Part shown: positions 1-64,000 of the stretch, in pieces
Layout of the letters: the number at the start of each line of letters is the position of its first letter
Position numbering within the stretch: the stretch's first letter is position 1
Origin: an uncultured virus (IMG/VR IMGVR_UViG_3300035698_018446)
Lineage: Duplodnaviria > Heunggongvirae > Uroviricota > Caudoviricetes
IMG/VR virus record: IMGVR_UViG_3300035698_018446
Direction: 5' to 3' (one strand)
Length of the DNA stretch: 64,000 nucleotides
The notes under the pieces: model-generated
Database searches by the model: none
What the model was told of the DNA's origin: nothing
What the model saw: only the letters and a program-made list of their open reading frames with translations
Position numbers and translations under genes: made by a program

Positions 1-93
1 GAGGAGGGTGATGTACCGTTCCACATGCTCTAAAACAGGGAAAACTACGTTGCAGATCTCGATCCCGTCAATCATCACGATAACCTTGAACAT
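1..93 (-). CDS. hypothetical protein (partial, runs off the window start)
   Basis: ATG at 93 on the minus strand after a purine-rich AAGAGAG; open to position 1 (MFKVIVMIDGIEICNVVFPVLEHVERYITLL...). Confidence 0.45.
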   Translation of the reverse strand, partial: MFKVIVMIDGIEICNVVFPVLEHVERYITLL

Positions 94-258
94 TTGATTC
101 TCTCTTTAACTAGGCACCGTTTCTTCCGGACTCCCGAACCTTTCGGGACTCTGTGCAACCGTCATCCTCATCACACGGACACATACGCAGGGGATCTCAA
201 ACCTGCAAGAATTCTTTTTAAAATTTTCTAAGTGTAGGTTAAACATTAGGAGGTCCCC

Positions 259-765
259 ATGTCTGCTGTCTTTGTTCGTGGTACGATTGTTGGCCGTGGT
301 GATCTAGATCTCTATACGGTGGATAACGCAAATCAGCCCGTCAATGTCTTCGAGATCACCTACGCGATCTATGATGCCACGACGGGTATTGACGTGCTTA
401 TTGGTAATGCACAGCGGGCTCCTATCAATCCTGACGTGGGCGAGTATTACGCGGCATTAGAGATCCCCTCCAATGCCCGCCCCGGTTTGTATCGTCTCCG
501 CTGGACTTTTAAAGAAAATGCCCTGTCTCTCTCCGTTCTCGTGGTAGAGGAGTTCACTGTTCTTGTGGAGGAAGCGATCAATCCGCTTAGTTTGTATTCC
601 CCCACGGTCCTCGATATGGTCCGTAGGCTCCGTATCCTACTCCGGGACAACTGTATTGATGGTGACGAGATCGTGAGAATCCGCTACCCTCAAGAGGGGG
701 GAGGGTATACGGAAATGAATGTATCTTTGCAAGACCTATTTCGAGGCATCAAACATGCACCCTGA
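259..765 (+). CDS. probable virion (neck/adaptor-like) protein, N-extein (131 aa) fused to split-intein N fragment (37 aa)
   Basis: AGGAGG SD; ...LRILLRDN followed by intein block A-like CIDGDEIVRIR (Cys codon 652-654); ORF stops 37 aa later. The virion role is inferred from context only. Confidence 0.75.
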   Translation: MSAVFVRGTIVGRGDLDLYTVDNANQPVNVFEITYAIYDATTGIDVLIGNAQRAPINPDVGEYYAALEIPSNARPGLYRLRWTFKENALSLSVLVVEEFTVLVEEAINPLSLYSPTVLDMVRRLRILLRDNCIDGDEIVRIRYPQEGGGYTEMNVSLQDLFRGIKHAP

Positions 766-907
766 ATTACAACCCCTTTTGGATCGGTATGGTCTCACCT
801 TGGCTCAGTTGCAAGCTGTTATGCCGGGAAAAAAGGCTGGGGATTTCAGGTGTGGACGGAACGTGATTATTTGCAGGAGGTGTTATCATGTGGGAAAAAG
901 TGATTGA
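755..907 (+). CDS. 50-aa Cys-containing micro-ORF between the split-intein halves
   Basis: GAGG then ATG at 755, overlapping the upstream stop; MHPELQPLLDRYGL...CGRNVIICRRCYH; overlaps the next start. Confidence 0.4.
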   Translation: MHPELQPLLDRYGLTLAQLQAVMPGKKAGDFRCGRNVIICRRCYHVGKSD

Positions 908-1754
908 AGCCTTTCAAGATGGGACACTGGAGATCCTATCCTACAACGAACAGGGCGCTGCGGAGTGGTGTCCTTTACAAGACGTGCATAGAAACCCTAT
1001 GCCCCCCATGCAAGACCTCTTACGCATCCACACAAGCTCAGGTGCGAGTCTTAGCGTCACTTCAGAGCATAGGGTTTATGAAGATCCCTTGTCCTGTGTA
1101 CCTGCGAAGGATCTAAAGGTGGGGAATAGGTTATCCGATGGGTCTTGTATCGTCAATATTGAGACAAGGCCCCTACCCCTTCACGTTTATGATGTCACTG
1201 TGGCGAATAATCATAATTTGATTCTTCTTAATTCCGGAGTGGCCGTTCATAACTGCCCCGACAGAAACTATCGTTTCAGGCCCCCCACGCACGAAGATAC
1301 TATTAACCGTTTCAATCGTGTCTTTGGATACATTTGGGAAGATTATGAGCTTGTCGAATACATGGAGCGCGGTGTTGACTTCGTGAATCTCTACCCCCCT
1401 GAAACTCAATTTAACTCTATTGACATCATGGCTCAGGCGAAGCCCGCTTGGAGGCAAATGATTCTCATGGCCGCCATGGCTCACGCCCTTATGGCACTGT
1501 CAATAAATTGGACCTCGGAGGAGTTTTCGTACTCTATCGGTGGGATTTCATTAGACATCTCAAAATCGTCTCAGTACGAATCGTTAAAAGGGAACGCGGA
1601 ACAACAGCTCGACAAAATGCTGGAAGCCAAGACTCGGACCGTTAAGATCATGAGAGGACTAAAGCAGAGCAGGTACGGCTTAGGTGTACGTTCCGCATTC
1701 GGACCAGTTTTGGGTGGTGGAGTGGTCTCCCCTAGAAAATACGTTGGCGTGTGA
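888..1754 (+). CDS. split-intein C fragment (122 aa) fused to C-extein (166 aa) of the same probable virion protein
   Basis: Own strong SD (AGGAGGT-N6-ATG); intein block B (SVTSEH, TxxH), block F (VYDVTVANNHNL) and block G (VAVHN/C; Asn 1251-1253, +1 Cys 1254-1256). Confidence 0.85.
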   Translation: MWEKVIEAFQDGTLEILSYNEQGAAEWCPLQDVHRNPMPPMQDLLRIHTSSGASLSVTSEHRVYEDPLSCVPAKDLKVGNRLSDGSCIVNIETRPLPLHVYDVTVANNHNLILLNSGVAVHNCPDRNYRFRPPTHEDTINRFNRVFGYIWEDYELVEYMERGVDFVNLYPPETQFNSIDIMAQAKPAWRQMILMAAMAHALMALSINWTSEEFSYSIGGISLDISKSSQYESLKGNAEQQLDKMLEAKTRTVKIMRGLKQSRYGLGVRSAFGPVLGGGVVSPRKYVGV

Positions 1755-1811
1755 ATCTTGTCAACATGAAAAATAGAGAAACTTTTTAGATCACGACCCG
1801 TCTCTGTGTTG

Positions 1812-1990
1812 GAGCGCGAACCCCTAGTGATCGTAGAAACCCTAGGAGGTCCGCGATCCCATAAGGTGTTGAGAATATTAGGTTCAATTAGAAGGTCGAT
1901 TTCCGTTGACGCCCTAAGTGATCTTGATTAGAAAGGTTCGCGGATGAGGGGTCTGAACATGGCCTGCTAGGCCAAGTTTAGACCCCCACC
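1812..1990 (+). promoter_or_regulatory. CRISPR leader with sigma70-like promoter and 5' hairpin
   Basis: GCGCGAACCCC...GGAGGTCCGCG and GGTTCGCG motifs reminiscent of type I-C leaders; TTGACG(1906-1911)-N17-TAGAAA(1929-1934); hairpin 1948-1986. Confidence 0.7.
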
Positions 1991-2171
1991 CTTTAGATCC
2001 CTCTTTGGAGGGGTCTTGGATTGAAACCGAGATTTAGGTGCAAGAAATCTGTGGTCATAATGCTTTAGATCCCTCTTTGGAGGGGTCTTGGATTGAAACA
2101 TGTCCAACTCGCCGTCTCGCATCGCGGTGGTCCACTTTAGATCCCTCTTTGGAGGGGTCTTGGATTGAAAC
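1991..2171 (+). CRISPR. CRISPR mini-array, 3 identical 37-bp repeats and 2 spacers of 35 bp, type I-C-like, no cas genes in window
   Basis: CTTTAGATCCCTCTTTGGAGGGGTCTTGGATTGAAAC at 1991, 2063 and 2135; 9-bp stem AGATCCCTC/GAGGGGTCT followed by the 11-nt TGGATTGAAAC handle. Confidence 0.95.
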
Positions 2172-2239
2172 TCATCATGAGCGCGGCGGGGATAGCGTGG
2201 TATTAGATTTCGTCCGCCCTATGTGGACTGATAAATCTA

Positions 2240-3895
2240 TTACCCATCCACAATAGCCTGAAGAGCTGCGATCATGTTACTCGGAAGTTTCGGTGACATG
2301 AGGTTTTCATCCACAGCCCTCAAGAAAAGCTCGGCAAGCCCTACCTTAGATTTGGAGCGGTTGAACTCTTTGAGGTAGTACCCATCATTATTAGGGTAAT
2401 TGTTCTTGTCAATACTCGTATGAAGCAACGACCTGTATTCTATCGCCAATTTAACGTCTAGCGCATAAAAATTGGTCCCCAAAATCAAGCCGTAACCTTG
2501 ATAAATGGTCCATGTGTTGAAGTTGTACTCCCTAGCGAGGTACATCTTGATCTTGGGTGCAGTCTTCGGGGCTTTCTTCACCCCTAAATTGATGAAGATG
2601 TCCTCCAAACTAACATAGTTCCCCAACCCATATATCCTTTCTGTAGGAGTCCAAATAGCAGGTAGAGCGTAGATTGTAGGATTATCGGGCTTGGTCAAGT
2701 TATGCCACTGCAACGCGGCCTTCAACCCCTTCGTGACATCTGTGGGCGAGATTACACCCTTCTTCATAGGTGTAGTGCTTACTGATAGACTCCAAATACG
2801 ACTATCTTTTCCACCCATAATATTATTGACGATCTCGTGCTTGCACGTCACATAAACAACGTTGGAGCCGGACGTACCGCAGGCGACGAAGCCATAAGTG
2901 TATTTAGAGCTTTCATCACCACTGTAGTTTCCGGGAGCGTCCACATCAGCCGTGCGCAATATCCATGAGATATTGGGGGGAAGGGTGACGGAAGCTAGAG
3001 CTTGCTCAAAAGTGACGGTTTCTCCCTTAGGCGGCTGGTAGTAAGACTTCTCAGCTTTGGGGGGTTCTTGCGAATCAGCACCCGCTAAGAAATCGGATTG
3101 GGACATTGAGCGTCCCCTCTTCGCTAAGAGCGGAAGTCCCTTCGAGAAATCCCAAACTTGAGAGATGGAGGCTACCCTAGGGTTCGCGGGCTTGGTCAGC
3201 GAGGCGCTCGCCAAGATAGAGGCTAGACCTTTTTGGATGGATGCGGCGGAAGTGTCAGGATCAAGGGCTAGCTTGGAAGCGTAAACCTTTGCTCTCCACA
3301 GATCCTCATCAGGGGTTGCAGGGTCCGTATAGGTGTTGTATGTATGGACCATGAGAAGAAAGAAATGCTGATTACTAGAGACACCATAAGCTACATTACC
3401 AAATTCTTGCTTCTGAACCTCGTTATCACTCCCATTTTTACTTGACCACACTTGCTCCGTCAGGAATACCCACTTCACGTCCGAAGGGATATTAACCTTT
3501 CCTATCGCTTCTCCGATAGTGACCACGGTCTTGGGTACCGTCTTAGGTCTAGGAGGCTCCTGATCGGGCCTAGGGGAGGGTCTAGGGGAGGGCCTAGGGG
3601 GAGCCTGAGAGGGTCTTGGGGGTGCGCTACGCGCGTACCCTCGCGAGGGTGCGCGTACCCCGTCAAGAATGTCTTTAGCGGCATTCAGCTCCACCATCTT
3701 ATCCATATCACCACCGAGATCAGGGTGGTGCTTACGGGCGAGCTGCCTCCAAGCGGACTGCACCTCTGATTTCGAGGGGGAAGCGCCAGACTGGAATCCT
3801 AAGGTCACGAGAGCATCATCCCAAGTGAGGTCAACGTTGGCGGCTTGGCGCGCGAGCCATGCCATGACGATACGACGGGTAGCGGAGCGGTTCAT
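2240..3895 (-). CDS. J-domain (DnaJ-like) protein with Pro-rich linker and a tandemly duplicated unknown domain
   Basis: N-terminal J-domain with HPD motif (AWRQLARKHHPDLGGD...ELNAAKDIL); SD GAGGTG; two copies of a VTxxEA...IPxxVxW...TKPxNP domain. Confidence 0.8.
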   Translation of the reverse strand: MNRSATRRIVMAWLARQAANVDLTWDDALVTLGFQSGASPSKSEVQSAWRQLARKHHPDLGGDMDKMVELNAAKDILDGVRAPSRGYARSAPPRPSQAPPRPSPRPSPRPDQEPPRPKTVPKTVVTIGEAIGKVNIPSDVKWVFLTEQVWSSKNGSDNEVQKQEFGNVAYGVSSNQHFFLLMVHTYNTYTDPATPDEDLWRAKVYASKLALDPDTSAASIQKGLASILASASLTKPANPRVASISQVWDFSKGLPLLAKRGRSMSQSDFLAGADSQEPPKAEKSYYQPPKGETVTFEQALASVTLPPNISWILRTADVDAPGNYSGDESSKYTYGFVACGTSGSNVVYVTCKHEIVNNIMGGKDSRIWSLSVSTTPMKKGVISPTDVTKGLKAALQWHNLTKPDNPTIYALPAIWTPTERIYGLGNYVSLEDIFINLGVKKAPKTAPKIKMYLAREYNFNTWTIYQGYGLILGTNFYALDVKLAIEYRSLLHTSIDKNNYPNNDGYYLKEFNRSKSKVGLAELFLRAVDENLMSPKLPSNMIAALQAIVDG

Positions 3896-4016
3896 GAGAT
3901 CACCTCGGTGTTAAGTAAGCACTATCGTCTCATTTTTATTAAAAAATCTTGAGCTTTTCTTTTCCGAATATCTATGCTTTGATGCGCGGGGGAAACACAC
4001 AATCAGGAAGGCACAC

Positions 4017-4439
4017 ATGATCAAGGATATGTCGGGTTGGATTCGGGAGATGGAGTCCATGGGGGGTTGTTACATATCGAAGAAAGACCAGAAAGACCTC
4101 TGGTTATGGTTGGGCACGATAGACCCTGAGCAACGCCTGTATTGGATGAAGCGTGTGCTTTCGCTTCCTCTCTCCAATAGCGTGATGACCTTCACGGCGG
4201 TTCAAAACATCTCGAATTATTCGGGTCACATGACCCCGGACTTCTTCAGCCTCACGCCCTACGCCGAAGCGGCGTTTTACGAACAGAAGGCGCGTGACGG
4301 TGAGACGATTATGGATTCCTTGGCCGCGAGCTTCATCATCCTCACTCCGTTTTACAAGACCTTGTGGGATGTCCGATCCGGGAGTACGCGGATAAGGGGA
4401 TCACATGCGGAGTGCTCTGGGAGCGTGAGCTACCCGTAG
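4017..4439 (+). CDS. hypothetical protein, C-terminally truncated paralog of 8445-9125
   Basis: Closely matches the N-terminal ~120 aa of 8445-9125 up to KTLWDVRSG, then diverges and stops early. Confidence 0.65.
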   Translation: MIKDMSGWIREMESMGGCYISKKDQKDLWLWLGTIDPEQRLYWMKRVLSLPLSNSVMTFTAVQNISNYSGHMTPDFFSLTPYAEAAFYEQKARDGETIMDSLAASFIILTPFYKTLWDVRSGSTRIRGSHAECSGSVSYP

Positions 4440-4450
4440 GCGGATAGACC

Positions 4451-4530
4451 TTGACGCCTCAAGTGATCTTGAGTAAAAAAGTTCGCGGATGACGGGGATG
4501 AACACGGCCTGCAAGGTTGGGTTCATCCCC
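4451..4530 (+). promoter_or_regulatory. second copy of the CRISPR-leader promoter and hairpin
   Basis: TTGACG(4451)-N17-TAAAAA(4474), GTTCGCGGATGA and hairpin GGGGATGAAC/GTTCATCCCC; homologous to 1906-1986. Confidence 0.8.
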
Positions 4531-4535
4531 ACATC

Positions 4536-4572
4536 TTTTAGCTCTCCATTAGGCGGGCGCTTGGATTGAAAG
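4536..4572 (+). ncRNA. solitary diverged CRISPR repeat unit (candidate crRNA mimic / Racr)
   Basis: TTTTAGCTCTCCATTAGGCGGGCGCTTGGATTGAAAG, 27/37 identical to the array repeat with the handle retained (TGGATTGAAAG); no second repeat follows. Confidence 0.65.
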
Positions 4573-4601
4573 AAACAGAATAAACAAACCGAAGCAGAGA
4601 T

Positions 4602-4994
4602 ATGAATCTCAAGAAAAAAGAAAAAGCTGATATTTTTGCTAGGATGTGCGGTCTATGTCCTGAGATTGATGCAGAGTTGCTCTTAATGCCTCCTGTTGAA
4701 GTACAAGGTCCAACACACAAGAATCCCTATATGGCTTCTTGGCGCTTGACGTTTGGCGTGAGTCGGCGTTCAACAGGATTCTGTGTGAGACCTGAAACAA
4801 TTGAACAAGCGATCTCGGACCTTGTTATACGAAAGGGAGACAGCATCATGATGCTCTTTGTAGTGCCCGAAGGCTCTTCAAAGATAAGCCCCCTGACGCA
4901 CACTTTTATCATGCGACTACCCTTGAGCAAAGAAGACTGTGCAAAGCTTCCAGAGGGCCTGCTCGAAACGCTCAAGCCCCTTATGGAAGGTTAG
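4602..4994 (+). CDS. hypothetical protein
   Basis: 130-aa ORF directly downstream of the solitary repeat. Confidence 0.6.
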   Translation: MNLKKKEKADIFARMCGLCPEIDAELLLMPPVEVQGPTHKNPYMASWRLTFGVSRRSTGFCVRPETIEQAISDLVIRKGDSIMMLFVVPEGSSKISPLTHTFIMRLPLSKEDCAKLPEGLLETLKPLMEG

Positions 4995-5182
4995 ATGCGC
5001 ATCTTGACGCGTATATGATCCTCTGTGTATGTGATGATTCCTGCGGATAGAAGATAGCACAGCTCCAGATACAAAGCTTCCTTATCCTCTTCCGGGTGTG
5101 CCTCCCATAAGGCTTGGACCAAAGCGCGGGGTGTCTTGGGTTCTTTTTGGAGTTCCCGACGGATTCTGTCTTCTGTGTTCAT
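4991..5182 (-). CDS. small protein, possible winged helix-turn-helix
   Basis: MNTEDRIRRELQKEPKTPRALVQAL...LCYLLSAGIITY; helical pattern ending in an LxxxGxIxY wing-like motif. Confidence 0.45.
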   Translation of the reverse strand: MNTEDRIRRELQKEPKTPRALVQALWEAHPEEDKEALYLELCYLLSAGIITYTEDHIRVKMRI

Positions 5183-5194
5183 GGGCAATCCTAG

Positions 5195-5228
5195 TGTTTT
5201 GTAGTGGTTACGCAACCACTACAAAACA
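5195..5228. repeat. perfect 15-bp inverted repeat with 4-nt spacer between two divergent small genes
   Basis: TGTTTTGTAGTGGTT-ACGC-AACCACTACAAAACA. Confidence 0.9.
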
Positions 5229-5266
5229 ATCTAGCACAAAACTTTCCCATCAGATACGCAAACGAC

Positions 5267-5479
5267 ATGATCTTAGGATCGTGTGACGATCACTTAAAGA
5301 AAGTACTATGCACTATGATGCTCAATGAAGATAGTGCGCAGGAAGACCTTATGCGTAACATTCTAAATAGATGCCCCGACATGATTACGATTGAAGTGGG
5401 CGGATTGCTAAGGCAGATTCAATCTTTAATGATAGAGGGCGTTATAGGTTATGCATTGTCTTATACAAAATTGAAATAA
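5267..5479 (+). CDS. small protein, possible winged helix-turn-helix
   Basis: MILGSCDDHLKK...IQSLMIEGVIGY; same LxxxGxIxY ending as 4991-5182. Confidence 0.45.
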   Translation: MILGSCDDHLKKVLCTMMLNEDSAQEDLMRNILNRCPDMITIEVGGLLRQIQSLMIEGVIGYALSYTKLK

Positions 5480-5529
5480 CTTCTAATAATTCTGCACCGT
5501 GGAGTTACGGTTTAAGAAAGAGGTTGGCG

Positions 5530-6858
5530 ATGTATGCATTTGATAAGGGTAATTGGGGCGTAGTAACGAACACGGTGCAACGGTATACGTCCCTGCACTT
5601 CGATAGTTCAAAGCTGCAAAGTATCTTAGCAAAGATGGTCTTTTCATGGCAAAGAGAACACCTCAAGGATCGTATTGATCGCTCTTACTTCATTCCCACT
5701 CCCGTAGTGGTGAAAGTCCTCAAGAGTCCAGAAGCTATCGAAGTAAAGACGGGCATAGAGATTGTCTTACCTGACGAGTTCGCAAAGCCCGACAACGTTC
5801 AGTATCAGGTGACTCTCACATTCGCGTTGCTCAGCGATAAGAAGACCTTTGAGATACCATCTTGCGAAGTGCTGATGGAGGGTAAAGGGCCTTTCACTTT
5901 CACGGGCGCAGAGATCAAGAAGAAGTTCAAGGTGGTGCTTACGCAGCCAGCTCAGAACGATGTTGACGGGTGGCGCAAGATGTTGCTACAGATGATGATG
6001 GGAGTGCATGAGACGGCGCAGGATTTCTTGGACAAGAAAGTTGGCCCCGCGCTGGCGAAAGACATTCAGCAAGGTCATGGCGGCGCGAAAGCATTGCCTA
6101 CAAATGCTGGCCGTCCTAGTACAAAACAGCAGACGCTGTTTGCTTCAAACAAAAAGGAGATTGGAATGAATCGTGAATTGGTGAGAAAAGGATTTGCACA
6201 TTTGGTGTCGAAAGTTCCGGCGGTCATTGCGCAGGACATGATGCATATTGAGAGTTACATGAAGCTGGCATCAAAGCCCGCGATGTCTCAAGACGCTCAG
6301 GCGAAGAAAGCTGTGTTTGCTTTTCTCCCAGCGGCGAAGAAAGCGGCGTTCAAGGATTATCGCGTCCCCATCCAAATCGCTCAAGGTTTATCTGAAGAGT
6401 ATATCGGTGGTAACGAGTATGATGGTCAGGATGTATGGTCGATGAGCATTGCGTACAAGATTCCCGGATCTTATTTCTTCGATGATCAACAGGCCGAACA
6501 CGAAGTTGAGCGCGCAATACGCAGAATTCCAAACCTGAATTTCGACGGTCTTGAGGTGCAGGGTCAAGATGAGAACCAGATATTGGTGATGTCTTTCTCT
6601 GTGTTCGGGGCATCGAATCGTGGTGTCACGGCTTCCGTTGTTATGAATCGTAAGAGTCTGTACGCTTTGATCCTCAAGACGCTACCCCTCAAGTATAGTG
6701 CAATCCATTATGATATGGCAATTTTTGCTCAGGTACTTCTAGGTGTGTTGGGGAAGCCTAATGTGTTCAAGACTGCGCAAGAATGGTCTGAGCTAGAATG
6801 GGTTGAAATGATCTTGAATCACTCGCGTCACTATGAAGGTCTCGCATTTCTGGAGTAA
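5530..6858 (+). CDS. hypothetical multidomain protein, possibly internal virion protein
   Basis: Long ORF, SD AGAGGT before ATG 5530; second in-frame SD and ATG at 6166. Confidence 0.7.
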   Translation: MYAFDKGNWGVVTNTVQRYTSLHFDSSKLQSILAKMVFSWQREHLKDRIDRSYFIPTPVVVKVLKSPEAIEVKTGIEIVLPDEFAKPDNVQYQVTLTFALLSDKKTFEIPSCEVLMEGKGPFTFTGAEIKKKFKVVLTQPAQNDVDGWRKMLLQMMMGVHETAQDFLDKKVGPALAKDIQQGHGGAKALPTNAGRPSTKQQTLFASNKKEIGMNRELVRKGFAHLVSKVPAVIAQDMMHIESYMKLASKPAMSQDAQAKKAVFAFLPAAKKAAFKDYRVPIQIAQGLSEEYIGGNEYDGQDVWSMSIAYKIPGSYFFDDQQAEHEVERAIRRIPNLNFDGLEVQGQDENQILVMSFSVFGASNRGVTASVVMNRKSLYALILKTLPLKYSAIHYDMAIFAQVLLGVLGKPNVFKTAQEWSELEWVEMILNHSRHYEGLAFLE

Positions 6859-6866
6859 AGGTTTTC

Positions 6867-7163
6867 ATGCACCTTGATTTCTCAGATACGGGGCACATTT
6901 TTCGTCACATCGATGGTCTGTTAAAGATCGGGGATTATGCGACGGTAGACGATCTCTTGCTCGTCATGTCTCTTGATGACTTTCAATCTACCATTCGTAG
7001 CCATCCTCATGGCGTGTTCGTGGCGCTCATGGCTTCTGCGCCTAGAAGTGCTAGACCGTATCTGTCGCACCTCTCTAAAGCGGTAGATAACATCGACCGG
7101 GTACTAGACAGTATGGGTTGGAGCGCGGAAGAGCGCCGATCTATCTTGAACGCATATCGATAA
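6867..7163 (+). CDS. hypothetical protein
   Basis: 98-aa ORF between the upstream gene and a terminator. Confidence 0.6.
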   Translation: MHLDFSDTGHIFRHIDGLLKIGDYATVDDLLLVMSLDDFQSTIRSHPHGVFVALMASAPRSARPYLSHLSKAVDNIDRVLDSMGWSAEERRSILNAYR

Positions 7164-7207
7164 AGAAAACCCCCTGCTTGATACACACCAAGCAGGGGGT
7201 TTTCTTT
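7162..7207. terminator. bidirectional intrinsic terminator
   Basis: AAAGAAAACCCCCTGCTTG-N8-CAAGCAGGGGGTTTTCTTT between convergent genes. Confidence 0.85.
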
Positions 7208-7220
7208 TCGGGAGAATTAC

Positions 7221-8324
7221 TCATGAGACCAACGCGGCCTTTAGAAGATCCAAAACTTCCATAGGGGGTTTCGTTTCAAAGTAATTCTTTTCGATGAGGT
7301 TAATCATGATTTTACAGATATATGCTTTGTTTTTAATCTTATCAATGTTTTTGCGGATAAACCCTCTCGATGGATTACTTCTCGTGACGATGGCAGAAGC
7401 CATTGTCCAGTATAAATTCTTGTTAGGTACCGTCTCCCAATCCAACTTCCACGACTTTTCTCCTATAAAGATATAAAGCTCTTTCTGCCCCTGATTGTAG
7501 GCGGCAGGTACGGCCAGATCTACCTGAAGCGAACCGTCTGATGTCGGTGTTGGCCCCTTCTTGAGCCCCCTGACTACAAAGAATTCCGACATATTCTCAC
7601 CACGCCCACGGTGCTTCGTTTGCTCAGAAGGCGTCCAATCTGCATCTAACTCATGCACGGAAGGATTACCCGGCTTAGTAATTTCAGCCTGAACCATGAG
7701 AGCCTTGATCGCTTTCGTAGCGGCGGCGACATCGAGCTTCCCTTTCTTGAGGGCTCCCGTTTGGAGGATGCACGACCACACGAAAGATTCTCTACTTTCA
7801 TAAATAGAATAGGTCTGGAATTCCTTTGAAGACTTCACAAGCAGAACAACCATTTGAGTGCTGGTTTGCCCTAGAGCGACATAGCCGCTGGAATTGTGAG
7901 ACCCTTCGGATCCTTCATAGTTGTTCACAGCGCGCAGTTCTTCCGTAATGAAAATCCAATTGACTCCCGATGGAATGGAGACATTACGGAAGGCTTCTGC
8001 GAAGGTCACAGTTTCGCGAGAAGTAGCGTGCGGTGACGTGTCGTAATCTTCTTGTGTTGGTACGCGCCCGCGCGAGGGCGCGCGAACGCCATCAAGGATG
8101 TCCTTAGCTGCGTTAAGCTCCACCATCTTGTCTACATCGCCCCCAAGATCCGGATGATGCTTGCGCGCGAGCGCGCGCCACGCGGATTGAACTTCTGCCT
8201 TGGATGGCGACATTCCAGCGTGAAATCCCAAAGTACTAAGGGAGTCTTCCCAAGAGAGATCCACGTTAGCGGCTTGGCGCGCCAGCCATGCTCTCACGAT
8301 ACGATATGAAGCTGTACGATTCAT
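7221..8324 (-). CDS. J-domain (DnaJ-like) protein, paralog of 2240-3895 with a single copy of the unknown domain
   Basis: Start reassigned to MNRTASY (SD GAGGT) by homology; HHPDLGGD motif; N-terminal ~85 aa highly similar to 2240-3895. Confidence 0.8.
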   Translation of the reverse strand: MNRTASYRIVRAWLARQAANVDLSWEDSLSTLGFHAGMSPSKAEVQSAWRALARKHHPDLGGDVDKMVELNAAKDILDGVRAPSRGRVPTQEDYDTSPHATSRETVTFAEAFRNVSIPSGVNWIFITEELRAVNNYEGSEGSHNSSGYVALGQTSTQMVVLLVKSSKEFQTYSIYESRESFVWSCILQTGALKKGKLDVAAATKAIKALMVQAEITKPGNPSVHELDADWTPSEQTKHRGRGENMSEFFVVRGLKKGPTPTSDGSLQVDLAVPAAYNQGQKELYIFIGEKSWKLDWETVPNKNLYWTMASAIVTRSNPSRGFIRKNIDKIKNKAYICKIMINLIEKNYFETKPPMEVLDLLKAALVS

Positions 8325-8444
8325 TGAATTACCTCTTGAATATCTTGACAAATCTAGGAATGTACTTTTTTTAAATGAAATTGAGAGTCTTGCCATTCTT
8401 CTTAAAGTAGGGGTATACTTCTTATAGGACATGAGGAGGTCAAC

Positions 8445-9125
8445 ATGCTCGATATGTCAGGATGGATTCGAGAGATGGAATCGATGGGAGGCGCTTATGT
8501 GTCGCAGAAAGATCAGAAAGATTTGTGGCTGTGGTTAAGCACGTTGGACCCTGAGCAGAGGTTGTACTGGTTTAAGCGTGTCTTGGCATTTCCGCTCTCT
8601 ACCCGTGTGCTGACTTTTGCCACTGCGCGTAAATCGAGCCCTCAAATGAACCATGTCATGCCCGACTTCTTCAGTCTCACGCACTATGTACAACATGCTT
8701 TTTCCGGACAATATGCGGAAGACGGCGAGACGATACAAGACTCTTTGGCGGCGAGCTTCATTGTCCTGAGTCCTTTTTACAAGACCTTGTGGGATGTGCG
8801 ATCTGGAGCCATTCAGTGTGGTGATTATAGGGGTACCCTTCAGGGCGGCTCTTATTACGAGGGATCTCCTATCATCCAGAGATCCTATGTATTCGCGGCA
8901 AGCCTTTTGGATATTCTATCGCCCTGTATCGAGAAACATCCCGAGGTATCGGAGCTTATCAAGAGGGGTGAGCCAAACCCCAATCAAGCGGTTCCTACCC
9001 CGCTGCGAGTTTACATCAGGGAGCGGCGACCAATAGCAGCTATTACTTACCGTCTGCTCATGCAGCAATGCGTAGAGTACACGGATCTTAAATCTGTCAA
9101 GACGTTAAATACGAAGGTAAGATGA
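8445..9125 (+). CDS. hypothetical protein (full-length paralog of 4017-4439)
   Basis: SD GAGGAGGT; DMSGWIREMESMGG...DQKDLWLWL shared with 4017-4439. Confidence 0.75.
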   Translation: MLDMSGWIREMESMGGAYVSQKDQKDLWLWLSTLDPEQRLYWFKRVLAFPLSTRVLTFATARKSSPQMNHVMPDFFSLTHYVQHAFSGQYAEDGETIQDSLAASFIVLSPFYKTLWDVRSGAIQCGDYRGTLQGGSYYEGSPIIQRSYVFAASLLDILSPCIEKHPEVSELIKRGEPNPNQAVPTPLRVYIRERRPIAAITYRLLMQQCVEYTDLKSVKTLNTKVR

Positions 9126-10132
9126 AAACACCACTAAATACGATCTATCTTGGTCCTTGTTTGGCTATGCTGGAGAGTCTTGAAGACAACTCAGTAGACT
9201 TGATTGTGTCTTCTCCCCCTTACAACATAGGGAAAGAGTATGAGCGTAAGCTGGATCTTGATGTGTATTTGGGGCAGCAGCTCCTTGTGTTGATGGAGTG
9301 TCTACGCGTGCTAAAGAGTGCTGGGTCGCTTTTTTGGCAAGTGGGGTCTTCCCTTATGGACGGGATTACTATCCCTTTAGATGTACCTTTTTTTCAAATG
9401 CTGTGTGACATGGGTATGCGCCCAAGAAATCGCATTATATGGGTTCGTCAACACGGGTTACATTCCACTTTGAAATTCTCAGGCAGGCATGAGACGGTCT
9501 TGTGGTTCACGAAGACAGATGACTATTTCTTTGATTTAGACCCTATTCGTGTGCCTCAGAAGTATCCCACCAAGCGATACTTTAAGGGACCAAAGAAGGG
9601 AGAGCTGTCCTGCAACCCTAAAGGTAAAAATCCGGGTGATGTGTGGGCATTTCAAAATGTCAAACATAATCACGAAGAGCAAACGATGCATCCCTGTCAA
9701 TTTCCAGAAGCTATGATTGAGCGAATAATGTTGAGTACGACAAAGATTGGAGACGTTGTGTGTGATCCCTACATGGGGGTGGGCACCGTAGCCGTAGTGG
9801 CAAGAGATCACGGTAGGGCTTTCGTAGGCGCGGAATTGTCACCTGAATATCATAGTGTTGCTCTGCATCGTTTGAGCGGGCAGCCCCAAGAAGGTGGTTC
9901 TTTCCCAAACCTCAAAACCTTACGAGATTATGTGGAAGCTACGGGCCTTCCAATAGAGAATTATAAGTTCTCAAGACAGGTCGGAAAAAAGGCTTCCCCA
10001 CGATCATCCTCGAAAATATATGAAGAACCCCACCATCTCCAGATCTTATTTGACAATTTGGTGGATGAAGATCCCCTTGAGGAATCTTCTAGTGACCAAA
10101 AAATTCCATCGTTATTTGATTACGAAGATTGA
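9122..10132 (+). CDS. site-specific DNA methyltransferase (N4-C/N6-A, beta class), resembles the M.BglII family; orphan
   Basis: Motif IV SPPY precedes motif I DPYMGVGT; HNHEEQTxHPCQFP and FPNLKTLR segments recalled from BglII-type MTases; no endonuclease adjacent. Confidence 0.9.
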   Translation: MKTPLNTIYLGPCLAMLESLEDNSVDLIVSSPPYNIGKEYERKLDLDVYLGQQLLVLMECLRVLKSAGSLFWQVGSSLMDGITIPLDVPFFQMLCDMGMRPRNRIIWVRQHGLHSTLKFSGRHETVLWFTKTDDYFFDLDPIRVPQKYPTKRYFKGPKKGELSCNPKGKNPGDVWAFQNVKHNHEEQTMHPCQFPEAMIERIMLSTTKIGDVVCDPYMGVGTVAVVARDHGRAFVGAELSPEYHSVALHRLSGQPQEGGSFPNLKTLRDYVEATGLPIENYKFSRQVGKKASPRSSSKIYEEPHHLQILFDNLVDEDPLEESSSDQKIPSLFDYED

Positions 10133-10208
10133 CCGACTTTGTTTGAATCGAATCTCTCCTGCCGATCTTCATGTGTTTCGTCCTGAATTCTAGTCAAAAA
10201 GATGTTTC

Positions 10209-10247
10209 AATGCTTACGCTCATATAGGAGCGTAGGCATTTCTTTTT
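10209..10247 (+). terminator. intrinsic terminator after the methyltransferase
   Basis: AATGCTTACGCTC-N6-GAGCGTAGGCATT followed by TCTTTTT. Confidence 0.7.
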
Positions 10248-10398
10248 ATGAAGTGAAATTATGAGGGACTTGTTGTGTTCACATTCACGGATCGGAAGCG
10301 GTTAAGAGTCTCGTCTGCCTTCGGAGGGTAAACATCAACCGCGATGCGTCCGGCGATTTTTACTTTGAAATATCTAATCCCGGAATGAGAGCTTGAAA

Positions 10399-13300
10399 AT
10401 GGCAAATACCAAGAAGTCTCCCAATTACAGTCAGACGCTTCTAGCGCAGCTTCGTCGCGCCTTCGGCGTGCGTCTCTTCGCTTTTTTCGATCTCTACACA
10501 AAAATGTACGGAATGGCGTCCGGCTTTGAGGACGTACCGGAAGAATTGGCTGGAGAGTTTCGTCAGGTCATGCGTTTAGTGACGCAGAGTTTGGCGAAAG
10601 ACGAAACGCGTGAAGCATTGGCAACACAAATCTCGGAGATCATGCCTGTCTTGCGTCGTATTGAGAAGGGAGCAGATATGGATAATATCTGGCGCCTCTT
10701 GTCACAAACGATGCTCGAATCCGTTGTGACAGTAGCTCGTGATCGTGATGTTTATCTAAAGAGCCGTCGAATTCACCCCCAAGGTTGGGGATACTTCCAG
10801 AAAATGAAGCCGGAGGAAGAGGCATTAGAGAAATTGCGTCTCCGCGATCCCGAAGCCTATGCGATCACGCAGCACGCTAAAGAGATTCGCAAAGACGTAG
10901 ATAAGGCGATCACGAAGAAGATTGAAGGGTCTGGATACTCAGTAGGTAAGAAGTCTTTGCTGGGTAAGGTAGTAAATATAGGGACGAATGCAGTAGGCGA
11001 AGAGCTTGTCTTTGACGATGATGGCGATGTCTTGCCTATTGAAGATTACATCGTCAAGCGTAAAGAGTTCTTGAAGTCTTATAACGCTCTGTCCAAGACG
11101 TTCAATGTGGATCTTGAAGGTCTACGCGGTGCGAGCGCAGAAGACCTTGAGCGGATCGCAGGTCAGAAAGTCGAGTATGTGTCTCTTACGGACGATAGAG
11201 CCAAGCAGAACGCCCTGACTCGTATCTATCCCACACGTCGTCTGGGAGATAAGAAGGTCATCACGGAAGGCCGTTTCAAGGGTATCTACCTTGATGACAT
11301 GGTCAACGTTGCGGGCCGCATGATCGAGGGGGTTGCTTACGACTTTGATCCCAAGACGGGCATTCCGAAGGTGATGGAATCGCGCGCATCTGGTACTCTT
11401 GAGGTGGGGAACGTCCGTGAGCCATATGTGACTGTCGCGGATGATGGCCGTCTGTTCCTCAAGATCCCGGCAACGCACGAGTTTTCAGAAGTGCGTAAAG
11501 CCTTGTCTTTGGTTTCTAAGTTTAACACGGGAGTGGAGAAAGTCAAGGGTGGTAGATCTTCTTTGTTCTACTTTGAGCCCAAAGATTTCGGTTCGGTGCG
11601 TGAAGCTCTAGGTTCGTTGGCTTTGTCGAAACGGGCCGCACAAGTGATTGAGAAGTATTTCCGGACTTTGGCGAAGCATGAGCTGGCGACATCGAAAGAT
11701 AACCTTGGGAAGTATGATACGGAATCCCTTGGAGGCTTCAAGAAGGATCGCTCTTTATATACAGTCCAGAAGAAAGCACTCGCATGGGTGGATTCTCGCG
11801 GCGGATCTGGCGTTATGGCTCTAGGGTCAGGCGTGGGAAAGACGAGCTTGGCTCTCGGAGCTATGAAAATGGCGATGAACGATGCCGATACGGAAGGAGC
11901 CTCATTCCGCGCTCTGTATGTCTGTCCAGCTTCGCTTAAGGGGAACTTACCTTCTGAAGCACATCAGTTCTTCGAGGATCCTAAGCGGATGATCGAGCAG
12001 ACAGATATTATGTCTTATGCACAGTTTTCGAAGGCGGGAAAGAATGATCCCAACCTGCTCAATAACTACAATATCATCCTGTTTGATGAGGCGCAGGCTT
12101 TGGCATCGGGTGGATCGATGGCGGCAAAGATTGCTTCCCGCCCGCACCCGCGCAAAGTGTTTCTGACGGCTTCCCCCATGGAGCGCCGTCCGGGTGAGGT
12201 CTATACGCTGGCAGCTTTGGCGAATAATGAGGATGTGACTCAGCCCCTCTTCCGCAAGAATCGTCTCAATTTTGAGAAGCGTTTTTGTGTGGAGATTGGT
12301 GGACGCTTTGTAGGCGTGAACCCCGACCCCCTCGTGCGTCGTGATCTTAGGACGTGGGTACGTCAGAATATGTTCCACGCCGATAAGCAGAGCGTGGAGG
12401 AATACCTCTTGCCCGATCTCCAGAAGGTGCCCCGCGCTCTCACCCTTGATCCCGCAGTTGAAGACGCCTACCGTCTTGTGACAAAAGAGATCAAGGACAT
12501 CTTGGCGGGAATGGTCGAGAAGTTCCGCGACCAAAGAGGCACGCCGAATGCAAAGTCAAAGCTGGTATCTTCTGCTCGTATGAAGCTAGCAGGTCCTTTT
12601 GCCAAGCTCATGACGCTCGCTAATCTACCTTCAAAGTTGGTCCCCGGCGCTGCAAACCCTAAGATCGATGCTGCATCGCGTATCATTGAAGAGAAGATTG
12701 AAAAGAGTGGGCGTACAATTCTGTTTACGGACATTCCGGATATGGCGATTGAGACGGCTCGTCAACTGTCTGTGGACTATCCGGGTACGCGCCACGCTTG
12801 TGGACTCTCGAACAAGATCCTGATTTATAAGAACGGCGAAGTAGAGAATTCATTTAGCCCGCGCATCTATAAGTCAGATAAGCGCGAATACACCAAGGAA
12901 GAGTGGCAGATGTACGTGATGGAGAATTACATCAGGTCTAACGACTATGATGTTGTCACGGCCACGCTCACGGCGAGTTATGCGAAAGGTCACAACCTTC
13001 AGGCGTTCACAACGGTGATCCACTTGGATCGAGACTCATGGAATGCTGAGATGATGCAACAAAGAGAAGCACGCGCTTGGCGTCAAGGTCAGAAGCAATC
13101 TGTTGAATCCATCACGCTGGACATGACGTATTCTAATCCATCCAATGATCAAGATCGCACGCTGGATGAGATCATGCGTTATAGTCAGGAGATGGAAGAG
13201 GATCTGTTCAATCAAATCATCGTTGCATCTCAGACGCAGGCTCTAGGTCAAGAGTATTTTGAGATGGGTCAGGAAGCTACCTCAACATACTATGCGCAGC

Positions 13301-13482
13301 GAAAGGCGTTTGATCTTTCCATGTCTCCTTATGCGAACGTTCATGCCGAAGCTGCGAAGGGTGAAAACAATGGTGCTATGCTCGTGTCCAATAGCGAAGA
13401 TATCACCCTAGAAGATGTTCAGAATATGGGGATTCCTTTCACGGATTTCCGCGACCCCACCAGCCTTATCAATGAGGATTGA
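10399..13482 (+). CDS. SNF2-family (superfamily 2) helicase-like ATPase with long N-terminal extension
   Basis: Walker A GSGVGKT, motif Ia VCPASL, motif II FDEAQ, motif III LTASP, motif VI QREARAWRQGQ. Confidence 0.85.
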   Translation: MANTKKSPNYSQTLLAQLRRAFGVRLFAFFDLYTKMYGMASGFEDVPEELAGEFRQVMRLVTQSLAKDETREALATQISEIMPVLRRIEKGADMDNIWRLLSQTMLESVVTVARDRDVYLKSRRIHPQGWGYFQKMKPEEEALEKLRLRDPEAYAITQHAKEIRKDVDKAITKKIEGSGYSVGKKSLLGKVVNIGTNAVGEELVFDDDGDVLPIEDYIVKRKEFLKSYNALSKTFNVDLEGLRGASAEDLERIAGQKVEYVSLTDDRAKQNALTRIYPTRRLGDKKVITEGRFKGIYLDDMVNVAGRMIEGVAYDFDPKTGIPKVMESRASGTLEVGNVREPYVTVADDGRLFLKIPATHEFSEVRKALSLVSKFNTGVEKVKGGRSSLFYFEPKDFGSVREALGSLALSKRAAQVIEKYFRTLAKHELATSKDNLGKYDTESLGGFKKDRSLYTVQKKALAWVDSRGGSGVMALGSGVGKTSLALGAMKMAMNDADTEGASFRALYVCPASLKGNLPSEAHQFFEDPKRMIEQTDIMSYAQFSKAGKNDPNLLNNYNIILFDEAQALASGGSMAAKIASRPHPRKVFLTASPMERRPGEVYTLAALANNEDVTQPLFRKNRLNFEKRFCVEIGGRFVGVNPDPLVRRDLRTWVRQNMFHADKQSVEEYLLPDLQKVPRALTLDPAVEDAYRLVTKEIKDILAGMVEKFRDQRGTPNAKSKLVSSARMKLAGPFAKLMTLANLPSKLVPGAANPKIDAASRIIEEKIEKSGRTILFTDIPDMAIETARQLSVDYPGTRHACGLSNKILIYKNGEVENSFSPRIYKSDKREYTKEEWQMYVMENYIRSNDYDVVTATLTASYAKGHNLQAFTTVIHLDRDSWNAEMMQQREARAWRQGQKQSVESITLDMTYSNPSNDQDRTLDEIMRYSQEMEEDLFNQIIVASQTQALGQEYFEMGQEATSTYYAQRKAFDLSMSPYANVHAEAAKGENNGAMLVSNSEDITLEDVQNMGIPFTDFRDPTSLINED

Positions 13483-13486
13483 TGAC

Positions 13487-13768
13487 ATGAAGCGATTAGC
13501 CAGTAGTGCCCCCCAAACGATTGATGATTGGGATATCTATATTCAAGAATTGAGTGATGAAAACCTGTGGGTTCAGTCCAAAGCTGCGAACACGTTGGAC
13601 TTCGTTCAAAGGCTCGCGCGCGAGGGCGCGAGCCCTGCGGCGATTTCCGAAGTGTTGGAGATATTCGCCCTAGAGCTTCAGGATCGGAAAATGTTGGTCC
13701 CTGAGCGTGGAGAAGGTTCTTACTTGTCTTACCGCGCCCTTCTTCGTGAAATTCAGGTAGAGGACTAA
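13487..13768 (+). CDS. hypothetical protein
   Basis: SD GAGGA, ATG 13487 just after the helicase stop; operon-like spacing. Confidence 0.65.
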   Translation: MKRLASSAPQTIDDWDIYIQELSDENLWVQSKAANTLDFVQRLAREGASPAAISEVLEIFALELQDRKMLVPERGEGSYLSYRALLREIQVED

Positions 13769-15139
13769 ATGCCTTACCCCCCTTCTAATGGTAGATATCC
13801 TCCCTTTGACGGGTACAAGGATCGTGCGACATCTCCATTGGAGTGGGTGGATACTTATTACCCTCTTGCCCCTCTAAACATCAACATCCAATGGTCGTTC
13901 AACTCCGTACTACCTGCTATGGACATTTATTGGGACCCCCCGGAATGGCTTGTGTTTAACGGGAATTTTAGGATTCTTGGGATCAACATTTATCGTTCTT
14001 TAGACTCGGAGTACGGACCCTATTATCGTCTTAACCCATTACCCTTGGGTTCGACTTTCTATCGAGACATGACTACAAATCAAGATGTGGTCATGGAAGA
14101 CGTGTCTGGGCAGTTCTTGGCGAGAGGGCGGGCGGATGAAGCTGGGAAGTACATATTTCGAGTCCAAAATTATCCAATTGTCAAGGATGGCTTGAACAAT
14201 ATCTTGGCGGATAATCCTTTAGACCTCAAGGTCTTTGTTGATGGCGTAGAGGTGATCCCTGCGCGCGTGTGGGGGGAGACAGGTGAGGTTGAGCTTCGCA
14301 CGGCGGTTCTATCTGATAACGCGACAAATGAGCGGATACATCCAATCTTACCTCGTGAGGATAGTGTCGTCACATGCTCATATAGCTACAACACCAACTT
14401 CATCGCAAACGCTTTATTCCAGCGCACTTTCTATCGTCTCACGACGGTCGGGATGGATGGGTTCACGGGAGAGCTAAGGGAGACGCCCCTACACTTATCC
14501 TCAGCCCGCCACCATCATCAGATGGAGAATTTGGACTATATCTGGACGGAGGCTATCCATCGTAACAAGTGGATCTTGTATCAGGGGGGCGAGCGCGTTA
14601 AGATATTCATCCATAAGTATGTGGGTGTTCCTTGTCCTTGCTTTGACCAGACTCTTGGTCAAGCAAAAAACAATTGTTTCATTTGCTTTGGAACTGGAAT
14701 TCGTGGAGGCTACGAAGGGCCTTATGATATTCTCGTAGCGCCTCCAGAAGCAGAACGTTCTATTCGCCAGACAGAGATCGGCTTGCGTCAAGAAATGACA
14801 TATGAGACGTGGACAGGTCCAAGTCCACTTCTCAGTCAGCGTGACTTCATGGTCAAGCTCAATGGCGATCGTTATTCGGTGGGGGCTCCTCGTCTCCCAA
14901 CGAATCGCGGAAATGTCTTGCAACAACATTTCCAAATAGGGATCTTGGATTCCAGAGATATACGTTATAAGGTGCCTGTCACGGGTACAGCACCTTTAAT
15001 GTATCCTCAAACACGCACGACTGGGCATGATGACGATCCCAATAAGGTGGATTATCCTCAGATCACGGAAAAGTGCAATATTCCGGATGAGCGTGAGCAG
15101 AGAGGTCGTACACCGACCTACGAAAACATTGTATACTGA
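13769..15139 (+). CDS. putative neck / head-tail connector protein
   Basis: FN3-like start (WDPP...GINIYRS); CPC...CFICFGTG zinc motif followed by a head-closure-like beta region; structural operon context. Confidence 0.6.
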   Translation: MPYPPSNGRYPPFDGYKDRATSPLEWVDTYYPLAPLNINIQWSFNSVLPAMDIYWDPPEWLVFNGNFRILGINIYRSLDSEYGPYYRLNPLPLGSTFYRDMTTNQDVVMEDVSGQFLARGRADEAGKYIFRVQNYPIVKDGLNNILADNPLDLKVFVDGVEVIPARVWGETGEVELRTAVLSDNATNERIHPILPREDSVVTCSYSYNTNFIANALFQRTFYRLTTVGMDGFTGELRETPLHLSSARHHHQMENLDYIWTEAIHRNKWILYQGGERVKIFIHKYVGVPCPCFDQTLGQAKNNCFICFGTGIRGGYEGPYDILVAPPEAERSIRQTEIGLRQEMTYETWTGPSPLLSQRDFMVKLNGDRYSVGAPRLPTNRGNVLQQHFQIGILDSRDIRYKVPVTGTAPLMYPQTRTTGHDDDPNKVDYPQITEKCNIPDEREQRGRTPTYENIVY

Positions 15140-15153
15140 ATAAGGAGTCTGTT

Positions 15154-15408
15154 ATGGATCGCATGAGAATGGCTACTCGAATCGCTCGTATTGTTCTAGC
15201 TGCTGATTATGTCGCTTCGACCCCAATCGAGAAAGTAATGGGTGAGATCCTCACGAGCCAGATGGGGATCACGAACGCTCCAGAAAAGGTGTTCAAAGAT
15301 GCTGTCAAGAAGTTAAATGCTCTTTTGGAAGAGAACGACTTGGAGTTGGATCTCAAGGATCCTGACATTTACCCACACATTCAAGCTGCACTAGCGAGCG
15401 TAGTATGA
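15154..15408 (+). CDS. hypothetical protein with RIAR-type N-terminal motif
   Basis: SD AAGGAG; MDRMRMATRIARIVLAA. Confidence 0.65.
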   Translation: MDRMRMATRIARIVLAADYVASTPIEKVMGEILTSQMGITNAPEKVFKDAVKKLNALLEENDLELDLKDPDIYPHIQAALASVV

Positions 15409-15962
15409 TTCTTTCCCCGTTTGAAGAACGTCGGATGAATATTGTCGAGACACTAGAATGTCACGCCAACAATTCTGTGTTCAATCAGGCGGGGTTTGAT
15501 TATATCCCTGTGAATACTGGTCAAGGTAAGTCTCATGCTGTCCTGTTAGTGCATATCGAATATAATACGCTGATCAGTGATGTATTCAATGACTACCAGA
15601 AGTTGTTAGCATTCAAGATCAATAGCGAAGATGCTTCTAATCATCGCAAAGCATTTAGATCTCTCGTGATGGTTCCTATGGGATCTCTAAAGGTGAAGGG
15701 GGATTTTCCACATCATATTCAGCATACAATCGTGACCTCAAATAGCGTGAAGTATGAGATCACATCAAATAAGTTTCACTCATTTCTTATAGTGACACAT
15801 GAGCAGGGCTTGCAAGATGTTTTGGATCTTTTGGAAGATGAAACTGTGCAGTATCGCATTTCAGGCGCGCTCGCCGCGCGGCGTGTATTCGTATTGGTGC
15901 GATCAAAAGATGAAGTGAAAACTGCTTGGCATCGAGGGAAGGTTCGATCTTATGACTTCTAA
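15405..15962 (+). CDS. hypothetical protein
   Basis: ATGA overlap with the upstream gene. Confidence 0.6.
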   Translation: MILSPFEERRMNIVETLECHANNSVFNQAGFDYIPVNTGQGKSHAVLLVHIEYNTLISDVFNDYQKLLAFKINSEDASNHRKAFRSLVMVPMGSLKVKGDFPHHIQHTIVTSNSVKYEITSNKFHSFLIVTHEQGLQDVLDLLEDETVQYRISGALAARRVFVLVRSKDEVKTAWHRGKVRSYDF

Positions 15963-16461
15963 GTACCAAACCAAACGCAACAAGTCTCCACAGTTGGATT
16001 CTTCTAAGGTTCGCAACGTCTTGAACTTTAGTGGAAACAAGATATTGCAAGCGAAGATTCGTCGGCAGTTGCTGCACGTTCTCAGGCAAGCAATCTACAG
16101 GTCCCGTTCTAAAAAGCCCCCGCACTCACTGATGAAAGCGGCTTCTGTGCGTATTAAGAACAACATGATCTCCCTCACGGTGAATCATGAGGGTGCAAAA
16201 TTTCTGGATAAAGGCGTGCAAAGGCATGTCATGACTTACTTGAGAGGTGCGGGTTCCATTCCGGTTCGCTGGGAAGGTGGCCGCCCCCTCTTTCGATCTG
16301 CCCCCACGTCTCTCTTGCTGCAAGATCAATGGGTTCACCCCGGGATTAAGCCTCGTCATTTTATGCGCATGGCGAACAAAGAGGCTCAGAGGATTCTGAA
16401 AGACGAGGTGACCTCCCACATCAAGTCTAAAATTCTCCCGCTTCTTCGGGGTGCAAAATAA
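15952..16461 (+). CDS. putative virion morphogenesis protein (HK97 gp10-like)
   Basis: Basic protein with A-x-FLDKG and WVHPGIKPRHFM motifs. Confidence 0.55.
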   Translation: MTSKYQTKRNKSPQLDSSKVRNVLNFSGNKILQAKIRRQLLHVLRQAIYRSRSKKPPHSLMKAASVRIKNNMISLTVNHEGAKFLDKGVQRHVMTYLRGAGSIPVRWEGGRPLFRSAPTSLLLQDQWVHPGIKPRHFMRMANKEAQRILKDEVTSHIKSKILPLLRGAK

Positions 16462-16617
16462 CTCTTGACGTTTAGACATGCACCGCTTAATCATTACAAA
16501 TGAGGGTCATGTGCAGACTAAGAGTCACGGATGCGTTATTTGTTGGTACGATGGCTGGTGCTTCGACTATTGAGCATGGCTGGCTTTCTCTGGCAAGCTC
16601 AGATAAGGGATAAACAG

Positions 16618-17187
16618 ATGAAGATATGGCGGATACACTCTCAGACGGCTATGGTGATCCAAATTCCGGATATCGGCGTCACACTGCACCCTAAAACCCA
16701 TGTCGATGTGGTCGAAGATCGTGCTATGTGGTCTCGCGATCTCATGGATGTGTTGCGAACACAAAAAGTCTCACGAGAGATCATAGAGCCCTTGCAAGCC
16801 CTTCCTTTTCTCACCCACGCCGCTGTGACTACCGTTACTGCAACCGTGCCTTCTAAAGCCTCTACGGAGTCTTCACACGCCACGAAGACCATGGAACAGT
16901 CTCTTGAAAAGAATAATGATCTCTTGCAGCTGATATTGCAAGCCTTGCAAGCCTCGCAAGATCGTCCGCAGGCAGCACCGCATATTTTACCCAGCGGCGC
17001 AGTATCTTCACATTCTCAAAACGCTTTGGACACGTCCCTAGAAGCGCCTCGCATGTTCATTCCTGTTTTAGATACGAAGAGGGCGGAGGTTGGGGGTGAT
17101 CTACAAGGGGAGTCCACAACCGTATCTTCCGGCAAAAACAAGGACGCCTTACAAAAACTGCGTGAAATGCGTGGGGATAAAAAGTAA
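16618..17187 (+). CDS. hypothetical protein upstream of the actin-like gene (possible partner)
   Basis: Start reassigned to MKIWRI; low-complexity middle and amphipathic C-terminal helix (ALQKLREMR). Confidence 0.6.
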   Translation: MKIWRIHSQTAMVIQIPDIGVTLHPKTHVDVVEDRAMWSRDLMDVLRTQKVSREIIEPLQALPFLTHAAVTTVTATVPSKASTESSHATKTMEQSLEKNNDLLQLILQALQASQDRPQAAPHILPSGAVSSHSQNALDTSLEAPRMFIPVLDTKRAEVGGDLQGESTTVSSGKNKDALQKLREMRGDKK

Positions 17188-17286
17188 AACATGCTTGACG
17201 CTAAGAAAAGAATGAACGATAAAAGGTTCAAGAAGGTTGGCGACGTTCAACCCACTCATACGATAAAACATGCGGAGAGGCTTGCT

Positions 17287-18288
17287 ATGACTCATGGCGT
17301 TGGTTTGGATATAGGCACGATGAATATTGTCGCTGCCCGTCAGGAAAGCGAAGATAAGGTTCGATGCACCACCCAGCGAGACGCTTTTCTGGATCTTGAA
17401 AGATCGGCAAAGCCTATGCTCAAAATGAACAAAGTGCCCTTCATTGAGTTTCCCGACGACGATAAAATGTATGTCCTCGGTGATGCTGCGCTGAAGTTCG
17501 CTAATGTGTTCAAGCGGGATTTGCGGCGCCCCTTATCACAGGGGTTGATCTCCAACACGGATCTGGAAGGTCGTCGAATCCTTCAGGAGATCATCGCGCG
17601 CACGATCCAGCCCCCCATCATACCGAATGAAGTTTGTTACTTTTCGATTCCGGGAAACCCCGTGGATCTGCCCAACCGCGATAACGTCTTCCACCGTGGC
17701 GTTTTCGAGATGATCCTGCGGGGTTTGGGATATCGTCCTGTTGCTTCGAACGAGGCGCAAGCTGTGATCTTCGCGGAGTGCGCAGACTCCAGCTTTTCTG
17801 GTGTAGCTCTTAGCTTCGGAGCGGGAATGGTGAACGTTTCTTGCGTGTACCAGACGCAGGTGGTGCCTGAGCTTCAATTTGCTGTCGCCAAGTCGGGCGA
17901 TTACATTGACGCTCAGTCTGCTCAAAACTTAGGCATGACGGCTACTGCCATGTGCGCGCTCAAGGAAAGCGGTGTGGATCTGATGAATCCCACAACGCCC
18001 CAAGAGCAAGCCTTGACGTTTTACTATCAAGAAGTGATCCGTTATGCGCTTGAGCATATCACGAATAGGTATCGCAGCGTGGGGGGAGCCATCTCATTCC
18101 CAGAGCCCGTTCCCATGGTGATCGCTGGAGGCACAGCGAAGGCTAAGGGTTTCTTAGAGCTGTTCAAGAAAGAGTTTGACTTGAAGAAGCGTAACTTTCC
18201 TATCCCCATCTCCGAAATTCGTCTGGCAACAGATGCCTTGAACGCGGTGGCGCAAGGGCTTCTGATTCAAGCTCAACTGGAAGATTGA
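17287..18288 (+). CDS. actin-like ATPase (MreB/FtsA/ParM superfamily)
   Basis: Phosphate-1 GLDIGT, connect-1 NEAQA, phosphate-2-like SFGAGMVN, SGDYID, adenosine IAGGTA, connect-2 AVAQG; SD GGAGAGG. Confidence 0.85.
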   Translation: MTHGVGLDIGTMNIVAARQESEDKVRCTTQRDAFLDLERSAKPMLKMNKVPFIEFPDDDKMYVLGDAALKFANVFKRDLRRPLSQGLISNTDLEGRRILQEIIARTIQPPIIPNEVCYFSIPGNPVDLPNRDNVFHRGVFEMILRGLGYRPVASNEAQAVIFAECADSSFSGVALSFGAGMVNVSCVYQTQVVPELQFAVAKSGDYIDAQSAQNLGMTATAMCALKESGVDLMNPTTPQEQALTFYYQEVIRYALEHITNRYRSVGGAISFPEPVPMVIAGGTAKAKGFLELFKKEFDLKKRNFPIPISEIRLATDALNAVAQGLLIQAQLED

Positions 18289-18308
18289 ACCTCTAGTAAT
18301 GAATCCTG

Positions 18309-18338
18309 AAAGACCTCCCTTTGTGGGGGTCTTTTTTT
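18309..18338 (+). terminator. intrinsic terminator
   Basis: AAAGACCTCC-CTTTGT-GGGGGTCTTT plus T-tract. Confidence 0.8.
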
Positions 18339-18375
18339 GTTTTGTATTAGTATCTATTAACACGGAGGTGATCTC

Positions 18376-20151
18376 ATGGCGTATCAGAATTTTACAGCAC
18401 CGATCAAGCGTAGGATCTTGGAGGACATGAAACGTCATTTTTCTTATATTCACCATCACAAAGACATCGAGATTCGATACAAGTATGATTTTGCAGAGCG
18501 GCCTCAGAAAGCTATTGTCCTGATGAATGTATCTGCCAATCCAATTAAGATGTCTTCTGACAATTATCTCGCGCCCCTTGAATCTTACATCCTCAAGCTC
18601 AACGTAGGTCAGAAGTCCGGCACGTTTTTAGAATGGGTTGTAGAAGACACATTGGCTGTACAACGAAACAAAGGTGTGTTTCCTGCTCAAACAGGTCTGT
18701 ACTATTTGACTATTCAGGAATCCGTTGTTGATACTATACCTAATTATTCTGTGTATGTGGACCCCTTGTATCAGGTCAAACAAGAGCCTGTAATCACGTT
18801 TGTGACGGGTGATGAGACGTTGGCGAATCTTGCACAGCTCACAATTCATCCGGGCTCTTTGCGTCTCTATTTGAACAATAAGACATCTCTCTTTAGTGGT
18901 CCTACCTTTGCGTTGAGAGGGACTCAGAGTTTACAGATATACGATCCTCTCTTTGGTCTACCTGAAGGTCCTGTCACCGTATCGTCTTCTTCAAATGTAG
19001 AGCCCTTTACGATCGTGGCGGGTGTCAATGATGTGTTGTCGTTCACTCTGAATGGAACGCCCGTAGTGGTGATCTTTTTACCGGGTTTGGTCAGCGCAGA
19101 AGCGGCTAAATTTGCGATTGATCTCGCAGCAAACGCGTTCGGATTATTCTCTCCTGAGTATCGATCTGTTGTGGATGGTGGTCGAATCCGAATTGAGGCT
19201 TCTCAAAGTTTAGAATGGGACACATTTGCGTTTTCACCCGCATCCCTTGCCTTCGGATTCCCGCAAGGTTTCGTCAATCCCGTTTCTCAAGGTCTGCTAT
19301 ATCGTCCAATTGTGCTAGAAGATCACAGAACTATGACTCTGTCCGCAGATGGCGTGGAATATCAGGTGATATTTGAACCCGGCTTGTACAAAGATCCAAA
19401 CGAAATACTTTTAAGGCTACAAAGTCAACTTTCAGGAACACCTGTAACACCAATCTTGGGATTAGGGGGCGATTTCAGTGTTGACAATAATACGGGCGAG
19501 ATCACATTTCTACAACCCTTCTTACCCGATGATTCTATCATTGCTGACTACCTGTACAAAGGCCCCTCTTCCGGTCCTTTTGCTATTGAAAAGAATCACT
19601 CCAACAATGTCATTATACCCGGTGTGGTTTTGGCTTTCGGGGAGTCTTTTGAGGATTTTGACAAGATTGCAGTGCGTGTGTATGATAGGAGAGACATTGT
19701 AGCTGACATTTACGGTGGTAAGTCCGATGTGTCTATGGACTTTGACATCATCGCAAGAGATGCTATGGACAGAGAGTCAATTACGGATTACCTACTCTTG
19801 TATTTTCATCATTTTGAGAATGAAAGGTTTAGTGAAGACGGTTTGTGTATTACCTCCGTATCGGGGGGAGGCGAGAGTGAAGAAGTATATGATGAGACGG
19901 CTGATGACTATTATTACAAATCTTCAGTGAGTGTTGCGTTTCAAACAGATTGGGAAGTTTATGTTCCAAGACCTTTGTTCATTGAGCGCATATCTCCTAT
20001 TTCTTTCGAGCAAGAAGCGCGTCTCGCTGCTCGTCTCCCGATGGACCCCACAGCGAATGATTATGTCAAGCCCGTCGTGTCTCTTACCACCCGCGAACTC
20101 CAAGAGATCGCACGGCGGGGTTTACGTTTGAAGTATGAGAGTATTGTATAA
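18376..20151 (+). CDS. putative tail completion / terminator protein with inserted beta-rich domains
   Basis: SD GGAGGTG; C-terminal MDFDIIARD...RESITD...YYKSSVSVAFQTDW resembles a tail-terminator fold; lies just upstream of the sheath. Confidence 0.55.
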   Translation: MAYQNFTAPIKRRILEDMKRHFSYIHHHKDIEIRYKYDFAERPQKAIVLMNVSANPIKMSSDNYLAPLESYILKLNVGQKSGTFLEWVVEDTLAVQRNKGVFPAQTGLYYLTIQESVVDTIPNYSVYVDPLYQVKQEPVITFVTGDETLANLAQLTIHPGSLRLYLNNKTSLFSGPTFALRGTQSLQIYDPLFGLPEGPVTVSSSSNVEPFTIVAGVNDVLSFTLNGTPVVVIFLPGLVSAEAAKFAIDLAANAFGLFSPEYRSVVDGGRIRIEASQSLEWDTFAFSPASLAFGFPQGFVNPVSQGLLYRPIVLEDHRTMTLSADGVEYQVIFEPGLYKDPNEILLRLQSQLSGTPVTPILGLGGDFSVDNNTGEITFLQPFLPDDSIIADYLYKGPSSGPFAIEKNHSNNVIIPGVVLAFGESFEDFDKIAVRVYDRRDIVADIYGGKSDVSMDFDIIARDAMDRESITDYLLLYFHHFENERFSEDGLCITSVSGGGESEEVYDETADDYYYKSSVSVAFQTDWEVYVPRPLFIERISPISFEQEARLAARLPMDPTANDYVKPVVSLTTRELQEIARRGLRLKYESIV

Positions 20152-20627
20152 TGCCTATCTTTGATTTCTATTGCGCCACATGCAGTTTGCAATTTTCCAA
20201 GCTCGTGCGGGATCGTACCTTACGCGTTTTGCCTTGCATTCATTGTTCCGAGGAGTCTGTCAAAAAAATGAGCATTCCCAATTCTCATTTTGCGGACTCT
20301 TCGCGCGGCAACCCACGCGGAGAGACGGGGGTGTTTGAGCTGGATAGTTCTTTGGATAGAAATATTGGGAGAGATGCGGACAACCGTTGGGAAATTGTCA
20401 AAGACAGAACAAGTGAGAAAGACAAGCTCCATTTAGAAGCGCAGCGCATGACCGGGAATCCAAAAGCTAAGATGGCTCTCAAGCGCGATCCCGTTACAGG
20501 GGAGTACCAGCCCATGGCGGTTTCAGAAGTAAGCGCGAACGTGGGGTTGCAAATAGATTTTAAGCAAGCGCGCTCGGAAAATGGTTTGGTGGATACAGTA
20601 AATATACCTAGTAAGAGAACTCCTTGA
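20151..20627 (+). CDS. FmdB-family zinc-ribbon protein
   Basis: MPIFDFYCATC...CIHC N-terminus. Confidence 0.75.
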   Translation: MPIFDFYCATCSLQFSKLVRDRTLRVLPCIHCSEESVKKMSIPNSHFADSSRGNPRGETGVFELDSSLDRNIGRDADNRWEIVKDRTSEKDKLHLEAQRMTGNPKAKMALKRDPVTGEYQPMAVSEVSANVGLQIDFKQARSENGLVDTVNIPSKRTP

Positions 20628-20744
20628 TTTTCTTTTTTTGAAAACATCTGGGCGTGACAGTACAAGCGATAATATTTAATCCTTTTATGATTTTAAGGTT
20701 ATAGACCGTTCTCATATTTCATCTCTCGAAATGAAGGATACGCA

Positions 20745-23700
20745 ATGAGCATTTTCCCTATATACGCACCTCCCGGAGTGTACACACAGACTCGCGCCCA
20801 AGATGACGTGGCGGGACCTCCAGCGGGATTGCTGCTGCCCGTTTTCGTGGGAACGGGGAAAGAGACGCTTCAGCAAGTAAATCTTGAGATGGTGCGCGGT
20901 TCTTCAGTACAAGCGGATCAGCAGATTACGCGCGAAGACGTAGCAAGCCGTTTTATTCTGTCACAGACGGGTGAAACGAATTTCGTGCTTGGAGCCTTGG
21001 ACGGAGCTGCGGCACGTTTTCAGGTCCAGAAGTTTCCTATCGTCACGGGCGAAGGTACGGGCACGATCACAAACAATGTGGCAAACATCTCGGTGACCGT
21101 GAATGGCGTCCCTGTGCGTCCAGCGGGGCTTCGCGGGAATGTGGGTGTCATCACGTTGCAGGTTCCCCCGCTCCCCGGCGATGACGTGCGCGTGACGTAT
21201 TTCTTCAAGCGCACAGACACCCAAGTGCAGGACGATGTTGCTTCTCAAGTGTCGTCTAATGTTGCTCGTCTGTTCGGATCGCTCCCTGCGAACTATACAA
21301 TCGTAGCCGGAGTCAATGACTCTTTGGTACTGGTAGTCGATGGTATTTCTCACAGCGTGACAATCCCAGCTGTGGCGGGTATCAATGCTCCAGATCTTGC
21401 GGTACAGATCAACGCTCTTCTTATCCCCGGTCTCTTTGTAGACTCAGATGTGGATAATCTCGGACAGGGCAGAATTGTGTTAGAAGCCGCGCAGGGCTTG
21501 GTTGTGGGCGCGGGAACGTCGAACATTGTCCTAGGCTTTGTCAATGGTCAACGCACCACGCGTAATCGTGTGTTCTTCACTTATCAAGGGCCGATCGTTG
21601 ATGGTCGTAACGGCGGCATCACATCGACTAATCCTTTAGATGTTTTCGTCCTAGTGGATAGCGTCCGCGTAATCCCCTCGGAGGTCGATGGATCGAATCG
21701 CGCTGTGACTCTCCCCTTCGCGCCCGCGCAAGGGTCCACGGTTTCGATACGGTATTTCTTCAACGCGTGGCAGGACACCTTCGATTACCTTCCGAACACG
21801 GGCATCACGGATGTGACCGCTGTGGGTAATATTCCGGATAAGGCGGATTACCGTGTGGGTTTGGATTATGTGGTGCAGGATGACCGCGTTATTTGGGGCG
21901 CCGCGACAAGCATCACGGCGGGAGAGCATACGGCGGGAACAGATTTTCTGGATGATAGCCAGATATCTCCGATGTTGGTTGACGACAGGATTTTCCTTGA
22001 ATCTGCGTCACGTTTTATTGATCGCACTGTGTCTCCCGCGCGCGCATCCGATGTTACTTTCGTGTTGGGAAATATCCCAACGATCGGTAACGGGCGTGAT
22101 ACCCCGCTCAACCTTGATCTCTTCAATGCTTTGTCCAATGGTCGCAACGATGTTCCTACGAATCGTCCAGATCTGATTCAGGTCTTTACTGGACCTAATT
22201 TGTCTGCTGCGATCTTGGATGGCCCTCGCGCTGTGGTGCGCGTCGATGCAGCATCGCGTCAGGTAACGCTCAAGACTTCGATCCCACCTGATCATCTTGT
22301 GTGGGCGACCTACTACTACAATCGTATGCGCGACGATCTATACACTTTGACCGTGCAGACTCAGACATCAGGTTTGATTCCCGGTCAGTATACTGTTGGA
22401 TCGCTGCTAACAGGTTTGAATCTTCGTGATGTGCGCTTCGGGACTTCGGCGGTATCCGAGCCAGTCCAATGGCCGTCGGGTGTAGAGATTGCACCTGATG
22501 CCTTTATTGTTGGGACTAAGGGTGTCAACGAGATTGCCACGGTCACGTTTACACAAGTCGGAGCAACTCCGGCTGTGTTCACGAACAAGGCCGCTGGACC
22601 TTATGACATGTATGCGACTCATTCCGATCAGCTTTATGTTACGTTGTCGGGCGTAGACACTCTGACGAATCTTGCGCAGCCCGCCCCCGCTTCTTTGGTG
22701 AGCGCCGCAGTACCTTCTGCTTCTAACTTTGTCTTCACCAGCGCGAACAACGGCTTTAGCTACTCGCTAGACGGGGTCGTTGTGAACGTGACATTCCCCG
22801 TGGGCACATACACGGGCGCGCAAGTCGTAGATCGCATCAATCGTGGTGCAGTACCTCTTAGCACGGCTACGGGATCTGTTGCAGGTCCTTACGACATCGT
22901 GTCGGCAATCACGGGATCCGTTGCAGGCCCCTACGACATCTATGCAGATATTTTAGGATCACAGATCGGACCCTTTGATATCTTTGCACAAGTCAACGGC
23001 GTCACGGCGGGACCTTTCAACATCTTTGCACAGATCTTAGGTGCAGTAGCAGGCCCCTACAACACCTACGGCACGCTTACCAGCCCGCTGACGGGGCCTT
23101 TCGACACAACAGCGGGTAACAATCTCTTTGACCTAACCGTCAACGGTGTTTTGATCAACGCAGTTTTGACAGTAGGCGTCGCAGTGACGGCGGCCACTCT
23201 TGTGGCAGATATCACGTCCGCCGCCGTCGCAGCGGGTGTTGCTGTGGGGCCTTTGGTTTATCCTACAACCAATTCTTTACAGCTTTTGGACGTACTCGGC
23301 GCGCTTGAAATACGAGTGACGGATAGTCTTTTGATCGGTGCGGGAACGGCGAACACTCCTATGGGTTTCGTGGCTGCTTCGTCTTCTTTAGCGTTGAAGG
23401 CTTTGGATCTGACGCTAAATGGTGTCACAGTCAACGTCACGAATATTCCGGGCGCAGCTTCGGTGCCGACTTCGGCGGTAATTTCGTCAATCGCTTCTGC
23501 GGCAACGCTGGCAGGGTTGGTTGTTGGCCCCCTCAATGTCTTGACTAATGATGTGAGCATTGTAGATGTGGCGGGCGTGATTCGTTTAAGGGGCACGGTA
23601 TCTGTTGAAATTGGATTGCTGTCTGCGACGAACGCTCTCTTGGGCTTTGTGTCCGCCGCTTTGGTCAATGCAACCAACGCTCTCAATCTTAATGTTGTGG

Positions 23701-26700
23701 TCCTCGGCGTGCCTATCAACGTGCCTGTGACTCTGGGCGGAGGAGAGAACATCCCGGTCTCAATTGTAGTCAATGACATCAATCTTTCTCTTTTGAGCGC
23801 GGGTTTTGTCGTAGGACCGTTAGCGATCTTGACAAATAACTTTAATGCTCTTGTAGGTCCGGGTCAGACTGTTCGGCTCGAAACCAAAGAAGGGATCACT
23901 GTCAACGCTGCGGCTTTCAGTGCCAATATTCTCTTAGGATTGCCTTTAGGTACTGTAGGCGCGTTGAACACGTTCGATCTCACGATCAACTCTACGTTGG
24001 TCAACGTCGTATTGCGCGCGGGAGCCTCGGGCCGCAACGTTCCCGCCGCTGCGATAGCTACTGCGATTGAAGCAGCGGCGACATTGGCAGGTTTGGTGTC
24101 AGGATCTTTGATCGTAAGCGGTAATGACTTTGACGTGCTTGTAGGGTCTTCTGGTCAGCTTGAAATACAGGCGACGCAGACGTTGCTAGTGGGGGCGGGA
24201 ACGGCGAACTTAGCACTTGGTTTTGTAGCAGCATCTTCGGATGCGGCGGCAAATCAAATTCTCTTCACCGCGAACGGGACACCTGTTGTGGTGACTTTCA
24301 CAGGAGGCCGATCGATAGCGCCCGCTACGATCCAGACGGAGATTGAGTCCGCGATGGTCGCCGCTCTTCTCGTGGTAGGCCCCCTGAGCTTGTCGGGCAA
24401 TGAAGCTGATGTGGTGATTGTCAATAACGCGGTCAGAATCCGCGCGATTGATACTCTTCTCATGGGCGCGGGTAGTGCTAACGCTATTCTGGGCTATACA
24501 AACGCAACATCAGTCACGACTTCGGATGCCCTGAGCTTCATAGTCAATGGTATCCCCGTGGCATTGACTTTGAGTCATCTTGCTTCGGTATCGTCCGCTT
24601 CAGTTGTAGCACAGATCAATGCTGCCCTATCACTTGCAGGTCTTGTGGTAGGACCTTTGACACAACCTTTGACCACGGCTAATGCTGTAATCACAGCGAC
24701 GGGCGGGGTGCAGGTTCAGGCGCTCACCAACCTCACGGTGATTTTAGCGACGGCGAACACCACCCTAGGGCTTGTCTCCGGAATTCTCCCCACAAACGTG
24801 ACATTCGCGCGCATTCGTCTAGGAGTCACGACAGATCGAATCTTCATCAGATCACGCGTCTTGCCCGCTTCACCTTCCGAAGTAAGCTCGCTTCAAATCC
24901 TAAGCGGTACAGGAAATGGTACTTTAGGTTTTGTATCGTTTGTTTCCGCAACGGGAACAGAAAGTGCTGTAAACAAGCCTGCCACTTTGGTGGGAACAGC
25001 AGTGACATCCTTGCAGATCGCCAATCTATCTGTTCAGAATCCTGTTTTTGTGTTGCGTTTAAATGGCGCTGAGTATCAGGTGGGGGGCTTTGGCGCGGTG
25101 ACAACAATGAGCGACGTGGCCGCTCTTATCAACGTGGTGATTCTTGGTGCAGGTGTAGCGTTGGCGGAGGGTAATCGCCTTCGGATCACATCTGCACTTG
25201 ACACCTTGAATTCACTCGTTGAGATTCCTGTCAATGCCGCTAATGCGTTCCTAGGGTTCACAGGACGCGAGCGCGCGGCACAACGCAAGGTTGGCGCATC
25301 GGAGGTTGTGGCGGTCCTTAACTGGTCCTCATTGAGCTGGTTAGCGCCTGTGTCTTCAGATTTTATTGGACAGGCTTTCGCAGAATCGGTCACGGTTCTG
25401 GGCAAGGGTAACTTTGTCAAGATGACCACGTTTGAAGAAGGCGCGCTCCGTTCAATCTTGTTTGGTGTTGGTGTGGACAGTGCGATTAATGACACACAGG
25501 TTGGGATCGCCATTGGGGATAATGCATCGGGTACGGACTCTGTTGATGGCTTCACGGTCACGTCAAGCCTCTTGTCTGGAGGATCGGCGGGTACTGGTGT
25601 AGTGGGCAAGACCTACACGGATGTGAAGACGGGTCTTCGGTTTAGCCTTCTGGCCGCCGCAGATAGTGCTTACACACCGGGTGAGTCTTTTACCCTAGTC
25701 GTAGCGGATACCTTCTTGACGGGATCTCAAGCGTCACTTGCTGTTCCCGGAATCGAAATGATTGTCACGAACACTACAAATGTGGGCGTGACGGATACTT
25801 CACTATTACGGACGTTTGACGGTAGCGGCGCAGAGCCTTCTGTTGGGGATTTCTATTATATCACTTATGAGTATTTGAAGACCAACTTCGATACGGTTTT
25901 GTTTACTAATCTTGCGGATGTAATTGCCAATTACGGTCCCCTTGATGTAGACAATCCCTTGACCGTAGCTGCATACTTAGCCTTCATCAACGGAGCTGCT
26001 GTGGTGGGCTGTAAGCAAGTCTTGAAGCAGAGTGGTTTGGATAGCGCGTCCGCAGTATCGTACATCCTCGCGGTGTCCGAGCTGGAGAAGCCCCTGACGG
26101 GGGGTGTGTTGCCCGATTACATCATCCCGCTCACCTCGGATCTGACAGTTTGGAATGCCTTGGTGCGTAGTGCAGAAGTACAATCTTCAATTCGGTACCG
26201 TCAAGAGCGGCGCGTGATCTTAGGTTGCGCGAGCGGCACAAGACCACAGGATGCACAGGCACAAGCAAAGGGCATCTTGTCCGAGCGCGCTGTGTTGGTG
26301 TATCCTGATTCCGCTATCCTCAGCCTCCCTAATGAACTTGGGGTAGCAGAGCAGTTTGTGGTGGATGGAGTGTATCTTGCCGCTGCATTTGCGGGCTTGG
26401 AAGTGTCGCCTCAGTTTGACGTGGCAGAGCCTAAGACACGCAAGCGTTTGGTAGGGTTCGACCGCTTGAATCGTTCACTGAACAACGTCGAAAAAGATGC
26501 TTTGGCGATTGATGGTGTCACCGTGTTGGAAGATACGAACGGAACGGTCCTCGTGCGTCACGCGCGCACGACAGACCCCCGCTCGGTATTGACTTCGGAG
26601 CCTTCTGTGGTGGGTATTAAGGACTTCGTGCAGAAGCGTACTCGTGACGCGCTGGATAGATTCATCGGAACCAAGTTCCTAATCACGAGAGCTTCCGATG

Positions 26701-26885
26701 TGGAGACAACACTGACTGCGCTGCTAAATTCGCTGGTCGAGGCTTCCATCATCCGCTCTTTCAGGGGGGTGAGCGCATCTCCGTCCCCAATCGATCCCAC
26801 GGCGCTTGAAGTGGTCGCCTTTTATAGCCCTGTCTTCCCCCTTAACTACATCCGCGTGACCTTCACGATCCGCACTCAGAGCTGA
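20745..26885 (+). CDS. giant contractile tail sheath protein (2046 aa)
   Basis: N-terminal PPGVYT and PVFVGTG; C-terminal sheath domain (ERAVLVYP, GVTVLE, DALDRFIG, YSPVFPLNYIRVTF); large beta-rich insertions. Confidence 0.9.
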   Translation: MSIFPIYAPPGVYTQTRAQDDVAGPPAGLLLPVFVGTGKETLQQVNLEMVRGSSVQADQQITREDVASRFILSQTGETNFVLGALDGAAARFQVQKFPIVTGEGTGTITNNVANISVTVNGVPVRPAGLRGNVGVITLQVPPLPGDDVRVTYFFKRTDTQVQDDVASQVSSNVARLFGSLPANYTIVAGVNDSLVLVVDGISHSVTIPAVAGINAPDLAVQINALLIPGLFVDSDVDNLGQGRIVLEAAQGLVVGAGTSNIVLGFVNGQRTTRNRVFFTYQGPIVDGRNGGITSTNPLDVFVLVDSVRVIPSEVDGSNRAVTLPFAPAQGSTVSIRYFFNAWQDTFDYLPNTGITDVTAVGNIPDKADYRVGLDYVVQDDRVIWGAATSITAGEHTAGTDFLDDSQISPMLVDDRIFLESASRFIDRTVSPARASDVTFVLGNIPTIGNGRDTPLNLDLFNALSNGRNDVPTNRPDLIQVFTGPNLSAAILDGPRAVVRVDAASRQVTLKTSIPPDHLVWATYYYNRMRDDLYTLTVQTQTSGLIPGQYTVGSLLTGLNLRDVRFGTSAVSEPVQWPSGVEIAPDAFIVGTKGVNEIATVTFTQVGATPAVFTNKAAGPYDMYATHSDQLYVTLSGVDTLTNLAQPAPASLVSAAVPSASNFVFTSANNGFSYSLDGVVVNVTFPVGTYTGAQVVDRINRGAVPLSTATGSVAGPYDIVSAITGSVAGPYDIYADILGSQIGPFDIFAQVNGVTAGPFNIFAQILGAVAGPYNTYGTLTSPLTGPFDTTAGNNLFDLTVNGVLINAVLTVGVAVTAATLVADITSAAVAAGVAVGPLVYPTTNSLQLLDVLGALEIRVTDSLLIGAGTANTPMGFVAASSSLALKALDLTLNGVTVNVTNIPGAASVPTSAVISSIASAATLAGLVVGPLNVLTNDVSIVDVAGVIRLRGTVSVEIGLLSATNALLGFVSAALVNATNALNLNVVVLGVPINVPVTLGGGENIPVSIVVNDINLSLLSAGFVVGPLAILTNNFNALVGPGQTVRLETKEGITVNAAAFSANILLGLPLGTVGALNTFDLTINSTLVNVVLRAGASGRNVPAAAIATAIEAAATLAGLVSGSLIVSGNDFDVLVGSSGQLEIQATQTLLVGAGTANLALGFVAASSDAAANQILFTANGTPVVVTFTGGRSIAPATIQTEIESAMVAALLVVGPLSLSGNEADVVIVNNAVRIRAIDTLLMGAGSANAILGYTNATSVTTSDALSFIVNGIPVALTLSHLASVSSASVVAQINAALSLAGLVVGPLTQPLTTANAVITATGGVQVQALTNLTVILATANTTLGLVSGILPTNVTFARIRLGVTTDRIFIRSRVLPASPSEVSSLQILSGTGNGTLGFVSFVSATGTESAVNKPATLVGTAVTSLQIANLSVQNPVFVLRLNGAEYQVGGFGAVTTMSDVAALINVVILGAGVALAEGNRLRITSALDTLNSLVEIPVNAANAFLGFTGRERAAQRKVGASEVVAVLNWSSLSWLAPVSSDFIGQAFAESVTVLGKGNFVKMTTFEEGALRSILFGVGVDSAINDTQVGIAIGDNASGTDSVDGFTVTSSLLSGGSAGTGVVGKTYTDVKTGLRFSLLAAADSAYTPGESFTLVVADTFLTGSQASLAVPGIEMIVTNTTNVGVTDTSLLRTFDGSGAEPSVGDFYYITYEYLKTNFDTVLFTNLADVIANYGPLDVDNPLTVAAYLAFINGAAVVGCKQVLKQSGLDSASAVSYILAVSELEKPLTGGVLPDYIIPLTSDLTVWNALVRSAEVQSSIRYRQERRVILGCASGTRPQDAQAQAKGILSERAVLVYPDSAILSLPNELGVAEQFVVDGVYLAAAFAGLEVSPQFDVAEPKTRKRLVGFDRLNRSLNNVEKDALAIDGVTVLEDTNGTVLVRHARTTDPRSVLTSEPSVVGIKDFVQKRTRDALDRFIGTKFLITRASDVETTLTALLNSLVEASIIRSFRGVSASPSPIDPTALEVVAFYSPVFPLNYIRVTFTIRTQS
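22869..23120 (+). repeat. six tandem 42-bp (14-aa) repeats within the sheath gene
   Basis: xGxxAGP(Y/F)(D/N)I units starting at 22869, 22911, 22953, 22995, 23037 and 23079. Confidence 0.9.
23118..24795 (+). repeat. six tandem ~91-97-aa domain repeats within the sheath gene
   Basis: NxLxLTxNG...AGLVVGPL...IxxxxxLLxGAGxANxxLGF units starting near 23118, 23397, 23676, 23967, 24252 and 24525. Confidence 0.85.
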
Positions 26886-26940
26886 TGTAGTACATTTTGT
26901 CAATGCCCTCTAGCTACGAGGGCGTTATAAGGCAGACAAG

Positions 26941-26971
26941 AAGGGATACCTCCAAGGGGGTATCCCTTTTT
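26941..26971 (+). terminator. intrinsic terminator after the sheath gene
   Basis: AAGGGATACCTC-CAA-GGGGGTATCCCTT plus T-tract. Confidence 0.8.
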
Positions 26972-27050
26972 CGTTGACGTTTGCGCATAAATAGTCAAAA
27001 TAGGGAATTAGAAGCCTTGGGGGTGATACATACAAAAAATGGAGTCTGTT

Positions 27051-28649
27051 ATGGCTAAGAAAATTGTGTTTGAGAATGAAGCGCGTGATGGTCTTATGGA
27101 GGGAGCGGCGATCCTATCTAAGGCTGTGGTCAAGACTTTGGGGCCAGCAGGTCGCACGGTTATGATACAAAGAATGAACAATATGCCCATGATCACAAAA
27201 GATGGCGTGACTGTGGCTCGCGACATAGAGCTTGAAGACGCTCTCTTGAATATGGGCGCCCGTCTTCTCAGGGAGTCTTCTCGCCAAACCGTCGAGTCTT
27301 CCGGGGATGGCACAACCACTTCCGCTCTCCTCGCGTGCAATCTCTTGGAGAATATGCATCGACAGATCAATGTGGGATTCTCTCCCATGCTCTTGAAGAA
27401 AGGTATGGACAATGCCGCCATGGAAGCGATCGCGTACATTCAGGGCAGCTTGTCTAAGTCAGTCGAAGGCATCGACGAGATTGAGAGGATCGCGACGATC
27501 TCAAGTAATGGGGACACACATCTCGGCAATCTTATCGCTACGGCGATTGAGACAGCCGGGACAGAGGGTGTGATCATGGTTGAAGAAGGGCAGAAGGTGA
27601 CGACAACCTTAGAGTTTGCTGAAGGCTATCAGATCGATAGAGGCTATCTCGATCAAAAGTTCTTGGGGCACCCTTCCCTGACAGGGGTAGATTGGGAAGA
27701 CGCCTTTGTACTGGTCGCTAATAAAAAGATGTCCTCAGCACATGAGAGCCTTCCTATCCTGCAATTCGTTCTTAATGCGGGCCGTCCTTTGATTGTCATA
27801 GCGCATGACTTTGAGGGAGATTTCTTGGCGTCATTGTATCAGAATGTCATGGGAAAAGTGATTGAGGCGATCCCCATTAAGGCCGCCTTCTTCTCTACAA
27901 AAAGAGAGGAGACTTTAAAGGACATCGCGATTTTGACAGGCGGTACGCTTGTTGATGATCTTGTGGGGAATACTTTCGCGGATTTGTCGCCAGAACAAAT
28001 CTTAGGCATCGCTCGAAAAGTGTCCGTGACGGCGACGCATACTACGATTCTGGAAGGCACTGCGGATGAGGAGACGCTTGTTTCTCGAATTGCACATGCT
28101 AAAAATATGGCGACGCATTGTGGATCAGAACATGATCGAGAGTTTCATCAGCAGCGCGCGTCGTTCCTTGGAGGCGGGGTAGCCGTGATCCGGGTAGGAG
28201 CGCAGACAGAGAGTGAACTCAAAGAGTATAAAGCACGCGTAGAGGATGCGCTCGCTGCGACGAGATCGGCGCTCAAGGGCGGTTATGTTTTGGGCGGCGG
28301 TGTGACCTATCTTCACGCAGCTCAACATGTGAAGACCATGCGAGCCATGAGGTCTTTCGCTACAGGAGAGGAAGACTTGGGATGGAAAATCGTCGAAGAA
28401 GCTCTGGAAGCCCCGTTTAAGCACATATTGCTGAACGCGGGCCTCAAGGCGGAGCGGCTTCTGGTAGAGCATGAGATTTACCATTCCACGGATTACAGCA
28501 AGGTTTATGATCTGAGGACTGAGAACTTCATCGATGGCTTTGAAGCGGGAATCTTGGATCCAACTCTAGTTGTTGTCTCCGCCATTCGTCACGCTGTTTC
28601 TGTGTCTACCACGATGGGTATGGTAGCCTGCGCTATTTACCACGCATAA
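27051..28649 (+). CDS. groEL: phage-encoded group I chaperonin (GroEL-like)
   Basis: MAKKIVF, TLGPAGRTV, ITKDGVTVA, GDGTTTS, GGVAVIRVGA, RVEDALAATR, GILDP; no GGM tail. Confidence 0.95.
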   Translation: MAKKIVFENEARDGLMEGAAILSKAVVKTLGPAGRTVMIQRMNNMPMITKDGVTVARDIELEDALLNMGARLLRESSRQTVESSGDGTTTSALLACNLLENMHRQINVGFSPMLLKKGMDNAAMEAIAYIQGSLSKSVEGIDEIERIATISSNGDTHLGNLIATAIETAGTEGVIMVEEGQKVTTTLEFAEGYQIDRGYLDQKFLGHPSLTGVDWEDAFVLVANKKMSSAHESLPILQFVLNAGRPLIVIAHDFEGDFLASLYQNVMGKVIEAIPIKAAFFSTKREETLKDIAILTGGTLVDDLVGNTFADLSPEQILGIARKVSVTATHTTILEGTADEETLVSRIAHAKNMATHCGSEHDREFHQQRASFLGGGVAVIRVGAQTESELKEYKARVEDALAATRSALKGGYVLGGGVTYLHAAQHVKTMRAMRSFATGEEDLGWKIVEEALEAPFKHILLNAGLKAERLLVEHEIYHSTDYSKVYDLRTENFIDGFEAGILDPTLVVVSAIRHAVSVSTTMGMVACAIYHA

Positions 28650-28699
28650 ACTTCTGGGAAGGGTCTTGCACCCTCCATTTCCTCTAAGAGGATCTGCTA

Positions 28700-29551
28700 A
28701 TGAATCCCATCTTTATCACACATGCGAACTGCAATGATGGCAAGTGGTCCGCAGTTATCGCATCTATGTTCTATGGCGAAGGCAATGTAGAGATTGTGTA
28801 CGCGGTCTATCACTCGAATCCCCCTGATGTGACGGGGAGAGATGTGGTGATTGCAGACTTTTCTTACTCCCGTGAAGTGCTTTTGGACATGCATGACAAA
28901 GCCAATACACTTATTGTCTTGGATCATCATGCAAGCTCAGCAGAGGATCTTGAGGGTTTAGACTTCTGCATCTTCGACATGAACCATTCCGGCGCAGTCC
29001 TGACATGGCTGCACTTTTATCCTGATCAAGAAGTGCCCAAGATCCTCCTCCATGTGCAAGACCATGATCTGTGGCGCTTTGAAATGCCCGACACGAAAGC
29101 GATTGTACAGGGTATGTGGCTCAATACTGATTTGAGCTTCGATGTGTCCGATCTCAAGAAAAGCGGGGGCGCTTCTAATCTCGATAAATATCGTGATGAC
29201 GGCACAATCTTGCTTCTGAAACAAGATATAGAGATCCCCAAGATTGCTAAAAAAGCGCATTCTATTCGGATTGGCGGCCATGTTGTGCCCGCCGTGAACT
29301 CGAACACATATATTTCTGAGCTGGGCAACGTTCTATCTGATAACACATTGTTCGCCGTAGTGTATCAGATAGTGGATGCGGATCATGTGTCTTTGAGTTT
29401 TAGGTCTAGATATGGTAGCCAAGAACAGGCGCTTGACGTGTCTAAGATCGCAGCTCAGTTTGGGGGCGGCGGTCACAAGGCGGCGGCGGGAGGGGTTACG
29501 AGTTTAGCAATCTTATTGCTCATGTGTAAATGGGCGGAGCGACTTGAGTGA
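28700..29551 (+). CDS. DHH/DHHA1-family phosphoesterase (NrnB-like)
   Basis: H-x-x-C-x-DG, ADFS, LDHH, QDHDLW, SFRS and GGGGHKAAAG motifs. Confidence 0.9.
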   Translation: MNPIFITHANCNDGKWSAVIASMFYGEGNVEIVYAVYHSNPPDVTGRDVVIADFSYSREVLLDMHDKANTLIVLDHHASSAEDLEGLDFCIFDMNHSGAVLTWLHFYPDQEVPKILLHVQDHDLWRFEMPDTKAIVQGMWLNTDLSFDVSDLKKSGGASNLDKYRDDGTILLLKQDIEIPKIAKKAHSIRIGGHVVPAVNSNTYISELGNVLSDNTLFAVVYQIVDADHVSLSFRSRYGSQEQALDVSKIAAQFGGGGHKAAAGGVTSLAILLLMCKWAERLE

Positions 29552-29988
29552 AAAAACCGATAAACGAGCTGATCACGAATTATAAATTCAAGGTAGCTCA
29601 CAATACTTATAGAAGAGATCAGATTCGAGATCTCCTGTTGGCGGAACCCTTCAAGTTCACGCCTACATCTCAATATCAATATTTATTGGAGAAGCTGATC
29701 TTTTCCACGCGTGTGATGCGTATTCACATTAGACGTGGTGAGCTAATCTTCGCTTTTCAATGGCCGTACACCGCGAGCGAAAAGTATCTTGATTACATGG
29801 TTTCCGCAGCAGTGATGTCAGGTCGCATCCTCTCCGCGATGGAGTTTATGTTGGAAAGCTCCGACATTACATCTGACACAGAAAAGGATGAAGACGGCGC
29901 GGAGGACTACATGTCTACCATGGATCCGAATGATGCGGACCTGATTGACGCCGATGATGACGAGGACGAAGATGACGCAGACGATTAA
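29548..29988 (+). CDS. hypothetical protein with acidic tail
   Basis: GTGA overlap with the upstream stop. Confidence 0.6.
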   Translation: MKKPINELITNYKFKVAHNTYRRDQIRDLLLAEPFKFTPTSQYQYLLEKLIFSTRVMRIHIRRGELIFAFQWPYTASEKYLDYMVSAAVMSGRILSAMEFMLESSDITSDTEKDEDGAEDYMSTMDPNDADLIDADDDEDEDDADD

Positions 29989-29998
29989 TGCAGCAGAC

Positions 29999-30169
29999 AT
30001 GAGCACGTTCATTTCTCTGCTCAACATGGCGTTTAAGGTGCTAGGGTACAAAATAGTTCCCCTTGAGGAAAGTCCTTCAAGTCCTCTTCCCTTGAAATCT
30101 ATCCCTCCGCCTGAACGGGTTAAAAAATCAAAAGGATTGAAGTCGGTCGCGGGCTTCGTCCGAAAATGA
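29999..30169 (+). CDS. hypothetical protein
   Basis: Short ORF filling the operon gap. Confidence 0.45.
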   Translation: MSTFISLLNMAFKVLGYKIVPLEESPSSPLPLKSIPPPERVKKSKGLKSVAGFVRK

Positions 30170-30183
30170 ATGGTTAAAAAGTT

Positions 30184-30693
30184 ATGCCTTCAGACGTGCT
30201 TTTGTTGAATGCCGACTATACTCCGATGCAAGCGATCACATGGAATCGAGCTATGGTTCTCTTGTTTCAAGATAAGGTTGACGTGGTGGCGCCTTCGCAG
30301 AGGTATGTACATTCTGCCACACAGGCTTGGTCTGTCCCTTCCATCATTGTACTTCGCAAGTACAAGCCCGGATACACGCGCGTGCCCATGTCGCGCGAAA
30401 GTATCTATGCAAGAGACGGACACATATGTCTTTACTGCGGCATCAGCGGCAAGACGAGAAATGTAGAGTTGACCTTGGATCATGTGTTGCCTAAGAGCCG
30501 GGGTGGACGTTCCACATGGGAAAATCTTGTGTCCGCCTGCTCCCCTTGCAATTTACACAAGGCGAATAGGACTCCTTTGGAGGCGAATATGTACCTCAAG
30601 CAAGAGCCTTTTAAGCCTGCAAGAAAAGATCTTGTTTTGTACTCTATACAGAAGAAACAAGTTCCTCCCGAGTGGTTGGACTTTTTTAAATGA
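30184..30693 (+). CDS. HNH endonuclease (McrA-like)
   Basis: LLLNADY, RDGHICLYCG, TLDHVLPKSRGG, WENLVSACSPCNLHK. Confidence 0.92.
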   Translation: MPSDVLLLNADYTPMQAITWNRAMVLLFQDKVDVVAPSQRYVHSATQAWSVPSIIVLRKYKPGYTRVPMSRESIYARDGHICLYCGISGKTRNVELTLDHVLPKSRGGRSTWENLVSACSPCNLHKANRTPLEANMYLKQEPFKPARKDLVLYSIQKKQVPPEWLDFFK

Positions 30694-30703
30694 GTATGAA
30701 ACC

Positions 30704-31249
30704 ATGTCCAAGCATCTTCTCATCTTAGAGCTTAAGCGCATCGCGCGCATACTCAGCAAAAGTGCAAACTTTCAGTACGATCAGGAGCCTTCATCTCCTG
30801 AGCAGTATGCTGTTTGGGATCGAAGACAGAATGAGATGAACTCTGTGGAGGTACCCAATGTCTCCAACATTAGTCAACCCCGCGAGCCTCACTATCAGGT
30901 TCAACTGTATGGGAAGACTTCCGCTCAGAGTGACCCTTCTTATTGGAAAAAAAATGAAGAAAACAATCAAGAAGATGAGGGGATGTGGATAGATGCGGGG
31001 GATGATTTTTCTGATGAGGACTTGGAAGAAGATTCGGGGGATCGGGAAGGCGCTCCCCGGCGCAGACCAAGCAAGCCCACGGCCTATCGTCAGTACCGCC
31101 AGTATTGGCGTCAGAATCGTCAGAAGTATCGAGAAAAGAAGCGTAACCAACGTAAACAATACCGCAGAAAAAAGAATCAGATTTCACGTCGTCGTAAGAT
31201 CCTGAAGAAAAGAACTCCGGGAAAAGTACGACCACCACAATCATTCTAA
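30704..31249 (+). CDS. protein with RIAR-type N-terminus, acidic middle and very basic C-terminus (possible DNA-binding internal virion protein)
   Basis: MSKHLLILELKRIARILSKSA...DDFSDEDLEED...KYREKKRNQRKQYRRKK. Confidence 0.6.
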   Translation: MSKHLLILELKRIARILSKSANFQYDQEPSSPEQYAVWDRRQNEMNSVEVPNVSNISQPREPHYQVQLYGKTSAQSDPSYWKKNEENNQEDEGMWIDAGDDFSDEDLEEDSGDREGAPRRRPSKPTAYRQYRQYWRQNRQKYREKKRNQRKQYRRKKNQISRRRKILKKRTPGKVRPPQSF

Positions 31250-31276
31250 AAATTCTCAAAGCGTCAAGGTGAGTAC

Positions 31277-32812
31277 ATGTCAGAACAAGATCCTTTTGAG
31301 GCTATTGGTCCCGCTGCCACCCCCCATAAGAAGCTGACCCTTACGGATCGGCTCAAGGGGGCGGTGCGGGCCACATCGGATTTTTTACAGCGGCCTGATG
31401 TTTCAAGGATTAGAGACATTTCCGCTGATATGTTTGAAATCTTGGCAGAGGTAGACTCCAAGAATCCTTTGAGTGTGGCCGCCGCAGGTGTACACTTAGT
31501 CACCTTAGCTTCGGATCACTTGAGCGAAGTGTCACCATGGACACCCCTTCAGATACGCTGGAATGAAGATGTGTCTCAGAAAGAGGGTGCAAGGATATGG
31601 TTAGATATGCATTTGGCATACCACTTCTTACCTCTGGTGCCAGCGGACCAAGTGCATGTCCATTTTGATCCGGGTTTTAAGAAGAAGAAGAAGATAGGCT
31701 CGAATTTGCCCGACACAGTAGAGCGCATCTATACCGTACATATCGCTGAGGGGGTTCAAGCTTTTTGGACGGCTAACAGCGTTGTGTTGTCGGATCCCAG
31801 AGAGCAGATTTTGGGTATCCCTACGATCACGGGATGGGATCAAGAGGAGAATCTTGTAGACAGCTATGATCTTATTCGTGATACTTTATGGGATCGTTAT
31901 GAGGCTCATATCGAGTTTTGGTGGGATGCCAAGAAAGAAGACATCCAATTCAAAACTCGTCAAGACCCCCCTTGGGGCTACAAGGGTGACAGAGGGCTGG
32001 AGCTGATCGAGGGATGGCGCAAGTTTTTAGATAAGGGTCTTAGAAGAGCCGTTGTGCTTCATGGTCTTCCCGGAAACGGGAAATCTACGCTCGCGCGCGA
32101 GGCCGCCAAGCGTCTTGGGAAGCGTACTCTGTATCTTCCACTGCAAACACTTGAGTCTATCCCGCTCAACATCCTCTCCCAAACAGTGGCTATCTTGAGC
32201 CCACAAGTGCTGATCGTGGATGATCTGGATCGCTTGGGATCTAGTCGTCTGGAACGCCTCCTCTTCTTATTTGAAGAAAACGGTTCTGATATGTCTGCGG
32301 TTCCCATGATCATTGCGACGACGAATTCCATTGAACGCCTACCGCCCGCTCTAAGGCGTCCGGGACGGTTTGATGAGGTGTGGCAGATAGATCCCCCAGA
32401 TGACGACATGATGCGGGATTTGGTGGCTTATCTGGCAATAGAGGAAGGCTTGGATCTTCCCGAAAATGATTTAGAAGCTATCATTCTCTTTTGTCAAGAG
32501 CGCACCTTGTCAGGAGCCCACGTTAGGGAGATCTTGCGGCGTGTCTTGGTTCATGGTTTGGTGGCTCTGGAGATCGATCCCACGGATCTCACCTTTTCAA
32601 GTCAATTCTTTCAAGACGAATCTTCTGACTATACAAAAAAGGGGTATCACGATTGTAATGAAGATTACGAAGACGAAGATGAGGACGAGGACGATTATGA
32701 GGACTACGCTGATGAAGAAGATTGCGCGTATTCACAAACGTCTGCTAGAGGGACTACCAACGACGCTAGATGTTACCCCTCACGGTCGTACAACCCTAGA
32801 AAGGGAAAGTAA
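31277..32812 (+). CDS. AAA+ ATPase (classical AAA clade)
   Basis: Walker A GLPGNGKS, Walker B LIVDDLD, second region of homology ATTN...ALRRPGRFD. Confidence 0.9.
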   Translation: MSEQDPFEAIGPAATPHKKLTLTDRLKGAVRATSDFLQRPDVSRIRDISADMFEILAEVDSKNPLSVAAAGVHLVTLASDHLSEVSPWTPLQIRWNEDVSQKEGARIWLDMHLAYHFLPLVPADQVHVHFDPGFKKKKKIGSNLPDTVERIYTVHIAEGVQAFWTANSVVLSDPREQILGIPTITGWDQEENLVDSYDLIRDTLWDRYEAHIEFWWDAKKEDIQFKTRQDPPWGYKGDRGLELIEGWRKFLDKGLRRAVVLHGLPGNGKSTLAREAAKRLGKRTLYLPLQTLESIPLNILSQTVAILSPQVLIVDDLDRLGSSRLERLLFLFEENGSDMSAVPMIIATTNSIERLPPALRRPGRFDEVWQIDPPDDDMMRDLVAYLAIEEGLDLPENDLEAIILFCQERTLSGAHVREILRRVLVHGLVALEIDPTDLTFSSQFFQDESSDYTKKGYHDCNEDYEDEDEDEDDYEDYADEEDCAYSQTSARGTTNDARCYPSRSYNPRKGK

Positions 32813-32817
32813 TAATT

Positions 32818-33108
32818 ATGCCTGATCCTAAATGTTATTGGTACTCACAAGGAAGGTGTACATTGGAATACCTTCCTTGCGAGTCCGTTCTTGAGATTCT
32901 TCATACTGTACCACAAGCCCGGACAGCCCTAACAGCTTGTACGGCTTTGTGCAGCGTGAACATTGTGAACTATGCTCTCTATGTCGATTATAGAGATAAG
33001 GTGAGTCTCATTCAAGACCCCTTAGAAATGACGGATGCTCGGCAGAAGCATACGAACAAGTATGTTGACAATCATCGCGTGTTGCCCGGCATGCGAGATC
33101 CCACATGA
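32818..33108 (+). CDS. hypothetical protein
   Basis: Operon-like spacing. Confidence 0.5.
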   Translation: MPDPKCYWYSQGRCTLEYLPCESVLEILHTVPQARTALTACTALCSVNIVNYALYVDYRDKVSLIQDPLEMTDARQKHTNKYVDNHRVLPGMRDPT

Positions 33109-33404
33109 AACAGAAGCCCAATAAAGGTGATTTGAGCTTACGGGGGGAGGTTCGTATTCTTACTCATCATATTGACAAATTGTTGGAAGATTCAAGTCAA
33201 TTTGAAGATCGCATAGCAAATCTTCAAAACGAATTCGTTGAATCACAGGAAGTTTTCAACACATCCACGGACATAATGATTAATGTTTTTCTTGATATGT
33301 TATATGAGAACAGGGGATCAGATGCGACAACACGAGATTCTTTGAAGCTGAAGTTTGAAGAACTTCAGAAGAAATGGATTTCAAATATTTATGGTGCTAA
33401 GTGA
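33105..33404 (+). CDS. hypothetical coiled-coil protein
   Basis: ATGA overlap; heptad-like pattern. Confidence 0.55.
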   Translation: MKQKPNKGDLSLRGEVRILTHHIDKLLEDSSQFEDRIANLQNEFVESQEVFNTSTDIMINVFLDMLYENRGSDATTRDSLKLKFEELQKKWISNIYGAK

Positions 33405-33839
33405 ATGTTGTATGGGCATGTTAAGTTTTACAATTCTATAAGGGGGTTTGGGATTATTGTGGGGGACGATGAGACCGATTACTTTGTGCATGTCTCCACC
33501 ATGGGAAATGCTCAAAATTTGTATCAGGGGGAGCGCGTTTCTTTTGTACCTGTCTTCGGGGCTAAGGGTATGCAAGCTCGTGAAATCGTGCGTCTGGATC
33601 CTAGCTCTATGGTCTTGCATGTTGGACGAGTTGTTCACTTGTGCGAGAACAAGGGTTACGGGTTCATTCATGTCGAAGGTCGCACCTATGACCTCTTTTT
33701 TCATCTCAATGACGTGTCCAATCCTTATAACCAAAACCTCACACCGGGACAGCCTATTGTATGTCAAGTACGGGAAGACCGTGATGGCCGCGATCGAGCT
33801 TACGCTGTGCAACTAGTACCCGAGGTTTCTCATGTCTGA
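33405..33839 (+). CDS. tandem cold-shock-domain protein
   Basis: Two CSDs: GHVKFYNSIRGFGII...YFVHVS and GRVVHLCENKGYGFI...LFFHLN. Confidence 0.9.
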   Translation: MLYGHVKFYNSIRGFGIIVGDDETDYFVHVSTMGNAQNLYQGERVSFVPVFGAKGMQAREIVRLDPSSMVLHVGRVVHLCENKGYGFIHVEGRTYDLFFHLNDVSNPYNQNLTPGQPIVCQVREDRDGRDRAYAVQLVPEVSHV

Positions 33840-34224
33840 TTCCCTTCATTACACACCCTTAGCTCTAAATGAAATGGACGCGTTGCACCGTATGGTGGAT
33901 GGTCAGGATCTTTATGTGGAGGTCGTAGGGTGGGGATACCACTCAGACCCCCAGATCATCGCGGGAGACAAGCGTGTTCAGATCCGCTTCCCAATGGAGT
34001 TGAGCAAGCCAGATATTCTTCAGGCTGTGTACCACTTCGATCTGTGTTTAAAGTTGCGCGACGGTACGATTCTCCGATCAGAAAAAATGGGTGTTCCGGG
34101 CGGTGTGATGTATGTTCAGGCTGGAATGATCTTCGATATGATTTGGGATATATCTATCGACTCAATAGATTCAAATCTCGTGCGCCATGTGCGTCCGGGC
34201 ATTCAGGGTAAGAAGTTACTGTGA
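33832..34224 (+). CDS. hypothetical protein
   Basis: SD GAGGT; overlaps the upstream stop. Confidence 0.65.
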   Translation: MSDSLHYTPLALNEMDALHRMVDGQDLYVEVVGWGYHSDPQIIAGDKRVQIRFPMELSKPDILQAVYHFDLCLKLRDGTILRSEKMGVPGGVMYVQAGMIFDMIWDISIDSIDSNLVRHVRPGIQGKKLL

Positions 34225-34439
34225 TGCGAAAACACTTACAGCAATCTCATTCCCATACTCAATCTTCCATTAGTAATTGGAAGAAAATACGGACATATGC
34301 AATAGCACACATGGAAAAACTTGATCTCACATCCGATTGGAGATATCTATACTTAAATACTCAAGGCAAAACTGATGAAGATATTTTGCGTAGATTGTCT
34401 TGGCTATCTGAGGTTGATGTGGTGAGGGATGTTAAATGA
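34221..34439 (+). CDS. hypothetical protein
   Basis: Overlapping start/stop. Confidence 0.45.
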   Translation: MMRKHLQQSHSHTQSSISNWKKIRTYAIAHMEKLDLTSDWRYLYLNTQGKTDEDILRRLSWLSEVDVVRDVK

Positions 34440-34654
34440 TGATGTACGTCTTCAGCTTGCAGGTCGCAGGCAACAAATATCCCGTTGCATGTTATGATTC
34501 TGAAGATGTTGCTAAGTCCGATCTCCTTAATCTGCAAAAGCATCTCAAGAGTTACGCGCTAGATTGTGATTCAATGTTAATTCTTGAACAATGGAGGATT
34601 AATTCGGTGCTAGATGGTTCCAATTGTGAGACTGTTGGTTCCTATCTTGTCTAA
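34436..34654 (+). CDS. hypothetical protein
   Basis: Overlapping start/stop; ends at the terminator. Confidence 0.5.
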   Translation: MMMYVFSLQVAGNKYPVACYDSEDVAKSDLLNLQKHLKSYALDCDSMLILEQWRINSVLDGSNCETVGSYLV

Positions 34655-34696
34655 ATAAAGAAGCCCTCTCGATTGTACGAGAGGGCTTCTTTATTT
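34653..34696. terminator. bidirectional intrinsic terminator
   Basis: AAATAAAGAAGCCCTCTCG-ATTGTA-CGAGAGGGCTTCTTTATTT between convergent genes. Confidence 0.9.
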
Positions 34697-34697
34697 A

Positions 34698-36983
34698 TCA
34701 ATCTACGGTCAGATCAAACAGCTTACTAAGCACCTCGCGCGCGTGAGAGACGTAGAATATTTCTAGGTCTTTCTTCACATTTTCCGGGACTTCATACATG
34801 TCTTTTTCACATGATGCAGGAAGATATATCGTCTTGATCCCAGCTCCGTGTGCAGCGATGACTTTCTCACGAACCCCCCCAACAGGGAGAATATCGCCTG
34901 TGATCGTGATCTCACCAGACATTGCGACCGTATTGGGCACGGGGATCTTGAGGATAGAAGATGCAATCGCCACCGTGATCGTGATGCCAGCCGAGGGGCC
35001 TTCTTTAGGGATTGCTCCAGCGGGAACATGAAGATGGATGTCCCTTCCCGTCCCCATGTACTCAGCAACCTTTAGCGCTTCAATCTGGCGACACACAGAC
35101 CAAGCGGCTTGTGCGGACTCCTTCATGACATCTCCAAGATTGCCCGTGATCTTGAGGTCGCCCTTACCCGGCATGGTGCAAACTTCAATTGGGAGGATGT
35201 CCCCTCCGAACGGAGTCCATGCCAAGCCCGTCACAACGCCCGCAGTAAGACGCGTTCTCGTTTTGCCAAAGTCGTACCGCTCAGGCCCCAAGATATCAAA
35301 CAAGTCCTTCTTGGTGATGGGCAAAACCTTCATTTCAGGCTTCAGAGCGATCTGCAAAGCGGCATGACGACAGATGTCTGCGATCCTCTTACCCACGGAT
35401 CGCACACCTGCCTCGCGCGTGTAGGCTGTGATCACATACTCGATTAGCCCCTTCTCCATATCTAGTTGCGCGTGCAGAATACCATGATCGAAGCAGCTCT
35501 TGAGGAGAAGATGCTTGCTAGCGATCTCAATTTTCTCATGAAGCGTGTAGGAAGGGATCTCAATGATCTCCATACGGTCTAGCAGAGGGGTGGGGATTGT
35601 GCTTAGATCATTCGCGGTGGTAATAAAAACGCACTTTGAGAGATCCAGAAGGACTTCCAAATAATGATCGGCAAATGTCGAATTCTGATCCGGGTCGAGG
35701 ATTTCAAGTAACGCCGCAGCGGGGTTTCCACGGGAGTCTCTTCCCATTTTATCGATCTCGTCTAGAAGGATAACGGGGTTGTTCACCTTCGACTTGATCA
35801 GGGCTTTGACGAAGCGTCCGGGCATCGCACCAACATATGTGCGGCGATGTCCACGCATTTCATTTTCATCCGATACACCACCAAGGCTAATACGCTCAAA
35901 CTTTCGATTCAACGCGCCTGCGATGCTCTTAGCGATGCTGCTCTTTCCTGTACCGGGCGGACCTACCAAGCAGAGGATAGGTGTGCTTAGATTCGGTTTC
36001 AGGAGGCATACGGCGAGGTATTCGAGGATGCGTCTTTTGGTCTTTTGCAATCCATGGTGGTGCATATCTAAAAGATCCCTAGCATCTTCCAAAGGTAGAG
36101 CCCCCCCTTCACTGGAGGTGTTCCAAGGCGTTTGCAGAAGCATATCCAGATAGGTGGTCGTCACATTGTACTCAGCCGACGAGCTTTGCATTGAGTGCAA
36201 CCTCTTCGCCTGAGCCTCAGCTACAACACGCACTTCGTCGGGAAGATTGGCAACGCGGATACGATCCCCGAAAGATTCATTCGCGTCTTCGTTGTCAGAT
36301 AGCTGCTCAGTCAGGGCTTTGATCTGCTGGCGAATGATCGCATCTTTTTGTAGGGCTCGTGTATTCTTTCTGACCGTGTTGGCCGCTTCGTCCTGTACCT
36401 CTTTACGCGTCTTTTGATCTTGCATATGCCTGATCACGGTGCGCGCATAGAATTCCAAAGAACCTGTTTTCAGGATTTCGTTGCGATCTTCGACAGTAAG
36501 GGTCCTGAGGTGGATGCTCATATAGCCCAAGACGAGTTTGATGTCCATGGGCACACCTTCTTCACTCTTACCCGGCACCGCCGACTCCTCATAGGTCTCA
36601 AGCTCCATCTTGAGGTCAAGAGGTGTTATTTCTCCCAAATCGTCCACGAAAGGATCTAGCTCGCATCTCACCATTAGAGGGTTAGGTGCGTTGTCAATCA
36701 CGTCCAGTATTTTCACTCGCTCTTGTGTCAGAACGACGATTTTGCATGTTGAAGCGGAAGACGTAGAGATCCTCATAATCTTGGCGGTGACTCCAAAATT
36801 AGAAGTTTCTTTTGTTTCTCTATTGTAAGAGGTTACGACAATTTCATGGTCCTCTCCATATCCTTTTTTTACAAGATATTGTATGAACGTGTCCATTTTG
36901 TTTATCTGTAACGTAATGGGGCGCGAGTTGTCGGGGAGAATTACATCTTCGGATCTAAGGACAGGTAGCAGTTTCGTGACCAA
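34698..36983 (-). CDS. lon: ATP-dependent Lon protease
   Basis: Walker A GPPGTGKS, GHRRTYVGAMPG, LLDEIDK, catalytic Ser in PKEGPSAG, catalytic Lys region GGVREK; AGGAGG SD before the TTG start. Confidence 0.95.
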   Translation of the reverse strand: MVTKLLPVLRSEDVILPDNSRPITLQINKMDTFIQYLVKKGYGEDHEIVVTSYNRETKETSNFGVTAKIMRISTSSASTCKIVVLTQERVKILDVIDNAPNPLMVRCELDPFVDDLGEITPLDLKMELETYEESAVPGKSEEGVPMDIKLVLGYMSIHLRTLTVEDRNEILKTGSLEFYARTVIRHMQDQKTRKEVQDEAANTVRKNTRALQKDAIIRQQIKALTEQLSDNEDANESFGDRIRVANLPDEVRVVAEAQAKRLHSMQSSSAEYNVTTTYLDMLLQTPWNTSSEGGALPLEDARDLLDMHHHGLQKTKRRILEYLAVCLLKPNLSTPILCLVGPPGTGKSSIAKSIAGALNRKFERISLGGVSDENEMRGHRRTYVGAMPGRFVKALIKSKVNNPVILLDEIDKMGRDSRGNPAAALLEILDPDQNSTFADHYLEVLLDLSKCVFITTANDLSTIPTPLLDRMEIIEIPSYTLHEKIEIASKHLLLKSCFDHGILHAQLDMEKGLIEYVITAYTREAGVRSVGKRIADICRHAALQIALKPEMKVLPITKKDLFDILGPERYDFGKTRTRLTAGVVTGLAWTPFGGDILPIEVCTMPGKGDLKITGNLGDVMKESAQAAWSVCRQIEALKVAEYMGTGRDIHLHVPAGAIPKEGPSAGITITVAIASSILKIPVPNTVAMSGEITITGDILPVGGVREKVIAAHGAGIKTIYLPASCEKDMYEVPENVKKDLEIFYVSHAREVLSKLFDLTVD

Positions 36984-36994
36984 GGGTGCCTCCT

Positions 36995-37534
36995 ATGCGA
37001 AAGGCAGATTATTATGTTCTGGATCTAGAGCTTACACATTCTTCATACTTGATTGAAATTGGCGTCACACATGTATACGGCGAAGTGTTGACAACATTCT
37101 TCCACACTCTCGTACAACCTCATGTGGATCTGGATAAACATGTCTCTGTCCTAACAGGGATAACCGCTGCTATGCTCAAAGACGCCCCTCCGGAAGAAGA
37201 GTGCCTTATACATTTTATAGCATGTTTTTCAGAAGTGCAACATCCAAATATACTAGTTTGGGGGGAGGATGAAAAGATACTACGGAAAGTTGCGAATCGG
37301 TATAAGATGACGCATCTTCTCAAGGATTTTGTATTCTATGACTTGCGCAACTTACTTCCTTTTCTCAGGTTCTGGTGTGGAGACATCGTGCCAACAAACA
37401 AGAATTCTTTATGGGCAGTGGCACAATCGCTAGGGATTACTCAAGAAGATCAAGCGCACCGTGCTTTAGACGATGCGTGGATCACTTCAAAAGTCATGTC
37501 TCTTTTGATGGGTAGACTTTTGAATATTAGCTGA
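36995..37534 (+). CDS. DEDDh 3'-5' exonuclease (DnaQ-like)
   Basis: ExoI DLE, LTGIT, ExoIII HRALDDA. Confidence 0.88.
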   Translation: MRKADYYVLDLELTHSSYLIEIGVTHVYGEVLTTFFHTLVQPHVDLDKHVSVLTGITAAMLKDAPPEEECLIHFIACFSEVQHPNILVWGEDEKILRKVANRYKMTHLLKDFVFYDLRNLLPFLRFWCGDIVPTNKNSLWAVAQSLGITQEDQAHRALDDAWITSKVMSLLMGRLLNIS

Positions 37535-39431
37535 TGTCGTTCTCAACCCTGTACGTTGATAGATGAGCCTGAATCTTTTCAAGTCTTCCTTCAGCTTTCT
37601 TTCCCATAAGCATCGTGAAGACTTCTTCACACGAATCAAGGTCAAGCGGCCATTCCACCTGAATCAAGCTGCGGGAGTTTGGATCCATCGTCGTCTCTTT
37701 GAGATCTGACGCGCGCATTTCTCCTAATCCCTTAAAACGGGACACTTCGGGGTTCTTTTTGTGATGCTTCTTGAGCAGACGATCACGCTCCGCGTCGTTC
37801 ATCGCCCACAATTTGTCTTTGCCCATACTCAGGGAGAAAAGTGGAGGTTGGGCAATGTAGACATGTCCATTTCGGATGAGGTCGGGCATGTGGCGGTAGA
37901 AGAACGTCAGTAGAAGGGATACGATATGCCCACCATCAGAGTCCGCGTCCATTAGCAAGATGACACGCTCGTATCGAAGATCCGTGATATTGAACTTCTT
38001 ACCCAAGCCGCATCCTAAAGTCTCTACCAAGGCTTCAATCTCTTTATTGAAGAGGAGGTCTTCTGCTCGGATACGATCTGTGTTGAGGATCTTACCTCGC
38101 AGCGGAAGCACAGCCTGAGCATGTCGGTTTCTCGCTTGCTTGGCAGACCCACCTGCGGAGTCACCTTCCACCAGAAAGACTTCCCGATCTTCGCGGACCG
38201 TGTTTAGACACTCTGCCAGCTTTCCGGGCAGTACAGGTCGATTGTCTTTCTTCTTGGACGTGCCTATTTCTTGCTTTTTTTGGTGCAGTCGCAGCTGTCT
38301 ATTTTCGTAGACGTAATCTAAGAGCAATCTGGCTTGTGTGGGGTTGCTCGTCAAGAAATGCTCCACAGCGCCAAACACAATTTTTTGGATCGTGCCTTGA
38401 TACTGCGGCGCATAGAGCTTTGCCTTCAAGTTCCCCTCAAAGCTGATCTCGCCTCGGATCGTCAACGCCAACACGAATCGCAAGCCGCCCTTAATGTCTT
38501 CATTCTGGAGCGGCGATTTCTTACTCTGAACAAGCTCGTCATATTGTCTCAAGGCTTGCAGCAGACCCATTGTTAAGCCCGTCTCATGGCTTCCACCGTC
38601 GTATGTGGGTATCATGTTGACAAAGCTCGCGGATCGCGTGTCGCGGGCTCTAACCCAGCCTAGGATTAGATTCAACGTCAGGTTATCTTGCGTCCTGTTA
38701 AGGTCTAGCGATTTTTCCACTACGGGCTCTTGCGTTTCCCCCTCTTGCGTGCATATTTCTGGAAATAGAGCCTTGATACCATCCTTGAACAGAAACACTT
38801 CCTCTCTATCCCCGCAGCGCAGGGTGAACGTCACGCCTGCGAGGATGTGAGCTTTGTTCTTGATCGATGTTCTGATCTTATCATACTCCAGTCTCTTGTG
38901 GTCAAAGAGCGCGAACAAGGGCTTGAATCGTACCGTAGATCCCCGTTTGGAGTCCGCTGGAACCCGATCTCTCGTGTCAATCGACACCACATCGCCATCC
39001 ACAGTCCTAAAGACCGTGACCACTTCTCCATGCACGACAGTTGCTGTAAGATACTCCGACAAGAAATTGACTACCGAAGCGCCGACACCGTGCAGACCTC
39101 CCGACGCGGCATAGCTATTTTGATCAAATTTTCCGCCCGCATGGAACTTTAAGAACACCATTTCAATGCCACGAACTCCCGTCACGGTATTGATATCAAC
39201 GGGTATGCCACGACCATTATCTTTGACCTCAATCTCTTGACCGTCTTCAGCCAGCCATATATCTATCTTAGACGCATGGTTGTTCAAGGCTTCGTCACAA
39301 GAGTTGTCCAAGATTTCCGCGACGAGATGATGCAGCCCACGAATGTCTGTGGAACCAATATACATGTTAGGGCGCAACCTTACCGCTTCTTTCTCGGTGA
39401 GGACACGAATTTCATTACTACCGTAACTCAT
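37527..39431 (-). CDS. gyrB: type IIA topoisomerase B subunit (GyrB/ParE)
   Basis: RPNMYIG, EILDNSCDE, DNGRGIP, GGLHGVG, EGDSAGG, PLRGK, TOPRIM DADSDG, RFKGLGEM; gyrase versus topo IV not resolved. Confidence 0.9.
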   Translation of the reverse strand: MSYGSNEIRVLTEKEAVRLRPNMYIGSTDIRGLHHLVAEILDNSCDEALNNHASKIDIWLAEDGQEIEVKDNGRGIPVDINTVTGVRGIEMVFLKFHAGGKFDQNSYAASGGLHGVGASVVNFLSEYLTATVVHGEVVTVFRTVDGDVVSIDTRDRVPADSKRGSTVRFKPLFALFDHKRLEYDKIRTSIKNKAHILAGVTFTLRCGDREEVFLFKDGIKALFPEICTQEGETQEPVVEKSLDLNRTQDNLTLNLILGWVRARDTRSASFVNMIPTYDGGSHETGLTMGLLQALRQYDELVQSKKSPLQNEDIKGGLRFVLALTIRGEISFEGNLKAKLYAPQYQGTIQKIVFGAVEHFLTSNPTQARLLLDYVYENRQLRLHQKKQEIGTSKKKDNRPVLPGKLAECLNTVREDREVFLVEGDSAGGSAKQARNRHAQAVLPLRGKILNTDRIRAEDLLFNKEIEALVETLGCGLGKKFNITDLRYERVILLMDADSDGGHIVSLLLTFFYRHMPDLIRNGHVYIAQPPLFSLSMGKDKLWAMNDAERDRLLKKHHKKNPEVSRFKGLGEMRASDLKETTMDPNSRSLIQVEWPLDLDSCEEVFTMLMGKKAEGRLEKIQAHLSTYRVENDIS

Positions 39432-39553
39432 GCTATTCTCTTTATGCTGGGTGTATTATGATGCCATCGCCTTGGGGGCTGCATCCCAAACGTCACAGGC
39501 TCCTCGGCCCATTTCTGCCACAATGCCAAATGACACACAACAGGGAAAATAAA

Positions 39554-39994
39554 ATGAAACTCGTTGACCTCTCGGAAAAGGCGTGGTCAGATCTACATGC
39601 ACGCCTTCTCAGGGCGCTTCGATCCGTCCTCTTTCATGTGGATCATGAAGACCTCTGCCAGCAAGCCTATTTGATTTTATGGCAAAATAAAGACTTCACC
39701 TTTGACACGATGCGGGGCCTGTACGCCCTTTGCTTTACAATCTGCAAAAGAAGAGGTTACAATTTGTCAAGGGATCGGCTCTGTTTCATGGAGAATATTC
39801 CTGAAACAAGCTACGAGCCGCGAATGGAAGTCTTAATGGACCTGAAAAGAAATCCAATATCAAACACTCTCTACTATCGCGTTCAAGGTTACACTCTACA
39901 AGAAGTGTCTCTGATGGAGGGGAGGGCCTTATCTGTTGTTCACAAGGCCGTTCAGAAAGAGCTTGCGATTATTCAAAGCCAACATGATCGCTAA
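39554..39994 (+). CDS. divergent sigma70/ECF-like sigma factor
   Basis: Region-2-like DHEDLCQQAYLILWQ and region-4-like GYTLQEVSLMEGRALSVV HTH. Confidence 0.65.
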   Translation: MKLVDLSEKAWSDLHARLLRALRSVLFHVDHEDLCQQAYLILWQNKDFTFDTMRGLYALCFTICKRRGYNLSRDRLCFMENIPETSYEPRMEVLMDLKRNPISNTLYYRVQGYTLQEVSLMEGRALSVVHKAVQKELAIIQSQHDR

Positions 39995-40120
39995 TCTGTT
40001 AATAGCTTGTCTAAAGTAAGGGAAGTGTACAACCGCCTCGTAGGGCTGGTGGGGAATGAAGAGGGGGGTCATGTCGCACAAACATGATCCCCCTCTTTCG
40101 TGTTACAGAAAGGGGGATTT

Positions 40121-40456
40121 ATGTTGGAAGATGAGACGACAGTGCCAGAAGTAGAGTCAGCGCTCGTCCCTACTTTAGCGGAGTTAAATAGAGATCTCCA
40201 CAGGTATATATCTCTTTTATCCCACTCTTTTCTTTTGGAATATGAAGCATCTATTTCAAAAGCTTCATGGAACACAGAAGAAAGCATGTTGCAAGTGTGG
40301 TTATTCGCCACGTCTTCTGAGTCTAAGCATGTTCGAGATAAGAACTTTTGGTACAACGAAGCTGAGGGTTTCGCTAGTTATCTCAGAGTCAAGCTCGATA
40401 AAGACATCATCTTGACAATAGAGATTAAGACAAAAGAGACGCGATCCACGTCTTGA
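40121..40456 (+). CDS. hypothetical protein
   Basis: SD AAGGGGG before ATG 40121. Confidence 0.6.
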   Translation: MLEDETTVPEVESALVPTLAELNRDLHRYISLLSHSFLLEYEASISKASWNTEESMLQVWLFATSSESKHVRDKNFWYNEAEGFASYLRVKLDKDIILTIEIKTKETRSTS

Positions 40457-40817
40457 TGGCAGAGCTGAAGTACCCTAGCAACAGACCGAAAACACCAAGC
40501 GCCCCGTACCATCTCGCATGTGTCTTTTCGATCACATCTAATCGGAGTGCTAAGGCTTCAGTGTCTTTCTTTTTTGCGATCACTTGATTCAATTCTATGA
40601 CCTTCTCTTCAAGTTCTCGGATATCTTTACGGCGGGCATGTGCCTCCTCTTTAAGTTCTTTTTCAAATTCTTTCAAATCGAGACGGTATGTCTTGTTCAA
40701 CACATTTTCTGAGCGAAGATCTGCAACTTCAGAACGAAAACCATCGACATGTTCGCGCATAGATTCTACTGCATCTAACGATTGCATGAGAATTCGGACT
40801 GTGATGTCGTCAGCCAT
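40425..40817 (-). CDS. coiled-coil protein with C-terminal transmembrane helix (possibly lysis-related)
   Basis: Long heptad region followed by WYGALGVFGLLLGYF. Confidence 0.65.
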   Translation of the reverse strand: MADDITVRILMQSLDAVESMREHVDGFRSEVADLRSENVLNKTYRLDLKEFEKELKEEAHARRKDIRELEEKVIELNQVIAKKKDTEALALRLDVIEKTHARWYGALGVFGLLLGYFSSAIKTWIASLLS

Positions 40818-40913
40818 AATATACATCCCCCTTGGTGGTGTAAGATACTTGCGGATACTATAATAGCCTTTATAAAAAAGGTTTGGTGTTTGAAATGTTA
40901 TGGGGAGGTTTTA

Positions 40914-41114
40914 ATGTCGGGATTATATGTCATGGTAGATGATTTTTCCGTACACGCGCGGGTGTGCGCGAGCAATACTCAGGCTGTATCTTTGGAGGTG
41001 GTAAATCGGGGTAGGGTTACTTACGAGGTATGGCCCCGGTCTTTATTTGACAAACACTATGTGGAAATTGATGTTGCTTTGGAGGTCCCGGCTCATGTCG
41101 AAAAAGATGGTTGA
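40914..41114 (+). CDS. hypothetical protein
   Basis: SD GGAGGT before ATG 40914. Confidence 0.55.
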   Translation: MSGLYVMVDDFSVHARVCASNTQAVSLEVVNRGRVTYEVWPRSLFDKHYVEIDVALEVPAHVEKDG

Positions 41115-41460
41115 GGCTGAGGTACGCAAAGCGCCCGGAGAAGACCTTGAGCAAGATCATGAAACCCTGTACGTTTTTGTTGCAGCCCTCCACCGAAGTT
41201 ATGCGAGCATATATATCACGATGATGTATTTTTTCAGCCTCGTTGCACGCGCTCAATCTTTGCTGGGTTCTATGTTTTCGATCTTTAGTCATATGGTGTT
41301 TGTGTTTCAAGTTGAGAGTCGAATCTTGCATTGTGAAATATCTGAGCGTATCGTGGTCCACAGGTACCAAGGGAATTCCTATTTAGACTCAACTGTCATT
41401 GTAGGCTGGATCCCCTTCGCTTCTAAAATCAAATGGCTTCTTACCGCAGAGTTGGAATGA
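41107..41460 (+). CDS. hypothetical protein
   Basis: Overlaps the upstream stop. Confidence 0.4.
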   Translation: MVEAEVRKAPGEDLEQDHETLYVFVAALHRSYASIYITMMYFFSLVARAQSLLGSMFSIFSHMVFVFQVESRILHCEISERIVVHRYQGNSYLDSTVIVGWIPFASKIKWLLTAELE

Positions 41461-41515
41461 TACACTTCCTACTGTTTTTGTGTCAAGTTTACTCATGGTT
41501 CACGGGAGATTGGAC

Positions 41516-42157
41516 ATGAAAGAATCTGACCTCAGCGGCCCGCTCACGCATTACCTCCTGTCTTTGGGTTACTGCGTGCATGGAGAAGTGTCTGTCTTTG
41601 ATCGATCACGCACGATTGATCATGTTGCGCACACGGGTCCATGCCATTGTCCCGAATACATGTTGTTCTTTGAGATGAAGACAGCTTTCAACAAAGATAT
41701 TGTTCAACAAACAATATGGTCGGATCTTGGACACTATGCCGATGGTCTCTATTTTGTAACCCCACAAAAGAGGGGGTACGCTGACACGCACCCCCTCTGG
41801 CAAGAAGTCCTTCTCAAGAAATGGTACGTTCAGCCGGGATGGATCACTTGTCAGGGTCAAATTCTGCACGTCATAGAAGATGCGAAACCGATATCTCAAA
41901 AGTACCACAAGAAGAACACCTATCGGGTTCTCTTGACGGATAAAAATAAGGACACTCAAGCGGGCTTCCGAAGCGGCGTCGTCGATGTTGACACACACTG
42001 GAAGGCGGGTGTTCGGTATGTTTCCTCAAAGGGCAAAGATGTTTCAATGGACAACTTGTTAGAGGATATGCCCCATTTTATGGCCGCTTATCGGCATCCA
42101 AAGCGTGCGTTGCAGCGGATGGTAGTGTTTTTGAAAAATCCCAAAAGGAAGCGATGA
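41516..42157 (+). CDS. putative PD-(D/E)xK nuclease-like protein
   Basis: MKESDL...GYCVHGEV...IDHVA...FEMK pattern. Confidence 0.6.
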   Translation: MKESDLSGPLTHYLLSLGYCVHGEVSVFDRSRTIDHVAHTGPCHCPEYMLFFEMKTAFNKDIVQQTIWSDLGHYADGLYFVTPQKRGYADTHPLWQEVLLKKWYVQPGWITCQGQILHVIEDAKPISQKYHKKNTYRVLLTDKNKDTQAGFRSGVVDVDTHWKAGVRYVSSKGKDVSMDNLLEDMPHFMAAYRHPKRALQRMVVFLKNPKRKR

Positions 42158-42471
42158 AACGATCGGCACACATTGTAAACGCCTATATGGACAGTCAAGC
42201 GAATCCCAACATCCTCACGCTTCACTGCAAGGATAGACACGGGAGTTGTCACGTCTTCTTCGACATCGTAGACGGAGGAAACCACACGGGCATTGTTGGT
42301 GTCCGTGGCGACAAGCTCAAAGCCTTCCCCCCCATGGGGTCTTCGATGAGTACCATTTTGAAATGGGTCCGTAGAGGGCCGGGGCGCGCCATAGATCATC
42401 CTTCCAAGGGATGGCTAGAGCAGCCCGATCAAAATCATTTCCTTTATCTGCGCATCCGATCTCAAGGTTAA
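42154..42471 (+). CDS. hypothetical protein
   Basis: ATGA overlap; MKRSAHIVNAYM N-terminus. Confidence 0.55.
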   Translation: MKRSAHIVNAYMDSQANPNILTLHCKDRHGSCHVFFDIVDGGNHTGIVGVRGDKLKAFPPMGSSMSTILKWVRRGPGRAIDHPSKGWLEQPDQNHFLYLRIRSQG

Positions 42472-42474
42472 AAA

Positions 42475-43026
42475 ATGCTCTACCGAATCAAACAAAATGA
42501 CGCTACTTTCAAGATATATCTGACCCTGAATCTCGCGGGCATTCCAGTTGACAGTATCGCGCCTGCGGACGTGGTGGCGGATCTCTCAAAAGATGGGGGA
42601 CCTCTCTCCATTCTGAATGTGATCACAGCCGCCCAATGGTTCGAGTTGGATCCTATTGAAGCCGTGGGTGTGTACGTCTTGACGCTACCTGCCTTCTGGG
42701 TTGACACGGTGGGGTCTTTGTATCTGCGGCTGCGGCCTGTGACGGCGGGCACTTTTGATTCACAAGTGGTGTCCATACAAGTGGAGCCCTATGCGCTGAC
42801 AGACCTGTACACACAGTCCACGCGAATTCTAGGGCTAAGTCAAGAAAACTTCCGTATGGATTCTCATGTTTATAACACGAGGGGGGAGCTTCTATCAGCT
42901 CGCGTGAGGATTTATGCGGACGCTGTAGACGCCGTAGCGGACATCGCTTCAATCGGAGAATACAACGTGACATCATCCTATGACGGATCAGGGCGTCTCA
43001 CAACCTATTTGATGACGAAGGTGTGA
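42475..43026 (+). CDS. putative virion structural protein
   Basis: Ig-like N-terminal domain plus C-terminal RILGxxQENFR...YDxxGRL domain shared with 43030-45015. Confidence 0.65.
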   Translation: MLYRIKQNDATFKIYLTLNLAGIPVDSIAPADVVADLSKDGGPLSILNVITAAQWFELDPIEAVGVYVLTLPAFWVDTVGSLYLRLRPVTAGTFDSQVVSIQVEPYALTDLYTQSTRILGLSQENFRMDSHVYNTRGELLSARVRIYADAVDAVADIASIGEYNVTSSYDGSGRLTTYLMTKV

Positions 43027-43029
43027 TTT

Positions 43030-45015
43030 ATGTTGCAATTTGAACAAGGTAAGGAAGCTCGGATTCCTTTCACTTTCTATTCCATTGCGAATGGTCAACC
43101 CTTGGCGGGTATTCTCGCAGGGGACGTGACATTGAATTATCGTCCTCCCGGCGTCTCAACTATCAATTTACCTTTGTCTTCCTCTAATTTCGTGGAAGTG
43201 GATAGCTTGGATCTGCCGGGGCTCTACCACATTACCCTGCCATCTACGTCTTTAGCTTCTAAAGGTCTGCTTTATATTCAAATTTCTCGTAATGTACCCG
43301 CCGATTTACAGTCACAAGTCTTGATCTTGGATGTAATACCGACTATCCAGTCTGCTTATCTAGGGCCTATCGAAAATCTCATCACAGCACAGATCCCTAA
43401 TGTGCAATTGCTGATCGCGGAGTGCGAACAGAACAATCCTCTTCCTGTTCCCGTGTATATCAGCTCCAAGAGACAACCTCTCACGGTGGGGCTGTCTCAG
43501 CTGGGGGTGCAGTATTCTGTGACAGAGTACATTAGTGGGGTGGCAATACCTGCCATCAACGCTTTAACTTTCATTTCAGAAGGGATGCATCTCTACACGC
43601 CTTCCTTCTCTCTTTGCGCAAATCTAGGGACTTCTACGGTCTCTATTGCGCCTTTATCCCAATGGCAGCTACGACAGACCACCGTCCCTTTCCCTCTTTT
43701 GGATGTGACGGGATATTTTGACTCTTTATCGTCTCAATACCATCTTTTAGCTGTGGAATCCGCCGCGCGTGTCGTGCAGTCTTTCGACGGTGGCGAGACG
43801 TGGAGTACCATAGCTTTCTTCCCCTTTTCACCCCTGTCATCTTTTCGATCTGTTGCTTCTAAAGATACGGGGTCTGCTATTGTTCAAGTAGTGGTAGGCG
43901 ACAGCAACAGATTCTTTTATCGCACCAATCCGAGCAATCCTTTCACCTCTTTCCCTCAGTTTTCGGGATCGGGGTACAATGGTGTCACGATAGACACAGA
44001 AAACTCAGTATGGGTGTGTGGCCCTAGCGGATTCATCAAATTCTTTGACGGTACAAGTCTTTTTGTGCAGAAAAGCAGCGGTCAATCTCTCAACGCCATT
44101 TACGCTCGCGGCTTTGGTACTGTGTGGTCTGTGGGCAATCAAGGCACCGTCTTCACCACAAATGATGGCGGTGCTTCATGGGTCAATGTGTCTTCTTTAT
44201 TCGGTTTCACTCTTCAAACCTTTCACGACATTTCGTTTTCAACGTATGGTTCAGGAAGAGGTTTTGTAGTGGGCGATGCGTGTTACAGGACTCTTGACGA
44301 TGGGTTATCTTGGACCCCGATAGCACTTCCAGATTCAAATGTGTACTACTCCGTAGAAATGGCGGACACGGATGACAAGGTTTGGATCTTCGGTTCGGGT
44401 GGTAAGATATTCTTTTCCGAAGACTTTGGTGATACATGGACTCTGCAAACAACACCTGACGATACGTCTACAATGTTTGGATCATTTATTTCTTTAGATG
44501 GTCTTTTTGGCGTCGCTGCGGGATCAGGTGGGCAGTCTTGGAAGTTTATCAACCCTCCGATTTTTGACCCTCTCATCTTCAACTACAATATCAAACCCAT
44601 TCTTAGTGATATACGCGGTCCTAGCTTTAACCCTGCCACAGACACTTTAGAGCAGATTCGTGACAGCATCGGATCTCCGGACTTCACCCCTGTTCTTACT
44701 TCTTTGAACGAGATAAGGGGTCTGGGCTTTAATTCTGCCACGGATAGCTTGGCGCAGAATCAAGACAATCTCACGAGTCTGGGAGCATCTTTGGATGGGG
44801 CTTTGGGTCGAATCTTGGGCATGGTACAAGAGAATTTCCGCACCTTCGATCAAGTGTACGACGTGAACAATGCTCTTGTAGAGTCTAAGATCCGAACGTA
44901 TCCTACTGCTTCTGATGTGAACGCGGATACGAACCCCTTGGCGGAGTATCTGATGACCGCATTGTATGACACAGCGGGCCGTCTCTTGGACTACAAAGTC
45001 ATCCGCACTTTCTGA
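43030..45015 (+). CDS. putative virion protein with BNR/Asp-box (Ycf48-like) beta-propeller
   Basis: Asp-boxes SFDGGETW, TNDGGASW, TLDDGLSW and SEDFGDTW. Confidence 0.75.
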   Translation: MLQFEQGKEARIPFTFYSIANGQPLAGILAGDVTLNYRPPGVSTINLPLSSSNFVEVDSLDLPGLYHITLPSTSLASKGLLYIQISRNVPADLQSQVLILDVIPTIQSAYLGPIENLITAQIPNVQLLIAECEQNNPLPVPVYISSKRQPLTVGLSQLGVQYSVTEYISGVAIPAINALTFISEGMHLYTPSFSLCANLGTSTVSIAPLSQWQLRQTTVPFPLLDVTGYFDSLSSQYHLLAVESAARVVQSFDGGETWSTIAFFPFSPLSSFRSVASKDTGSAIVQVVVGDSNRFFYRTNPSNPFTSFPQFSGSGYNGVTIDTENSVWVCGPSGFIKFFDGTSLFVQKSSGQSLNAIYARGFGTVWSVGNQGTVFTTNDGGASWVNVSSLFGFTLQTFHDISFSTYGSGRGFVVGDACYRTLDDGLSWTPIALPDSNVYYSVEMADTDDKVWIFGSGGKIFFSEDFGDTWTLQTTPDDTSTMFGSFISLDGLFGVAAGSGGQSWKFINPPIFDPLIFNYNIKPILSDIRGPSFNPATDTLEQIRDSIGSPDFTPVLTSLNEIRGLGFNSATDSLAQNQDNLTSLGASLDGALGRILGMVQENFRTFDQVYDVNNALVESKIRTYPTASDVNADTNPLAEYLMTALYDTAGRLLDYKVIRTF

Positions 45016-45024
45016 GGTCCTTAT

Positions 45025-48000
45025 ATGTCAGGTCTGGTACAGTACGATAGATTCCAAAAAACGAAGCTCTACCGGGGAGAGCTAGGGGCCTACACGATTC
45101 TATCTTTTCCGGGTAATATCCAGATCGCACAGCCCCCTTCGCTTAGGACGGTGAGCTTGGTCTTCACGGATCACGCGCCAATCACGAAAGGATCCGGGGT
45201 TGGAAATCTGGCGCAGGCGTCAGATGTGTTTGTTCGTGTTGATGGCGTGGATCGCATTGTGTTTGACATTGATCCCTTGTGTGGGGTTCTCTATGTGGAC
45301 GGGGCGATCACAACGGGTTCTCAGGTAGAAGTTGATTACTTCTGGACGGATCACTTGATCACGCCGTTCACTGGGCTCAATGATCCCAATCAGACCTTTA
45401 ATCAATGGCACAACGTTTACAGCGGGCCTTTCACTTTTTCCACTTTATCTTTGCCCGGACTCAAGCCTCAACCTCAAAAAAAGGGGTACAGGTATAGGAT
45501 GTTGGAGCGCGCATATTCTGCGCTGCTTAATGATCCTACACTCATGGTCTTGAATGAGGATAGTACACAGATATATTCAAATCGTCTTGAGACTACTTTC
45601 ACACCGTCGGCTACGTCTTTCGAAGGTGATCGCCAGCCAACAGATCCTAATGTAGGGTTCACGCATCAAGGCCCTCAATTAGGCGTGGTGGATGGGCTGA
45701 ACAGATCTTACATCCTTACAGACACATCATCTTCTGTGGGTATCACGGGAAGTTTGCCAAATTTCTTTAGCAAGGCTCTGGATCTAAAGGGGGCTTACAG
45801 GGCGATTCTCAATGTTCGATTTCGTCTAAATTCTTACACAGCGGAGAAAGATTGGACGGGCTTTTCATGGGGGTGGGCGGACGCTCAGTCTATGGTTTTT
45901 GCCTCAGTCTTAGATGTGCAAGGGTTGACTTTTGTGGGGCTCCTCGCGCGCGGGGGCGATGAATCTGATTTCAACAGTTATGCGGGCCGATCTTTTCCCG
46001 TTGAAAATCGCATCGTAGCGGGTGTTCCTCAAGCCGATCTTCTTGTGTGGGATGCAGCTCCCCCTTTTACGGTCGGAAGCCGCATCTTGGTTGGAGACGT
46101 AATAAGGGCTGTGGATGCGATCGTACAAGATGTGTCTAATCCTGATCGGTGGTTAATTCAGATCAGCTCCCCCATGCTTCAAAATCAAGTCTACAAGGTC
46201 TTCATAGGGCTGGATGTGTCTTTAGATGCTTCCTATCGCATAGAGTACGATGCACAGAAAGGCTTGGTTTCTTTGTTTCGAGCCGCAAATGTTTCGCCCA
46301 TAGCTCTTGTCTCTATAAGCGACTTGGCGATCACGCCCGAAGTTTATGGATCTTTGGTGCGGTCCAATGAGATGTTCTGGGGGTGTATGTCGCGGCGAGC
46401 GCGGACCACACTAGCGTTAGACTTCATTCGATACGTCTTTGCTCCAGTCAATGCCTCTGGTGCCTCTTTTGCGCAGTTTGTCCGCATGGAAGGTGACGTT
46501 CTTCCCCAAGACGAGCCCGAATACCCTTGGACTTTAGCGGACAATGAGGGTGATATTTCCATTGTCAATATGGACTTCTTGCAGATTCAAGAAGCGGGCA
46601 AGGTCACTCAGGGCGGTTTTGGCTACGTTCGCTACGAACCTTTTTTAAACGCAGATACTATCTTTTCGGGAAGATTCCGAATGCGTGTGCATTCTTGGGC
46701 ATTAGGATCTCCCGCGCAAATGGTGGTGTCCGATGGTGTGCGGGAATTAACACTAGCTTTATGGGAGGATCCGGGCGCGCTTTCTTCTGACACCTCAAGC
46801 GCGTTAGCTCTGCTCTCCAAGGGTTTCTGGCAGTTCCCCGACGCCTTGTCTATTCAGAGCCGGGGGCACTTGGTGGGGGCCACGAACCTCTTGACGACTC
46901 GATTCCTGCATCCTTTTTCGGGCACAGAATATCCCGAGAATGAGGGGTGGACTTCTACTTACTCTCTCCCAGAGCAGGGCTTTGAAGACGACACATGGAT
47001 TTACACACACAAGAATGGTGTCCCATCTTCGGCAACGCGTCTTTTTGTTGGGAGCTATGTCAATTACATTTCAAACATAAGGCTAAAAGTCACAGAATAT
47101 CAGACTGATCCCTTGAATCTATCCGCGATTCCTTTCTGGTGGGGCTTGTCTGATGGCGAGAGACAGGTCTTTGTGACTTTGACGGCGGAAGGCGGGGTGA
47201 GGTACGTCGCTTTTTGCACATCTACTGGTCAGGTCTTGACGGGCATTGGGGGTCCGTTACGTCAGATACTCGGATGGGATGATGGTGAGTACCACACGAT
47301 TCGCGTTGTGCGAAATGCGGACTTCATTAGTTTGTATGGAGACAATGTATACTTGGGTGTGTATGCTATATCAGAATTTCCTACTACCACAAACACAAGA
47401 TCAGGTTTCTTTTCTGGGTCTCAGAATGTCTCTCTCGAAGTGGACTATTTCTTTACACATAGTCAGAATTTTAATCCCAGAAGACTAGGAATCTACACGG
47501 GTGGGGATTATAACGTCATATCCAACTATGATCTCGCCGCTCTGGAATGGCTCGGAAATTTCGCAGAAATTGAAATGTTTCGGGACCCTCAAGGTCAAGT
47601 TTTTGTGTATGTCAATGGATCATCGACACCAATCTTTGAAATGTCTTATGAAGATTTACCTTTCGTGCAATCGCGTCCTCAAATAGCGAACAATGGTATC
47701 CCTTATGTGTTGTGGGGATCTTTTGACCCTAGAAGCTACTCACAAACTTTGTGGGATTATGTCCGTTATGATTTGAAGCCTAGATCAGAACGGATTGGTG
47801 TACTCCCCAACAATACCAACAATTGGGCAAACGTTATCACATCCTCAGAGCCTTTGTTGGACAATTCTGCACAACAGTTCACTTTGGTTTCTGATTCTCG
47901 CTTTAGAGTGCGAATTTCACAATTAGGTCAGAATCCTCAACGCATTCTCTCCGTGACGAGTTTAGATGGGTCCTCATCGTACCCTTTCAGTTTTATTCTA

Positions 48001-48750
48001 GGTGATCGAGACATCATCATCTTGGGGCTAGGACTTCCACAAGAGTTCAACCCTGTCGTCGTGACTTTTCTGGAAGGGAAGGCATGGTCTGCGAATTATC
48101 TTGCTGGTCAGATCGCGGTGACACAGCTTAATGAGGGTACGCCGATTGTCCCTCTGTCTCAGCTAGGTCAAATGCGTGCTGAGATGGTGCCGGATAATGC
48201 CCTCGTCGATCCGCCTAGCGATCCTCCCGGCGCCCGCGTATTTTCGGACGGCAAGAACACCGTGCGCTTTGTTCTCAATGACGTGAGACCTTATTATGAG
48301 GCTTTGGAAATTTATGAAGACAGCAACGGTGAGCTTGGTCTTGCTGCGCCTGTCTGTGCGGACTGGGTAGCTCTAGGTTTGGATACTCCCTATGGCGAAG
48401 CCTACCTTCTCCCCGCTGAAGGGGGGTGGGGTAGCCGCTCCATTTTCACACTGGGCTCATCGCTCCTTAACCGTTCTGTTTTGATCCATCCCGGACAGCC
48501 TTCGCCCGTGCATATGTCATTTGCTTGGTTGAATGCGGAAGTGCTGGAGCCCTATGGAGATGCCTTTCAGGTGGCGCAGTCATCTCTGGTTGATGTCTAT
48601 GGTGCAGGGCTACTAAATAACCCCTTAGCGACCTTGAATGTCTCCACCCCCGCAACCGATCCCTTCTATGCATTCTCGGCTGTTTTTACACTTAACAATC
48701 CCGGTGTTCCCATAGTGATCCCCGTGGATCTCTTGACTTCAATACCTTGA
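45025..48750 (+). CDS. large putative baseplate/virion protein with lectin-like beta-sandwich repeats
   Basis: 1241 aa, beta-rich, repeated xDYVRY/xDFIRY domain ends; structural block context. Confidence 0.6.
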   Translation: MSGLVQYDRFQKTKLYRGELGAYTILSFPGNIQIAQPPSLRTVSLVFTDHAPITKGSGVGNLAQASDVFVRVDGVDRIVFDIDPLCGVLYVDGAITTGSQVEVDYFWTDHLITPFTGLNDPNQTFNQWHNVYSGPFTFSTLSLPGLKPQPQKKGYRYRMLERAYSALLNDPTLMVLNEDSTQIYSNRLETTFTPSATSFEGDRQPTDPNVGFTHQGPQLGVVDGLNRSYILTDTSSSVGITGSLPNFFSKALDLKGAYRAILNVRFRLNSYTAEKDWTGFSWGWADAQSMVFASVLDVQGLTFVGLLARGGDESDFNSYAGRSFPVENRIVAGVPQADLLVWDAAPPFTVGSRILVGDVIRAVDAIVQDVSNPDRWLIQISSPMLQNQVYKVFIGLDVSLDASYRIEYDAQKGLVSLFRAANVSPIALVSISDLAITPEVYGSLVRSNEMFWGCMSRRARTTLALDFIRYVFAPVNASGASFAQFVRMEGDVLPQDEPEYPWTLADNEGDISIVNMDFLQIQEAGKVTQGGFGYVRYEPFLNADTIFSGRFRMRVHSWALGSPAQMVVSDGVRELTLALWEDPGALSSDTSSALALLSKGFWQFPDALSIQSRGHLVGATNLLTTRFLHPFSGTEYPENEGWTSTYSLPEQGFEDDTWIYTHKNGVPSSATRLFVGSYVNYISNIRLKVTEYQTDPLNLSAIPFWWGLSDGERQVFVTLTAEGGVRYVAFCTSTGQVLTGIGGPLRQILGWDDGEYHTIRVVRNADFISLYGDNVYLGVYAISEFPTTTNTRSGFFSGSQNVSLEVDYFFTHSQNFNPRRLGIYTGGDYNVISNYDLAALEWLGNFAEIEMFRDPQGQVFVYVNGSSTPIFEMSYEDLPFVQSRPQIANNGIPYVLWGSFDPRSYSQTLWDYVRYDLKPRSERIGVLPNNTNNWANVITSSEPLLDNSAQQFTLVSDSRFRVRISQLGQNPQRILSVTSLDGSSSYPFSFILGDRDIIILGLGLPQEFNPVVVTFLEGKAWSANYLAGQIAVTQLNEGTPIVPLSQLGQMRAEMVPDNALVDPPSDPPGARVFSDGKNTVRFVLNDVRPYYEALEIYEDSNGELGLAAPVCADWVALGLDTPYGEAYLLPAEGGWGSRSIFTLGSSLLNRSVLIHPGQPSPVHMSFAWLNAEVLEPYGDAFQVAQSSLVDVYGAGLLNNPLATLNVSTPATDPFYAFSAVFTLNNPGVPIVIPVDLLTSIP

Positions 48751-48862
48751 GCTTGCACTTTTGGATCCGTTATGTTAAGGGACCGTAGATAGGCACAGTC
48801 AAGAATGTTTTAATTTTTGAATGTAACTGTCTGACCACCTCTACCCGTAAGGCTTCAACACA

Positions 48863-49513
48863 ATGCTGCGTAAACTGATTGATCGGATTATCTATATTTG
48901 GGGTAATCTCAAGACCTCCATGGGAATCAGCTATCACGACTTCATCTCCACAAAAGGTTTCAAGGGTGAATTGTTTATCACGGTCGTGGGTGTGGATGGA
49001 AGGCTTCTGGACACACGACACATCAAGAATATCATTACAAGGGATATGTCTCTCTTAGTCTCAAGACTACTCAAGAGTAATAATGAGCCTCTGCGCGGTA
49101 TCTCAATGCTTGCAGTAGGCACAGGAGATGTGGGTTGGGATCTTCAAAACCCCCCCGCTCCCACGAATACGCAGCGGTCACTGTATAATGAGATCGCTCG
49201 AAAGGGGTTCGCGACGGTGAACTTTGTTGACGCGGGTGGGCTCCCAACGGCGATTCCTACGAACGTCGTGGATTTTACGACGGTGTATTCTGAGACGGAG
49301 GCCGTTGGCCCCCTTGTGGAAATGGGATTGTTAGGCGGTGATGCCAACCCCTTAGCACCCGGAATCAAGAACCCAATCCTGCCTCCAAATGGCGCTTATG
49401 ATCCAAATGTAGACGTGGTGGGCAAAGATACTCTGTGCAACTATCTCACCTTTCCGGTGATCAATAAGCCTGCGACGGCTGTTTTGACTTTGACGTGGCG
49501 GATCACAACTTGA
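48863..49513 (+). CDS. putative baseplate / tail-collar fibre protein
   Basis: AVGTGD...SLYNEIARK...EAVGPLVEMGL...FPVINK...LTLTWRIT pattern; true start may be 48920. Confidence 0.6.
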   Translation: MLRKLIDRIIYIWGNLKTSMGISYHDFISTKGFKGELFITVVGVDGRLLDTRHIKNIITRDMSLLVSRLLKSNNEPLRGISMLAVGTGDVGWDLQNPPAPTNTQRSLYNEIARKGFATVNFVDAGGLPTAIPTNVVDFTTVYSETEAVGPLVEMGLLGGDANPLAPGIKNPILPPNGAYDPNVDVVGKDTLCNYLTFPVINKPATAVLTLTWRITT

Positions 49514-49522
49514 GGTGGATAA

Positions 49523-52066
49523 ATGTCAGCTAATTACGGTGCTGGGGTGTCACGGTACCTTGACCCCACTGGACACAATTATGATATTCTGGTGTACCAG
49601 ACAAGCAAGCCCGTTTTTGATTCCGAACTCAATCTCACGCAAGATATTCGGCAAGATCATAACAGGGAGGCGTTAAAGACTTCAACACCTTCAGGATTCT
49701 TGACGGGCGATTTTTTAACATCCGAAAGGACGGATTTTGCTTTCGGTCTCAATGCAAACACAATGGTTTTGACGAATCGTCCTGTTGTAAATGTTAATGG
49801 TTGGATATTTCCTGTAGAGTTTACGGGCACAATCTCTGTAGGGTCGAATACAATCTTATTGGATGCTCCCCCAATTGGTGCAGCAGATGTCGGCGCCGAT
49901 TTCGTCTATCTCGAAGTATGGCGCGCTCTGCTTGCACCCAATCCTTCTGCTGTGAACAAGCCTAGCGCGACAAGTCTGTACTTCAATGGTAACGTTTTGG
50001 CCGATCCTTTGACCAACCTTGCGGATGATCTCATTGATCCCCTCTTCTCTTCTGAGTCTACGCAGAGGGTCCAGATTCAATACGCGATCCGCTCCCAGCG
50101 TCTCTCGACTCGTCAGAATCGTTTAGGCTACACCGATCCGAACGTCTTCGCAAGAGGCCCCTCTGGCTTGCTTTCTCCCGATGCGTTTAGCCCAGTGTCT
50201 GGAGATAGTGGCTTGTGGGTTGCAGGATCGGGCGTTGGTGGTGATCTGGGTACTGTGGACGGCTTGGTATACTCAATACCCTTGTGTATGGCTTTTCGCC
50301 GCAACACGAGCCCTTGGGATTATCTGTCTAATGGTAACGGAGGGTCTTTGATCGCCTCCGGTATATCAGACAGACCTGATGGCTTGTATGGGGATCAAGT
50401 ATCTGATTCCGATATCCTAGACCTTCGTCATGCGGTCTCGCTTGGGGGAGTAGACACGCTTCAAATCTTAGATATCAACGCCTCTCTTCTGATGGATCAG
50501 AATCTAAGACAATCCGTGACAGATACCAACATGACGGGCTGGTATGCGGGAGGTGATAATGTAGGAAACACCTTCCTCAAGGCGGATGATTTCGTACCTT
50601 CCACTCCTGTGACCGATCCTCCTTCAGGTAATACGGTGAGAAGCGCGGATGGAATATGTCAGGTGTTTACGGATAGACCTTACCTCCAGAGATATACCCT
50701 CGTCGTGTCTGCTCCGGGCGCAGGTTGGACAAGTGGTGATGTCATCCTGTTCAGCTTGGCAACATTATCTGCGTTGGGGGCACCAATAGCAGATGAAATG
50801 CCTTTGGGCACTGTTATTCGGGATGTCTCTCGTATCGTCTTGGATGACACCAATGGTGTGAGAGGGTATCTACCTTTCCCTGAAGGTGTGATCACAGGAT
50901 TGCAGACACAGGCGGCACAGATCACATTGGGCACGAGCCCCGTCGTAGGATCAAACAGGGATCTTTGGGTTGATTTTGAGCTTGAATACCCCGCTGCATC
51001 AGGTCTTTCTTCGCATGTAACTGAGACACTTCTCAATTTCAATATTGTAGTACATGCACCTTCAAACCTCAATTCTGCGATTGGTTCTGTTTTTGCGGAC
51101 AATCCGGCTGGAAGATCGGCGGTGAGAGCTTTCTTATTTTCTGAGTTTGAAGCGCCTCATCGTGAGCTTACCTTGTATCACACCACAGCAAGTCCTTTTG
51201 TGCTGTCCGTGCGGGCGCTAGATGCTACAACGATTGTGTTGGCAGAAAGTATTCACACAGGTGTCTTAGGGGTGGTGAGCGTCACGGATAGCGCACTGGT
51301 GTCTCATGTAGTGTCTTCTGTGGATATCACGGGGCGGATTATATCTTTGGATGTCCTTGACCCACTTCCCAATTCCGATGACTTGGTGTCTGTGTCGTAC
51401 TTCCCCGCCCGTCCTATGCCGATTACGGCGACTCCCTTTACTCTGTACTACAGGACATGTGCTTTGCAAGCCGTGCCTTTCGAGTATTTGCCTTCGTCTT
51501 TAAGCGTCATGCCCCTCGTGATCTCCAAAGAGATTTTTGTGGCTACCGCGTCTTCAGGGTCTTCTATTACGCCGTACCCTTATGAGTCACCTACCAATCA
51601 ACTCCCCAATCACGCATCGACACCTGATTGGGACGGGGAAGACGGTTTGCGTTCTCCAGCGGACACCTCAATTGATGATTTCAGCGCGAATGCGGGGATG
51701 CTCCAGCTGCCCGCTTTGATTCCTTTTGCTCCGGGAGCGGTCTGGATGTTTTCGGATCCCGTGAACATTACCGTGGAAGATCAGGAGTTCATCGATCATT
51801 ATCGTAGCTCCCCCACGGCGGCATACAAGCCTTCTGTGGTCGCGCAAGGATTAAGCTCGAATGCGGACCATAAGGCGTTTACCTTTGTCTTGGCGCGGCT
51901 CCTACAAGACACGGACTTCGCGCGCGCGGGAGAAGTGTTGATGCTGGGTCTCTCACAGATCCATAAAGATGGCAAGGAAAACCGCCTTGCCATGTCTGAT
52001 AATGCATTGGAGGGCGCAGCGGCCTGTGCTGTGTATCGTGTGAAGGGATCATGGCTTATGCCTTGA
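49523..52066 (+). CDS. putative baseplate wedge / fibre-attachment protein (DUF4815-like)
   Basis: YQTSKPVFDSELNLTQD, DFVYLEVW, RVQIQY, TVDGLVYSIPLC, RPDGLY; paralog of 59053-63462. Confidence 0.65.
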   Translation: MSANYGAGVSRYLDPTGHNYDILVYQTSKPVFDSELNLTQDIRQDHNREALKTSTPSGFLTGDFLTSERTDFAFGLNANTMVLTNRPVVNVNGWIFPVEFTGTISVGSNTILLDAPPIGAADVGADFVYLEVWRALLAPNPSAVNKPSATSLYFNGNVLADPLTNLADDLIDPLFSSESTQRVQIQYAIRSQRLSTRQNRLGYTDPNVFARGPSGLLSPDAFSPVSGDSGLWVAGSGVGGDLGTVDGLVYSIPLCMAFRRNTSPWDYLSNGNGGSLIASGISDRPDGLYGDQVSDSDILDLRHAVSLGGVDTLQILDINASLLMDQNLRQSVTDTNMTGWYAGGDNVGNTFLKADDFVPSTPVTDPPSGNTVRSADGICQVFTDRPYLQRYTLVVSAPGAGWTSGDVILFSLATLSALGAPIADEMPLGTVIRDVSRIVLDDTNGVRGYLPFPEGVITGLQTQAAQITLGTSPVVGSNRDLWVDFELEYPAASGLSSHVTETLLNFNIVVHAPSNLNSAIGSVFADNPAGRSAVRAFLFSEFEAPHRELTLYHTTASPFVLSVRALDATTIVLAESIHTGVLGVVSVTDSALVSHVVSSVDITGRIISLDVLDPLPNSDDLVSVSYFPARPMPITATPFTLYYRTCALQAVPFEYLPSSLSVMPLVISKEIFVATASSGSSITPYPYESPTNQLPNHASTPDWDGEDGLRSPADTSIDDFSANAGMLQLPALIPFAPGAVWMFSDPVNITVEDQEFIDHYRSSPTAAYKPSVVAQGLSSNADHKAFTFVLARLLQDTDFARAGEVLMLGLSQIHKDGKENRLAMSDNALEGAAACAVYRVKGSWLMP

Positions 52067-52078
52067 GGGGAGAATTGA

Positions 52079-54058
52079 ATGCCACGCAAGAACAATCCGA
52101 ATGATTTGGTGTTAGGGACGGGACAAGCAGCGCAGAATTCTGTGTCCGCTTCTGCTTTGATCTCAGTGAATTTCTCAACCGCCCCCGACATTGATGTCAC
52201 AGCGGCTCAGATATCGGTGGACACTCCTCTGGCGGTGTCGGGTAACAACGTACAGCTTCATGTGGATGGCATCTCTGGACTATCCCCAAGACCTCTGCCG
52301 CCTACTTTGAACACCGTGTATTCTTCAAATGACTTTGTGGTCACACCTGTCCCTAAAGTAGGAGTCATCGCCGGAACAAACACCGTTGTTCTTGTAGTGC
52401 CAACGAACACCCTAACCTTTAATTTTGTGCTGTTTCCCGCAGACAGGGGTGTCTTGTCCGTAGATTTTGATCCTACTCTCACGGGTGCAGGATATCAATC
52501 TGTACAGGCTTTGGACCTCAGTGTTGTCTTTGTCGATGGATCGCCTCAAGCGGACACGGCTCCTTCAAGGCGTGTAGGGCAGTTAGATTATGTTTCGGGA
52601 TCCAATCTAGCGGCGTCTCTAGGTTTTTTACCTCAGAACACATCCTTAGTGGATAGACTACCCCGCTCTGAAGACTATGCCCGCGCGAATTTCCCCTTCC
52701 TCGCGCCGGGTGTGAATCCTGTTTACCCCGCATACTCTGAAGGATTCACGGGTCAGCAGATCGCTCGCACCTCTATCCAGATGACCTTCGGTGTAGGGCA
52801 AAATGGCAGAGTCCGCGTTGTACAGTATAAGAGTAGGGCAGACTTCCAGCGGGCTCAGTCCAATCTTGTCTTTCAATCGTGGGCTAATGTCGATTTCAGT
52901 GCGTCAGTCGGATTTTTCTTGGACACCACCGCAGTTCCCGTGGTCGTGACGGGATACACTTTCACCCCGAACAATACCGCGAATTCTGCGGCAGTAGGTT
53001 TGAATAGACGCTTCCTCAGCGGTATTTTGCATTACGCGCCGAATGACACCTTCAACGTATCTTGGAACGGAACGGGCCTCTACGCAAACACATACAGCTT
53101 TGAAGGCGCAGAAATCCAACGCGTAAGTGGTGACACCACAGCACCAACACCGATCTTCTACACAGATTACACGGTCTCGCCAACCCCCTTAGCGAGTGAT
53201 GTATCTTCTTACACAAACGCAGCTTTTATTTTCAGTAACGGAGCGGGGGGTGTCCGTTTAGCTCGTCCTGTAGTCAGAGCATCGAAGCCTAATGGGTTTA
53301 GTAACAGCTCGACATATTTTGGTAGCACGATCCTCGTCCATGAGGGGAGCTTTCTCGCGCCGTCTTTTACGGAAGAGACGTTCAACACAGAAAGAGCGCG
53401 GTATGATTACCTTGATGATGCTGAACTCCCTTATTACCCCACGGGACAGGACTCGAATTGGGATGCTACAATCACGATAGCAAATCGGACGGAACTGCAA
53501 GTAAGGGCTTTGGATGTGACGAATCGGTTGAATTTAGGATATGGGGGAGGGGAGTTAACGTGGCCGGAATTTAATTATGGCTTGGGGCACTTCCCCACCA
53601 CGAAGAACGGCGTAGCACCGCAGGAGAATTATTCAGTGGGCGGTCTAACGGTCTTCCCCGAAAGAGGGTATGTGCGAGCTTTCGATGCCGGATCTCCACG
53701 TCGAGAAGGTCGATTGAGGATCGATGGCACGTTTAAGATTTCTACCTATGTTTCTCTACTAGAAATGTTGATGGATGTTTCGGGCTCAGGAATCGAGATA
53801 GCACTGGCCGCGTCGGGGGCGAACTTAGTCTATTACTCTTCGATATTGCGGCCCTTATACGCGGGGGGGATTTACACAGAAATTGAAGAAATTAGCCCCA
53901 ATTCCGTGGTCATATCTTACTTACTTCCCCATACTCCTCATCTAATTGGTGGTTTCTATCCCGTCACTCTTCAATTAGAGATCACATCGGGATCGCAAGC
54001 TACAACGGGCGGGGCGAATTTTGGTGTGCAACGTCTTCTAATGTTACCCCCTCTATGA
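52079..54058 (+). CDS. putative virion structural protein
   Basis: 659-aa beta-rich ORF within the structural operon. Confidence 0.6.
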   Translation: MPRKNNPNDLVLGTGQAAQNSVSASALISVNFSTAPDIDVTAAQISVDTPLAVSGNNVQLHVDGISGLSPRPLPPTLNTVYSSNDFVVTPVPKVGVIAGTNTVVLVVPTNTLTFNFVLFPADRGVLSVDFDPTLTGAGYQSVQALDLSVVFVDGSPQADTAPSRRVGQLDYVSGSNLAASLGFLPQNTSLVDRLPRSEDYARANFPFLAPGVNPVYPAYSEGFTGQQIARTSIQMTFGVGQNGRVRVVQYKSRADFQRAQSNLVFQSWANVDFSASVGFFLDTTAVPVVVTGYTFTPNNTANSAAVGLNRRFLSGILHYAPNDTFNVSWNGTGLYANTYSFEGAEIQRVSGDTTAPTPIFYTDYTVSPTPLASDVSSYTNAAFIFSNGAGGVRLARPVVRASKPNGFSNSSTYFGSTILVHEGSFLAPSFTEETFNTERARYDYLDDAELPYYPTGQDSNWDATITIANRTELQVRALDVTNRLNLGYGGGELTWPEFNYGLGHFPTTKNGVAPQENYSVGGLTVFPERGYVRAFDAGSPRREGRLRIDGTFKISTYVSLLEMLMDVSGSGIEIALAASGANLVYYSSILRPLYAGGIYTEIEEISPNSVVISYLLPHTPHLIGGFYPVTLQLEITSGSQATTGGANFGVQRLLMLPPL

Positions 54059-54085
54059 TGATGTTTTCTGGAACAGGAAGTGAAC

Positions 54086-57000
54086 ATGTCTGATATACTC
54101 AAGATCCAAAGCGGAGTTCTTTCCACCGATCCGAATCGCGATGAGGCCGCAGAGCCTTTATCTTCCCGCAATCAAGCGATTCCTTCGGATATAGGCGCGC
54201 TCGTTTCCGGGGCAGGTGCTTTTCGTATTGTAGGCGATCTCACGCGCGCAGCCTTGTTCAACGACACCGCCCCCACAAATCATCCTCAGCGCAATCGTAG
54301 ACTCTCTCAGCAGCGTCTTGTCTACGGTGCGCGGGTCTGGGCGGAAGGTACGACAGGGACCTTCACAGGGCCTAGCGCGTTCAATACGAGCGGGGTGTCC
54401 GTCTCGGGCTTCCCCAATAGTCTTCGTCTCGTATTGACGAATACAGACACAGGCGCTCGATTAGGATCTTGGGCTATTTCGTCGATGGCTGGCACGACAA
54501 TTAACACGATTCAAGCTGGAAGCATAGCTGGAAGCTACACTTGGCAACTCGTATCGCAGGATCCTGTGCCTCTGCTCGCTATGCCTGTGAAAGATGGGTC
54601 CGCCGGGGGTGAGCTGGTGTATCTCACTGTCTTACCCTCGCGGTGGCCGATCGGTTCAGGGGAGAATCGCATTATTACAGGGGGCGCGCTCGCGGGGGCA
54701 TCTCTTGTTTTGCCTTCTGGTCGTCTGAGGTTCACATTCACCCACGTCGTTGCTACACAGATATATCAAGTAGATGATATTGTGTTTGTGGGCGCAGCAA
54801 CAGCTCCCGGACAGGCGGGCGTGCGCGGGCGCGTAGATAGCGTGGTGTTCACACCGGGATTACCCAATACAGAGGTTTTGACAATCGAGCCAATGTATGG
54901 AGAGGAGATCCCTCTTTATACTGTGAGTACCAATGTCGCAAAGCTAGGGCAAGTGCGCGATATCACTTCAAATCCTTACCAGTTGGTGTCTGGTATTTTT
55001 GTGTTCAATGATAAGAGATATCTTGAGGACATTAGAGTTTATCCTCTTTTATCTCCGGCCAATGGTCCTTCGATAGCGCAGACGGGATCCGCGATTACGT
55101 TGTTAGGTGAGGGCTCCTTGCCTTTCTCAGGGGATAAGGAAGCAGGATATGGCTTGGTGCTGTATCCCGCGACCGTTTTAGGAACACCCGATCTGAATCT
55201 CCCGATCACGAACTTCGCAGATGTCAAGATCAATCCAAGTCTGCTAGTCACCCAAACGGTGACGGTGGATTATGCTCAAGGCGCGGTGATCTTGTCTCAC
55301 CCTATCCCCGCCACGGGGGGAGACTTGAACCCAAATAGCTATGTGGCTCCAGATGGGACACGTCGTCTCTTTGCGGTCTTTGTGGCATACAACAGGAGCT
55401 ACGCACCCGAGAGTGTCCGATCTCTCCACGCGGACAGTCCTCTTACAGGCGCTACAATCAAGTATGAGCCGCAAGATCTTGTGTACCCACTGGCGGAGCT
55501 TATCAATCGTGTATCGGGTTGGGTGGTGCGCCCCGATGCCAAACAAGATTATCATGTCGATTTTAGCACACAGAGCGCGACTCTTCCCGCGATAGGGATT
55601 ACGGCGGACAATGCTCTTGTGCCCAATCAATCCCCGCAGCTCCTTTTCCAGAGAAGATCACAAGATTTACCGCTTACAGGCATTGCGGCGATTGGTTACG
55701 GACCTACTGAAGATTCGAGTCTATTCGACTCAGGAAGTCCTGTACAACAGTTAGTTCTCGTACCTTCGGGTCAGGGTCCAATTATCAACACGCTCATCGG
55801 AGGAGGTGCCGGGTTAGATCGAGGAGCGTATATGACTCTATCTGAGGGGTGGAAGGATCTTGAATTCACAATCCCTCTCCTCACAGTAGCCGGGACGATC
55901 AATTTCTATATGAACGATTTTGAAGTCCTGATCACGATTCCTCCCGCCCTGTTTCTCAACCCCACCTCGTTTCAAGCGACGCTCCTTGCTGGCATCTCCA
56001 CTGCGGCCACTTTGGCGGGCCGCACACAAGTTCTGGGCGAAGATTTTTTTATGACCGTGACTCCCTTGCAGACTGTGGTTTTGTCTGTGCGGGATGTTTT
56101 AGTGACAAGGGCGGGAATCAATCAGGGTCAGTTTGGAATCCCCTCTAATCGCCGCATTGAAGCCTTGGGCGTCTTCCAGAGTGTGTATAGTACGCTTGTG
56201 GGAAGCTCTACCAAGTCCACGTGGGATTACAATGTGCGCGACGGGAAAGGCCGCAATGCAACATGGCGGGGAGAAGATGTGCAGATCCGCTCAGGCGCCT
56301 CCCTCGCGGGCGTGGGCGAGTCTTTTGAGCAGTCTTACTCCAATCTCGTATTAAATGTATCCGGTCCCTTGACCTATTCTGGAGATCAGGTCTTCACACC
56401 GGATTTGGTGTGTTACACGACGGTACAAGAAGCTGGTGTTGATGTTGTTCGCATCGTCAACATCAAAAGCAGTTTTGCAAGTTTCACAGGTTCCGGGGCG
56501 GGCTTGTACCATGTTTATTGGAATCGGACGACTGAGTTAGTAAGCATCATCTTGGATGCTTTGGTGGTTGATAAAACCTTCGACACGGGCATCAATCAAG
56601 GCGTCCCCATTGCGCGTATCTTCTTTGATGGCTCCGTTGTAGGGAGCCTTCAGACTGCTCTGGCTTTTAGCCGCAATTTAAAAAGTAATCAGCCCTTGAC
56701 TGTCGGGATCGGAGGTATGTTCGAGACGATTCAAGCGGCTTGTTACTGGATCGAATCTAGGGATTCCGTGACTCGAACTATTCATCTTGTTTCTGACATC
56801 ATAGCGGATGCTTTGTACGGAGGTAGCGCCTACTTGCCCAACGGCGTCACAATCGAGGGGAATGGTCATACAGTAACTTGTTCCAACTTTCTCAACACAT
56901 CTTTTGCACCCTTGTTCTACTTGCGCGAGTTAAGCACAAATGTAGCGACAAGAGACATCACGATTCAGAATATTCGCTTTGTTTTCGATGATGTGGTAGA

Positions 57001-58417
57001 TCAATCCATTCTCGCACTCTTTTTCGATAATTCCATAGCGGGACCACCCGCCACATCTTCAAATCGTGTCACAATTTCTAATGTGTACTACAATGGGTCA
57101 GGCGTTCAGCAGAATGGAATGGTTACTGTGGTGGCTGGTTTATATCCGCTTGAAGTGTTTGTAAAAGATTCCACATTTCAAGGACTGGGATTGGTTTCCA
57201 ACGGATTTACAGGTTGTGATGTTTTGGTCATGGATAACTGCAATTTCCAAAACATTTCAGGAAACTCGGCTGGGACATCTTCTCTTGTAGGGCTCACTTT
57301 AGGGGATCGCATCTTTCTCAAAAATGTTCGAATGAATTCCATATCGTCTTTGACAAATTCTTGTGGATTTGTGAGAAATGATGGTGCAGGCGTGACAAGT
57401 GGATGTGAGATCCGTATTGACAATTGTAGAGTGGATACTTCTTTTGTGGATGCGATTCAATTGAACAATACGACGGTCACGGCGAGAACACAGCTAGCGA
57501 TCAAGGGCTCTTACTTCACTACGGAAAATCAGGCTCAGAACTATATCGGTGGTGTAACTCGTCGCGTCTTTTCTCAAATTGAGGATACGAGCTTCTTGAG
57601 GTCTTCAGTGTCTCTGACTCCTAGCGCCGGGTTCATTTTGTCGGATCACACTGGAGGCGGTGAGGTTTCGAGTTGGACTTTCGACAATTGCAGAATTGCT
57701 AACGCGAGCTTTGCAGTAACGTCTTATCCCGGCCTTAGCGTGAGCATGAATGATGTGACTTGCGAGCAAGAAACAAACATCAACGTGAGTGCAGGGACGG
57801 GGCCTTGCAAGATTGTAATGAAAGGTACTTCATGGACAGAAGGCATTATGACTTTCAATGGCGCCACGGTCTTTTTAACTGATACGGTTGTGTCAAACAC
57901 GACAACGGTTCTGCTATCGCCCACTCTTCAGTTCAATAGTTGCAATCTGTCTGTAAAAGGTCTACGCATCACAAAGACTACAACGGATTCTCAAGCATGT
58001 GTGCGATTCCGTGGAGCAAGCCGTGCAGAGTTGTCTAATGTACAGTTGACTCATGGTAATGGCGCGACGGGAACATCTTCTGGAATCGTGATAAACTCGG
58101 ACGCTTCGTTCACGCATCTTCTTGTGAACAATATCGCGATGACCTATGTGGGCTCGGGTGCTTCCGCGATTGTTTCAGGCTTTGCTTTCCTGAGCCCCCT
58201 AGTCCTGACGGATCTTTATCTCACCTTGACAGGGTTTGTTTTCCGTGGATATCCTCTCCAGTCCGGCAACTCCACAGCGCTGCGCTTGGCCGCTAACTGG
58301 CGAGCTTTTACGATTGGATCTGGATTCACATTCTCATTAGCACCTACGTCCAATTTTTTTGCCTTTGCTACCCCTACGGATTACTATCTCGAAACCTCCG
58401 CCCGCTTCCTGAGCTGA
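54086..58417 (+). CDS. putative tail fibre/spike with C-terminal pectin-lyase-like beta-helix
   Basis: VGIGGMFETIQAA...TIHL...LPNGVTIEG entry motif followed by repeated xTIxNxxF beta-helix rungs. Confidence 0.7.
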   Translation: MSDILKIQSGVLSTDPNRDEAAEPLSSRNQAIPSDIGALVSGAGAFRIVGDLTRAALFNDTAPTNHPQRNRRLSQQRLVYGARVWAEGTTGTFTGPSAFNTSGVSVSGFPNSLRLVLTNTDTGARLGSWAISSMAGTTINTIQAGSIAGSYTWQLVSQDPVPLLAMPVKDGSAGGELVYLTVLPSRWPIGSGENRIITGGALAGASLVLPSGRLRFTFTHVVATQIYQVDDIVFVGAATAPGQAGVRGRVDSVVFTPGLPNTEVLTIEPMYGEEIPLYTVSTNVAKLGQVRDITSNPYQLVSGIFVFNDKRYLEDIRVYPLLSPANGPSIAQTGSAITLLGEGSLPFSGDKEAGYGLVLYPATVLGTPDLNLPITNFADVKINPSLLVTQTVTVDYAQGAVILSHPIPATGGDLNPNSYVAPDGTRRLFAVFVAYNRSYAPESVRSLHADSPLTGATIKYEPQDLVYPLAELINRVSGWVVRPDAKQDYHVDFSTQSATLPAIGITADNALVPNQSPQLLFQRRSQDLPLTGIAAIGYGPTEDSSLFDSGSPVQQLVLVPSGQGPIINTLIGGGAGLDRGAYMTLSEGWKDLEFTIPLLTVAGTINFYMNDFEVLITIPPALFLNPTSFQATLLAGISTAATLAGRTQVLGEDFFMTVTPLQTVVLSVRDVLVTRAGINQGQFGIPSNRRIEALGVFQSVYSTLVGSSTKSTWDYNVRDGKGRNATWRGEDVQIRSGASLAGVGESFEQSYSNLVLNVSGPLTYSGDQVFTPDLVCYTTVQEAGVDVVRIVNIKSSFASFTGSGAGLYHVYWNRTTELVSIILDALVVDKTFDTGINQGVPIARIFFDGSVVGSLQTALAFSRNLKSNQPLTVGIGGMFETIQAACYWIESRDSVTRTIHLVSDIIADALYGGSAYLPNGVTIEGNGHTVTCSNFLNTSFAPLFYLRELSTNVATRDITIQNIRFVFDDVVDQSILALFFDNSIAGPPATSSNRVTISNVYYNGSGVQQNGMVTVVAGLYPLEVFVKDSTFQGLGLVSNGFTGCDVLVMDNCNFQNISGNSAGTSSLVGLTLGDRIFLKNVRMNSISSLTNSCGFVRNDGAGVTSGCEIRIDNCRVDTSFVDAIQLNNTTVTARTQLAIKGSYFTTENQAQNYIGGVTRRVFSQIEDTSFLRSSVSLTPSAGFILSDHTGGGEVSSWTFDNCRIANASFAVTSYPGLSVSMNDVTCEQETNINVSAGTGPCKIVMKGTSWTEGIMTFNGATVFLTDTVVSNTTTVLLSPTLQFNSCNLSVKGLRITKTTTDSQACVRFRGASRAELSNVQLTHGNGATGTSSGIVINSDASFTHLLVNNIAMTYVGSGASAIVSGFAFLSPLVLTDLYLTLTGFVFRGYPLQSGNSTALRLAANWRAFTIGSGFTFSLAPTSNFFAFATPTDYYLETSARFLS

Positions 58418-58429
58418 TGAGAAAATCAC

Positions 58430-59038
58430 ATGTACTATCTAATCGAAAATAAGACCTCTCGTGTTCTCGCCTCCAATCTTCCACGCATTGACGCTATCCC
58501 GGTACAGGGTTTTCGTGTCTTTACTGTGGAAGATAATGTTCCAATTGATGAAGAGATCAATCCACCGCTCAATGCTATGGAGTTGGCGCAGCAGAACTAT
58601 GAAGGTCTTTTAGCGTTCAACCCTCAATATGCGTACACCACCTATGACGATTTGTCTTCGGAGACATCATGGAACATCTCTGCTCTCAACACGCGTGGCG
58701 CTGTTGGGGATGGAAACACATGGCTAGCTTCTACCACGGGATTGCTTCAAACACAGTCTGTCATTGCGGGAACCGCTTTTGATAGGGGTAAGATGTTCTG
58801 GAGCGTGTATGAAATGAGCATCACAGATAGTGGCCCTCTTCAAAGAAATCTCCATTTTAATCCTTTAATGCCAGACGCTATACAGGTGTCTATATCCAAT
58901 GATGGCGGCACCTCTTTTGTTGCTACTCCCTATGGTGTGGAGTTTATTTTAGGGGGATTGGGGAATCAAATCGTGGTGCGCTTTGAAAACCCCAATGTGG
59001 GTCGTGTGTATCTTGGGCATTTTGGACTTGTGTATTGA
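58430..59038 (+). CDS. putative virion structural protein
   Basis: Operon context; SNDGGTSF motif. Confidence 0.6.
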   Translation: MYYLIENKTSRVLASNLPRIDAIPVQGFRVFTVEDNVPIDEEINPPLNAMELAQQNYEGLLAFNPQYAYTTYDDLSSETSWNISALNTRGAVGDGNTWLASTTGLLQTQSVIAGTAFDRGKMFWSVYEMSITDSGPLQRNLHFNPLMPDAIQVSISNDGGTSFVATPYGVEFILGGLGNQIVVRFENPNVGRVYLGHFGLVY

Positions 59039-59052
59039 CAGAGGGATAAGTC

Positions 59053-62000
59053 ATGGCAGAGTTTTTCGGAAATGGCGTGAGCAGAACCCTCAACGCAAAT
59101 TCACGTCAGTTTGGTGAAGTGGTGTGGCAGAAAAATCGCCCACCTCTGGACTCAGAATTCAACCTTGTTTCACAGGTTCAAGAAGAAGCGCGTCGGCTTC
59201 TTCTTCTGTCTAATACACCTTCGGGATTCATTACAACATCTTCTCACCCCAAGCTCGATTTTCAATGTAATGCGCTCGCATCGAATTTGTTTTGGTTGGG
59301 GGGCAATTTGCCCGGCGATATCCCCAAAGCAATCGTGAATGGTTGGGTTATCCCCGTAACAGGCACCTTATGGTCCGTAGATAGCAGGGCCGCAATTAAG
59401 CTCCCGCCCCCTTCAGCGCCTTCTCAAGAGGGGGACGTGAACTTCGTCTTTCTGGAGGTGTGGCAAGCTCTCGTCGCTGCGAATGGGACGGTGAACAAAC
59501 CTGCTGAAGATTCTTTATGGCCCTTTGGTAATGTGGAATACGGAGGTCCGTTATTACCAAACGACCTTTTAGATCCCGCTATCCTTTTGGAGACTTCACG
59601 TCGAGTACAGATTCAATATCGTATTCGTGTGATCTCTCGTACCAATCTAGCCGTATACCCTAATGGCTTCAATCCTTCTATGCGCGCTCAGGGACCCTTG
59701 GCTGCACAGATAGCCAGTGCGTCTCCTTTGTATCAGTACCAGAACATGCGCAATGAGCTGGGTGACGCAGGGCTCTGGCGCGCGGGGGATGGCAATGGTA
59801 CCGGGGGGCTCTTGCAGACTGTAGATGGTTATGTCTATGCGATCCCTATCTGCGCGGTGTTTCGTCGAAGCACAGGAACCTGGGGGGTATTGAATCAGCA
59901 GCATGACGTGGCACAGAATCGTAATCCCGCCATGACGAGTCGTCTCAATGCTTCGGTGTTGGCTGATGTGACTTTGGCGGCAGACGTGTTACCAACATCG
60001 ACGGTACTCACCACAGTGATCGCGCGCGTAGACACAACTTTTCCTGCAACAGGATTCCTGCGGGTGGGTCAAGAGATCATTGGGTATTCTTCGTGGAACT
60101 CCACGACGATTACGGTGAGTCAACGCGGGGCAAAGGGCACTCAAGCTAGCACACACAGATTAGGGGCTCATGTTTGTTTCGTGACATCTAACCCCCTTTC
60201 TTTGTATTCGGATCAGATCGTGCCTGAAGACGTGTATGATCTTAGACCTTCTGTGAATCTGAAAGGGCATGATCATCAAGGTGTATTGCGTCACAATTTG
60301 GATCGCCTCTTAAATGGTACGCTAGCGTCAGCATGGAAGCGATCTGAAGCAAACATGAAGGGAACTCTACACTTTCAGGTAGACTACTTATCTCAAAGCA
60401 TCCCAGCCCCCAATGGAACGCTAGAAGGTGATGCGCCCGACGGTTTCCGTAAGATTTTTAGTGATGCCGCTGCTTTACAGCCTGACAACCTCATGATCTT
60501 AGGTCTGGCTCAGACGGCGAACACTTCGGATCTCACGTTCAATCCTACCGCTCAGATCAAGCGCACCATCGCGTTGCAATGGAATCGCGGTGACATCGTG
60601 CGGGTACCTCTTGATCAATATCGCCAAACATTCAAGTCCGCTGCGAATGAAAAAGTGCGCTTCGTGCATCCTTTAGAGTACGGAGACCTAGATCATGATC
60701 CCGTGCGTGTGTGGTGGGGCAATACCGATGTGCAGAATCCTTCTACCTTATTGCAAAATCAAGTGGGGTATGAGGCGCTTCCTTTTATGGGGGCGGGAAG
60801 AGTCTTTACCGTTCTTGGGGAAATTCCTTCGGGGCTCACAGTACCCTCAGAAGGGCTAACTACACCTCTCCAATTCTCGGCGCCAAATAGGCTATCAGTG
60901 GGCGGTGTGGATTTTTCACAGATCATACCTTCGCAAGGTGTGACTGTGGCCGCCTATCTCGCAAGCATTGGGGCTTGGATCGCTGCGGGCGATGACAATC
61001 CCACAGCGATCAATCCCGCGAACCACGGCGCTTGGCGTATCCTAGGGACCGATGGGTTCACAGGTCTTCTGGTACAAAATCAAGATGGATCTTCGCCGGG
61101 TTTCGTGACCACGCTCAACATCCGGGACTGGTATTTGCGCTTAGAGTCTTGCACGGAGTTGGATACAGAATTGCTTGTCGTCTTGACAGGTGTTCCTTCA
61201 GTGCCCGCTCCTTACAGCTTGGCGAGTACGATGTCCGTGACCTACGATCTTTTGTACCATGCGTCACAGGGGCTTGCACGTTGTCCAGAAGCAGGTTTGT
61301 TTACGCGCGTAGAGACACCAAACGCTTCTGTGACGAATTATCTAAGAGAGTTGTCTTTTGCGGATAAGGCAACGGCGACAACAGCGACCGTGAGAGATTT
61401 TCCGAGCAATCCTTTCTCCACGCTTTTTGTTGGAACTCGTGAGCCATTTCCCCCCCGCGTAACGCGTGGTCTTTCGGATGGTCCCGACAAAACATGGGGA
61501 GAAGCTTATGTTGACAAGCAGTCCAAGACGCTTCTTTTCCAGCCCGTGCGCCGCATACAGGCAGCGCTCACCCCGCGCAATCTCAATACGCCCGCTCCTT
61601 TTGCCGCTGCGATAGGAATACCTGATTTCAATTTAGTAGCTGGTGCGCCTTCGTACTATATCTCAAAAGATATCTTGGCGAGAAAGGGGCGGATAGAGAT
61701 CCCCTTCGTCAAGATTCGCAACACGCTGGCGACCGATCCGCCTTTCGGCATGAATTTCTTGTTCCAGCTTGGAGGGGGCCAGAATTCTACGGCTCTCGCT
61801 CCAAACCCTCGCCTGACGTTGCAGCGGGTACTGGTGGCGTACAATCCCGGATCAGCTGTGGTGTTTGGCGCATATGTCCCCCTTTCTTCTTATGGGGGGA
61901 ATGCCTTATCTGTTCCCGCGCTCGCGTGCAGGAGGTATCAGAAAGAGGGGGTGTCTGGGTTTGAGCTACCAGCTCATTATGGCATTTCTCGTCTCTTCGG

Positions 62001-63462
62001 CGTCTACCGCGCCCCTGAATTCTACGCCAATGGCGCGCTAGGATCTTTTGCTGCGCCTTCTTATCGTGACGATAGTGGGTCCACGATCAGCAATATTATT
62101 CGTACTAGTGGGTCAACTCATTCTCTTTTTATTACACCTGAAGGGTCTTTTGTGATCCCTGATGACTCTGTGGACTCAGCCCAGCTTGACCCCCTCAATC
62201 CTGTACCGATCATTTTCGAGCTATCCCTGTTCGTCTATGACGTGTGGCCGCAAGATCGTAGATCATTCCTTCGTGTCTACACGACCAATGCGTCTGGCGA
62301 CCCCGTAGCGTCGAGCTTGAGCCTGTTTGCGAATGGTCCCGCGTCCTCGGTGGATAGTGTCTTCTCCGTGTCTCTACGGCGTCCCTATCAAGGGTCTTTT
62401 GTAGGGACGATGCCGATATCCACAACAGATTCCTTGAATTTGGATCCCGTAGATTATGTCCCCAAGCGCGGCATCGAAACGCCACCGCAGATACTAGCTC
62501 TCCAAGTGCCTTTGGATGTGGACGTGGCTAAACAGTCCAATCCCGCAGCTTTGGAGATATTGGCATCAGAGGTTTTCTGTACCACTCAAGGTTCAGGTCG
62601 CATTTCAGGCGCCTTTATTCCGGGTTCATATACCGATGTGGGTTATATGTCCACAGCGGTTTATCCTTTCTTGACCGGATTAGATGCGCCCCTCAAGGTC
62701 AAGGTGCGGGCACTACCCGAAGCTACAGACATGATCGCGGAAAACGTCGCCATGACGGAACGACTGCCCCAAGGGTTGCTCACACAAGATTCTTATTTCA
62801 TAGGGGAGGGCTTAGGTCCAAAAGACGCTAGTTTCTGGATAGAGTCTTATCGTCCCGGCCCTTCCACGCGTGGTGATCCCTTCTTGACTTCTCAGCCTTC
62901 TTCGAGTGGGGTCATTGTCGTGTCGGATGGCACCGCGTTGGGCTCCAGTGCCTTGATAGGATACAACGCCTCCTTCAATTTGTACCGTACTTATAGAGGG
63001 GGTACGATGACGGATCAGCAAGGGTACCCTTCCGCGTATATGGGACCTACGGTATACAAAGATCTTACCCTTTATAATCTCCCACCTGAACAAGCTAAAG
63101 GCATACACGGTGCAGCCCTTATGGCCGTAGCTCTTCTCGTCCGAAATGTGCCCGAAACCGCTACAGCTTCTTCAATTCCGGTGAGCTATGGTGACGAATT
63201 GCAGATGGTGGTGATCACAGGTCTTCAGATCGGTAGAGACCTTGACCCTTCCACTTTAGGTCTTTCCAGAGAGTTTGTCCGTCTTCTGGCAGATACACAT
63301 GTCACGGGCATTGGGGAGGGCTATACAGCTGTTGATCGTTTTAGAGTCGAAGGCCGTCCTATGGAGAAGGGCGCTCGGAACTTGCAAACAAAACCAGTCG
63401 TGAGGCGTCCAGATGGCAATAACCCGCCACCGATCCCAAATCCCTGTTTCTGTCCTCCTTGA
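59053..63462 (+). CDS. putative baseplate wedge / fibre-attachment protein (DUF4815-like), paralog of 49523-52066
   Basis: GVSRTL, WQKNRPPLDSEFNL, NFVFLEVW, RVQIQYRIR, TVDGYVYAIPICAVFRR. Confidence 0.65.
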   Translation: MAEFFGNGVSRTLNANSRQFGEVVWQKNRPPLDSEFNLVSQVQEEARRLLLLSNTPSGFITTSSHPKLDFQCNALASNLFWLGGNLPGDIPKAIVNGWVIPVTGTLWSVDSRAAIKLPPPSAPSQEGDVNFVFLEVWQALVAANGTVNKPAEDSLWPFGNVEYGGPLLPNDLLDPAILLETSRRVQIQYRIRVISRTNLAVYPNGFNPSMRAQGPLAAQIASASPLYQYQNMRNELGDAGLWRAGDGNGTGGLLQTVDGYVYAIPICAVFRRSTGTWGVLNQQHDVAQNRNPAMTSRLNASVLADVTLAADVLPTSTVLTTVIARVDTTFPATGFLRVGQEIIGYSSWNSTTITVSQRGAKGTQASTHRLGAHVCFVTSNPLSLYSDQIVPEDVYDLRPSVNLKGHDHQGVLRHNLDRLLNGTLASAWKRSEANMKGTLHFQVDYLSQSIPAPNGTLEGDAPDGFRKIFSDAAALQPDNLMILGLAQTANTSDLTFNPTAQIKRTIALQWNRGDIVRVPLDQYRQTFKSAANEKVRFVHPLEYGDLDHDPVRVWWGNTDVQNPSTLLQNQVGYEALPFMGAGRVFTVLGEIPSGLTVPSEGLTTPLQFSAPNRLSVGGVDFSQIIPSQGVTVAAYLASIGAWIAAGDDNPTAINPANHGAWRILGTDGFTGLLVQNQDGSSPGFVTTLNIRDWYLRLESCTELDTELLVVLTGVPSVPAPYSLASTMSVTYDLLYHASQGLARCPEAGLFTRVETPNASVTNYLRELSFADKATATTATVRDFPSNPFSTLFVGTREPFPPRVTRGLSDGPDKTWGEAYVDKQSKTLLFQPVRRIQAALTPRNLNTPAPFAAAIGIPDFNLVAGAPSYYISKDILARKGRIEIPFVKIRNTLATDPPFGMNFLFQLGGGQNSTALAPNPRLTLQRVLVAYNPGSAVVFGAYVPLSSYGGNALSVPALACRRYQKEGVSGFELPAHYGISRLFGVYRAPEFYANGALGSFAAPSYRDDSGSTISNIIRTSGSTHSLFITPEGSFVIPDDSVDSAQLDPLNPVPIIFELSLFVYDVWPQDRRSFLRVYTTNASGDPVASSLSLFANGPASSVDSVFSVSLRRPYQGSFVGTMPISTTDSLNLDPVDYVPKRGIETPPQILALQVPLDVDVAKQSNPAALEILASEVFCTTQGSGRISGAFIPGSYTDVGYMSTAVYPFLTGLDAPLKVKVRALPEATDMIAENVAMTERLPQGLLTQDSYFIGEGLGPKDASFWIESYRPGPSTRGDPFLTSQPSSSGVIVVSDGTALGSSALIGYNASFNLYRTYRGGTMTDQQGYPSAYMGPTVYKDLTLYNLPPEQAKGIHGAALMAVALLVRNVPETATASSIPVSYGDELQMVVITGLQIGRDLDPSTLGLSREFVRLLADTHVTGIGEGYTAVDRFRVEGRPMEKGARNLQTKPVVRRPDGNNPPPIPNPCFCPP

Positions 63463-63624
63463 AGGTCTAAGTGATACAATGACGAAGATTCGACGTGATC
63501 TTCCTTATTTGGAGGGCACGTCCCGCCTTAAAGCGCAAAAACTTTTAATAAAATGTACTGAAGAGATCCGTTTGATCCAAAACACATCCCCAAAGTAGGG
63601 GGTGTTTCCTGCCGGGGGGCCATC

Positions 63625-64000
63625 ATGTTGAAATCAATCCATTCCAAGATATTGTCTATCAATTGGGGCGCAGTCATTATCGAAGACAAGGCTTTGTCAT
63701 TCGGGCGCATCGCAGGTTGGATTGCTTTGTTTATGTTGGTAGGGAAATGGTCAGAAAACATCGAGCCATCTATATCCCTTGTAGAGACTTTCTGGGCACT
63801 ACTTATCTACAATGCAGGTAAGAAGATGACGGGTCCTGTATCTACATTCTTGTCTTCAAGATCTTCAAAAAGTCGCGACCTTCCTTTGCAGGAAACGCAT
63901 GAGTTCGCGGTTGCACCTTACGAGCCTTCTCGTCCAGTGGAGACGGTTCAAAGAGTCGACATACGAACAAATTCGATTCGTGACTCTTTTGCAGAAGATT
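63625..64000 (+). CDS. membrane protein, holin-like (partial, runs off the window end)
   Basis: ATG 63625 after GGGGGG; LSFGRIAGWIALFMLVGKW and FWALLIYNAGKK hydrophobic segments. Confidence 0.5.
   Translation, partial: MLKSIHSKILSINWGAVIIEDKALSFGRIAGWIALFMLVGKWSENIEPSISLVETFWALLIYNAGKKMTGPVSTFLSSRSSKSRDLPLQETHEFAVAPYEPSRPVETVQRVDIRTNSIRDSFAED

Follow-up and report, generated by a model that had tools for sequence, protein, structure and literature searches.

What would a huge phage do with a short CRISPR array that carries its own promoter and leader and has no cas gene in view? We analyzed such a locus in a 64-kb stretch of DNA from an uncultured virus (hereafter, the window; all positions are those of the window). 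The locus is a genuine phage CRISPR mini-array, having three repeats and two spacers with a promoter and a leader. A paralogous module with a lone repeat lies in the same variable island, and we give slightly better than even chances to the reading that the two modules serve guide and decoy roles towards the host's Cas proteins.

The array, its leader and a lone-repeat module

The features of the region are as follows.

1755–10392, no strand assigned: accessory island of 8.6 kb, absent from the closest relative (L063/G005)
1813–1905, + strand: distal leader, 5′ of the promoter; a second metagenome contig is ∼89% identical from 1813 on
1906–1934, + strand: promoter-like element TTGACG (1906–1911)-N17-TAGAAA (1929–1934), from direct reading; putative function
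1935–1990, + strand: proximal leader; its hairpin is bipartite (arms 1948–1965 and 1969–1986), from the fold and compensatory changes
1991–2027, + strand: repeat 1, 37 nt, the first of three identical copies
2028–2062, + strand: spacer 1, 35 nt
2063–2099, + strand: repeat 2, 37 nt
2100–2134, + strand: spacer 2, 35 nt
2135–2171, + strand: repeat 3, 37 nt, the final repeat of the array
2172–2206, + strand: trailing sequence; a 5′ handle would be present, with no repeat downstream
4451–4479, + strand: second promoter-like element TTGACG-N17-TAAAAA, predicted by motif search
4480–4535, + strand: second leader (hairpin arms 4494–4510 and 4514–4530), from the fold and pairing comparison
4536–4572, + strand: solitary degenerate repeat, 27/37 identity to the array repeat, with the 12-nt tail CTTGGATTGAAA intact
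4602–4994, + strand: 130-aa ORF from the ORF list, starting 30 nt after the solitary repeat

The anatomy of the array can be read directly from the DNA. As an earlier note on this stretch had described, three identical 37-bp repeats and two 35-bp spacers occupy positions 1991–2171; the repeats are 100% identical (n = 3) and recur with a start-to-start period of 72 nt. No further copy of either spacer was found in the window or among the loci retrieved. The locus thus shows both generic features of a CRISPR array, namely at least three near-identical repeats of 23–50 nt at regular spacing, and unique spacers of similar length. The note's possible third spacer is indeed unflanked, as the in-register position after 2206 holds no fourth repeat; its identity to the repeat is 15/37, a value reached by 3.2% of the window positions. 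The 12-nt repeat tail, with at most one mismatch, occurs four times in the window against 0.56 expected, and 0 of 100 shuffles reached four. One contig of the run X1 (its record 3) likewise shows the repeat 1–spacer 1–repeat 2 junction; the stretch 2104–2400 lies outside the coverage of the run contigs compared with the window.

We also located the TTGACG-N17-TAGAAA motif that had been reported in the leader, at 1906–1934, where it would act as a promoter. This type of motif has two sites in the window (1906–1934 and 4451–4479) against 0.10 expected, and neither hexamer of the array promoter has a listed change in a variant metagenome contig. The −10 hexamers, TAGAAA and TAAAAA, are poor sigma-70 matches. 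The array promoter is missing from the list of a generic sigma-70 consensus scan because the scan demands a T at the last −10 position. Beyond short, weak repeats, no operator-like repeats were observed in the promoter.

For the 100 nt running from the leader into repeat 1, the fold has an energy of −49 kcal/mol (z = −5.17), and 0 of 200 shuffles were equally stable. The same promoter and leader recur before one degenerate repeat at 4438–4572, ∼2.5 kb downstream of the array and just 5′ of the 130-aa ORF. Over 134 nt, this copy is 75% identical to that of the array, and in both modules 56 nt separate the −10 element from the repeat. From a comparison of the two leader hairpins, we observed that 16 of 16 pairs are kept, with three double-sided changes, three single-sided changes and no broken pair. 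Another contig of the same metagenomes carries a third promoter–leader copy (∼89% identity over 215 nt), which has a similar depth in two runs and flanks that differ on both sides; the sequence of the second metagenome contig before window position 1813 does not match. Across the three diverged copies, the promoter hexamers and the proximal leader are the best-kept parts. The leader hairpin, the second promoter–leader copy with its degenerate repeat, and the huge-phage nature of the element are features beyond the earlier note.

Compared with the array repeat, the solitary repeat keeps 6 of 9 stem pairs, one of them through a double (compensatory) change. Its stem is weak and folds no better than shuffles (z = −0.07), and this repeat may therefore be a decaying relic. 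No second repeat was found 66–79 nt 3′ of it. The 130-aa ORF that follows had no match in Pfam (E ≤ 0.01), PHROGs (1e-5) or PADLOC (1e-3), and all its matches in an Atlas search were within the chance range.

Phage identity, the accessory island and the search for cas genes

The window derives from a huge tailed phage, which occurs in salt-lake metagenomes (runs X1 and X2) and has relatives of ∼450–485 kb. The window contains phage hallmark genes (tail sheath, baseplate and structural genes) and is collinear with the 485-kb uncultured phage LR745208.1 and with IMG/VR contigs. The closest isolate-collection match is an uncultured 485-kb phage record, and a megablast of window positions 1–20000 against phages gave no match. 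An archaeal host was considered on account of a Volactin family match and the salt-lake source, and was set aside, as the Lon protease is LonA-type (which we take to follow from its N-terminal substrate-binding domain) and the structural genes match bacterial phages.

We scanned with PADLOC all the ORFs of at least 50 aa under a greedy non-overlap rule (56 ORFs, run as 30 + 26), and none matched a core Cas family; the sole CRISPR-labelled match was a generic DEDDh exonuclease at 36986–37534. The claim that there is no cas gene thus stands for the 64-kb window, and for the window only: by the CheckV figure, this is ∼14% (about a seventh) of a genome of ∼450 kb, so that ∼85% is unseen and the word orphan goes too far for the whole phage. 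To call a huge phage ‘cas-less’ takes its complete genome rather than a window.

Both modules are situated in the 8.6-kb accessory island, together with two J-domain-like genes, small ORFs and an orphan N4/N6 DNA methylase. In the closest relative, the orthologs of ORF 888–1754 and of the SNF2 helicase gene (10393–13482) are ∼240 nt apart, in that order, and the nucleotide comparison gave no match between window positions 1530 and 11185. The two ORFs 5′ of the leader are conserved genes of the structural module, in synteny with both LR745208.1 and the closest relative, and therefore no cas operon abuts the leader. Among the island proteins, we found nothing Cas-like in the Atlas search (130- and 226-aa ORFs) or in the PDB sequence search (444-, 551- and 226-aa ORFs); the PDB search gave only weak J-domain matches for the 551-aa protein. 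A related-locus search with the 551-aa and 365-aa proteins returned no relatives. The island location beside an orphan methylase fits an anti-defence or competition role. The identity of the repeats, earlier taken as a sign of recent activity, is weak evidence when taken alone; it is consistent with the island being missing from the closest relative. Since the repeat tail was found in 0 of 10 contigs of IMG/VR relatives, the module is not conserved across the clade.

In LR745208.1, we observed seven units composed of a variable short stem and the same tail (five exact 11-mers against 0.23 expected). Four of the seven begin right at the stop of the upstream open frame, three of the seven end 0–5 nt before the start of a long same-strand ORF, and two units, 105 nt apart, do not adjoin ORF starts. 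This 485-kb record gave no Pfam match to Cas5 or Cas7 (a Csd1 search was uninformative, its control being silent).

These observations bear on the possibility that an effector of the phage's own, for example a cas1/2-less type I-C variant, is encoded outside the window and would be served by both the array and the lone repeat. As about a seventh of the genome is visible, such an effector keeps some probability. An I-C variant with a Cas5d-like protein and a helicase replacing Cas3 is described for huge phages in the relevant part of PMC7162821, and a third module is known outside the context of the window. Against this, none of the 56 ORFs of the window matched a core Cas family, no cas operon adjoins the leader, the Atlas and PDB searches with island proteins turned up nothing Cas-like, and LR745208.1, which is of complete length, has like units and lacks a Pfam match to Cas5 or Cas7. 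We therefore consider a phage-encoded effector unlikely.

Repeat geometry and the partner system

In the fold of the array repeat (−15 kcal/mol, z = −2.98), a 9-bp stem closes a loop of 4 nt and is followed by the 11-nt tail UGGAUUGAAAC. Its layout is 4/9/4/9/11, that is, a 4-nt 5′ tail, the 9-bp stem enclosing the 4-nt loop, and an 11-nt 3′ tail beginning with UGG. In type I-C repeats processed by Cas5c, as outlined in PMC8524198, the stem is followed by an 11-nt 3′ overhang opening with U-G-G, which provides the cut site and the 5′ handle; in the array repeat, too, the stem-loop passes directly into an 11-nt overhang starting with U-G-G. The usual published length of I-C repeats is 31–32 nt (from the repeat descriptions in PMC9504256 and PMC8524198), and the array repeat matches in length and layout the 37-nt I-C repeat of Thermus thermophilus HB27 (PMC10989782, Table 1). 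Its last 11 nt are identical to those of a Xanthomonas citri repeat (given in PMC9504256). The array repeat therefore has in common with type I-C repeats the stem-loop and the 11-nt single-stranded tail with a UGG start and a GAAAC end; outside the tail it is unrelated in sequence to the Thermus and X. citri repeats, and no linked I-C cas genes were found.

The tail is not confined to type I-C. A 13-nt tail of the repeat also ends an unstructured 37-nt repeat adjoining a complete type I-B operon (locus L014), and the tail is found on I-D repeats as well. The nearest genomic repeat, from Tumebacillus (L005), is 27/37 identical and adjoins a Cas3 that scores highest with the I-G model, at 197.7 bits where the cut-off is 400. 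The tail-sharing array of Tumebacillus has a Cas8a-like protein alongside, in a genome without Cas5d. Another genome that shares the tail, on 32-nt repeats (L003/G001), does have Cas5d, but on a different contig.

A search of the repeat for host and subtype, as had been proposed, returned 0 exact matches in three collections (IMG/VR, 185,579 species genomes and JGI metagenome contigs), and identified no host array; in the same collections, we found no identical or near-identical repeat adjoining cas3-cas5c-cas8c-cas7. With a two-repeat tail pattern, we obtained 0 matches in IMG/VR, 10 loci in metagenomes (the repeat of the phage in none) and 8 loci in genomes, of which we read four as CRISPR-like (L001, L003, L004 and L005). 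The other four (L002, L006, L007 and L008) were read as plain tandem or other repeats. The leader core pattern had 0 matches in IMG/VR. In Rfam, nothing in the window reached the gathering score, and only sub-threshold matches appeared at E ≤ 10 (CRISPR-DR9, 15 bits against 45).

Judging from the geometry of the repeat, the partner system is likely type I-C. The subtype is likely rather than shown, since an I-B array has the tail too and the searches yielded no host array carrying the repeat. The description ‘type I-C-like’ in the earlier note thus holds for the geometry, a stem with an 11-nt UGG tail, and goes too far as a subtype assignment.

Proposed guide and decoy roles and their alternatives

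Mini-arrays of this kind are known, and the shared, structured leader is what makes the present one unusual. The Saccharolobus portogloboviruses SPV1 and SPV2 have cas-less viral mini-arrays with leaders, as reported in the portions of Medvedeva et al. 2019 (PMC6858448) and of the review PMC11656645 that deal with them; these arrays resemble ours in having 1–2 spacers, no cas genes alongside, a place between viral genes and, ahead of the repeats, a leader that bears a promoter. The present locus likewise has two spacers on a virus genome, as judged by the hallmark genes and the synteny with phage records. It differs in that SPV1 and SPV2 are small archaeal viruses and ours is a huge bacteriophage, and in that no spacer here matches a related virus (LR745208.1, G005–G007 and 11 loci were searched). 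A further trait of viral mini-arrays is a repeat the same, or nearly the same, as that of the host; our searches of genomes and metagenomes gave no array matching the repeat of the phage. In the same account (PMC6858448), earlier-described phage mini-arrays lack leaders and standalone repeats have no recognisable leader; the lone repeat here has the leader of the array. Compact cas-less arrays with a median of six repeats, some of them host-like, are reported for huge phages (Al-Shayeb et al. 2020, PMC7162821). As in the present case, the phage is huge, the array is short and no genes for acquisition or interference are in view; a leader duplication with a lone repeat does not figure in that paper's passages on these arrays.

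Solitary repeats act as RNA anti-CRISPRs, and a validated type I-C one is RacrIC1 (Camara-Wilpert et al. 2023, in the parts of PMC10651486 on these units). As with Racr units, which by that description are lone repeat-like units on a virus with a predicted promoter at most 250 bp upstream and no cas genes nearby, the 4536–4572 unit resembles a CRISPR repeat in sequence and structure, though its stem is weak; the conserved TTGACG-N17-TAAAAA, a putative promoter that is not a strong consensus match, ends 56 nt 5′ of it. RacrIC1 is in an operon with acrIC5 (same source), and the solitary repeat also adjoins a protein-coding ORF. The differences are that this ORF has no known Acr relative in PHROGs, Pfam or Atlas, and that the unit has a conserved, structured 56-nt leader in common with a true mini-array. 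We regard the solitary repeat as a candidate RNA anti-CRISPR, a role that is only predicted.

The earlier note had also proposed to search the spacers against viral genomes. The PAM of type I-C is 5′-TTC. No protospacer was found in the window, nor in the 485-kb LR745208.1, the whole contigs of G005–G007 (260 kb) or 11 loci of relatives, and hence none flanked by 5′-TTC; the relatives had no match of at least 15 nt. The 50,697 phage records gave chance-level matches only, the best for spacer 1 being 17 nt (E = 4). The first 24 nt of spacer 1, the sole spacer sequence searched in IMG/VR, had 0 matches there, and the spacer 1–repeat 2–spacer 2 block had one chance-level match among plasmids. The best match of spacer 2, a borderline one to mycobacteriophage tail genes (phage Tonenili; 26/29 nt, E = 0.03), was rejected as chance because its full-length identity is 27/35, with mismatches in the PAM-proximal (seed) part and no TTC flank. 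Targeting of related viruses, which characterizes viral mini-arrays, was thus not observed among relatives that are few and mostly fragments. With no protospacer in any of the sequences searched, the inter-phage competition or silencing of host genes suggested in the earlier note is a putative role.

We infer that both modules would be expressed, being transcribed by the host RNA polymerase early in infection. The geometry of the repeats suggests that a Cas5c-type nuclease, of type I-C or I-C-like and most probably host-encoded, would cleave each repeat stem at its 3′ base. Such processing would release from the array two complete guide RNAs, which would load into that Cascade and whose targets would most plausibly be competing mobile elements. 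Each module would also give an RNA that comprises the leader hairpin and the repeat hairpin without a 5′ handle. The lone repeat would produce only this handle-less hairpin RNA, together with a handle joined to the mRNA that lies downstream. The handle-less RNAs are candidate Racr-like decoys that would tie up Cas5c or Cascade subunits.

The two modules provide a clear bacteriophage case of a single promoter–leader cassette common to a leader-equipped mini-array and a solitary repeat. If the host-Cas guide and decoy reading is correct, they link two phage strategies usually described apart, the borrowing of host CRISPR guides and the jamming of host CRISPR with decoy RNA.

Some of the same observations would also agree with a passive relic, that is, a piece of a host array captured with its leader into a variable island by recombination and later duplicated, neither module being functional now. 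The island is missing from the closest relative, the stem of the solitary repeat has decayed to the level of shuffles, and no targets were found. Mere relics would hardly be expected, however, to retain three identical array repeats, promoter hexamers and a proximal leader that are the best-kept parts of three diverged copies, a leader hairpin maintained by compensatory changes with 0 broken pairs, and, in the solitary repeat, a 12-nt tail that is intact against 27/37 identity overall. We find this explanation improbable.

It is also doubtful that the array is a regulatory one of the Cracr type, the spacers of which would pair partially with a host cas promoter or a CRISPR-guarded toxin gene, so that the host Cascade silences these and immunity is disabled, instead of rival phages being attacked. 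Two-spacer, array-like phage units that act via the host Cascade are on record, including nine viral two-spacer arrays aimed at type I-C (bioRxiv 10.1101/2024.10.29.618823, in its account of viral examples), and the finding of no full-length protospacer anywhere searched is compatible with partial targets in the host. In that account, however, Cracr candidates are defined by similarity to CreA/CreR together with a PAM-proximal match to a host promoter, and Cracr/Cre RNAs typically have degenerate repeats; the present array has intact repeats of one sequence, with spacers of normal and equal length.

Very improbable is the view that the units of stem and tail serve polycistronic phage mRNAs as signals for RNA processing or translation, cut by a host Cas5c-like or phage nuclease, with the ‘array’ as a by-product: the positions of the LR745208.1 units at upstream stops (4/7) and 0–5 nt before ORF starts (3/7), and of the solitary repeat 30 nt before ORF 4602–4994, would suit it, but no ORF lies between the array repeats, unique spacers of one length, 35 nt, are the hallmark of a CRISPR array, two of the LR745208.1 units (105 nt apart) lie away from ORF starts, and no nuclease candidate was identified.

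Returning to the guide and decoy reading, the structured leader and the tail-only conservation in the diverged copies lead to testable predictions on what a Cas5c-directed decoy must keep. As a long shot, the unit under selection may be the promoter-driven, structured leader-first repeat cassette, and not the spacers, acting as a Cas5c-directed decoy. In that case, at least three copies would exist in this phage population, one of them extended into a guide array, and a single transcript would both jam and reprogramme the host type I-C system. The LR745208.1 sites between cistrons would then suggest that the host crRNA nuclease is used on the phage's own mRNAs, for processing or as a distributed sink.

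The array, the lone repeat and their common leader

Positions 1991-2171 hold three 37-nt direct repeats, 100% identical and with a period of 72 nt, and the two 35-nt spacers that the earlier note had described along with them were also confirmed. It had further proposed a possible third spacer with no repeat beyond it; indeed, no repeat follows the 35 nt that trail the last one, as the in-register site is 15/37 identical, a level reached by 3.2% of window positions. As RNA, the repeat folds into 4 nt 5', a 9-bp stem, a 4-nt loop and the 11-nt tail UGGAUUGAAAC (-15 kcal/mol, z = -2.98). The 12-nt repeat tail occurs four times in the window with at most one mismatch, against 0.56 expected, and four or more occurrences were seen in 0/100 shuffles. 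The fourth match, absent from the earlier note, belongs to a diverged repeat that is 27/37 identical to the array repeat.

Features of the two modules
1906-1934: promoter-like motif TTGACG-N17-TAGAAA
1948-1986: bipartite leader hairpin, array module
1991-2027, 2063-2099, 2135-2171: array repeats
2028-2062: spacer 1, 35 nt, unique
2100-2134: spacer 2, 35 nt, unique
4494-4530: bipartite leader hairpin, second module
4536-4572: lone, diverged repeat

The leader promoter claimed previously stood as a motif, with only two occurrences in the window where 0.10 would be expected, although a generic sigma-70 scan of the window did not list the site at 1906-1934. A copy of this promoter and leader, 75% identical in the alignment, precedes the lone repeat, and the distance from the end of the -10 element to the repeat is 56 nt in both modules. 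For the 100 nt that span leader and repeat 1 the folding energy is -49 kcal/mol (z = -5.17, equalled by 0/200 shuffles), and for the corresponding region of the second module it is -38.4 kcal/mol (z = -3.55). All 16 pairs of the leader hairpin are kept in both copies, with three two-sided changes, three one-sided changes and no broken pair; this comparison of only two sequences, which carries no statistic, is suggestive of conserved pairing. The lone repeat itself forms a weak stem (z = -0.07) that keeps 6/9 pairs of the array repeat, one of them through a double change. We sought a partner for it 66-79 nt downstream and found none; a 130-aa ORF in the same orientation begins 30 nt past the lone repeat.

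The stretch is present in three salt-lake metagenome DNA runs. A second contig in these data (2,495 nt in run X1, a 250-nt piece in run X2) aligns with positions 1813-2027 and differs at 24 of the 215 nt; none of the differences listed falls within either promoter hexamer or the opening 13 nt of the proximal leader, and the one at 1997 is the base found in the lone repeat. We rejected an allele at the same place: this contig departs from the window on both sides, 5' of 1813 and right after repeat 1, and its depth (5.09 in X1, 3.2 in X2) is similar to that of the contigs belonging to the window itself (2.8-6.5 and 2.0-3.1, respectively). It is therefore a separate copy, carried either at another site of this genome or by a close relative that co-occurs with it. 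Near the second module, another X1 contig (matched pieces 3819-3875 and 4320-4378) joins 3875 to 4320, omitting 444 nt that include most of ORF 4017-4439, and has loose ends on both sides; it may reflect variation within the population or a paralogous setting.

Repeat subtype and the source of the effector

The repeat had been called type I-C-like, and its geometry, a stem-loop with an 11-nt 3' overhang, agrees with this. The X. citri array with an identical end is presumably also of type I-C. Its repeat shares all 11 terminal nt with that of the phage (PMC9504256), and the I-C repeat of T. thermophilus HB27 is likewise 37 nt long with the same 4/9/4/9/11 layout (Table 1 of PMC10989782). As set out in PMC8524198, I-C repeats carry a stem-loop and an 11-nt 3' overhang, and Cas5c recognises mainly U-G-G past the cut and downstream nucleotides, unlike Cas6 enzymes, which recognise the stem-loop and upstream bases. 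The subtype itself was less secure, as similar tails also occur at I-B and I-D loci. At locus L014 an unstructured repeat of 37 nt, sharing the 13-nt tail, lies 3' of a complete I-B operon (Cas8b, Cas7b, Cas5b, Cas3b, Cas6b, Cas1, Cas2, Cas4), and cyanobacterial I-D repeats are 37 nt long with the same last 10 nt, but their short stem leads into a handle of 8 nt. Among genomic repeats the closest in sequence (27/37), from Tumebacillus flagellatus, adjoins a Cas8a-like protein and Cas3 (best model I-G, below cut-off), and that genome gave no Cas5d match. Cas5d is encoded in one genome that shares the tail and has an I-C-shaped repeat of 32 nt, but on a different contig. Rfam repeat families gave only sub-threshold matches in the window. 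On balance, we consider I-C or I-C-like a reasonably probable assignment.

Related elements were noted in passing. The T. flagellatus locus (L005, 1-1440) has two adjacent arrays of related but distinct 37-nt repeats with tails GGATTGAAAC and GGATTGATAC, the Cas3 and Cas8a-like genes being their only cas neighbours. A 2,732-nt metagenome contig (MWWB01007406.1) has overlapping ends and so probably represents a circular element of about 2.6 kb; it carries a single 447-aa ORF, unmatched in Pfam and PADLOC, and a three-repeat, two-spacer mini-array, whose 37-nt repeat shares the geometry (10-bp stem, 4-nt loop) and an identical 11-nt tail. In the window, a 7-bp hairpin followed by a one-mismatch tail at 10185-10225 (-), between methylase and helicase genes, may be chance or a terminator.

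The absence of cas genes from the 64 kb was borne out: no core Cas match was found among all 56 ORFs of at least 50 aa searched against PADLOC, nor among the 50 also scanned against Pfam, and the sole CRISPR-labelled match was a generic DEDDh exonuclease. Further searches of island proteins returned nothing Cas-like. Immediately 5' of the leader lie two ORFs of the structural module, conserved and in synteny with relatives, and therefore no cas operon adjoins it. About 85% of the phage lies outside the window and an I-C variant lacking cas1/2 occurs in huge phages (PMC7162821), so 'Cas-less' holds for the window only. A phage-borne effector encoded outside the window is nevertheless unlikely in our judgement; in the related 485-kb phage LR745208.1, neither Cas5 nor Cas7 had a Pfam match.

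We lean towards a leader-equipped mini-array and a lone repeat resembling an RNA anti-CRISPR (Racr), both of which would rely on a Cascade of I-C or I-C-like type, most probably the host's; all steps past transcription we infer. The array and lone repeat belong with known viral elements: Cas-less mini-arrays (PMC6858448), solitary repeats acting as RNA anti-CRISPRs, one against I-C (PMC10651486), and compact arrays in huge phages (PMC7162821) are already in print. Less usual are the single cassette of promoter and structured leader common to a true array and a lone repeat, its presence in at least three copies, and the hairpin within the leader. According to Medvedeva et al. (PMC6858448), the phage mini-arrays known before their study lack leader regions, and the standalone repeats of that study have no leaders, whereas here both have one.

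Spacer targets and solitary units in a relative

The PAM of type I-C is TTC. Viral targets with this flank, which the earlier note had proposed to seek, were not found: searches for protospacers came back empty in the window, LR745208.1, every other locus compared, three relatives' whole contigs and eleven loci, as well as in the phage collection, plasmids and IMG/VR (24 nt of spacer 1 only). A borderline match of spacer 2 to mycobacteriophage tail genes (27/35) was treated as chance because of its PAM-proximal mismatches and non-TTC flank. We hold a passive relic to be improbable, and slightly more doubtful still a regulatory array of the Cracr type, aimed at host promoters (described in bioRxiv 10.1101/2024.10.29.618823).

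In LR745208.1 the exact 11-nt tail occurs five times against 0.23 expected, with two further units bearing one change.

Tail-bearing units in LR745208.1 (loci L020, L024, L027, L028)
117116
123108
420968
435263
435368
481748
482014

Each has, 5' of the tail, a short stem of variable sequence but largely preserved pairing, and no conservation was seen around the units beyond stem and tail. By analogy with Cas5c recognition (PMC8524198), an invariant tail with free stem sequence would be what a Cas5c-directed element should keep. The tail was found in none of ten IMG/VR relatives' contigs, mostly fragments. Four of the seven units start where an upstream open frame stops, three end 0-5 nt 5' of a long ORF start, and two others, 105 nt apart, are not near ORF starts. 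Several units span the inter-cistron gap exactly, from stop codon to start codon. That the repeats are mRNA-processing signals we regard as very improbable.

The phage and its accessory island

In the isolate-phage collection, two window proteins had LR745208.1 (uncultured phage, 485,034 bp) as their top hit (35-41% identity); by tblastn 16/55 window proteins match it, the window being collinear with its 357-331 kb region. An ortholog of ORF 888-1754 was present on 11 IMG/VR contigs, the closest being L063/G005 (protein identity 59-86%, G+C 49% in both), which at 113 kb and 25% CheckV completeness implies genomes near 450 kb. In L063 this ortholog is followed, after a gap of ~240 nt, by that of the SNF2 helicase gene 10393-13482, and window 1530-11185 had no nucleotide match in G005; we therefore delimit an 8.6-kb accessory island, whose DNA is absent from all 11 IMG/VR loci.

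Accessory island
1755-10392: both modules, two J-domain-like genes, several small ORFs and an orphan DNA methylase

The J-domain-like proteins, 2240-3895 (-) and 7221-8432 (-), have weak DnaJ N-termini, and in LR745208.1 both match the same place, at about 20.9-21.2 kb.

A tail-sheath domain (PHROG 2839, 1.4e-36) forms the last 350 residues of a 2,046-aa ORF (20745-26885), unusually long for a sheath protein, whose N-terminal 1,700 residues have no family. The window also encodes a baseplate-related protein, other virion proteins, a chaperonin, Lon protease, GyrB, a DHH phosphoesterase and, inside the structural module at 17191-18288, an actin-like protein (Pfam 'Volactin', 1.2e-62) conserved at 48% in LR745208.1 and 67% in L063. 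ORFs 259-765 and 888-1754 seem to correspond to a single gene in relatives. This structural gene may be interrupted by an intein-like or homing insertion, since the orthologous parts abut in L063 (residues 1-134 and 122-224) and residues 39-122 of ORF 888-1754 match HINT/intein-splicing families just below cut-off.

Follow-up and report, generated by a model that had tools for sequence, protein, structure and literature searches.

In the type I-C CRISPR scheme, repeat RNA folds into a hairpin with an 11-nt 3' overhang and is cut at the stem base, and Cas5c recognises the base of the stem, the cleavage site and the 3' overhang (first UGG) and not the loop or the 5' overhang, as far as the available part of PMC8524198 describes it. 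Solitary repeats placed behind promoters have been validated as RNA anti-CRISPRs, or Racrs (Camara-Wilpert et al. 2023, PMC10651486). In the accessible text of that study, RacrIC1 is an I-C solitary repeat co-transcribed with a protein gene, and RacrIF1 acts through its hairpin without a 5' handle. The same text describes a database of 17,823 repeats and the requirements of SRUFinder, which are at least 90% identity and 90% coverage, no repeat within 100 bp, an intergenic position and a promoter within 250 bp upstream. The crRNA-like regulators form another group, in which, according to the available portion of 10.1101/2023.03.10.532045, the first pseudo-repeat conserves mainly the bases of the 5' handle. 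Viral Cracr RNAs include I-C examples and often involve two-spacer arrays (10.1101/2024.10.29.618823, likewise available in part). CreA/CreR/Cracr RNAs are expected to carry, behind the spacer-like part, either a terminator or a second pseudo-repeat that retains the 3' handle, and to match a cas or toxin promoter with at least nine PAM-proximal nucleotides.

We analysed a 64-kb stretch of viral DNA, called the window below, which comes from a very large tailed phage. Its genes code for a protein with a tail-sheath domain and a connector-like protein, for GroEL, Lon and GyrB, and for an SNF2 helicase, a methylase and an actin-like protein. The stretch is present in DNA runs labelled as salt-lake metagenome, X1 and X2 among them. 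Related viral records of 41-113 kb are estimated to be 9-25% complete, which suggests genomes of several hundred kilobases. As an observation in its own right, the 2046-aa protein encoded at 20745-26885 matches a tail-sheath family in its last ~350 residues and carries a very long N-terminal extension.

Near its beginning the window carries a cas-less mini-CRISPR array behind a leader (Table 1). The three repeats (1991-2027, 2063-2099 and 2135-2171) are all identical, and each consists of 4 nt, a 9-bp stem, a 4-nt loop and the 11-nt UGGAUUGAAAC. The predicted fold (-14.8 kcal/mol, z -2.98) leaves this 11-nt tail unpaired and abutting the stem, so that the repeat has the stem-loop followed directly by an 11-nt overhang (UGGAUUGAAAC/U) expected of type I-C. 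Its last 11 nt are also the ends of published I-C repeats from Xanthomonas oryzae and Legionella pneumophila, as given in the accessible parts of those sources. Judged on these sequence features, the repeat architecture is type I-C-like, a hairpin plus an 11-nt overhang. None of the 55 window ORFs matched the PADLOC models for core Cas proteins, a count that covers the window and not the rest of the genome, and no Cas family was found among the 30 window ORFs scanned with Pfam. With no Cas gene among the 55 ORFs, the array must use Cas proteins from the host or from an unseen part of the phage genome. A matching host array would have repeats ending in CTTGGATTGAAAC beside cas5c, cas7, cas8c and cas3.

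The two spacers gave no match longer than 12 nt in 11 related loci plus three whole records (463,446 bases), a set of distant relatives with 63-69% nucleotide identity to the window in common genes, and only marginal matches to phage records (E at least 0.02). Nearly the whole leader is taken up by a long hairpin in two parts, which begins a few bases past the likely transcription start and may stabilise the 5' end of the pre-crRNA.

Table 1. Coordinates of the leader, repeat and gene features discussed in the text, counted from the first base of the window.
Feature	Position	Strand	Details
Lineage-specific island	1755-10392		8.6 kb, between the connector-like gene and the SNF2 gene
Leader of mini-array, copy 1	1893-1990	+	98 nt
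Promoter-like blocks, copy 1	1907-1912 and 1930-1935	+	TTGACG, 17 nt, TAGAAA; not called by consensus scan
GTTCGCGGATGA, copy 1	1936-1947	+	
Leader hairpin, copy 1	1948-1986	+	-30.8 kcal/mol, z -6.95
Cas-less mini-CRISPR array	1991-2171	+	three 37-nt repeats and two 35-nt spacers
Array spacers	2028-2062 and 2100-2134	+	35 nt each
Duplicate A	2240-4439		DnaJ-like gene 2240-3895 (-) and truncated 140-aa gene 4017-4439 (+)
Second leader copy	4438-4535	+	73/98 identical to copy 1
Promoter-like blocks, second leader	4452-4457 and 4475-4480	+	TTGACG, 17 nt, TAAAAA
GTTCGCGGATGA, second leader	4481-4492	+	
Hairpin, second leader	4494-4530	+	-25.9 kcal/mol, z -4.77
Solitary diverged repeat	4536-4572	+	27/37 identical to array repeat
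Would-be 11-nt crRNA 5' handle UGGAUUGAAAG	4562-4572	+	10/11 identical to that of the array
Stretch in the place of a first spacer	4573-4607	+	35 nt: 29-nt A-rich 5'UTR and start of ORF 4602
Orphan gene ORF 4602	4602-4994	+	130 aa, headed by second leader
Duplicate B	7221-9125		DnaJ-like gene (probable start 8324, -) and full-length 226-aa gene 8445-9125 (+)

An earlier note on this DNA had proposed that the -35/-10 promoter, GTTCGCGGATGA and leader hairpin of the array recur further downstream and are followed at almost the same spacing by a single diverged repeat. The recurrence is borne out by the identity of the two leaders over their 98 nt. A repeat finder paired 1893-2026 with 4438-4571 (134 nt, 75%), and ungapped alignment of 1893-2027 with 4438-4572 gave 100 identical positions of 135 (74%), against a mean of 50% and a maximum of 57% in 200 shuffles; being ungapped, the alignment shows the spacing to be identical. 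The homology ends exactly at the last base of the repeat (4572), and the flanks of the two copies, 47% identical over 56 nt upstream and 42% over 72 nt downstream, are both at the shuffle level. GTTCGCGGATGA has exactly two sites in the 64 kb, at 1936 and 4481. The word promoter stands only in part: TTGACG-17-TAGAAA/TAAAAA is conserved between the copies, but a sigma-70 consensus scan called no promoter there, the -10 block lacking its final T. We regard the conserved promoter-like core of the second leader as a candidate promoter. The mismatches between the copies are spread unevenly, leaving three intact 12-nt runs, AAGTGATCTTGA among the promoter-like blocks, GTTCGCGGATGA in the area of the probable start and CTTGGATTGAAA across the cut site and handle; when the 35 mismatches were placed at random, three such identical runs arose in 1.6% of cases (P=0.016).

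The leader hairpin keeps 16 of its 17 pairs between the copies despite 14 differences in 47 nt, with three double compensatory changes and three one-sided compatible ones (in the pair table of the second-leader hairpin, 16/16 are counted as paired). Under random substitution 10.2 pairs would be expected, and at least 16 were kept in 0.05% of simulations (P=0.0005). The G-U pairs of the hairpin are compatible only with a plus-strand RNA, an argument that the leader is transcribed and structured in each copy. Taken at the level of sequence comparison, this points firmly to selection on the second leader as an RNA-level element, one that now heads a protein gene. Searching the window with a covariance model of the leader returned the two known copies only, all other matches lying on reverse strands or at E of at least 0.08. 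No Rfam family reached its gathering score anywhere in the window, and the leader hairpin has no Rfam family. That the hairpin might be an intrinsic terminator was considered and rejected, as the terminator scan did not call it and no U-run follows it.

The solitary repeat behind the second leader was grouped by the repeat finder with the three array repeats, in agreement with the identity that had been reported for it, and TTGGATTGAAA has exactly four sites in the 64 kb, three in the array repeats and one at 4561-4571. Its mismatches do cluster in the stem as claimed, with eight of the ten at repeat positions 7-24 (the stem-loop); the basal pairs 5-26, 6-25 and 7-24 are kept, and the upper stem and the loop are changed. 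Pair 7-24, A-T in the array, is C-G in the lone repeat, which is the compensatory change that had been pointed out. The change is there, but it comes with no sign of a maintained stem: 5/8 pairs are kept versus 5.06 expected by random substitution (P=0.68), or 6/9 versus 5.68 in a nine-pair count (P=0.56). With stem pairs kept at chance level, a single compensatory pair is not evidence that the stem has been maintained. Consistent with this count, the minimum free energy of the lone repeat (-7.6 kcal/mol, z -0.07) was equalled or bettered by 94 of 200 shuffles. The favoured hairpin lies 2-3 nt out of register, the in-register structure reaches -4.7 kcal/mol, and the in-register pairs have a probability of ~6% in the repeat alone and ~0 in context.

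The 3' part of the lone repeat is the better kept one. Positions 25-36 (CTTGGATTGAAA), spanning the cleavage site and the handle, are identical at 12/12, which upholds the description of the handle as intact except at its final base, where C has become G at 4572. For the 11-nt handle as defined beforehand, 10/11 identical positions have P ~0.18 at 74% identity by a hand calculation, and the 12/12 run has P ~0.03 and was noticed after the fact. Retention of handle bases, 10/11 in the lone repeat, is the pattern reported for the first pseudo-repeat of crRNA-like regulators. Over their whole lengths, repeat and leader have diverged to a similar degree (27% and 26%).

By its surroundings the repeat is solitary. 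It is intergenic, between ORFs 4017-4439 and 4602-4994, the 98 nt upstream of it being leader, and in 4573-4760 matches to the full repeat or to its halves were at chance (0.96-3.97 matches expected among 188 positions at the observed scores). Its identity to the phage's own array repeat, the only cognate repeat available for comparison, is 73% and falls short of the at least 90% of SRUFinder. The Rfam CRISPR-DR families gave no match for the lone repeat even at E<=10, and weak matches for the array only.

The lone repeat is separated by 29 A-rich nt (4573-4601) from the ATG at 4602, exactly as the earlier note had it, and its structural reading as a whole holds: the leader recurs, a single diverged repeat with a handle intact but for the last base follows it, no further repeat comes after that, and an ORF lies immediately downstream. 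If the 35 nt after the repeat are counted as a guide, the ATG occupies guide positions 30-32. This stretch has no match above chance elsewhere in the window, nor any in 463 kb of related phage DNA or in the fetched loci. No second pseudo-repeat was found within 188 nt 3' of the lone repeat, where the best scores are at chance; two candidate remnants inside ORF 4602, CTCAAGA at 4608 and GTCCTGAGATTGATGC at 4657-4672, both had chance-level scores and were discarded. A scan of 1700-5300 found no plus-strand terminator before 5158. Further on, a perfect 15-bp inverted repeat with a 4-nt loop (5195-5228; DNA fold -16.3 kcal/mol, z -6.9) was observed between two divergent small ORFs, 4991-5182 (-) and 5204-5479 (+); such a structure might serve as an operator or as a bidirectional terminator.

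ORF 4602 is a plausible gene. By codon usage it is the best of the six frames (-0.019 versus -0.188), and it has a weak Shine-Dalgarno sequence. Contigs of runs X1, X2 and X3 cover 4430-4956 with zero differences, although one of these runs may be the source sample. One credible distant homologue was found, P0005, with 38% identity over 101 aa (library-wide E 1.9e-10), and no other relative among 1.84 billion representatives. P0005 is a 221-aa protein cluster of unknown function that shares a domain of ~100 residues with ORF 4602. Two low-complexity eukaryotic proteins among the three matches of the exhaustive search were dropped, and a locus fetched with P0005 was left out as marginal (30% over 48 aa). 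A word-indexed protein search gave no match, and no family, fold or annotation was found for the ORF: its AlphaFold model has a pLDDT of 35.6, structure Atlas matches stayed under 0.8 with TM under 0.5, and the one PDB match covered a 24-residue stretch only.

The second leader lies within a larger duplicated arrangement. The truncated 140-aa gene corresponds to the first 122 residues of the 226-aa gene at 64% identity and stops where the second leader begins. The order along the window is leader and array, DnaJ-like gene, truncated gene, leader and lone repeat, ORFs 4602-7163, DnaJ-like gene and full-length gene, an order that, read from the sequence, matches a tandem duplication that began upstream of the leader and had its other end within the small gene. 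The junction in this model is unproven because the 56 nt between the truncated gene and the second leader match neither side. The paralogue pairs are saturated at synonymous sites (pS 0.73-0.74, with third codon positions 41-48% identical), and the promoter-bearing intergenic region of the divergent pairs is 56% identical between the duplicates, where the shuffle maximum is 57%. With saturated neighbours and barely alignable intergenic DNA, 74% identity in a non-coding module implies purifying selection, provided that the module is equally old. Within the duplicated genes we also observed that the 551-aa DnaJ-like protein (2240-3895, -) has a proline-rich linker after its J-like domain and carries two versions of its middle-to-C-terminal region, since residues 121-270 and residues 292-547 align to one and the same part of the 403-aa paralogue.

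That proviso is insecure because a third leader-plus-repeat copy exists. It was found in contigs of runs X1 and X2, with 24 differences across 1813-2027, and is flanked on either side by unrelated sequence; the window does not contain it, and the X1 contig is 2495 nt long. Its promoter-like core and GTTCGCGGATGA are unchanged, and two hairpin pairs are broken. In its repeat, C stands at position 7 opposite an unchanged T at 24, which shows that the basal pair 7-24 is not always kept. This copy sits either elsewhere in the same phage genome or in a co-occurring relative. Its existence shows that the leader-repeat module can spread on its own, and a later arrival of the module would leave its age and the strength of constraint uncertain; gene conversion could also keep identical patches. 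A one-repeat homing cassette was considered and rejected, as the sequence 3' of the lone repeat matches neither the intact paralogue nor relatives.

The module belongs to a region that the relatives found lack. Through the connector-like gene, 11 viral loci were found (39-86% identity), and for ten island ORFs (2240-10132, among 23 window proteins tested) none of these loci held a homologue. In the closest relative found, L075, the SNF2 homologue begins ~240 nt after the connector-like gene, without the island. Together these two results define 1755-10392 as a lineage-specific island. Besides the two leader units it contains ORFs 4602-7163, both copies of the DnaJ-like/small-gene pair and an adenine DNA methylase; five of its ORFs are orphans, and it looks like a variable accessory or counter-defence region. 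Aside from this, the first ~122 residues of the connector-like protein (888-1754) include a Hint/intein-like segment that scores below the Pfam cut-off; eight of the 11 relatives align only from residue 122 on, as if the N-terminal part were an insertion that a minority of the relatives carry. In L075, pieces of the connector-like gene occur in a different order.

Searches for the module or its neighbours in other genomes were largely negative. In the 158,425 bases of the 11 loci the leader covariance model had no match, and no ATTGAAA-ending repeats in array form were found there. Five whole related records, which as fragments (9-25% complete) give weak evidence, held no leader-model match, no handle 11-mer and no homologue of the DnaJ-like gene or ORF 4602. 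A blastn search of window positions 1-8000 against phage records found nothing. The DNA pattern scans need exact matches, and relatives with a single change are missed by them: the leader core pattern occurred in no viral and no metagenome contig and the repeat 24-mer in no viral contig, a repeat 18-mer occurred at eight loci in species genomes (one match each, no array), and the pattern GGNGGGNNCTTGGATTGAAA occurred at 58 metagenome loci (one match each, no array) and in no viral contig. One of these metagenome loci, L048, was set aside as a hairpin between converging reading frames. A protein search with the 226-aa gene returned itself only, and searches with the DnaJ-like gene and with ORF 5524-6858 turned up no viral locus.

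The reading that we tentatively put foremost is that the lone repeat still engages Cas proteins, as a decoy and/or as a Cas-dependent 5'UTR of ORF 4602. In this reading, 4438-4572, a second copy of the leader-plus-first-repeat module from the phage's own cas-less I-C-like cassette, would have retained its leader as a working transcription start. We infer that the promoter-like core would start an RNA a few bases before the stable 5' hairpin and that this RNA would run through the half-decayed repeat into the orphan gene. Host Cas5c would bind, and perhaps cut, at 4561/4562; after a cut, the mRNA would begin with a crRNA 5' handle, onto which Cascade subunits could load, and both the 5'UTR and the start codon would lie under the 35-nt guide footprint. 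The outcome would be that host Cas proteins are soaked up, or that expression of ORF 4602 is tied to the CRISPR status of the host, or both. What favours Cas engagement is that the kept positions coincide with the reported determinants of Cas5c and resemble the first pseudo-repeat of crRNA-like regulators, and that solitary repeats behind promoters are validated RNA anti-CRISPRs. It is disfavoured by a stem at chance level and a fold at shuffle level and out of register, by the changed last handle base, the unremarkable handle statistic and the low identity, and by a third copy that lacks basal pair 7-24, along with the missing promoter call. The lone repeat may, as was proposed from the start, function as an RNA anti-CRISPR or crRNA mimic, and Cas5d cleavage controlling ORF 4602 was offered as an alternative to this. 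The accompanying idea that the phage both exploits and modulates host type I-C does not deal with the difficulty that a decoy against I-C would also blunt or disable the phage's own I-C-dependent mini-array. The more specific version, in which a Cas5c cut would give ORF 4602 an mRNA with a crRNA 5' handle and Cascade would cover the 5'UTR and ATG, we consider unlikely. If true, the phage would titrate I-C Cascade subunits and at the same time switch an island gene by host CRISPR activity, using a protein-coding transcript on a CRISPR leader and not a small decoy RNA.

A serious competitor, to which we give slightly less credence than to Cas engagement, is that the promoter and leader are live and the repeat is dead. 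The leader would then drive or stabilise the ORF 4602 mRNA, and the repeat would be a relic without a Cas role whose 3' end stayed intact by chance, gene conversion or 5'UTR constraint. Selection is demonstrable for the leader hairpin and not for the repeat stem, the repeat folds no better than its shuffles and is far below the 90% identity criterion, and a real gene starts a short distance downstream, all of which suit this explanation. It must explain, however, why the 12 nt of cut site and handle are kept as well as the promoter blocks are, and an unrelated constraint falling on just the positions reported for Cas5c would be a coincidence. Less probable than any of the foregoing is a crRNA-like RNA of the Cracr/CreR type, in which the handle and the sequence from 4573 onward would guide Cascade by partial match and silence a host promoter, that of the cas operon or of a CRISPR-guarding toxin. 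The kept handle bases recall the first pseudo-repeat in the available text of 10.1101/2023.03.10.532045, and the two spacers of the phage array recall the viral I-C cases of 10.1101/2024.10.29.618823, where two-spacer arrays are frequent in the part available. The unit lacks, however, a second pseudo-repeat within 188 nt and a terminator before 5158, its guide would be the 5'UTR and start of an ORF, and no target was found in the window, related phages or fetched loci. Least probable, and in our view very unlikely, is a fully decaying remnant, with 4438-4572 the non-functional leftover of a more recent duplication or insertion that is drifting neutrally. The equal divergence of repeat and leader fits such drift, and the module does copy itself, as the third copy indicates, so that the age of the second copy is not fixed. 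The hairpin covariation and the uneven mismatches are, however, not neutral patterns, and the location of the block, just where the truncated paralogue ends, suggests that it is as old as the silent-site-saturated duplicates.

Phage mini-arrays, solitary repeat decoys and viral crRNA-like repressors have already been described, and they cover most of these readings. What is unusual here is an origin by duplication of the phage's own leader-array module, a covarying leader hairpin that matches no Rfam family, and a handle-only remnant placed as the 5'UTR of a gene. Nearly all known phage solitary repeats match host repeats almost perfectly, and it was through this similarity that they came to light. 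This locus shows how a solitary repeat unit can arise when a phage's own leader-array module is duplicated, and which parts survived long divergence, namely the promoter core, the covarying 5' leader hairpin, the stem base and the handle. If the Cas-engaging reading is right and the remnant still engages Cas5c, degenerate mimics that keep only the handle form a class overlooked by similarity searches, and a CRISPR leader serves as the expression module of a protein gene. If the remnant no longer does so, the locus documents, with a date, how an array decays in a very large phage, and it warns that not every lone repeat should be taken for an anti-CRISPR.

Set beside the described systems, the locus shows both likenesses and differences. 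According to the accessible text of PMC8524198, PMC8406640 and PMC5071653, type I-C repeats are 32 nt long, with 2 nt, a 7-bp stem, a 5-nt loop and 11 nt; the phage array repeat, at 37 nt, exceeds this length and its stem is longer, and in the lone repeat the stem is interrupted and the final base is G. Like the virus-borne mini-CRISPR arrays of PMC11656645, as far as the available part describes them, the parent array has two spacers, no cas genes and a phage as its carrier; it differs in that its spacers gave no match in the related phages searched or in phage records, and the derived unit has one repeat and zero spacers. With CreA/CreR and Cracr, as presented in the portions available, the unit shares a degenerate repeat with 5'-handle bases followed by a spacer-like stretch, but in the phage neither a second pseudo-repeat nor a terminator follows, a search of the window, related phages and fetched loci gave no promoter target, and what stands in the spacer position is an ORF's 5'UTR. 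The likeness to the Racrs in the accessible text of PMC10651486 lies in a lone phage repeat that is intergenic, has no cas gene nearby and has a promoter-like site just upstream. Those units are at least 90% identical to a genuine CRISPR repeat with the same fold, whereas the phage lone repeat has 73% identity to the array repeat of its phage and a weakened hairpin. In comparison with RacrIC1, the phage repeat stands upstream, not downstream, of its gene and carries a duplicated array leader, and in contrast to RacrIF1, which has no 5' handle, it is the handle that the phage lone repeat has kept.

Follow-up and report, generated by a model that had tools for sequence, protein, structure and literature searches.

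A FliD-D3-like domain probably inserted repeatedly into itself in the tail sheath of an uncultured jumbo phage

Nested insertion of domains is known in sheaths, flagellins and cap proteins, at only two or three levels. The domains of the T4 sheath protein gp18 are successive insertions. In the donor-strand complementation of chaperone-usher pili, an incomplete domain receives a strand from elsewhere, and the domains together make a stiff chain. The insertion domain (InD) of phage XM1 sheath gp6 has its fold in common with similar domains of the E217, phiTE, A-1(L) and Mu sheaths; all lie on the outside of the contractile sheath subunit, and each of these proteins (~440–505 aa) has a single copy. 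The authors of the XM1 study compare their InD to FliD D3 (PMC10457771). In FliD itself, the outer domain comes from a continuous middle stretch, and the inner ones are assembled from the pieces N- and C-terminal to it (PMC8306008). The closest case of self-insertion is the flagellin of Geovibrio thiophilus (domains D4/D5, PDB 9au6), in which a FliD-D2-like domain is duplicated and inserted into its own loop (PMC11532411).

The tail sheath described here (P0001) contains nine or more complete or partial copies of such a domain, six of them apparently nested. FliD D2/D3 and the T4-type sheaths have the same hierarchy, with the outer domain formed from the middle stretch, but they stop at two or three levels, use mostly unlike domains and have no separate strand array and body array. 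The Geovibrio flagellin has two levels, whereas the phage sheath would have six or seven plus an enclosing copy. Chaperone-usher pili work alike and are not family members: their fold is Ig-like and the missing last strand is donated by the next subunit, whereas the domain of this sheath is FliD-D3-like, lacks its first segment and probably obtains it from the same chain. A sequence-only reading of this locus had proposed a six-deep recursion without known precedent. The principle of self-insertion is in fact known, two-deep, from the flagellin paper (PMC11532411), and only the depth is new; in the literature searched we found no self-nesting beyond two levels, which does not show absence from print.

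The window analysed is a stretch of 64,000 nucleotides, and the sheath gene is an open frame in it encoding 2046 aa. The same reading had called the product a tail sheath, and this was borne out: a PHROG profile search matched its C-terminal part to phrog_2839 'tail sheath' (E 1.4e-36), and tblastn against isolate phages matched annotated sheaths of Bacillus phage G, Tunturiibacter phage Tunturi_5 and cluster-C-type mycobacteriophages, with 30–32% identity over aa 1686–2042 to those of phage G and many mycobacteriophages. By its conserved C-terminal core, the protein is a contractile tail sheath. In Tunturi_5 the homologous sheath adjoins the tail terminator; the neighbouring genes in the window (17191–18288, 18376–20151 and 20151–20627) gave no informative PHROG match. 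A Pfam search of the sheath protein returned only two sub-threshold matches, and a search of the whole protein against PDB sequences returned 0.

The unusual part of the protein is a repeat block, placed by the sequence-only reading at 22869..24795 (aa 709–1351). Six tandem short units, S1–S6 (aa 706–789), are followed by six longer bodies, B1–B6 (aa 794–1343), just as that reading had it. The core motif of the units, G/A-P-[YF]-[DN]-x, repeats at exactly 14-residue spacing, a measure independent of the unit profile; the profile matches all six (E 9.5e-8 to 9.2e-6) but is circular, being built from the same six. Both spacing and motif are preserved in proteins down to 36–40% identity. The bodies are 82–98 aa long and 27–44% identical to one another, and all match a body profile (E 3.5e-33 to 3.3e-29) likewise built from these six. 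To relate the two arrays we used an intact-domain profile of 92 positions, trained on 17 rows that include S6+B1 of P0001 and of four homologues. One intact copy, D0, lies upstream in the protein, where the earlier reading had seen it. Within the block only the sixth unit runs into a body, also as had been noted, and S6+B1 (aa 780–875) is the sole complete domain there, spanning profile positions 1–92 (E 7.4e-27). Bodies B2, B3 and B5 begin at profile position 17, B4 at 10 and B6 at 13, and the linkers preceding bodies 2–6 have no G-P-[YF] motif. The units in turn match positions 1–17 of the intact-domain profile weakly (E 0.18). These comparisons support the proposal that units and bodies belong to one and the same domain, of which the short units are the first segment, cut off from the rest (Table 1). 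Tandem Repeats Finder finds no DNA-level repeat in the block. The repeats are old, diverged repeats of the protein and did not arise by recent duplication. Chance is far from explaining the pattern, which recurs in five homologues.

Table 1. Features of the sheath gene, in window coordinates
Feature	Position	Strand	Residues (aa)	Remarks
Tail sheath ORF (P0001)	20745..26885	+	2046 in all	open frame
D0, intact copy	21276..21539	+	178–265	profile positions 1–92, E 2.1e-21
W, possible N-terminal part of a still outer split copy	22578..22694	+	612–650	first strand and hairpin; tentative
X, N-terminal half of enclosing split copy	22728..22859	+	662–705	strand 1, hairpin, helix
S1–S6, six first-segment units	22860..23111	+	706–789	42 nt (14 aa) each; exact 14-residue spacing
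B1	23124..23369	+	794–875	contiguous with S6; innermost complete domain (putative tip)
B2 and linker	23370..23648	+	876–968	profile positions 17–92 only; body profile E 3.3e-29; proposed partner S5
B3 and linker	23649..23942	+	969–1066	starts at position 17; body profile E 9.7e-30; proposed partner S4
B4 and linker	23943..24224	+	1067–1160	predicted partner S3 (complex prediction)
B5 and linker	24225..24497	+	1161–1251	predicted partner S2 (complex prediction)
B6 and linker	24498..24773	+	1252–1343	partner S1 by elimination
X, C-terminal half of enclosing copy	24774..24932	+	1344–1396	
D9, intact copy after block	24966..25259	+	1408–1505	AlphaFold2 pLDDT 77–89
Conserved sheath core	25827..26876	+	1695–2044	phrog_2839 and tblastn

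The block itself interrupts another copy, X, as had been suggested. The N-terminal half (aa 662–709) matches profile positions 7–59 (E 7.6e-7) and has an AlphaFold2 pLDDT of 66–82 over aa 650–701; the C-terminal half (aa 1380–1396) matches positions 76–92 weakly (E 0.0017). The AlphaFold2 model builds X as one unit from these two pieces ~650 residues apart, and VIA structure alignments of 91–95 residues span model residues 70..815, that is, both halves. In homologues without the block, such as P0008, the halves are contiguous and the enclosing domain is uninterrupted. By profile coordinates, a complete copy thus lies between two pieces of another. The idea of insertion into one and the same loop at every level fits the six units, which lie between strands 1 and 2, but not X, which is split after the helix. 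A still outer split copy, W, is suggested by a match of aa 617–646 to profile positions 4–33 at an E of only 0.0029; its C-terminal half (about aa 1513–1605) is recognised by eye only and has no profile match.

For the fold of the domain we turned to D9. The D9 model aligns to XM1 gp6 (7kh1_A6 residues 95–217) over 108 residues with a VIA Z of 11.9 and an rmsd of 2.4 Å, and to four FliD chains (D2/D3) with Z 8.0–9.0. The fold matches to FliD as a whole range over Z 7.5–9.0, and the Geovibrio flagellin (9au6_A) is a further fold match with Z 5.1. The domain is, on this modelled structure, a FliD-D3-like sheath insertion domain; the bodies, whose own models were of too low quality for a fold search, connect to D9 and D0 through profile matches alone.

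We consider it probable that this domain has been inserted repeatedly into itself. The insertion domain would sit on the outward-facing part of the sheath of an uncultured jumbo phage. Each of the six copies would be split into a 14-aa first segment and the rest (~82 aa and a linker of ~10 aa), with the next copy occupying the gap between the first segment and the body of the previous one; the chain would therefore run outward through the six first segments, form one complete tip domain, S6+B1, and return through five bodies, each completed by an earlier segment (S5-B2, S4-B3, S3-B4, S2-B5, S1-B6). The whole six-copy stack would be seated in a loop of the seventh copy, X. Such a nested arrangement is supported, not proven, by the sequence anatomy, the equal counts and in-silico docking in nested order.

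To examine the pairing, we predicted the complex of S1–S3 (aa 706–747) and B4–B6 (aa 1067–1343) as separate chains with ESMFold2, using our own six-row alignment. The ipSAE was 0.71, 0.72 and 0.71, and none of 3 controls exceeded 0.00. Of solved complexes, 116 of 157 reach the mark, as do 2 of 215 mismatched pairs; these counts are a rough guide here since our own six-row alignment was used. The runs share at least 97% of contacts and the partner pLDDT is 88–89. The bodies have a pLDDT of 92 in the presence of the units and of 71–73 when unrelated proteins take the units' place; the units have a pLDDT of 30 once the bodies are replaced (three units only). Among the 25 contact pairs of lowest error, 13 join S2 to B5, 6 join S3 to B4 and 6 lie at unit/linker junctions. 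The S2-B5 pairs involve S2 residues 19 and 24–28, and the S3-B4 pairs connect S3 residues 29–33 to B4 residues 435–454 (A2 numbering). A step of –14 in the units moves the equivalent contact by +91 in the bodies (e.g. 545:19 and 454:33), the B6 interface residues are those of B5 plus 91, and all 42 residues of S1–S3 are within the interface. The predicted register of units and bodies is antiparallel, with no chain link imposing the order, and matches nesting. The pairing of S1 with B6 is assigned by elimination, on the strength of the repeating interface pattern, and does not appear among the listed pairs. The prediction covered three of the five split pairs (S1-B6, S2-B5 and S3-B4), and the nested spatial order of the separated pieces is found by prediction only.

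The structure-prediction check suggested by the sequence-only reading was answered in part: ESMFold2 gives S2-B5 and S3-B4 directly and S1-B6 by pattern, but AlphaFold2 was unusable. With six-row alignments, the AlphaFold2 model of aa 590–1520 has a mean pLDDT of 44.8 (unit region 23–32) and that of aa 760–972 (S5, S6, B1 and B2) a mean of 48.5 (units 26–31); even the contiguous S6+B1 is poorly modelled. Both were rejected as evidence on pairing because they are too poor to read.

Nesting also implies paired repeat numbers, and equal counts of short and long repeats were indeed found in homologues. Scanning 52 family sequences, we found as many units as bodies in all six multi-body proteins (6:6 in P0001–P0005 and 7:7 in P0006). 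Each of the 13 single-body inserts found by profile has exactly one contiguous first segment, and homologues without the insert have neither units nor bodies. Word-index searches with P0001 and P0011, an exhaustive representative search, IMG/VR, metagenome and genome scans and tblastn of isolate phages turned up only copy numbers 0, 1, 6 and 7, with no case of 2–5 copies or of unequal counts; one metagenome scan and the genome scan for other copy numbers were empty. The paired counts are backed by only one independent change in number (6 vs 7).

The alternative that survives best, though we think it improbable, is that the six units form a small β-solenoid or β-roll of their own, one rung each, and that the bodies are ordinary tandem domains, five of them without the first strand or with a replacement for it, the equal counts being coincidence. 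In its favour, six proteins (P0016, P0017 and P0021–P0024) combine a head domain with 15–40 copies of a 14-aa repeat (x-G-[KR]-[YF]-D-[IV]) and lack bodies, and the sheath unit region aligns to these free-standing arrays gapless over ~80 residues with 50–83 bits, compared with at most 6.8 for 30 shuffled controls. The Atlas model of P0017 is weakly like an RTX β-roll cluster (TM 0.46), which is a lead only, and concerted evolution is seen among the units independently of the bodies. Homology of the units to the free-standing arrays is unproven, however, because a single-unit profile scores those arrays no better than shuffles (best 0.0 bits). ESMFold2 places every residue of S1–S3 along three bodies and gives the units a pLDDT of just 30 without them, AlphaFold2 predicts no solenoid for the six units, the counts agree in six of six proteins including the 7:7 case, and S6 is certainly part of a domain.

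Slightly less credible still is completion across subunits, with the strand array of one subunit filling the bodies of its neighbour to make a mesh on the sheath surface. The ESMFold2 docking worked in trans, so the same chain is not demanded by the sequence, and sheath cores are held by strand exchange between subunits, the 'handshake' described for XM1 (PMC10457771). Yet S6 is continuous with B1 and the units are consecutive, so that the same-chain partner is always closest, and a swapped five-domain hairpin would have to withstand the large rotation of subunits during contraction. A third alternative, in which the units make a flexible and mostly unstructured tether, a by-product of slippage without structural role beside bodies that fold alone, is very unlikely: AlphaFold2 does leave the unit region unstructured (pLDDT 23–32), but motif and exact spacing persist down to 36–40% identity, there is no repeat at the DNA level, the units are predicted by ESMFold2 to dock with high confidence, and the bodies lack a segment present in every intact copy.

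If the nested reading is correct, neighbouring domains would be tied by two chain crossings and not one, making the stack stiffer than beads on a string, and it might fold from the tip downward like a zip. Each sheath subunit would then bear a protruding rod as a decoration that serves adhesion or spacing, the rod's length being set by matched repeat numbers; the rigid stalk of the sequence-only reading would give a visibly bristled tail, a prediction for this clade of uncultured jumbo phages. Recursion of one fold to six or seven levels would demonstrate that the process can iterate, and would provide a design from nature for stiff protein rods whose length is fixed. The gene layout would be distinctive, with the first strands in one array and then the bodies in reverse, and recognisable from sequence alone. 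We put at about even the fuller proposal that this is the deepest natural self-nesting so far (six levels, or seven in P0006, within a seventh or eighth copy), forming a doubly tethered, zip-folding rod of perhaps 15–25 nm per sheath subunit whose length evolves only by matched changes at two sites in the gene, and that the free-standing 14-aa arrays may be the same strand element otherwise used.

The nested reading raises a folding question, whether the stack closes zip-like from the tip, and an evolutionary one, how two repeat arrays stay equal. Against the nested reading, units and bodies show no congruent duplication histories, owing to homogenisation among the units. In P0006, 12 of 14 residues are common to S3 and S5, but the bodies paired with them, B5 and B3, show 41% identity, and the sister bodies B2 and B3 (support 95/92) have partners, S6 and S5, with 3 of 14 residues in common. 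Of the 720 consistent pairings in a covariation analysis of unit and body columns (30 pairs from five proteins), which has low power, the nested one came 94th and the forward one 215th.

The sheath protein (P0001) contains six short first-segment units, S1–S6, followed by six bodies, B1–B6, each body being the remainder of the domain, as the sequence-only reading had described. Each body matches the body profile with an E-value of 1e-29 to 1e-33; the E-values of the unit and body profiles are circular because both were built from these same repeats. Pairwise identity among the bodies is 27–44%, no tandem repeat was found at the DNA level in the repeat region, and the repeats are old. P0001 was also scored against a 92-position profile of the intact domain, built from 17 intact copies from family members, S6 + B1 of P0001 included. 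The profile match begins at position 17 in B2, B3 and B5, at position 10 in B4 and at position 13 in B6. Together with the matches listed in the table, these coordinates indicate that five bodies lack a first segment, that five surplus first segments lie upstream, and that the block splits an enclosing copy of the domain, X. This copy is unbroken in homologues without the block, such as P0008. The observations that only S6 runs into a body and that the block interrupts another copy are thus confirmed.

Features of the sheath protein and its neighbourhood (profile positions refer to the intact-domain profile)
Feature	Residues in P0001	Position in window (nt)	Strand	Description
591-aa ORF		18376-20151	+	two genes upstream of sheath; profile positions 1-78, E 4.3e-11
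P0001		20745..26885	+	ORF, 2046-aa product
Intact copy	178-265			profile positions 1-92
Possible copy W, first part	612-650	22578-22694		resembles first strand + hairpin; weak profile match, E 0.0029
Upstream flank of block	662-709			profile positions 7-59
Units S1-S6	706-789			six 14-aa units; core G/A-P-[YF]-[DN]-x at exactly 14-residue spacing
S6 + B1	780-875			profile positions 1-92
Bodies B1-B6	794-1343			six bodies
Downstream flank of block	1380-1396			profile positions 76-92, E 0.0017, weak
D9	1408-1505			intact copy; AlphaFold2 pLDDT 77-89
Possible copy W, last part	about 1513-1605	about 25281-25559		would hold helix and last strands; no profile match
GroEL		27039-28649		phrog_5725, E 2.7e-120
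DHH phosphoesterase		28700-29551		next after GroEL
Topoisomerase II large subunit		37527-39431		further on from sheath gene

The repeat block is probably best explained by nesting, in which each copy of the domain is inserted into the previous one, so that S6 pairs with B1, S5 with B2, and so on to S1 with B6. A rigid stalk and its length are what we infer from this arrangement, as is any assignment of strand supply to within or between subunits.

We compared unit and body counts among relatives. The family set comprises 52 sequences (48 full-length and 4 fragments), and these, with extra ORFs from IMG/VR and metagenome contigs, were all scanned with the body profile. More than one body is present in six proteins: P0001–P0005 each have six bodies and six units, and P0006 (2138 aa) has seven of each, its units again at exact 14-residue spacing. 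A single body occupies the same site in X in 13 proteins, preceded in 13 of 13 by one contiguous first segment; P0014 and P0036, judged by eye, resemble these single-body inserts. The remaining relatives have no insert, or different kinds of inserted domain, at that site. The expectation that short and long repeats are equally numerous in homologues therefore held, and unequal numbers were found neither in the family set nor in the IMG/VR or metagenome ORFs scanned. The copy numbers found are 0, 1, 6 and 7, with no protein of two to five copies in any collection searched. A tree of 38 bodies indicates that P0001, P0002 and P0004 have orthologous bodies at all six positions, as P0005 largely does; the last body of P0006 groups with the sixth body of the others, and its second and third bodies are sisters specific to that lineage. 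Given this orthology, the equal counts are backed by one clear independent change, six versus seven. The matched counts are suggestive, not strong. Across the family, the tip of X, or that of its inserted domain, is an insertion hotspot that carries unrelated extra domains of ~100–300 aa in sheaths of 1548–1861 aa (P0042, P0046, P0048, P0052; L015, L016–L023, L027).

The AlphaFold2 model of residues 590–1520 is poor overall (mean pLDDT 44.8), with confidence limited to D9 and the two halves of X. In an all-against-representatives fold search, D9 matched the insertion domain of the Vibrio phage XM1 sheath gp6 (7kh1_A6 residues 95–217; Z 11.9, rmsd 2.4 Å, 108 aligned), FliD cap D2/D3 domains (Z 7.5–9.0), the sheaths of phages E217, phiTE, A-1(L) and Mu (Z 6.2–8.7) and flagellin outer domains (Z 4.9–7.1). 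Search rows spanning model residues 70..815 with 91–95 aligned indicate that the model assembles X from its two distant halves.

The pairing itself was modeled in two ways. AlphaFold2 of S5, S6, B1 and B2 only (residues 760–972) gave a mean pLDDT of 48.5, with the units at 26–31. Using ESMFold2, S1–S3 (residues 706–747) and B4–B6 (residues 1067–1343), each with the 6-row alignment A2, were predicted as a complex. Three runs gave ipSAE values of 0.71, 0.72 and 0.71 (pLDDT 88–89 for units, 92 for bodies), with at least 97% of contacts in common. The ipSAE was 0.00 in two controls with unrelated proteins in place of the units (pLDDT 47 and 28 for the substitutes, 71 and 73 for the bodies) and in one with an unrelated protein in place of the bodies (units 30, substitute 90). 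Of 157 solved complexes, 116 reached the ipSAE mark, as did 2 of 215 mismatched pairs; because a custom alignment was used here, these counts are only a rough guide. By the tool's verdict, binding of S1–S3 to B4–B6 is supported, short of demonstration. S2–B5 pairs make up 13 of the 25 contacts with the lowest error, and S3–B4 pairs six; three more connect the first S3 residue to the B4–B5 linker, two the last S2 residue to B4, and one S2 to the B5–B6 linker. Matching contacts repeat at +91 in the bodies per −14 in the units (e.g. 545:19 and 454:33). A shift of +91 turns the interface residues of B5 into those of B6, and none of the 42 unit residues falls outside the interface, so S1 is assigned to B6. 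The order predicted is the antiparallel one that nesting calls for, with no covalent link to impose it. This prediction covers three of the five split pairs (S1–B6, S2–B5 and S3–B4). The proposal that strand 1 would pair with body 6 and strand 2 with body 5 is thus reproduced by the order in the ESMFold2 complex; the AlphaFold2 models are of too low quality to show a pairing.

Other comparisons count against the pairing or fail to support it. The units evolve in concert (S1 and S2 of P0001 have 11 of 14 residues in common, S3 and S5 of P0006 12 of 14), and the bodies proposed as partners of near-alike units show no corresponding closeness. By covariation, in a test of low power, the nested pairing ranks 94th among all 720 consistent pairings. 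The units could instead form a structure of their own, a rival kept alive by 14-aa arrays that lack bodies. A representative search with residues 590–1520 found phage proteins outside the window (P0016, P0017 and P0021–P0024) with a head domain, Laminin_G_3 in P0016, and 15–40 tandem repeats of x-G-[KR]-[YF]-D-[IV]. No Pfam family was found for this free-standing repeat, and Atlas puts P0017 among nameless viral clusters. The P0001 unit array aligns to the free-standing arrays without gaps at 50–83 bits (30 shuffles, at most 6.8 bits), whereas with a single-unit profile they score no higher than shuffles; the likeness may stem from shared ancestry or from a period and turn motif that both have in common. 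A beads-on-a-string alternative to nesting may be represented by P0026, a 1612-aa flagellin outside the window with Flagellin_N and Flagellin_C ends, whose middle, by eye, resembles many intact tandem copies of the domain type.

Nested domains of this fold have precedents. XM1 was already known to have a single FliD-D3-like insertion domain on its sheath, whereas P0001 would have six nested copies; the XM1 authors compared their domain with FliD D3 (PMC10457771). FliD and flagellins are described as domains within domains in PMC8306008, and self-insertion of this very fold is already published, at depth two, for a flagellin (PMC11532411). In a survey of 112 sheath proteins (PMC9230969), the highest domain count is 'five and more', given for sheaths of Ackermannviridae and of jumbo phages. 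Our literature search found no self-nesting deeper than two, which does not prove its absence. What would be new here is the depth, six or seven levels within yet another copy, together with the gene layout that follows from it, in which the strands form one array and the bodies, in reverse order, a second. Segments on either side of the block and D9 resemble parts of another copy, W, which, if real, would add one nesting level.

The C-terminal 350 residues of P0001 match phrog_2839 'tail sheath' (E 1.4e-36) and, by tblastn, annotated sheaths of Bacillus phage G, many mycobacteriophages and Tunturiibacter phage Tunturi_5. No isolate phage covers at least 80% of P0001 by tblastn; the top-ranking record, an uncultured phage of 485 kb that lacks annotation, is 39% identical over 59%. 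Pfam gave two matches, both sub-threshold, and no solved structure with a sequence relationship to P0001 was found. The window, a portion of an uncultured jumbo-type phage genome, encodes a GroEL, a DHH phosphoesterase and a subunit of a type II topoisomerase, together with very large structural ORFs and genes of the helicase and methyltransferase kinds. GroEL and the DHH phosphoesterase come directly after the sheath gene, a position that one might expect a tail tube gene to occupy. The otherwise unannotated 591-aa ORF upstream of the sheath contains a FliD-D3-like domain copy, and perhaps a second, partial one.
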